26,333 nt of DNA from a virus (taxonomy: Duplodnaviria; Caudoviricetes). Where the stretch lies: IMG/VR virus record IMGVR_UViG_3300014155_000011, positions 1 to 26,333 of that record; one strand, given 5' to 3'. Below the pieces are notes generated by a model. The model saw only the letters and a program-made list of their open reading frames with translations, did not search any database and had not been told where the DNA came from. This document shows positions 1-26,333 of this stretch, one piece after another; positions within the stretch are counted from its first letter, which is position 1; the number at the start of each line of letters is the position of its first letter. A program made the position numbers and the translations under genes.

Positions 1-1
1 A

Positions 2-397
2 ATCAATACGGGAAAGCCGTGCTCTCCTGAAACACGTAAGAAAATAAGAGAACATCACAAGATATTTTTCAATCAGGAATCCGTTCGCAGAGAAATATCA
101 GAACGTCAGCGCGGTGAAAAAGGCCCTGGGTGGAAGGACGGAAGAACCCCAATCAACAAAAGATTGAGAACTTCTATCGAGTATAAGTTGTGGCGAGAGG
201 CAGTGTTTGCCCGAGATAACTGGACATGTCAGGAATGTGGGAAAAGAGGGTCCACAATCCTTCATCCTCATCACATAAAGCCTTTTGCCGATTTTCCCGA
301 ATTAAGGTTTTCAATTGACAATGGTCTTACGTTATGTTTACTTTGTCATCGGGAAGTACACAGAAGTATGAAGTTAGGAGATAAGAAGTATGCCTGA
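2..397 (+). CDS. HNH endonuclease with N-terminal NUMOD3-like motifs (5'-truncated)
   Basis: The frame is open from base 2 (INTGKPCSPETRKKIREHH...RREISERQRGEKGPGWKDG), upstream of the tracked TTG at 164. C-terminal CxxC...HPHHI...DNGLTLCxxCH HNH motif. AT-richer than the downstream genes. Confidence 0.88.
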   Translation: MNTGKPCSPETRKKIREHHKIFFNQESVRREISERQRGEKGPGWKDGRTPINKRLRTSIEYKLWREAVFARDNWTCQECGKRGSTILHPHHIKPFADFPELRFSIDNGLTLCLLCHREVHRSMKLGDKKYA

Positions 398-1112
398 AGT
401 GGCAGAGACTCACACCGAACCAGTTAAGGAATCTTTGGGATGGCGTGCGGGTTTGCCGAGCGATCTTCAACAGAACGAAACCTTCAAATCTTTCAAGACA
501 GTAGGAGAACTTGGTAAAAGCTATCTTGAAACGACCGCGAAGTATTCCGAACTAGAGAGAAAGCTTGGCGACTATGTACCCAAACTTCCAGATAACCCTA
601 CCGATGAGGACAAGAATCTGTATTTCAATGCTTTAGGAAGGCCCGAAACAGCCACGGACTACGAGTTTGAAGGAGAGGACAAAAACGCCCCCGAGTGGAC
701 GAATCACTGGAAGCAGCAATTTCATTCTCTGGGTCTTACCAAGGCGCAAGCCAAGACCCTGAGCGCCTCCTGGAACAAACAGATGCAAGCAATGGTGGAG
801 GCGCACAACACCGCCATCAAGAATGAAATGGCCGCTGCGGAAGGAAAACTCAGAAGCGAGATGGGCGATAAGTACGATACCAACGTGGAACTGGCCAAGC
901 GGTTGTGGACCAAGTACGGAGAAGGCGAATTCGACAAGGCGTTCGAGAATGGGAACTCGGCTTACCGGGCGACCACCATTCGGATGCTCTTGAAATTTGC
1001 CGCCCTGACGGGTGAAGACCGTTCACCGCAGGGAGGGACAACTCTGCCGGGCGGGAAGAAAGTCACCTTCATCGCCTATGACAAGAGTCCAGAACCTCCG
1101 AAGAAAGGTTGA
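390..1112 (+). CDS. Capsid scaffolding (prohead assembly) protein
   Basis: 240 aa, charged and helical, with W-R-x-x-L-P...KSY...ALGRPE...DYEF pattern typical of scaffolds in this phage group. Immediately upstream of the MCP; GGAG RBS at 377-380. Confidence 0.75.
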   Translation: MPEVAETHTEPVKESLGWRAGLPSDLQQNETFKSFKTVGELGKSYLETTAKYSELERKLGDYVPKLPDNPTDEDKNLYFNALGRPETATDYEFEGEDKNAPEWTNHWKQQFHSLGLTKAQAKTLSASWNKQMQAMVEAHNTAIKNEMAAAEGKLRSEMGDKYDTNVELAKRLWTKYGEGEFDKAFENGNSAYRATTIRMLLKFAALTGEDRSPQGGTTLPGGKKVTFIAYDKSPEPPKKG

Positions 1113-1131
1113 CCCGTAAAGGAGATTGGCT

Positions 1132-2187
1132 ATGACAGATGTTCTACAATTGCCGTATTCCACGCTTCTCGACATCGTGCAGAACTATACCTCCGCCGAC
1201 GCGGCGGCACGGTTTGTTTTGCCCAAGAGAATTCTCGATCGCATGACCCCGCTGGTCAAAATGCTGCCGATGAAACCCAGCAACAACATTCTCTCGAACA
1301 TCGCCGTGCGCACCGATTCCTTGCCGGTTGCGAGCACGCGTACCTTTAATCAGGGCATCCAGCCCACGGCAGCGAAGAACGCTCCCATCAGCGATCCCAT
1401 CGCCTTGTTCGAGGACTACTCGGAAGTGGACAAGGACTTGTGGGAGCTACAGAACGACCCGAATGCGTGGCGTGCCGACCAGGACATGAACCACGTCGAG
1501 GGTCTGTTCCAGTTGATGGAATCGACGCTGATTTACGGCTCTCTTTCGCAGAATGCCGGGGCCTTCAATGGGCTGGCCACGCGCTTCAACAACAAGGAAT
1601 CGTATCCCAACGGCGACCAGTCCTGGGTTCCGAACGTGTGGGATGGCGGAGGGTCTTCCGTAACCAACGTGACCAGCGCATGGATGATTGAGTTCGGCGA
1701 TGACAGCGTTTATGGCATCTATCCGCCCAACACGCCTGCGGGCCTGAGCATCCGGGATTTGGGGGAAGTCACCAAGGAACTGGCCACCGGCACCGCTTCC
1801 ACTGGACTGAATTACCTGTATCAAGTCCTGCGCACCCTGTTACGCTGGTACATGGGCATTCAGATTGCCGATGAGCGTTGCGTACAGCGCATCGCCAACA
1901 TCAATCCCACCGCTCTTTCCAGTCCCGGAACCTTCGATGAGAACATTTTTATCCAGGCCAAGAACTGGCTGCCACGCGCCGGGGAAGCTCCAGGAACTGT
2001 GATTCTGGTCAACCGCAACCTGAAGACACAGATTGACATTCGTGCGGTCAGCCAGAAAATCAACACCTATTTCACACCGCCCAGCGACAACAGCATGGAC
2101 GTGTTCGGGAAGGCCGTTACGAAATTCCAGAACATCCCGATTTATGTTGCGGAAAAAATCCTCTCAACCGAAACGGCCATCACCTAA
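1132..2187 (+). CDS. Major capsid protein, HK97 fold, epsilon15 gp7 / BPP-1 Bbp17 type
   Basis: Motifs TLLDI, R.FNQGIQPT, SEVDKDL, LIYG...AFNGLATRFN, GIYP...AGL...DLG, W..G..I.D.R.V.RIANI and C-terminal F..IPI...EKILSTETAI match my recollection of epsilon15 gp7. AGGAG at 1120-1124 favours ATG 1132 over TTG 1126. Confidence 0.93.
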   Translation: MTDVLQLPYSTLLDIVQNYTSADAAARFVLPKRILDRMTPLVKMLPMKPSNNILSNIAVRTDSLPVASTRTFNQGIQPTAAKNAPISDPIALFEDYSEVDKDLWELQNDPNAWRADQDMNHVEGLFQLMESTLIYGSLSQNAGAFNGLATRFNNKESYPNGDQSWVPNVWDGGGSSVTNVTSAWMIEFGDDSVYGIYPPNTPAGLSIRDLGEVTKELATGTASTGLNYLYQVLRTLLRWYMGIQIADERCVQRIANINPTALSSPGTFDENIFIQAKNWLPRAGEAPGTVILVNRNLKTQIDIRAVSQKINTYFTPPSDNSMDVFGKAVTKFQNIPIYVAEKILSTETAIT

Positions 2188-2199
2188 AGGAGATATGAG

Positions 2200-2703
2200 A
2201 TGCCAGTAACCGACGCACTTCTATTGCTTCACGGAACGCTTGCTACTCCGGGCACTCTCTTTGGCACGGATACGAACCAACATGCTACCGCTTACGTGCT
2301 CAATTTCGGGGCAGCGGCTTCAGGAGCTTCGTATCCGTATCTGCCGGAATTTCCATCCATTGCCGAGAAGGGTTATTCCTTCCCGCCCGAAATCGTGGGC
2401 GACGGCGGAGTGGAAATGGGAGTTCACCTCGTTATCTCCACTGCCGTCATCGGAACTTCAGGAGGAATGACGGCGGGCACCCTCTTCGTGGGAACCGGAA
2501 GCACGGACAGCGTTTCCACTACCATCGCCCAGCGAACCTTGACGATTACGCAGCTTGGCGTGGCCGGGGCGCATTACTTCATCCCGGTTCCTGTGGCTTC
2601 CATCGTGCAATACCTGGGATGTTTCCAACAGGCCACCACGCACGCGGCGGACTCTGGAACCGGCATCATCTGGTTCGGTCCCAAGACCGGAGGCGAACAG
2701 TAA
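2200..2703 (+). CDS. Probable capsid cement/decoration protein (Bbp16 / epsilon15 gp10-like jelly roll)
   Basis: Directly after the MCP with a strong AAGGAG RBS. 167 aa, beta-rich, starts MPVTDALL; L.VAGAHYFIPVP...QYLG pattern fits Bbp16-like cements. Confidence 0.65.
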   Translation: MPVTDALLLLHGTLATPGTLFGTDTNQHATAYVLNFGAAASGASYPYLPEFPSIAEKGYSFPPEIVGDGGVEMGVHLVISTAVIGTSGGMTAGTLFVGTGSTDSVSTTIAQRTLTITQLGVAGAHYFIPVPVASIVQYLGCFQQATTHAADSGTGIIWFGPKTGGEQ

Positions 2704-2704
2704 A

Positions 2705-3070
2705 ATGTCAGTAACAGCCGGGTACAAGGTTGACCAGCGATTTACGTTCTTCGCGGTGTCCACGGACACGCTCCCTACCATGTGGAGCGGTCAACCTATG
2801 CCCATCGGCTCCGAGGTCTATCTTACAGATGTGAACCAGAGACTCGCCTGGACAGGTTCGGCATGGGTCAACCTGGAGGACGTGGTAGAGGAGAGTCCGG
2901 TTTACAACCCTCCTCTGACCACGATAAACGACACCGAGACCCAGGTACTATCGCTGCTCGGGCAAATTCTGGCGCAACTCCAGCTTTTGAATGCATCGGT
3001 AGGAAATAATCCTAGCGATGCTCCACTTGATTTGAACACAAGCAATTCAACTTTGACACAAACACAATAA
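2705..3070 (+). CDS. Hypothetical virion-associated protein (121 aa)
   Basis: True start is probably ATG 2705, just after the TAA at 2701-2703 (GGAGG at 2689-2693), not the tracked 2555. STDTLPT...IGS....TD.....W.G..W small beta motif followed by a short Leu/Gln helix. Confidence 0.7.
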   Translation: MSVTAGYKVDQRFTFFAVSTDTLPTMWSGQPMPIGSEVYLTDVNQRLAWTGSAWVNLEDVVEESPVYNPPLTTINDTETQVLSLLGQILAQLQLLNASVGNNPSDAPLDLNTSNSTLTQTQ

Positions 3071-3080
3071 GGAGAAGCAC

Positions 3081-3719
3081 ATGGGCGTCATTATCTCAGG
3101 GAACCAAAACCAGACTGGAAAGCAGGTAGGGCAGAATATCCCCGCAAGCGTAGGGGAATTCGGCGATCCGCTGGTATCGGAACTTCAGCCTCGGTACTAT
3201 GAGCAGGCGTACCGTGGCCAATCCTTTATTTTGAGCGTTGCCGCTGCTGCGGGCACTGCCTACACGGGAACCAGTGGAGGCACGCCTCTGCTCGCTATCT
3301 GGAATCCTCCGGGTAGCGGCAAGAACCTCGTCCTCTTACGCGCAACGACCAACGTCGTGGTTGGCGGCTCTGCGGCTGGCTTTACGCAGTTCCGTCTGTA
3401 CGGCGGCCCAACTGTGACTATCACTCAGGCAACCGTGACCACTCCCATCAGTACGCTATCGTTGAGTGCCTCCGGTTCGGTGGCGAAGGGTTATTCAAAC
3501 GTGGCGACGACTAGCTCGACGGCTCTGAGTTTCCTCGAATCCATCGGCGCGCACGCTTGGTACTCTGGTGTCGGCGTGGTTCTCTCGCCTCCGATTACCT
3601 GGGACTTTGCCGGTGGCTACATCGTGGTTCCCGGAAACATGCTGGCTCTGGGAGCAGTGACCATTCCAACCTCGATGACGAACGACGCCACGCTGGTCTG
3701 GGCGGAAGTTGCCATCTAA
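3081..3719 (+). CDS. Hypothetical beta-rich structural protein (possible head decoration)
   Basis: AAGGAG RBS at 3069-3074; 212 aa rich in Gly/Ala/Thr/Ser with alternating beta-strand pattern; lies in the head gene block. Confidence 0.7.
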   Translation: MGVIISGNQNQTGKQVGQNIPASVGEFGDPLVSELQPRYYEQAYRGQSFILSVAAAAGTAYTGTSGGTPLLAIWNPPGSGKNLVLLRATTNVVVGGSAAGFTQFRLYGGPTVTITQATVTTPISTLSLSASGSVAKGYSNVATTSSTALSFLESIGAHAWYSGVGVVLSPPITWDFAGGYIVVPGNMLALGAVTIPTSMTNDATLVWAEVAI

Positions 3720-3728
3720 GGGGGCTAA

Positions 3729-4112
3729 ATGGCGCTATCTCCGGCTAGTCAGCAACAGAACTGCTTCCCTGTTGTGATGGGTGCGGTTCAGAAGACCGCC
3801 TTCACCTTTGCGGCGATTTCCTCGACCCCGGTGGTGGTCAACGCCCCACCGGGGATTTACCGATTCTTTGTGTATGCGGTTATCACCACTGCGCAATCGT
3901 CGGATACATTGACGGTGAATGCCATCTGGACGGATGACTTCCAGGCCAACACGGTGGCAATCCTCAGCGCCGTTTCCACAACTTCGCAGGGGTATTTTCA
4001 AGGGCAATCGGTCATAGAGAATACCGCGACGGCCAACATCAACTATTCCGTCTCAACGACGGCGACGACGGCGGTGGGAAATATCTACATCGTCGTGGAG
4101 CGTGTGTTCTAA
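3729..4112 (+). CDS. Hypothetical beta-sandwich structural protein
   Basis: 127 aa, Thr/Ala/Val-rich all-beta pattern (PGIYRFFVYAVI...NIYIVVERV); AAGGGGG purine tract upstream. Confidence 0.7.
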   Translation: MALSPASQQQNCFPVVMGAVQKTAFTFAAISSTPVVVNAPPGIYRFFVYAVITTAQSSDTLTVNAIWTDDFQANTVAILSAVSTTSQGYFQGQSVIENTATANINYSVSTTATTAVGNIYIVVERVF

Positions 4113-4540
4113 TGCTGGTCAAGGCCAAATGTCTGACACCTGCCTGGGACAATCCCATTCTTTACAAGCCTGGGCAGGGTCCGTTTGGCGGCCTCTACGA
4201 GATTGACTCGGAAGGCAAACTGGCCAAGATGCAAATACGTCCCGGCGTATTCGTTTTCGAGTTCGACCGGGAAGCCGCAAAGTCTTCCTCTGCCCCCAAT
4301 GAATCATCTGCCCTCTCTGCCCCATCGGCCTCAACTGCCGGAGAGGGGGTGAGTTCTTCGGCAGTTGAGGTCCAGCCGGAACCCGAGAAGGTGGACCTGA
4401 GAGGGAAAGGCGAACGTATCTGTAAGGGATGTGGGCAGCCCTTCCCGCATGTCAATGCTCTGGTGCAGCATAAGAAGACTTGTCCTGGAAAAGCACCTGC
4501 GGTCCAAGAAGTTACGCAAGGGGCTGAGGCCACTGTCTAA
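4112..4540 (+). CDS. Hypothetical protein with C-terminal C2HC (classical C2H2-type) zinc finger
   Basis: TAATG overlap with the upstream gene. Small N-domain, Ser/Ala/Pro linker, then CKGCGQPFPHVNALVQHKKTC = C-x2-C-x3-F-x5-L-x2-H-x3-C. Confidence 0.75.
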   Translation: MLVKAKCLTPAWDNPILYKPGQGPFGGLYEIDSEGKLAKMQIRPGVFVFEFDREAAKSSSAPNESSALSAPSASTAGEGVSSSAVEVQPEPEKVDLRGKGERICKGCGQPFPHVNALVQHKKTCPGKAPAVQEVTQGAEATV

Positions 4541-4569
4541 AGCGGTGGCGAGGAGTCACCTGCTTTGGA
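4536..4569 (+). promoter_or_regulatory. RNA hairpin occluding the RBS and TTG start of tail tubular protein A (translational attenuator and/or weak terminator)
   Basis: TCTAAAGC-GGTGGC [GAGGA] GTCACC-T-GCTTTGGA: 14 pairs including 2 G-U and one bulged U. Upstream stop TAA in the 5' arm, SD in the loop, TTG in the 3' arm. Confidence 0.6.
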
Positions 4570-5311
4570 ATACAGTCAGGCTCAAATCAGCAATCTGGCT
4601 CTTGGGCGCATCGGCGCTCGCGGGCAAATCACCGACATCAACGATGGCACTGCCAACGCGGTCAAGGTTCTGGCCGTGTGGGATGCTGTGTTCCAGGAGG
4701 TCTTGAGCGATCGAGATTGGAAATTCGCTAAGACCCGCACGCAACTCCAGCTTGCCAACATAGTTCCCCTGTATACCTTTCAGTATGCCTGGAAACTTCC
4801 CGCTGACTTTCTGCGTTTTGTGCGGCCACAGAAACTTCCTCCCGACCGTCGTAGCTGGTACTGGGGATGGGGGCCGGAAGGCACGGGCTGGTATCATCGT
4901 GATGACCCACCGTTCTGGCCTCACGGATGGCCCTACAAAATCGAGACTCTTACCGCTGGCTGGCAATCACCCATCACCAATCCTCCGGTTGCGTTTACGG
5001 GTCCATTTCCCGCCGGACGCTATGCCCTGACCAACTATGGCGGCTGGCAATTCCCGGCCATGATTACCTACATCCAACTCATCACCGACTACACGCAACT
5101 CATGCCGGGATTCGTCAACTGCCTGGCCAACCGTCTTGCTATGGAATTGTCCATCGGCATTACGGAAGACAAGAACAAGTTTCAGTTGATGCAGGAAATG
5201 TACAAGGACAGTTTGAACAGCAGCGAATCACAAAATGAATGTCTTGATTTTTCGCATGACGAAAGCGGAAGCACCCTTTGGCAAGATGCAGGCCGATGGA
5301 TAAGATGGTGA
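4565..5311 (+). CDS. Tail tubular protein A / head-tail adaptor (T7 gp11-like)
   Basis: N-terminal ISNLALGRIGA..ITDI, then VL...DWKFA.TR..L, F.YAW.LPADFLR and F..CLA.RLA.EL...IT, typical of gp11-like adaptors. TTG start with AGGAG at 4551-4555. Confidence 0.85.
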   Translation: MEYSQAQISNLALGRIGARGQITDINDGTANAVKVLAVWDAVFQEVLSDRDWKFAKTRTQLQLANIVPLYTFQYAWKLPADFLRFVRPQKLPPDRRSWYWGWGPEGTGWYHRDDPPFWPHGWPYKIETLTAGWQSPITNPPVAFTGPFPAGRYALTNYGGWQFPAMITYIQLITDYTQLMPGFVNCLANRLAMELSIGITEDKNKFQLMQEMYKDSLNSSESQNECLDFSHDESGSTLWQDAGRWIRW

Positions 5312-5314
5312 GAC

Positions 5315-8300
5315 ATGCCACCTAAGATATATGCAAGAGTAAACAACTTCAACGGTGGTGAAATTTCTGAACTGTTAACAAACAGAGAGGATTTGTCCAA
5401 ATATTCTTCCGCCTGCAAGATACTTGAGAATGCTTTGCCTTTGGTGGAGGGCGGGGCGAAGAAGATGCCGGGAACGTATTTCGGAGGAGCCACCGCCTTG
5501 GGCGGTTCGATGTTCACCGGGTCGATGTTCGGAACGACTCTTACCGTAACGTCGGTCAACTACGGAGTTCTGCAAGTAGGTCAGACCATTGTTGGACTTG
5601 GCGTACTGGCGGGAACGACGATTACGGCGTTTGGCACGGGCACGGGAGGTACAGGAGCCTACACAATCAGTGTATCCCAAACGGTTGCGAGCGAGATGAT
5701 GCAGACGGCCAGCAGCGGGCAGAGCCGCTTGGTTTCGTTTCAATTCTCGACCACACAAGGAGCGATTCTGGAGTTTTCCGAAAGATTGGTGCGAATTTGG
5801 GAAGTGACGAATGAAGGGAATTGGCCGCTGGGTTTGGCGGTGACTTCTCCTCCTGCCACCAACAACTATGACCCAGGAACATCCTATGCGGTAGGGACCG
5901 AGGTTCAATTGGGGCAGTTTTGGGCTATAGCAGCTCGCGGAATATCTGGCGCATTCTTTATCGCGGCTCCCCATGGAGTTTCCATCTACAGCCAGTTTCA
6001 AATCACTCTCTCGGTAAATTCCAGAGATGCGCTAAGTGTCACAATAACGGGAAGTAGCCCTTATCAGGGAATCAACATCGCGCTGGCAAATGTCACGGCT
6101 TCCAAGAACGCGGCCAATTTGATTCAGGCTGCTATCCGCGCTCTAGGGTCGTTGAATTCCGGCACACCCGAATCCGTTGATTTGAGCAGTTGGACAGTCA
6201 CACCAGATTCCTATTATTATGCGAATCCCTGGATTACGGTACCCGCGCTTCCCTACTTTTGGTCGAACCCAGGAAACTGGATTGCTGTTTGTTCTGCCGC
6301 CAATCAGAACGACGAATTTCCTGCAACCGTAGGCATACAGGTGTTTTTTTCTTCTCACTTTACATACTACGGAGCAATTTTTTCGTGGAATTTCACTTAT
6401 TGGCAGGCTGGAAGCATTTCTACGGAACCACCGATTGTTTTGATTACTCCCTATGCCGAAGCGGACTTGTTTGACCTCGATGTGTCCACGCAAAGCGCCG
6501 ATGTGCTGTATATCGTGCATCCGAGTTATCCGCCTGCCTCGATCAACCGCATGTCGGCCACGAATTGGACTTACACGTTGCTGTCGCTATACGGCACGGA
6601 AGATGTCGTAAAGACCGGATTCAGTGCTCTTGGGCAACCTATTTCCAATATCACCCAAGCCAACCCGGCAGTGGTTACGGTTGCGAGCAATGGCGCTGCT
6701 CCCTTCAGCAACGGCCAGAGAATTTACATAAACCTGTGCTCGGGCATGGTAGAGCTTAATGAAGGTCAATTCCTTGTCGCCAATATGGGCGGCAGTAGTG
6801 GCGCATACACGTTTAATCTCTTGCCGCTTGGTTCAAGTGTGAGCGGCCCGGTCTCAGGCTTATCAGGAGCTTCAGGAGGCGGTTTTACCTCCAACCCATC
6901 GGGTTCCTATGCGACAACTGGAGGCACGGGTAATGGCCTGTACGTGGAGGTAGCATCTCAAAATGTTTACGATGGCATCTGGGTGATAACCTCGGTTTCT
7001 GTTGGCACTCCCGGAACGGGATACCAAGTCGGGGATGTTGTTAGATTTGTTGTTCTCGGTCAAACGCTTTATGCCACGGTAGATTCCGTTAGCCTTAGCG
7101 GGGAGATAAATTCAACCGGGTTTCTCGAATATGAAGGCGGCGGTTTCGCCGTAGCCGTCAACCCTCTTTTTAACACTGCGGGAAACTATCCCGCTTGCAC
7201 AACTCTCTATGAAGAGCGTTTCTGTCTGGCGGGTGCGGACAATACTCCTACGCAGATGAACGGCAGCGTTCAGGATGACTACCCCGATTTCATTTGCGAC
7301 CCGAACGAAGATGATTATGCCGTCCAGTTCACCTTGGTCTCCAACAAGCTCGACCAAATCCTCAACATGATTGGAACTCCAAACGCTCTGCTTCTGGGAA
7401 GTTCCGGGGGCGTATGGGTTATGGCGGGAATCAACGGGGCGGCGTTAAGCCAGTCAAGTGTGACCGCTGCAAAGCAAACCACCTGGGGCGTGAGCAATTT
7501 GGAACCGCAAATGATAGGTGATTACGCTCTTTTCGTCAGCCGTTCCGCCCGCATCGTGATGATGCTGGTTTACAACTTTACTACCAATCAATGGGACAAT
7601 TTCGATTTGACGCGCCTGAATCGCAACATCACTTTAGGGGCTTCCGCCGCAGAGTCCGGAATCATGCAGACCGGCGTGCAGACCGAGCCTTATCCCATTT
7701 ATTGGGCTGTCCGGGCGGACGGCCAACTCATCGGCCTAGTATTCAACCAGCAGGATCAGGTGTTTGCGTGGTTCCGCGTGAACATGCTACCCGAGGGAGG
7801 GGCAATCGAATCGGCGGCGGTCATCACTGGGCAGAACCAGGAGGACCAGCTTGCCGTGGTGGTGAACCGCACCATCAACGGAGTGACGCAAAGGTATTTC
7901 GAGTATTTCATGCCGCAAGAACTGTTCGGGGATTTATCCAATGCTTTCTTTGTTCATTGCGGCCAGCAATGGCAAGGGGTTGAGCCTTCAAGTATCACTG
8001 ATATTTCCATTGGTACGTCGTGTACAGTCACCGCTCCCGGACATGGCCTAAGCAATGGGATGAGCGTGCAAATCTCCGGCGTTCAAGGCATGACACAGGT
8101 GAACCAAGACAAGACCGAAGCATATACGATTACCGGAGTAACCACGAACACATTTGTCCTGTCTGGAATTGATTCGTATTCTTGGGGAATCTACACGGGT
8201 GGCGGAACGGTCATGCAGGTTACGAATCAGGTGACAGGCATGAGCTACCTACTCGGCCAAAGTGTCGTGGCTGTGGGTGACGGAGCGCAGATTTTGGAGC

Positions 8301-8692
8301 CTACAGTAGTGGCTGCGGACACGGTGACGTTCCCTTTCTACTGCAACCTCATCACGATAGGGCTGCCCTACCAGACAACGATTCAGCCCACCAATCCGGT
8401 AATCAGCACTACCGCCGCCACCACACGCGGGATGAAACAGAAACTCAATCGCGTAACACTCTCGCTCTATCAGGCTATGGGAGGGCAGTACGGCATCGAC
8501 CTCGACCACATGCACGACATCACTTATGGTCCCGGAACGCAAGGACAAACGCCGGGAATGTCCACGGTGGAAATGACCGAAGACATGGATGCGGATTGGA
8601 TGGATAGCTCCACTTTCTATGTCACGCAGGACGACCCGTTTCCTTTTACGTTGCGAGCATTAGTGATGAGGCTTTCTTACAATGCAGACTGA
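5315..8692 (+). CDS. Tail tubular protein B / nozzle (T7 gp12-like) with several inserted accessory domains
   Basis: [14 protein letters not shown]...C..LEN..P...GGA...PGT start; later TPY...DL..L...[15 protein letters not shown]......EERF, R.DG.L..L.......V.AW and GLPY...I.P motifs. 1125 aa, longer than typical gp12 homologues. Confidence 0.88.
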
Positions 8693-9110
8693 ATTAGTTA
8701 CGCTCGAAATTGGGCACCTCAAGAAATTGATGGTGCTCCCACCTGATAGTCCCATCACGCCGGAGTCCTACTTTTCCGAGGGCAGCGCAGCTTACTGTTT
8801 GCTGGCGGACGGCAATCCGGTATTCGCCGGAGGCATCGTGAACCTGCAATGGAACCGGGGAGAAGCCTGGATTACTCCGAATGATTTCTTTCACCGGAAC
8901 GTGAAAACCTGCTTCCGCATCCTCAAGAAGATGCTCCCCGAAATCGCCGCGAGCAAGAAATTCCGAAGAATACAGGCAGTGTGCTCCGCCAACGTGCCAG
9001 AGACTCTTTTCCTGCACTTAGGTTTCGAGTACGAAGCTACGTTGAAGGCTTTCGGGCCATTTGGGGAGCGGTGTAAGATGTTCTCAAGAATTTTCGGAGA
9101 TGCAGGATGA
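8682..9110 (+). CDS. GNAT-fold protein at the T7 gp13 syntenic position
   Basis: DG.PV.AGGI......GEAW ... RRIQA........FL..LGFEYE..L..FG..G pattern of phage GNAT-like proteins between nozzle and ejection genes. Confidence 0.75.
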
Positions 9111-9592
9111 CGCCGCAACAGGGAGCAACGGGTTTCATGGGCATAGGGATGCTCTCCTCGTTGTTTGGCGGGATTAGCCAATACAAAGAGGGCCAAGCGG
9201 AAAAATCGGCTTACGATTATAACGCTGACATCACTCTCCAGAACATGCGGGCGCAAATGGTCGCCAGCCAGGAGAAGTATTCCCAACTCGTTGGGCGGCA
9301 GGCGTCCAGTTACGCCCGTGCGGGAGTGGACATTGCTTCCGGTTCTCCGCTCTTGATGATGGCCGCGACTGCTGGGCGTGGAGGGCAAGAAGCCGAACAA
9401 ATCGAGCAGGCGGGAACCGAAGAAGCGGCCTTGCAGCAATACTACGGACGCATAGCGGCATGGAAGGGAACCTTGTCGAGTGTGGGAGATTTTCTTGGCG
9501 GGATGACCGGAAGCCTGTCGAACTATTACAAGATGTTCCCGCCGACACCCGGAGCTACACCCTCAGCATCTCCAGAAGGCGTGATGGGTTAA
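9107..9592 (+). CDS. Small internal virion/ejection protein (T7 gp14-like)
   Basis: Gly-rich hydrophobic N-terminus, Q/A/E-rich helices, GRQASSYARAGVDI.SGSPL motif and Gly-rich C-terminal helix; ATGA overlap with the GNAT gene. Confidence 0.75.
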   Translation: MTPQQGATGFMGIGMLSSLFGGISQYKEGQAEKSAYDYNADITLQNMRAQMVASQEKYSQLVGRQASSYARAGVDIASGSPLLMMAATAGRGGQEAEQIEQAGTEEAALQQYYGRIAAWKGTLSSVGDFLGGMTGSLSNYYKMFPPTPGATPSASPEGVMG

Positions 9593-9595
9593 ACG

Positions 9596-11428
9596 ATGGG
9601 CGGCATTCCTCCACTTCCGATTGCGCAGCCCGTACCGAAGCCCTTGATTTCTCCAGGGGAGATGCGGAACGCGGGGCTTGGTGCGGCTGTCGAGCTAAAT
9701 GAACAAGCCGAGCGAATGACTTCCGTGGGGATGGAACTGGAAGAGAGGATTATCCAGGCCAAGCGCCAGCTTGAAGTGAAGCAGGGCGAGATTGCCTTCG
9801 ATAAGTACCAGGAGCAGACGGAAACGGAACTCGGTAAAACCGTCAGTACAGATGACGTGGACGCGCTCTATGAACATTACCAGAACAGCGCTCCCGATGT
9901 GATGACACCGTACTCGAAAGATCCGAGAGTGGCGCAGGCGCTTAATCTCTACGCGCAGAGCCGCTCGGTGGACATGCAAAGGACCGTCAATGCCAGAAAA
10001 TCCAAGATCATCACCGACCAGGACTTGGCCGCGAACGAACTCAAGGGAGATAAATCCACACAGGATTGGAAGAACGCTTTCCTTTCTGGGGGCGATGTAT
10101 CGCTGGCTGAGGGAGAAGAGAGGCTGACGCTGCAATCGTCGGTTCTTCATGGGACCATGACGCAAGAACGTGCCGACGCGAAATTCCAGGAATGGCTGCT
10201 TAAAACCAAGAAATCGGCTATTGCAGGAATGATGTATAGTCCCGATCCAATCCAGCGTCGGAAATTCATAGACCAACTGAAAAGCGGAAACGTTCCCAAG
10301 GAGTTGGCTGGACTGGATAAAGGATTTCTGAATCAGGCACTTGCGAGTGCGGAAGAAGTGGACAAGGAGCTTACTGCGAAAGCTGAAACGCAAAATCTGA
10401 ATGCTTCGCTCGATAGGATGTACAACGCTTTTAACGCAGTTGACAGTGTGTATAAAGATGATCCCAATGCGCAATCTGCGGCGCTCAAAAATCCAGAATT
10501 TCTGAAAAGCATAGGCGCACTGACTACCGACCCTGTCACGGGTAAGCAAATTCCGAACTGGAGAATGGCGAAAGAGTTAGACCAATATGTGACTGCCGAT
10601 GCCGCCACCCAACAGAAAGCATACGAAACAGCCGCCGACAAGGAAATCAACGCCATATCCGATGACGTTGTAAATCACAAATACGGCGAAGCTCGCGTTC
10701 GTTTGACAAACAATTTGCCGACCATCGAGAAGCCGGAAAAATATAAGGGGCTGGGCGCTCGCTTGAGCGAAATGATTCAAGGAGCCGCCAATCGTGTTGA
10801 TGAGGATATACCTCCGCATGTCGATCTTGCCGAGCGTAGCCGACTGCAAAATGAAATACTTTCCGGCGAGCATGACGACAGCGATCTTCGAGCAGACATT
10901 ATAGGAAGCCGCCAGATCAAGGAGGCGTCCGGCAAGGAGCTGCTCAATCTTATTCCTGCGGTGAGGAACAAGATCATCAGCGAAGGCTTGAAATCCAGTA
11001 ACAATTATCTGCGGTCTGTTCTTGCTCCCAGCAAAGGGGCGATCTTTCAAGCGTTGCTGGAAGGAGGCACCGTAGATGCCGCGACACTGAAAAACATGAA
11101 TCCAGTGGAACAGCTTGAATTTGGACGATTGACTGAAGCGGAGGAAGAACTGACATCGTGGACGATTAAGGAAAACCAATTAGCGGCGTCAGGCAAGCGT
11201 TCTTCTCTCACCCATGAGGAAATTTTCAAGCAGGCCCAGGAGATAGCCAAACATTACATGCCCACGATGGAGCAGAAACTTGACGCCATACACCAGTCTA
11301 CGAAATCCGGTGACAAAGAACCAAAGTCATACAAACTAGGCGACCTCTACGAAGGAAAGAAAATTATCGGCATCAATCCCAAGACGCGCAAATTGAACGT
11401 CGAAGGAGTTGGCGTGGTCGCCTACTAA
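9596..11428 (+). CDS. Internal virion/ejection protein (T7 gp15-like position)
   Basis: 610 aa, helical and charged, Pro-rich N-terminus; second of three ejection-type genes. Assignment is by synteny and composition. Confidence 0.6.
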   Translation: MGGIPPLPIAQPVPKPLISPGEMRNAGLGAAVELNEQAERMTSVGMELEERIIQAKRQLEVKQGEIAFDKYQEQTETELGKTVSTDDVDALYEHYQNSAPDVMTPYSKDPRVAQALNLYAQSRSVDMQRTVNARKSKIITDQDLAANELKGDKSTQDWKNAFLSGGDVSLAEGEERLTLQSSVLHGTMTQERADAKFQEWLLKTKKSAIAGMMYSPDPIQRRKFIDQLKSGNVPKELAGLDKGFLNQALASAEEVDKELTAKAETQNLNASLDRMYNAFNAVDSVYKDDPNAQSAALKNPEFLKSIGALTTDPVTGKQIPNWRMAKELDQYVTADAATQQKAYETAADKEINAISDDVVNHKYGEARVRLTNNLPTIEKPEKYKGLGARLSEMIQGAANRVDEDIPPHVDLAERSRLQNEILSGEHDDSDLRADIIGSRQIKEASGKELLNLIPAVRNKIISEGLKSSNNYLRSVLAPSKGAIFQALLEGGTVDAATLKNMNPVEQLEFGRLTEAEEELTSWTIKENQLAASGKRSSLTHEEIFKQAQEIAKHYMPTMEQKLDAIHQSTKSGDKEPKSYKLGDLYEGKKIIGINPKTRKLNVEGVGVVAY

Positions 11429-11429
11429 C

Positions 11430-14400
11430 ATGGGATGGATAAGACCAACATTGGGGGAAACTGAGGAAACGGCGTGGCAAGGCGTGGCACCCCAGGAACC
11501 GAAAGAAACAGGATGGGAAGGTGTTGCGCCAACCTCTTCGCCTTTTCCGATGGATGACCAAATCAAGCACTTGCCGCCAGAAAAATTGAAATTGTTGATG
11601 GATGCACAACGCATGCAATTCTCATTCGTGGAACTGTCGCCTTTTCCCTTGGATGAGTGGCACGAGGACCAAATCAAGCACTTGCCGCCAGAAAAACAGG
11701 CTGAACAACGCAGCCATTTCTCATCCGTGATGTACGAACTGGCAAGACCTTGGATGGATTTGGGCTACAGTGCGGCCTCGGGACTCAATCGAGGATTAGC
11801 GAGCCTTGCCACTGAAATGGACCAAGTTGTAATGGGTGGTGAACGATATCTTACGGGTAAGACGACGCCGTATCGCTGGTATGACATAGATTGGAAGAAA
11901 TCAGCACAAGCATACGAAGAGAATGCTGATTGGTGGAAAAACCAATTACCGAAAGAGGGCGTGAGAGCTTTTGACAAAGTTTATCGGTTCACGGGCGAAG
12001 CGGCGGGAGGAGTCCTCCCCAGCATGTCTCAATTCCTGATGGATTGGGGTTCGGGGCTTACTATTCCCTATATGGCAGGTACGGAAGAATCCAGGACGCA
12101 CGGTACCGACCCAGTTATCGGCGGAGTCGTGAAGGCTATTGAGGTCGGACTTTTGGGAACAATGTTCCGAATGGTTGCGCCTTTGAAGAGTTGGCTACAG
12201 GCATCAATTCTGGGAACTTATTTCGGAACAGAGAATGCTCTTTTGGCTCCTCCAGGAGAACGCGGTGAGGCTTTCGCTAAAGGCGTTGCCACTGGCGGAA
12301 TCTTGGGACTCACCTCTCCATCGGGAAGATGGGGATTACGGGACATTTATCCCGAGATAGCGGGAGCGGCCCCGAAGCCAGCTCCAACCCCCCCGGAAAT
12401 TACGGGGTTGCGTCCAGCAATCCAGCAGAAAGATGGCTCTGTCGTACAAGGTGTGGATGGGGGAACCCACACGGATATTGTCGAGGGCATGGGAGAACAA
12501 GCGGTCAGCCTGGAGGAGTTAAATAGAAATCCTAAGTTGGCAGACCATGTATTGGAGAAGCCAGAACTTTACATGCCCGCGGTGATTGACCGCGCAGCGA
12601 AACTCAAGGGAGAAGGAGAACCTACGCCTGATGAGGAAGGCGCTCCTGCGGAACCTCCTGAATCCGGTAGGGGTTTCCTAACTCCCGATGGCAAGTTCCT
12701 TGACCGGGAACAAGCGAAAGACTGGGTAAAGGAGAACGAACCCGAAATCTACGGGAAGTGGGCTGGAGTTACAGGTGATGAGGGAGCGGAATTCCATAGC
12801 GAGGATTATAACCAAGCCCGCGAGCAGGTTGGCCAAGCCGACCCGGACTTGTCTGAACTTACCAAAAACCTTCGCGGTCTATCCCCGGACTCGCCCTTGG
12901 AAGAGCGGGTAAGTCTTGCCGACAGGATAAGAAAGACCTATACGGGAGTCCAAGAAGGGATTCGCAATTCCCTTTCTGAAATTAAATCTACGTCTGCCGC
13001 CTTGTGGGATTGGTACAAACACCCCGAAAGACTCTCGGATATTAGAGCCATGATTGATCGTTACAAGGGAGCCAAGGAAATTTCGGCAATGCGCGGCGGA
13101 AGGTTCGCCCGAGCCATACAGGAAACTTACTCCGACCGAACGCAGCGGGCCATGAGTGCCTACGTTCAAGCTGACGGGGACGAAGCTACTTTGCGGAAAT
13201 GGTCGGAGAATACCAGTGATTCATCCCTGAAACAAAAGTACGACGATGCCCTTAAATTGACCAAGGAGCAAAAAGGTTTCGTCCAAGATTACCGAAGGCA
13301 CATGGATGCGATGCTAGACCGAGCTATCGAGTCCGGTACATTGGAGCATGGAATCGAAAACTACGTGCCACAAATATGGGAGAAACCCGACGAGAATCCT
13401 GCCGCCCGTCGCCTGCAAGGAGAATCAAATGCGGGCCTGCTACGAAAAAATCCGTTTTTCGCCAAGAAACGTATTTACGAGAGCATGTTCGAGGGCGAGC
13501 AGGCGGGTCATACCTCGAAGGATTCGCGCTTGGGGTATCTCGTTTCCGCTTGGCATCAGGCTTTCGATGAGGGGTTGAACGCCAGGGCGTTTATCCACGA
13601 ATTAACCAACATGGATGCTTCGGACGGCAGGCCGATGGCTATTACTTCTGGAACTGGCACTCCATTGCCCAAAGACCAGCGCCCCGCATCAGCATTTCTC
13701 GTCAATCCTAATGCGGTGGGTTACAAGGTGACGCAAACGGACCCCGTAACCGGGAAACCGATGAAAGACCCGGTAACAGGAGAAACGCTCAAGCAGTCCG
13801 TGGATGTTTCCGATTACAGCAACCGTGGAATAGACCATCCCGCGCTGCGCGAATGGAAGTGGGCTACATCCGACAACGAAGGCAATCCAATCTTCGTGCA
13901 AGGAGATTTGAAGCTGCACCCCGAAGCCTATGAGGACGTGAGAAGGTTCTTGGGAACTTCCGCTATTCGCCAATCCACTATCGGACGTGCGGTATTGCGT
14001 GGGGCGGGAGAGTTAAAAGGAACGATGTTGGGATTTTTCTCGCCCTTCCACCAAGTTCATCTTGGCGTCACAGCGGTATTTCACGGGGCTAGTCCTTTCC
14101 GTCCACCTGCTATTGACCTGGAAAATCCTCGTGTTCGGGCGCGCATTGAACATGGGCTGAAACTCTATGAAGGCAGCGCCATGACCGAATGGCAGGAGGG
14201 TTTGGCTGGCCCTGGTCTTATCAAGTACATCCCCAAAGTCGGGGAGTATGCTGAACGCTATACGGAATATCAGTTCGGGTTGGACGGCTACATTCCCAGG
14301 CTCAAGAATTACATGGCTGAGGTCTTTGAAGCCAGAAATAGGTCTAGGTATCCCGAACTATCCGAAGACGAAGTATTGAAGTTGACCGGAGACCAAGTAA

Positions 14401-15431
14401 ATGCCACTTTCGGACATCAGAATTGGCGAGGCATGGCGGCGAACAAAACCTTTCAGGACAGTTTGCGCATCGCTGCACTAGCTCCTGATTTTCTCATCTC
14501 CCGTGCTCGGCAAGTGGGACAGGCGCTAAGACCCTACGGGAGAGAACAGTTTACGGCGCTGGCAATACGAGGAGCCGTGGGCATGTACATTGCCTCCAAA
14601 ACCATAGAGGGCATTATCTCCCTGATTGACCCCGAAAAGAACGAAGTCCACTGGGACCGACCCTTTTCAGTGACCGTGGATAGCACGGAGTATTCGCTTC
14701 GTTCGGAAGTGGGTGATGTTTACCACATGCTGCGAGACCCGCGTGGATTTGTCTACTACCGCCTCAATCCCTTTATCGCAAAACCAGCAATCGAAGCCAT
14801 TACAGGAAGAGACCGATTTGGCCGATTGCGCGACCCCTTGGAACAGTTGAAGGACTGGGCTACCTCTGCCGTTCCCATTGCTGGACAGGGATATTTCACC
14901 AAGCAAGATTATCCTCTTTATCAATCAATACTCCAGAGCCTTGGTATAACCACTTGGAGCGCGAGAACGGAAGCGGAAAAAACGGCCAGGGAAATAACTG
15001 CGGAGAAAAGCAAGGTTGAAGAGCCTCCAGTCACGAAAAAACGCATGGAGGCACGTAGCCAACTCAAAAAGGATTTTGAGGAAACCGGGGACTTCAATCC
15101 TATCCGGCAGGCTTGGCACGAAGGCAAGATAACCGTTAAGGATGCCCAGTGGATTACCAACCGGACGTTGAAGGGCGACCTGGAAAGCATGGTGGATAGT
15201 TTCACCGTGCCTGAATCATTGAAGGTTTGGAAAGACGCCACACAGGAAGAGAGGGTGGACTTGCAACCAGTAATCGTAATGAAGTGGTACCGCTGGCAGG
15301 AAAACGCTACGCCTGCGGAGCTACAGGCTTACCAATCCGATATGAATGAAGTGGCTGCCTGGAAACCAACAAGACCCTTGAAACAGGGCAAGCGCAGGTT
15401 TTCGCAAGGGTTTTCGATAGTGGGGAAATGA
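11430..15431 (+). CDS. Large internal virion/DNA-ejection protein (T7 gp16-like position; large polyvalent-type)
   Basis: About 1333 aa from ATG 11430 (TAACATG, coupled to the upstream stop; the tracked TTG 11409 has no RBS spacing). Gly/Ala hydrophobic helices in the N-terminal part, ENYVPQIW..., FAKKR.Y motifs and a C-terminal region like large phage ejection proteins. Confidence 0.7.
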   Translation: MGWIRPTLGETEETAWQGVAPQEPKETGWEGVAPTSSPFPMDDQIKHLPPEKLKLLMDAQRMQFSFVELSPFPLDEWHEDQIKHLPPEKQAEQRSHFSSVMYELARPWMDLGYSAASGLNRGLASLATEMDQVVMGGERYLTGKTTPYRWYDIDWKKSAQAYEENADWWKNQLPKEGVRAFDKVYRFTGEAAGGVLPSMSQFLMDWGSGLTIPYMAGTEESRTHGTDPVIGGVVKAIEVGLLGTMFRMVAPLKSWLQASILGTYFGTENALLAPPGERGEAFAKGVATGGILGLTSPSGRWGLRDIYPEIAGAAPKPAPTPPEITGLRPAIQQKDGSVVQGVDGGTHTDIVEGMGEQAVSLEELNRNPKLADHVLEKPELYMPAVIDRAAKLKGEGEPTPDEEGAPAEPPESGRGFLTPDGKFLDREQAKDWVKENEPEIYGKWAGVTGDEGAEFHSEDYNQAREQVGQADPDLSELTKNLRGLSPDSPLEERVSLADRIRKTYTGVQEGIRNSLSEIKSTSAALWDWYKHPERLSDIRAMIDRYKGAKEISAMRGGRFARAIQETYSDRTQRAMSAYVQADGDEATLRKWSENTSDSSLKQKYDDALKLTKEQKGFVQDYRRHMDAMLDRAIESGTLEHGIENYVPQIWEKPDENPAARRLQGESNAGLLRKNPFFAKKRIYESMFEGEQAGHTSKDSRLGYLVSAWHQAFDEGLNARAFIHELTNMDASDGRPMAITSGTGTPLPKDQRPASAFLVNPNAVGYKVTQTDPVTGKPMKDPVTGETLKQSVDVSDYSNRGIDHPALREWKWATSDNEGNPIFVQGDLKLHPEAYEDVRRFLGTSAIRQSTIGRAVLRGAGELKGTMLGFFSPFHQVHLGVTAVFHGASPFRPPAIDLENPRVRARIEHGLKLYEGSAMTEWQEGLAGPGLIKYIPKVGEYAERYTEYQFGLDGYIPRLKNYMAEVFEARNRSRYPELSEDEVLKLTGDQVNATFGHQNWRGMAANKTFQDSLRIAALAPDFLISRARQVGQALRPYGREQFTALAIRGAVGMYIASKTIEGIISLIDPEKNEVHWDRPFSVTVDSTEYSLRSEVGDVYHMLRDPRGFVYYRLNPFIAKPAIEAITGRDRFGRLRDPLEQLKDWATSAVPIAGQGYFTKQDYPLYQSILQSLGITTWSARTEAEKTAREITAEKSKVEEPPVTKKRMEARSQLKKDFEETGDFNPIRQAWHEGKITVKDAQWITNRTLKGDLESMVDSFTVPESLKVWKDATQEERVDLQPVIVMKWYRWQENATPAELQAYQSDMNEVAAWKPTRPLKQGKRRFSQGFSIVGK
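11538..11741 (+). repeat. Imperfect in-frame tandem duplication (~100 bp x2) with a 30-bp identical core
   Basis: GACCAAATCAAGCACTTGCCGCCAGAAAAA at 11556-11585 and 11667-11696; protein SPFP.D..DQIKHLPPEK...QR..FS.V..EL occurs twice. Confidence 0.9.
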
Positions 15432-15432
15432 C

Positions 15433-15828
15433 ATGAAGATTGAAATCAAAACTATTCCACATGAGAAGCAACGCTACGAGACGGTAGGTGACTGGCAAAT
15501 TCTTCCTGATGGCTCGCTCAAGATTGCAGTGAGCGAAATGGGCAACGACGACTATGCGTTTTTGGTGGCCATTCACGAAGCCATAGAAGTATGGCTCTGT
15601 AAGAAACGCGGTATCACCACGGAGCAGGTAGACACTTTCGACATCGTATTCGAGCAGAACCGAGCCGATGATGATGACTCTGAACCCGGAGACCATCCTG
15701 ATGCCCCCTATCGCAAGGAGCACTTCTTTGCGACCAGTATCGAGCGCCTGCTGGCGGCGGAATTGGGCGTAGACTGGGAAACATACAGTTCTGTTGCGGA
15801 GTACGACAAGACCGTGACGGAGTTGTGA
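15433..15828 (+). CDS. Putative metal-binding protein, zincin-like HExxE...H motif (possible peptidase/hydrolase)
   Basis: 131 aa; LVAIHEAIE helix followed by EPGD.P.APY..EH..A..IE, giving clustered His/Glu candidates for metal ligands. Confidence 0.6.
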   Translation: MKIEIKTIPHEKQRYETVGDWQILPDGSLKIAVSEMGNDDYAFLVAIHEAIEVWLCKKRGITTEQVDTFDIVFEQNRADDDDSEPGDHPDAPYRKEHFFATSIERLLAAELGVDWETYSSVAEYDKTVTEL

Positions 15829-17084
15829 TGGGAGAGTATTCGACAAAGAGCGTGGCGGTGGTGGACAATGGCTGCTTTTCTGAACTAGCCGCCACTCTAT
15901 CTGAATCATTTGGAAAGGTTTACTACAATTCTCCCTGGGTTGCGGATTATGTCACTTCCTACCACACCGAACTGGGAGAAGGCTTCCCCGACTTCGAGCG
16001 TGTCAACGACATTTGGGAAATCATAGACGACGTGGACTTGTTCATCTTCCCAGAACTTCATCAGGGGCCATTACAGGAATATCTTGCGCGGCAGGGGAAG
16101 CGGGTTTGGGGATCGCGCAATGGGGACGAATTGGAACTCTATCGCAAAGAGGCCAAAGAGCATTTCAAGGAGTTGGGCATCCCCCAAGCGCCCTATGAAG
16201 TGGTCAAGGGTATGGATGCGCTCCGCAAATACATCAAGAGCCGTGGCAAAGATAAGCTGTGGATTAAGATTAGCCGCACGCGGGGCGATACGGAGACCTT
16301 CTCAGTAGAGGGCTACGACTTGGCGAAAAACCATCTGGACGAACTGGAAGCGGGATGGGGGCCAGTCGCGGAGTACCGGGAGTTCATCGTGGAGGATAAC
16401 CTTCCCGATACCTTCGATTTGGCAATTGACACCTACTGCATTGACGGAAAATATCCTTCTAAGTCCTTGCTGGGAAACGAGCAGAAAGATGAAGGCTACA
16501 TCGGCGTGGTCAAGGAATGGAACCAGATGCCCCCCAAGATGGTGGACATCTACGACAAACTTAGTCCGTCCTTAAAAAGCTACGAGTACCGCAACTTCTT
16601 TGCCTTGGAATCGCGCACAGGGAAGGACGAGATATGGCTGGGAGACCCGTGTATGAGAGTAGGTTCCCCCATCTTTGAACTTGAGTTGAACATGCTCAAG
16701 AACCTTCCAGACATCCTCTGGCAAGGTGCGGAAGGAACGCTGGTCGAGCCGGAATATAAAGGGAAGTACGGATTTGAAGTTTTGGTGCAAAGCCCGTGGG
16801 TTGACGACCATCCGTTGCTTGTGGAGTTTCCCGACAAGTTTCGGGAACAAATCAAGTTCCGCTATGCTACACAATTCCCAGATGGTTTGTGGATCATGCC
16901 GCAAAATGCCGGTCCCATCTTCGGGGCCATCGTAGCCTACGGAGACAGCCTAGAGGAATGTTTCGCGGAAGTCGAAGAAATCAGCGCGGAACTCAAGGGC
17001 TATAAAGTGCAGACGTTCAGCGGAGCGGTCCCAGAGTTGCAGAAAAATCTAGACAAGCTGGAGGAATGGGGCATCTCATTTTAG
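15828..17084 (+). CDS. ATP-grasp ligase, PurD (GAR synthetase)-like architecture, substrate unknown
   Basis: RVWGSRNGDELELYRKEAKEHFKELGIPQAPYEVV...ALRKYI...LWIK parallels PurD IFGP...LE.SK.FAK......GIPTA.Y; FIVED and DPCMRVG (cf. E.N.RFG) motifs follow. ATG 15828 overlaps the upstream TGA (TGATG), with GGAG at 15819-15822. Confidence 0.75.
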   Translation: MGEYSTKSVAVVDNGCFSELAATLSESFGKVYYNSPWVADYVTSYHTELGEGFPDFERVNDIWEIIDDVDLFIFPELHQGPLQEYLARQGKRVWGSRNGDELELYRKEAKEHFKELGIPQAPYEVVKGMDALRKYIKSRGKDKLWIKISRTRGDTETFSVEGYDLAKNHLDELEAGWGPVAEYREFIVEDNLPDTFDLAIDTYCIDGKYPSKSLLGNEQKDEGYIGVVKEWNQMPPKMVDIYDKLSPSLKSYEYRNFFALESRTGKDEIWLGDPCMRVGSPIFELELNMLKNLPDILWQGAEGTLVEPEYKGKYGFEVLVQSPWVDDHPLLVEFPDKFREQIKFRYATQFPDGLWIMPQNAGPIFGAIVAYGDSLEECFAEVEEISAELKGYKVQTFSGAVPELQKNLDKLEEWGISF

Positions 17085-17560
17085 CCATGAACTCCCTTCC
17101 AAATAACGCGCCGTTTGATTGCAGAAATCAAGACCCCGGATACCCCGTAGTCATTTGCTATCACTTGATGAACTCGTGTATCGGAAAGGATTTCTACAAC
17201 CTGAGAAGCACACAATTTGTTTCCCTTGCGGCACTTCCTCGCAGCATCTTTCATATTATCGTCCTGTGTACCCAAAAAAAGATGTGCAGGGTTACAACAT
17301 CGTGGAGTGTCGCATTTATGAAGGACGCAAAGATTTTGGGGAATAGGACCAACAAACTCCTCGTATGCGACGCGGTGGGCTGCAAGGTCGTGTCCGTTAT
17401 GTCCCAAATGTCCGTAACCCTTACTGTCCAAGCATGCAGTCCAAAGCCAACATCCTGTTTTGGAGTCTGGAATGGTGCGATTAAAAATTCTTTCTTTCAG
17501 TGGCGTAGATGGCGGGAACAAGCGGTAAGATGGGTTTTGCGGCTGGAGTTGTTTCGGCAT
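17081..17560 (-). CDS. HNH homing endonuclease (HNH_3-type) with C-terminal HTH-like DNA-binding segment
   Basis: GCWLWT....GYG...AHRVAYE.FVGPIP..L.VLHKCD.P.CCNP.HL.LGT..DNM.D signature; IA.DYGVS..LIS.IKR...W C-terminus. GGGAGG RBS just upstream on the minus strand. Its stop overlaps the ATP-grasp stop at 17081-17084. Confidence 0.92.
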   Translation of the reverse strand: MPKQLQPQNPSYRLFPPSTPLKERIFNRTIPDSKTGCWLWTACLDSKGYGHLGHNGHDLAAHRVAYEEFVGPIPQNLCVLHKCDTPRCCNPAHLFLGTQDDNMKDAARKCRKGNKLCASQVVEILSDTRVHQVIANDYGVSGVLISAIKRRVIWKGVHG

Positions 17561-17595
17561 CGGTCCTCCCTACAAGGACTTGTGCTACCAGCCGC

Positions 17596-17604
17596 ATTGT
17601 AACA
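17596..17604 (-). promoter_or_regulatory. Candidate extended -10 promoter (TGnTACAAT) for the antisense HNH gene
   Basis: Minus strand reads TGTTACAAT about 35 nt upstream of the HNH ATG in the 63-bp divergent intergenic gap. No good -35 is visible. Confidence 0.4.
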
Positions 17605-17623
17605 TGATAAGGGGAAGGACGGG

Positions 17624-17692
17624 ATGAAAATGCGAAAAGCTATCTGGTTGGCGATTCTGGTCTTTGCTTGCCTTCCGGGAATCTCCCGTGCC
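17624..17692 (+). other. Predicted Sec signal peptide of the tail fibre
   Basis: Basic n-region MKMRK, hydrophobic AIWLAILVFACL, helix-breaking PG, S-R-A cleavage motif. A non-canonical lipobox reading (VFA-C) is less likely. Confidence 0.75.
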
Positions 17693-20600
17693 ACGGTGCA
17701 GGATACGACTTTCACCGTCACATTTAACTGTACTGGAACTACTGGTCCCTATTCCTTTGTGTTCCCTATCAGCGACCCCACTGCCTTGACGGTCACACAG
17801 TCTGGTACGGTCCTAGCCTCGACAGCCTACACCGTCGCGCCCGTAAACAACAATTATGCGAATGGCGGAAGCGTCACTTTGATTACCGCATGTCCGGCAA
17901 GTGGCACGCTGGTTTTGAGTCGAAACACGCCGCTTACCCAGAACAGCGTTTTCACCGACAACATGCCGATACCTTATAAGACCTTTGAGCGGGGGCTGGA
18001 CAAGCTGACCGAAATTGACCAGGAAATTGACGCGGAAGTATCGTCTATCACCACAAATGGAGCCTGCTTTCCTGCCTCGACTTGCCAGCTTGCTGGAACG
18101 ATTCCAACCACTCCCGTTGGTTTTAGTACCTCTCCTAGCTTCAATGCCACGCTAGACACCAGCTATTCCATGACAATGACGGGCAACGTGACCTCTTCCA
18201 CCATCACGGGCAAGCCGCTGAACGGGAACCTGCTGTCTCTCACTCTCACGCAGAACTCCACGGGCGGCTATACGTTTGCCTTCCCCTCGAACTTTGTGTT
18301 CACGCCGACGTTCGTCTTCCAGACCGCTGCGAACGCTATCAACGAGCTGACCTTCAAGTACGACGGGACGAACTGGCATCTTATCTCGAACGGCGGCGGC
18401 TCGGGAGGTAGCACGCTTCCTGGCGGCAATTCAGGCGACGTGCAGAAGAACTCCGGCTCGAACACGTTCATCGCATCGGGAATCAATGACACTGGAGCGG
18501 TCATCAACCACAAAGAAGATGTGGAGTTTATCGGGCCAAATCCCTATGTGGACGTTCGCAGTTATGGCGCACGGCCTGTCTATTACGCCACGTTGCCCAG
18601 CGGCACAGTGACGATGAGTGCTAGTTCTACCACAGCAACTCTTTCATCTGCGAGCGCATGGCAGAACGGCGATGGCATCACGATTCTAGGCGCTGGACCG
18701 ACACCAACGATGTCCACTCCCAATGCTCCTGCTGCTACAGCGAGCATAGCGGCCCAAGGAACGGGGACAGGACTTGTCGTTAATGCCCCTAATGGCTCAA
18801 CGACTTATCAGTACCAAATCGTAGGACGTGACATTCATGGAGGCATGACCGCAGCAAGCCCGGTGGTAACTATCACTAACGGTGCAGCGACTTTAGGTTC
18901 TGTGCAGGTCAATCTCACTTCCTGTTCCCGCGCAACCAACGTAGTGACCTGCACAACCAGCACAGCGCATGGATTATCTGTGGGTGCGATGGTCTACATC
19001 ATCGGAACAAGCGATGACTTGGATTTCGGTGGCTGGCCCATCATCAACACCGTTCCTGACACTTCGCACTTCACGTATCTGTCAAACATAGACGCACGCG
19101 GCTACAACAACGGGCAGGGCGTGTCAGCCACAGGCGGAACTGTGCGGTGGTTCAACTGCAATCACCTTCAGGTTGCCTCGCCGGGGGCGGGTGTGTGGCA
19201 GTATTACATCTACGGTCGCACCAGCGGCAGCATGACACTGCTTGGCGCAACCGCTCCTACGAACTCTACTTGGGTTGGAAGTCCCCTTTACCTGACATGG
19301 GATGACTTTGGCAGCACCATGAGCATGCCTCCCACGTTGCCCTCCTATATTCCCAACACGCCACAATCCAGCGCCTCAAACGATAATCTTACGACCACGA
19401 TTGTTAGCGGTGCGGGCACAACCACGCTTACCTTAGCAAACGCCTCCAGCAATGCGGTTTCTGGTGCCACGGCTCTCTTTGATGACGGTCCCGGCTTGGT
19501 TGCTGCCGCCACCGCCTCCCATTCTACAGGCGGTATGGTTTATATCCCTGCGGCATCCCAAGGTCTATATTATCCCATCAATTCATATACTAAGTTACCC
19601 TATCTCACGGGAGTGTCTCAGGCGGGCGTATTGAGCCTTAATGAAACCTTGGACATCAACGGTGCCCAATGGTACGGGAACTTAACGGTGAGTTCGACCA
19701 CTTTCACGCAGCAAGGATTTCAAGGTTATTCTTCAGTTCAAGTAGTTACCGCCTACCCTGGTCTTTATAGCTCGAACTTAGTGTTTGTCAGTGGCATTTA
19801 CACCTACGGGGCCAATCCTAATGGCTTAATCTGGGTCATAGACAACGATAGCAACATTCCTGGTAGTACTTTTGAAAATGATTCGATTATAACCGCACTT
19901 TCTGGAAACGATTATTTGGGCATAGGAATGATTGTGAGGGGAGGCAGTGACCATTTTTTCCGTAAGATAGCGATGGGTTCAAATCAGTTAGGTGGAGGCG
20001 CTCATGCCACGCCAGTACTGTTCCTTTATTCTGGCCAAGTAACCATGCAAGATTTGTACTTGAACTATCGTTCTATCCAAAGTTATGGTGCAGGGGTATG
20101 GATTAAAGGAGCGTATCGTTCGCAGGGGGCATCTCCTTTTCTTGCATTCGCACCGTCCACTCCTGGGGTAGTGGTAGAGATTGACAACTTAACACAAGAC
20201 ACGGATGCCGACCCTGTTATAGCTCAATGGGGGGGAGGTTATTCTGCTACGGCAATCTTGAACAACACCTGTTGTCCTTCTGGACCGCCTTTGGTTAGCG
20301 GGCTGCCGCTTCTTGACACAATTGTGAGTGGGGAGGGAGGAAATTATGCACCAAACTTGAATGCTATCACGACGCAAAGTGGCGTAATCGCGGCTCCTAA
20401 TTATACTCAAGGACAGACAGGTGCTGGAGCCACAGTAACTTCGTACAGTCAACCGCTAATCTTTAATGGTAATCCAGGTTTCAACATCATTTGGCCGCTG
20501 AACGCACCAACCAACATTTCGGTAATAGGTCCAACCTCTGGTGGTGGTCTCGGAGTTGGGACTATCAACTACACCGTTGCGGCTATCGGTTTTGATGGCG

Positions 20601-23600
20601 GTATATCCGCCGCTGCCGGGTACTCCTCGGCATATAATTGCACCACAACATCGGGAAACCAGACTTGCACTATTTCGTGGACTGCTGTTCCTGGTGCAAC
20701 TGCTTATAGAGTATATCGTTGTAACCCTGGAGGCTTTGGCAATGGTTGCGGTGGTCTTCCTTCCACGGCAAGTACGACCTATGTGGATACAGGAGGGAGC
20801 GGCGGTGGAAACCTTACCAACATCCCTGGCAGTGGCATCATCTCCATCGGCTACGACTCCAACCAACGTCCGATGATTTCCACGCCGGAACTGATTGTGC
20901 CCGCGACTACGGTTCCCACGGGAGTTTCCGGGGCAACCTATCACTATACCGACCCAACTGCCAACTGGCCGGCGTTCAAGGCAAATGGTGCAACGGCTCT
21001 GGTCGCAGGTTTCAGTGGCATATGGTCGCAAGGACAATGCGCGGTTGCCAGCAGCACGACGAACGTATTCAATCTTGGAACCTGCGGAACGGGAGGTAGT
21101 GGAAATACCACCTCTACATCACTGACAACGAACGTCGTGCCGAAAGCCAACGGCGCGAACTCCATCGTAAATTCCAGCATCACGGACAATGGTAGTGCAG
21201 TTTCTACAACCGAGGGATTCACTGCTGCGACGGTTACAGCCACCAGTCTCACGACAGGAAATTGTGTTCAGGCAAGCACATCGGGACTGCTGACCACTGT
21301 CTCCGGTCCATGCGGTACGAGCAGCGGAACGATCACAGCAACCGGGAGTCCCGTTGCCAGTGAGTTGGCAATGTTCTCTGGAGCAACCTCCATCACCAAC
21401 AGCAACTTGTCAGGTGACGTGACCACTTCAAATACCTTGGCTACCACCGTTGGCAAGTTGGAGAACATCGCCCTTCCTACGTTGGCTGCCAACACAGGAT
21501 TCCTATACGATGCTTCTGGTACGCTATCGCTAAGTGCCAGTGCCTCGAACTTGACGGCGGGAACTCTTCCCGTTGCTCAGTTGCCAACCATTCCCAACGC
21601 TAGTTTGGCTAATGCGGCAACCACGGTAAACTCGCAAACCTGCACCCTCGGCTCAACCTGCACAATTCCTTTCCAGACCGTTGGTGTCAATAACACATCG
21701 CAGGCAGGCCTCAACCTTGTCGCCTCTAGCGTGAACTCCGTGGGTTTGACGGCCACACCTATTAACACAGGAACGAACGTAGACGAGATTCGCATTACGG
21801 GATCATCCTACACGGGAAATGCTGCTACGGCCACGGCGCTGGCGGCCAATCCCACGACCTGTTCTGCGGGACAAGCACCACTTGGTATCGTCGCAAGTGG
21901 TAACGCAACGGGCTGCTTCACGCCTTCTGGCGTGCTGCTCCAGACTAACACCAGCAGCAACGCTTCGCAGACCACATTGAATTTCCTTACCAGCACAACC
22001 AACACGGACGGACTTACAGTTACGCCCTCGAACTCTACTAGCACCGAGAAATTCGAGGTTACGGGAACCTGTAACACCACAGCGGGATGCACGGGTGTGT
22101 CCGCCCCGACCGCGCATACCATTCCAGTTGCAGAGGGTTTAAGCCCTATGACATTCATCTACCCGAATGCAGCAGGTGGATACGTCTTAACTTCAAACGG
22201 AATAGGAGCAGACCCTTCATTTCAAGCCGTTCCAGGCAACAATATGTCCGGGGGCACGCAATACGGCATGGCCTATGCTGCGGGTGCAACCACCATCACA
22301 AGCAATGCGCCGCCTACGACGAAAGGACTGTGGTATCCCGTCTGGAACCTTTCTAGCGACGCAGCCGCAGCACCCACGAATTCTCTCGCGGGCATCGTGG
22401 ACGTGGGCATTAGCGGCTCAACCAGCACCTACACTGTGGCTTACTCAAACTCATTGCAAATCGTGGAGCACGACTCTGCGGCAACCCATCTCGTTACCGT
22501 GACCATTCCCACGCCAACAACACTGGAGAACACGCAGTTTGGCTTCTCCTACGTGAACCACACATCCTCTTATACGGACGTGCTCAGCCCGACGACATGG
22601 ACCATAAACGGCAGTGCCACGCTCAACGTCGCTCCCCTGTCGCAATGCCGCGTCAGCGTGGACCCGGTGAACTCAAATAATTGGCTGGCGGATTGTTCTC
22701 CTTCCACGGCCTTCGTCGGTGTGACCAGCATCGCTACGACTTCGCCAATCAGCGGTGGCACGATCACTTCGACCGGAACTATCTCCTGCCCGACCTGTGC
22801 GATTGGTCCTGGAGCCTCGGTGACAAGCGGAAATGTGGCCTCGTTCAACGGAACGGGCGGGTTGATTATCCAAGACTCTGACATAGCGGCGGCAAACCTT
22901 GTGACTGCGGCCTCGAACTACAGCGGAAATCTTGTTACGGGGACCAACGGGGCCAAGACAACCTCCGATAGCGGCATCGCTCCGGCAACGGTCGTAACCT
23001 GCGCTTCGGCTGGAACGAGCGGCGACCTGATTCAATTTGCCGGAGCCAACCGGACCTGCTCCGACTCTAGCATTGCAACTTCCAACGTCGCGCAAATCAA
23101 CATCGCCAACAACTTCAGCGCGAATGCAGCCTCCAGCGCCCCAACGATTAAGTTCACCGGCACAACCTTCTCTGGGAACGGCACGACTTCCACGCCACTG
23201 TTCCTCCTAGAGTCGGGCAGCGCGGTGAGTTCGTGGAGCACAGCGGGAACGTATCAGGGCTTCAACGCTGCCAGCGGGTTCACGGGCAATTTCTTTGATG
23301 CTCACCTGAATGGTGGAGCATCCCTTTTCAGTGTGAACTATCAGGGCAATTTGATAGCAGCGGGGACAGTGAATGGTGTAACGATGACCAACGTGGTTCT
23401 TGCTTCCTCTCCCGGCGCGGGCGTCGCCCACTTCGCCGGGTCTACGCAGACAGTAACGAGTAGTTTGGTCGCTCTGACCGATATGGCCACGCAAGCAGCC
23501 GATACCGTCTTGATGAATGCTACCGGGGGTTCTGCTGCTCCAACCGCAGTGGCTATGCCGACAACTGGAACCAATGGTTGTGCGGGAACTACCGACAACT

Positions 23601-23989
23601 TAATTTATAACACCTCGACGCACTCTCTTGGATGCCATCAGATCACAGGCGGCGGAGGGTCGCTCACTAGCAGCGGCTTGACGGCCTACTATCTTTACGG
23701 CCTATCTGGTTCCACATTGACTGCTGCTGAAGCAAGTAGCAGTTCTACGGTCATGCCGGGTATTTGTGTGGCTTCATCCTCAACTGTTTGCGTCTATAGC
23801 GGGGTAGTCACGAACGGCTCTTGGACGTGGACGGCAGACGGGGTGATTTACGCCTCGGACGGCCCAGTGGGAACGATGACTCAGACCGCGCCTTCTACCA
23901 GCGGACATTTCGTGCAGCGCGTGGGCATTGCTACGTCAACTACTTCGATGCTGGTCATGCCTTCGCTGGACGTGGTGACGATACAATGA
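17624..23989 (+). CDS. Giant multi-domain tail fibre/tailspike (2121 aa) with N-terminal signal peptide, T7 gp17-like anchor, beta-helix, Fn3-like and fibre-repeat regions
   Basis: After MKMRKAIWLAILVFACLPGISRA comes TV.....TF..TG....YSF.FPI.D...L.V...GGSVTL....A...LVL.R.TPLTQ...F.D.......FERGLDKLT.I.QE, the podoviral fibre anchor. Later: YVDVRSYGA...DDG....AA...GG.VYIP (tailspike beta-helix head), ISWTAVPGATAYRVYR...TYVDTG (Fn3-like), DSGIA-type repeats and a C-terminal G.MTQTAP...G..VQ.VG.A module. Confidence 0.85.
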   Translation: MKMRKAIWLAILVFACLPGISRATVQDTTFTVTFNCTGTTGPYSFVFPISDPTALTVTQSGTVLASTAYTVAPVNNNYANGGSVTLITACPASGTLVLSRNTPLTQNSVFTDNMPIPYKTFERGLDKLTEIDQEIDAEVSSITTNGACFPASTCQLAGTIPTTPVGFSTSPSFNATLDTSYSMTMTGNVTSSTITGKPLNGNLLSLTLTQNSTGGYTFAFPSNFVFTPTFVFQTAANAINELTFKYDGTNWHLISNGGGSGGSTLPGGNSGDVQKNSGSNTFIASGINDTGAVINHKEDVEFIGPNPYVDVRSYGARPVYYATLPSGTVTMSASSTTATLSSASAWQNGDGITILGAGPTPTMSTPNAPAATASIAAQGTGTGLVVNAPNGSTTYQYQIVGRDIHGGMTAASPVVTITNGAATLGSVQVNLTSCSRATNVVTCTTSTAHGLSVGAMVYIIGTSDDLDFGGWPIINTVPDTSHFTYLSNIDARGYNNGQGVSATGGTVRWFNCNHLQVASPGAGVWQYYIYGRTSGSMTLLGATAPTNSTWVGSPLYLTWDDFGSTMSMPPTLPSYIPNTPQSSASNDNLTTTIVSGAGTTTLTLANASSNAVSGATALFDDGPGLVAAATASHSTGGMVYIPAASQGLYYPINSYTKLPYLTGVSQAGVLSLNETLDINGAQWYGNLTVSSTTFTQQGFQGYSSVQVVTAYPGLYSSNLVFVSGIYTYGANPNGLIWVIDNDSNIPGSTFENDSIITALSGNDYLGIGMIVRGGSDHFFRKIAMGSNQLGGGAHATPVLFLYSGQVTMQDLYLNYRSIQSYGAGVWIKGAYRSQGASPFLAFAPSTPGVVVEIDNLTQDTDADPVIAQWGGGYSATAILNNTCCPSGPPLVSGLPLLDTIVSGEGGNYAPNLNAITTQSGVIAAPNYTQGQTGAGATVTSYSQPLIFNGNPGFNIIWPLNAPTNISVIGPTSGGGLGVGTINYTVAAIGFDGGISAAAGYSSAYNCTTTSGNQTCTISWTAVPGATAYRVYRCNPGGFGNGCGGLPSTASTTYVDTGGSGGGNLTNIPGSGIISIGYDSNQRPMISTPELIVPATTVPTGVSGATYHYTDPTANWPAFKANGATALVAGFSGIWSQGQCAVASSTTNVFNLGTCGTGGSGNTTSTSLTTNVVPKANGANSIVNSSITDNGSAVSTTEGFTAATVTATSLTTGNCVQASTSGLLTTVSGPCGTSSGTITATGSPVASELAMFSGATSITNSNLSGDVTTSNTLATTVGKLENIALPTLAANTGFLYDASGTLSLSASASNLTAGTLPVAQLPTIPNASLANAATTVNSQTCTLGSTCTIPFQTVGVNNTSQAGLNLVASSVNSVGLTATPINTGTNVDEIRITGSSYTGNAATATALAANPTTCSAGQAPLGIVASGNATGCFTPSGVLLQTNTSSNASQTTLNFLTSTTNTDGLTVTPSNSTSTEKFEVTGTCNTTAGCTGVSAPTAHTIPVAEGLSPMTFIYPNAAGGYVLTSNGIGADPSFQAVPGNNMSGGTQYGMAYAAGATTITSNAPPTTKGLWYPVWNLSSDAAAAPTNSLAGIVDVGISGSTSTYTVAYSNSLQIVEHDSAATHLVTVTIPTPTTLENTQFGFSYVNHTSSYTDVLSPTTWTINGSATLNVAPLSQCRVSVDPVNSNNWLADCSPSTAFVGVTSIATTSPISGGTITSTGTISCPTCAIGPGASVTSGNVASFNGTGGLIIQDSDIAAANLVTAASNYSGNLVTGTNGAKTTSDSGIAPATVVTCASAGTSGDLIQFAGANRTCSDSSIATSNVAQINIANNFSANAASSAPTIKFTGTTFSGNGTTSTPLFLLESGSAVSSWSTAGTYQGFNAASGFTGNFFDAHLNGGASLFSVNYQGNLIAAGTVNGVTMTNVVLASSPGAGVAHFAGSTQTVTSSLVALTDMATQAADTVLMNATGGSAAPTAVAMPTTGTNGCAGTTDNLIYNTSTHSLGCHQITGGGGSLTSSGLTAYYLYGLSGSTLTAAEASSSSTVMPGICVASSSTVCVYSGVVTNGSWTWTADGVIYASDGPVGTMTQTAPSTSGHFVQRVGIATSTTSMLVMPSLDVVTIQ

Positions 23990-26121
23990 AAAGATTCTTC
24001 ATCCTGATCGCGCTGTTGCTCTGTACCTCCCAGGCGCGAGCTACGCTCTCGATCATTCAAAACACGAAGATTGCCGCCGTGACGTGCGGCACTACGACGG
24101 GAACCGCGTGTACGCTCACCGTGCCCTCGTCGCAATCGGGCGGCAATTCAATGTTCGTGCTGCTGGCGTTTAACAGCGCGGAAAATGCTAACTATATTTC
24201 AACTACGAAAGTACCGACCTGTTCGGGCTGCGGAACATGGGTGGTTCCTACCACGGGTTGCGAGGGAACTTACACTTACGGTGCGATTAGCTGCGCGTAT
24301 CTTTTAGCTAGCCCGTCTACTTCCATAAGCTCCGTTGTAGTGGTTTGTAACAGCTCAGGGACCTATTACTTTTACTGGTTCGAGATTGCTTTCACGAAGT
24401 CTCAGGTTCTTCTCGACGGCAATCCGGCAAGCAGCATCGGCACTTCAGGTACGAGCATCGCGATGCAGAGCTTGACCACGACAGGGACGAGCGAGGTCAT
24501 TATCGAGGCTATCGAGACAGCGTGTTGCACCGTGACATACAGCGCTCCAAGCCCATATAACACGTACTTTCTACAAGGGGCTAACACCTACGGTGCGGCG
24601 ACGGCCGCCATCACCACGTCAACAAGCTATAGCTGGGGCGTCTCTCCAGCGCATACTAGCGACCTGTTGGGAATTGCTTTCTACGAAAGTAATCCTACTT
24701 GCGGCACGCCCGTTTTTGGGACCATCCCGAAGATGTACGACGCCAGCCTTCCGCAGACGACGACCATCACGAGCGGCTGTACCTATGATTGCTATGCGTT
24801 CAATGGCGCTCCAGCTTCGGCCAGTCCGCCAGCGTGCTCTGCTGGAACGCGAATCAGTGACGGCGGAACGGTTACCCTTCCCGTGGGAACGAATACTTTA
24901 GAAGCGCTCGGTACGGACACCAACTACAATCCTAGTCCCGTGCAGACGGGTTCTTACAACATTCAACGCACTGCATCGGCGTTCAACGGAATTACCGTTG
25001 GAAACGTTTCGGGTAACGTTAATGCGATAAACGGCAACCCGCTTGGGAATGCGATTCCCGGCTCGGGAACATCCGGCGCGTGGGACTCTCTTGCGACCCC
25101 GCTCCCGTTCGTGGCGAGTATGTTCCTCGATTCCCATGCTGGGACGAACGGAGTCGCGCCGACATACATCACGCTTGGAAATTCGGCTTATTGGGCTTCC
25201 GGTGAAGGGTCTCACGCGACGTGGACAACTGCTTCTCCGGGGGCTGGTACGATCTATAGTAATGTGCCCCCCGTTGGAAACTTACTGCAACCCGTGTACG
25301 TTGCAGGCACGGTTTACAACGCGACTGGAACTTTGGGATTACTGTGCAACACTTCGGCCAGTGTTCCTGCGTCTACCTATTGCGCGATACCGTATGTTAG
25401 CGTTAATAACGCTGGGCCATCGACCTCGCTCGGCTTTTGGGTTTTGCCAAATTGTCCCGCGAATCAGGCCGTTGATTGCGGGGCGCAGAGCGGACTGTGG
25501 AGCAGCTCTGGCGGCGATGTGGTCGTTCATTTCAATCCGGGTCCGGGCGGTAATAATCCGTGCAACTATAATGGCATCATGTTTGAGATGTCCGGTGGGA
25601 ATGAAGCTACATCGTGTTTTTCCTACACGAACAATGTTTTGTATCGCATCAACCTACAAGCAAATCAGTCTTCAGGAACGGTCACGGCGACCTTTAGCAA
25701 CGGTTCCGCTGTTATCTCCGCTACGCAAAGTTTTGGCGTGAATGAAGCTGTTCAACTTTCGACCACAGGAACCTTGCCCACTAACTTCGCCACGTCCACC
25801 ACGTATTACGTTCTCTCTACAGGGCTATCAGGGAGCGCCTTCGAGCTTGCGGCATCTCAAGGCGGAACGGCGATTGTTGCCGGAAGCGCGGGGACTGGAG
25901 CGCAGACCGTTACGGTAATTGGTCAGCTAACGGTGTGCAACGCAAACGGCACGCTTCTCGGAAATACGACAGGAACAGCGGCCACCAGTGGTGTCGTATT
26001 TGATAAGGTGATCTTTATGATCGTAGGTGAAGGGCCGGAGGTTGCTGGTGACAGTTTTTGGTATGGTGGCTATGTGTTGGACTTGACGGGTAAATTCTCC
26101 GCGACGAGCTGCATCCTATGA
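23986..26121 (+). CDS. Secreted-type Cys-rich multi-domain beta protein (711 aa; putative appendage/adhesin with a CHB_HEX_C/Fn3-associated-like domain)
   Basis: True start is ATG 23986 (ATGA overlap with the fibre stop), not the tracked 23821. Signal peptide MKRFFILIALLLCTSQARA. TPVF...Y...QT.TI...CY..NG.P...TVTL...TLEALG...Y..S.V..GSY.I at ~24697-24963; phage-type V.L.TTGTLP......TYYV.....F.LA...GG module at ~25681-25915. Confidence 0.8.
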   Translation: MKRFFILIALLLCTSQARATLSIIQNTKIAAVTCGTTTGTACTLTVPSSQSGGNSMFVLLAFNSAENANYISTTKVPTCSGCGTWVVPTTGCEGTYTYGAISCAYLLASPSTSISSVVVVCNSSGTYYFYWFEIAFTKSQVLLDGNPASSIGTSGTSIAMQSLTTTGTSEVIIEAIETACCTVTYSAPSPYNTYFLQGANTYGAATAAITTSTSYSWGVSPAHTSDLLGIAFYESNPTCGTPVFGTIPKMYDASLPQTTTITSGCTYDCYAFNGAPASASPPACSAGTRISDGGTVTLPVGTNTLEALGTDTNYNPSPVQTGSYNIQRTASAFNGITVGNVSGNVNAINGNPLGNAIPGSGTSGAWDSLATPLPFVASMFLDSHAGTNGVAPTYITLGNSAYWASGEGSHATWTTASPGAGTIYSNVPPVGNLLQPVYVAGTVYNATGTLGLLCNTSASVPASTYCAIPYVSVNNAGPSTSLGFWVLPNCPANQAVDCGAQSGLWSSSGGDVVVHFNPGPGGNNPCNYNGIMFEMSGGNEATSCFSYTNNVLYRINLQANQSSGTVTATFSNGSAVISATQSFGVNEAVQLSTTGTLPTNFATSTTYYVLSTGLSGSAFELAASQGGTAIVAGSAGTGAQTVTVIGQLTVCNANGTLLGNTTGTAATSGVVFDKVIFMIVGEGPEVAGDSFWYGGYVLDLTGKFSATSCIL

Positions 26122-26333
26122 AACTACGATGGTTCATTCTCGCTTTGCTTTTGCTTCCGTTGCGTGCTTCGGCGCAAGGCACTTACACGGCTAATTCCTG
26201 CAACTATTCGGACGTGAACGCGGTCATCAACGGCCCGACGCACAAGGCGGTCAACGGAGACACCATCAACATCCCTGCAGGTAATTGTACGTGGACTTCT
26301 GGCATCACCGTGCCGACAGGAATCGGAATCTCC
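26118..26333 (+). CDS. Secreted-type right-handed beta-helix (pectin-lyase fold) protein, 3'-truncated
   Basis: Not in the ORF track because it runs off the window. ATGA overlap; translates MKLRWFILALLLLPLRASA-QGTYTANSCNYSDVNAVINGPTHKAVNGDTINIPAGNCTWTSGITVP. SC...DV...I...A..GDTI.IPAG.CTW is a typical beta-helix N-cap. Confidence 0.8.
   Translation, partial: MKLRWFILALLLLPLRASAQGTYTANSCNYSDVNAVINGPTHKAVNGDTINIPAGNCTWTSGITVPTGIGIS

Follow-up and report, generated by a model that had tools for sequence, protein, structure and literature searches.

Tailed-phage particles are held to assemble wholly in the reducing cytoplasm of the host, and the fibers of T7, LME-1, HRP29 and P-SCSP1u are made in this compartment. 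The spikes of P22 join the heads last, and they do so in vitro as well. According to the accessible part of the respective reports, the spike Dpo31 of the Cobetia phage Carin-1 joins the tail via its D1 domain (PMC13317679), and the fiber trimer of LME-1 touches both the adaptor and the nozzle (PMC12407071).

The stretch of DNA analyzed here (the window; 26,333 nucleotides) is a 26-kb record that represents a fragment of an epsilon15/BPP-1/Carin-1-like podophage, as judged from its capsid, adaptor, nozzle and ejection genes. Outside of the spike gene, the features that matter for our analysis are the following:

1126..2187, plus strand: major capsid protein of the epsilon15/BPP-1/Carin-1 type, no signal (PF20911, E 1e-61; tblastn)
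4565..5311, plus strand: T7 gp11-like tail adaptor, no signal, presumed docking partner of the spike (phrog_394, E 1e-29; hhalign with the Carin-1 connector, 93.8%)
5315..8692, plus strand: T7 gp12-like tail nozzle with inserted domains, no signal, presumed second docking partner (phrog_376, E 2e-120)
9107..15431, plus strand: three putative genes for ejection (internal virion) proteins, which contain neither Cys nor a signal (phrog_418 for the first gene; the others assigned by position and composition)
15825..17084, plus strand: ATP-grasp/PurD-like gene (TIGR00877, weak, E 0.008)
23986..26121, plus strand: second signal-bearing protein of the fiber cluster, 711 amino acids, Cys-rich (3.1%), no anchor (rule-based signal test)
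26118..26333, plus strand: third signal-bearing gene, ending at the contig end (rule-based signal test)

The capsid protein matches those of BPP-1, BcepC6B and Carin-1 at ~30% (tblastn). The spike gene occupies the slot that Dpo31 holds in Carin-1, namely after the adaptor, nozzle and ejection genes, and in the window the ATP-grasp-like gene and an HNH gene sit between the ejection genes and the spike. The likeness to Carin-1 extends to the homologous capsid and adaptor proteins and to a beta-helix spike downstream: residues ~291-1000 of the window spike are predicted to form a beta-helix (ESM Atlas viral Beta_helix cluster, score 0.94). However, Dpo31 is the one spike gene in its slot, whereas the window harbors a cluster of signal-bearing genes. 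The nozzle, with its large insertions, could recognize the host on its own, a point to be set against the route of virion completion discussed below.

The open reading frame at 17624-23989 (plus strand) encodes the spike, a protein of 2121 amino acids, and its first portion (17624-18040) codes for a leader and a tail anchor in the residue order MKMRKAIWLAILVFACLPGISRA -> TVQDTTFTVTFNCTG...RNTPLTQ...FERGLDKLTEIDQE. A purine-rich ribosome-binding stretch is found 5' of this frame at 17610-17619, and the leader is intact irrespective of whether translation starts at Met1 or at Met3. The spike can be divided as follows:

17624..17692, plus strand: residues 1-23, a predicted Sec/SPase I signal peptide with its cleavage site behind S-R-A (sequence; position counts in 115 leader-bearing relatives)
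17693..18040, plus strand: tail-spike anchor with the Carin-1 Dpo31 D1/T7 gp17-N fold (PHROGs, PDB profile, AlphaFold, Foldseek, VIA, hhalign)
17729..17731, plus strand: Cys36, first member of a putative disulfide, also present alone in leaderless relatives (sequence, relatives)
17891..17893, plus strand: Cys90, second member, found with Cys36 in 101 of 115 leader-bearing and none of 25 leaderless relatives
18041..23989, plus strand: remainder of the 2121-amino-acid spike, Thr/Gly/Ser-rich and mosaic between relatives (ESM Atlas, Cys pair count, relative alignments)

The leader combines a basic n-region and a small-X-Ala site with a hydrophobic h-region, which is the most hydrophobic 19-mer of the entire protein. 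Signals were called with a rule-based test of our own rather than with SignalP. Three of the 17 window genes passed this rule, all of them in the fiber cluster (17624-23989, 23986-26121 and 26118-end), while it detected no signal on the head, tail or ejection genes; as a background, 10 of 6959 internal 40-mers (0.14%) and none of 120 adaptor homologues passed. Of the 115 leader-bearing relatives described below, 99 have Ala and 13 have Gly at -1, 81 have Ala at -3, and 105 have Thr at +1. By these features, the leader is predicted to be a cleavable Sec/SPase I signal. We rejected a lipoprotein (SPase II) route, as a Cys residue at +1 occurs in none of the 115 proteins and a lipobox is missing, and likewise the Tat route, as the motif RRxF[LI] is present in only one of them. 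The mature spike contains neither a transmembrane segment nor a lipobox. A chimeric assembly of leader and anchor is ruled out by the homologues and by individual contigs from runs X1 and X3 (wetland metagenomes that are possibly the source of the window) that span the junction and the whole spike frame without indels.

An AlphaFold model of the anchor (pLDDT 83.6) consists of a beta-sandwich (residues ~24-110) followed by a helix (residues ~118-140), the fold that is also seen in the anchors of T7 (gp17-N; PF03906; PDB 7BOZ), LME-1, HRP29 and P-SCSP1u. When the model was compared with known structures by VIA, it matched LME-1 (Z 10.3, rmsd 2.9, 73 aligned), Carin-1 (Z 9.7, rmsd 2.9, 74 aligned), the P-SCSP1u fiber anchor (Z 8.6) and T7 gp17 (Z 7.0, rmsd 3.1, 71 aligned), and Foldseek agreed on these podophage anchors. 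The D1 domain of Dpo31 (PDB 8CK1, 28LX) is the best match in sequence and nearly the best in structure: hhalign gave 93.7% (E 1.8e-7, 115 columns), and a PDB profile search with an alignment of 57 relatives recovered Dpo31 with an E-value of 1.3e-24, the match running loosely past the anchor. With the single spike sequence, the PDB search found nothing, and neither Pfam nor NCBIfam offered a family for the 2121-amino-acid protein. Pfam family PF03906 (Phage_T7_tail) in particular remained below its gathering cut-off and was matched, weakly, by two of the 57 alignment members (best E 0.0018), while the nearest ESM Atlas clusters for the anchor (score 0.93) contain it in 25-73% of their members.

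The earlier note on this DNA had described a signal peptide joined directly to a T7 gp17-type tail-anchoring domain. The direct junction is confirmed by the sequence, the rule-based test and the PHROG matches. As for the type of anchor, the assignment is borne out for the fold, as seen in the VIA match to T7, and not for the nearest family, which is of the Carin-1/BcepC6B/HTVC010P-like kind and not that of T7 gp17 itself. A profile search with residues 24-140 against fiber anchors, proposed in the same note, yielded tail and tail-fiber N-termini among the PHROGs (1640, E 1e-10; 5510, E 8e-8; 6518, E 2e-5) along with Dpo31, but no direct match to Phage_T7_tail. Since VIA, Foldseek and the ESM Atlas as well as the Dpo31 profile match agree while Pfam is unmatched, the anchor, as modeled, is of the T7 gp17-N fold and falls into the Carin-1 subgroup. 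It differs from T7 gp17-N both in this missing Pfam match and in its setting, the window phage being epsilon15/BPP-1-like and not T7-like.

The position of the predicted cleavage site relative to the anchor is exact. In the hhalign alignment, the T-V with which the mature spike starts aligns without gaps with Thr2-Val3 of Carin-1 Dpo31, a protein that begins with M-T-V and has no signal. Throughout the family, the first mature residue lies 21 residues ahead of a conserved Phe in 108 of 115 leader-bearing proteins and, after removal of Met, in 17 of 25 leaderless ones. Cleavage would accordingly regenerate the normal N-terminus of the anchor, as had been proposed from the window sequence. A degenerate docking surface had been named as an observation that would speak against retained docking; the surface does not look degenerate, as the window anchor keeps 26 of the 27 residues conserved in leaderless relatives, and leader-bearing proteins retain these 27 columns at 84% on average.

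A representative search gave 2726 matches, and we examined the 150 best among them. Pooling yielded 154 sequences, and 14 were dropped (nine with a cut or mis-started N-terminus, four short fragments and one with an ambiguous leader). The predicted leader is a family trait, being present in 115 of the 140 full-length relatives retained from these best matches and the pooled set, and absent from 25; this split does not reflect family frequencies, since the query contained the signal and leader-bearing proteins are thus enriched. Leaderless status follows database gene calls, apart from four loci confirmed on DNA. Each of the six other long homologues in one of our searches carries the leader and both Cys residues. 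On a quick tree from 120 columns, which was calculated with the Cys residues masked and leaves 70 of its 136 inner branches unresolved, proteins without leader and Cys sit inside leader-bearing groups, and parsimony counts 14 changes of the leader state, at least four of them across well-supported branches. The anchor is 47-78% identical to those of six complete relatives, the adaptor 53-76% and the capsid 59-77% (five compared in either case); beyond the anchor, the spike cannot be aligned with four of the six relatives and aligns with two in short patches only. A conserved anchor with a diverged remainder is the usual pattern of fibers (PMC10386132, as far as its accessible text goes).

The leader is accompanied by cysteines. 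A Cys pair is present in the anchor of 114 of the 115 leader-bearing relatives versus none of the 25 leaderless ones, and two such pairs are in use: 36/90 in 101 proteins, 73/78 in 21, and both in eight. Cys36 takes the place of the first Gly in the G-N-G motif, and Dpo31 of Carin-1 has no Cys at either of the positions aligned with Cys36 and Cys90. By mutual information, Cys73-Cys78 ranks first of 6105 column pairs and Cys36-Cys90 74th; nevertheless, Cys90 is accompanied by Cys36 in 101 of 102 cases. The initial impression that homologues lack both residues is upheld for Cys90 (no leaderless relative has the pair) and has to be given up for Cys36, which occurs unpaired in 19 of the 25 leaderless relatives. 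Hence, in the sequences compared, only Cys90, or the second pair Cys73/Cys78, is specific to the leader-bearing forms. The mature spike contains 33 Cys residues with 15 close pairs, while 6.9 are expected and none of 20000 random sets reached 15. We infer a disulfide between Cys36 and Cys90 and ~15 more in the mature spike.

We counted 24 anchor loci (duplicates L005 and L011 were excluded; L013/L014 and L017/L018 are near-identical pairs). The anchor gene carries a leader in 20 of them, and an ATP-grasp-like gene was recognized nearby in 18. Usually, the anchor gene is located inside a run of leader-bearing, Cys-rich genes that follows the ejection and ATP-grasp genes, and these fiber clusters include several leader-bearing genes without an anchor. 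At two loci (L012 and L021) the anchor protein has neither a signal nor Cys residues, so that the anchor itself need not be exported. In L012, and similarly in G007, it is a leaderless, Cys-free protein of 357-358 amino acids followed by leader-bearing genes, and in such a split version exported parts would still have to be joined to the anchor protein.

Ten contigs were searched for the anchor over their whole length (nine at least 90% complete, six with terminal repeats). Nine contained one match and one contained two. All anchor genes were leader-bearing in nine of the ten contigs, which argues that there is no cytoplasmic substitute spike; in one complete genome (G003) the leader-bearing anchor gene is the only long fiber-like gene seen. 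A search of five complete genomes with PF03906 gave nothing and passed over the known anchor genes too, so that this search does not exclude a second T7-type fiber. An unrelated cytoplasmic fiber might escape a profile search, a further point to be set against the proposed route. In six complete genomes, the terminase, portal, capsid, adaptor, nozzle and ejection genes are leaderless where recognized, the one capsid flagged having been annotated with a wrong start. Two relatives that were checked possess ordinary leaderless endolysins (phrog_7).

The anchor is found in one of 401 Acidobacteriota genomes searched and at two loci in a pattern scan of 185,579 genomes. The Acidobacteriota copy has the leader and both Cys residues and is part of an integrated element that resembles a satellite and carries integrase as well as primase/helicase genes; its Acidobacteriaceae genome, which is incomplete, gave no adaptor match. 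The host of the window phage is probably an acidobacterium, this integrated copy being the sole direct pointer and a weak one. Five complete genomes contained no tyrosine integrase (the search addressed the tyrosine type; controls were positive in 14 of 14 cases). A domesticated host adhesin resembling the MAT proteins of Bdellovibrio is disfavored, as both the window and 22 viral loci lie on phage contigs and the sole Acidobacteriota copy sits in an integrated element. The earlier preference for attachment after export over domestication thus stands in its negative half, in light of the phage contigs, the integrase result and the single hit among 401 genomes; its positive half is a matter of the probabilities weighed below. 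Among 30 matched records, judged by their annotation, we found no cultured phage that combines the anchor with a signal.

What we observe is a signal-like leader, the fold and register of the anchor, its position in the gene order, and the way in which Cys pairs go along with the leader; from these we infer export, disulfide formation and docking. Since an export signal directly precedes the anchor domain, folding of the spike likely takes place outside the cytoplasm, and the spike would join the particle only at lysis. We consider it reasonably probable that the spike is exported by Sec, folds with periplasmic disulfides and docks onto the adaptor and nozzle when the cell lyses. The chains would be expressed late, exported, and cut by SPase I after Ala23; host thiol oxidases would then form Cys36-Cys90 and the further disulfides, and the chains would trimerize. 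Spike-less capsids with portal, adaptor and nozzle, all of them devoid of a signal, would meanwhile be built in the cytoplasm. Holin lesions and lysis would bring these particles together with the spikes in the periplasm. Through its restored N-terminal domain, which starts with T-V, the spike would bind the adaptor and nozzle in the manner of Carin-1, LME-1 and T7. The other signal-bearing proteins of the cluster may add on as further receptor-binding parts. A complex prediction with two adaptors and three anchors, run without controls, scored 0.00 and speaks neither for nor against docking.

An exported protein might also function apart from the virion, be it as an adhesin (free or on the cell surface), a receptor decoy or an exopolysaccharide-degrading enzyme, with the anchor as a mere trimerization or folding domain. 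The MATs of Bdellovibrio, signal-bearing adhesins that resemble phage fibers (PMC10769870, accessible part), provide a precedent, and both the anchor-free leader-bearing genes of the clusters and the anchor gene in the integrated Acidobacteriaceae element without an adaptor match in its incomplete genome would fit such a role. We nevertheless regard it as unlikely, given that the register is exact and the conserved residues are kept, that a second anchor gene is missing from most complete genomes and a tyrosine integrase from five of five, that the anchor is so rare among the bacterial genomes searched, and that the spike has no membrane anchor or lipobox. Docking might conversely take place in the cytoplasm as usual, through a leaderless isoform from an internal start or through a weak or retained leader with partial export; to our knowledge, all described podophage spikes dock there. 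At the conserved Val25, the window spike indeed has a GTG codon, as do 10 of 22 leader-bearing genes. However, GTG accounts for 177 of the 571 other Val codons of these 22 genes, 12 of the 22 have a non-start codon at Val25, and a Shine-Dalgarno-like motif precedes it in none of them, so that we rejected an internal start. The textbook cleavage site in 115 diverged proteins, tracked by the Cys pairs, argues in the same direction, since a reducing cytoplasm would not select for such pairs, and leaves cytoplasmic docking as a very improbable explanation.

Completion could, as another possibility, be organized at a site on the inner membrane or in the periplasm before the particles are released, possibly with the aid of the ATP-grasp enzyme. 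Diffusion-limited docking of 2000-residue trimers during a brief lysis looks inefficient, and the ATP-grasp-like gene accompanies the leader-bearing cluster at most loci. Yet the mature chain has no transmembrane tether, the leaderless endolysins of the two relatives fit classical holin lysis, and the ATP-grasp gene lacks a signal, is present in two Aquificae viruses as well, and is tied to the spike by nothing that we found. This makes organized completion improbable in our view, and docking at lysis is the reading that we prefer. Still more tentatively, and at somewhat less than balanced confidence, we suggest that a widespread lineage of soil and wetland podophages finishes its virions beyond the cytoplasm: every receptor-binding part would be Sec-exported and folded oxidatively by the host, infectivity would arise only once lysis mixes the compartments, gain or loss of a 20-residue leader could switch the route, and integrated satellites could export their own anchor-bearing fiber onto helper tails.

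In the mainly open-access literature covered, we found no report of tailed-phage fibers with signal peptides. The accessible parts of three candidate papers (PMC10820202, PMC8951688, PMC5723332) concern endolysins or unnamed genes rather than signal-bearing fibers. New here are the finding that leader and Cys pair stay coupled although the leader was gained or lost repeatedly, the exact match in register to an anchor of solved structure, and the satellite-borne copy. If our proposal is true, the final step of virion formation depends on the cell envelope, and infectivity is tied to the export and disulfide machinery of the host and to the timing of lysis. Phages could then use disulfide-rich adhesin folds as receptor binders, and it would be explained why annotation misses the spikes of many soil phages.

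Virion proteins with Sec signals are familiar from the filamentous phages, whose pIII and pVIII are exported in this way and whose pIII acquires disulfides in the periplasm. Inoviruses, however, assemble at the membrane and are extruded, whereas the phage studied here is tailed, has a cytoplasmic capsid and has endolysin-bearing relatives. In the MATs of Bdellovibrio, the signal is followed by a conserved domain rich in beta structure (PMC10769870, accessible part); compared by description, these proteins differ in being chromosomal adhesins, whereas in our case a tail anchor follows the signal in a phage late operon. The Tunturiibacter phage Tunturi 1 (PP887698) belongs to another head and tail lineage and shows no match to the window anchor, and the accessible main text of its description mentions neither signal peptides nor mass spectrometry (PMC11924767). 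It is an acidobacterial podovirus, it is in culture, and its spike-region genes carry signal-like leaders: reading the N-termini by eye, we find them in gp12, gp13, gp14 (the annotated tail spike), gp16 and gp17. With such a cultured acidobacterial phage and its signal-bearing spike genes, the idea is directly testable.

The anchor of the spike protein recurs in several gene arrangements among the 24 related loci that hold it, including the following:

L012:9977-11053 and L021:9977-11050, genes for anchor proteins (357-358 aa) that lack both a leader and cysteines
L010:5123-7276 and L010:9947-15706, two signal-bearing anchor genes in one complete genome (G004)
L024:3143-5273, signal-bearing anchor gene directly after the adaptor gene
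L026:4139-11218, integrated satellite-like element in an Acidobacteriaceae genome bin, with integrase-like, primase/helicase and helix-turn-helix genes

In L012 and L021, signal-bearing genes directly follow the leaderless anchor gene on its 3' side; this is a split version, comprising a cytoplasmic adaptor arm and distal parts with predicted export. The two anchor proteins of G004, whose genes flank an ATP-grasp gene, one on each side, would be in competition for one set of sites on the tail. The L026 element encodes a fibre of 429 aa that possesses the anchor, a predicted signal and both Cys residues. No adaptor match was found in the (incomplete) Acidobacteriaceae genome; this element may place its own fibre onto helper tails.

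The genes around the spike gene, and a second HNH gene at the window's start, are as follows:

2-397, second HNH endonuclease gene
15433-15828, small gene with a HEAIE motif, without a family match
15825-17084, ATP-grasp/PurD-like gene
17081-17560, minus strand, HNH endonuclease gene, an opposite-strand insertion just 5' of the spike gene

An ATP-grasp/PurD-like gene was recognised close to the signal-bearing cluster in 18 of the 24 loci, and the window's protein shares 58-72% identity with its counterparts from six complete relatives. In a set of 50,697 phage records, matches were confined to two Aquificae viruses. The HEAIE-motif gene, which has homologues in six of the 24 loci, is usually positioned directly 5' of the ATP-grasp gene. 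Contigs from two runs break around 16958-16973, with a three-base difference.

Four small leaderless genes occupy the capsid-to-adaptor interval (window 2200-4540):

2200-2703
3081-3719
3729-4112
4112-4540

None gave a firm family match; judged by position, as in Carin-1, they probably encode cement and head decoration proteins. The window's nozzle (5315-8692) carries inserted domains (E1_FCCH-like repeats) and comprises 1125 aa, compared with 830 in Carin-1; nozzle proteins of the relatives range from 849 to 1213 aa, with that of the related genome G009 apparently divided over two genes.
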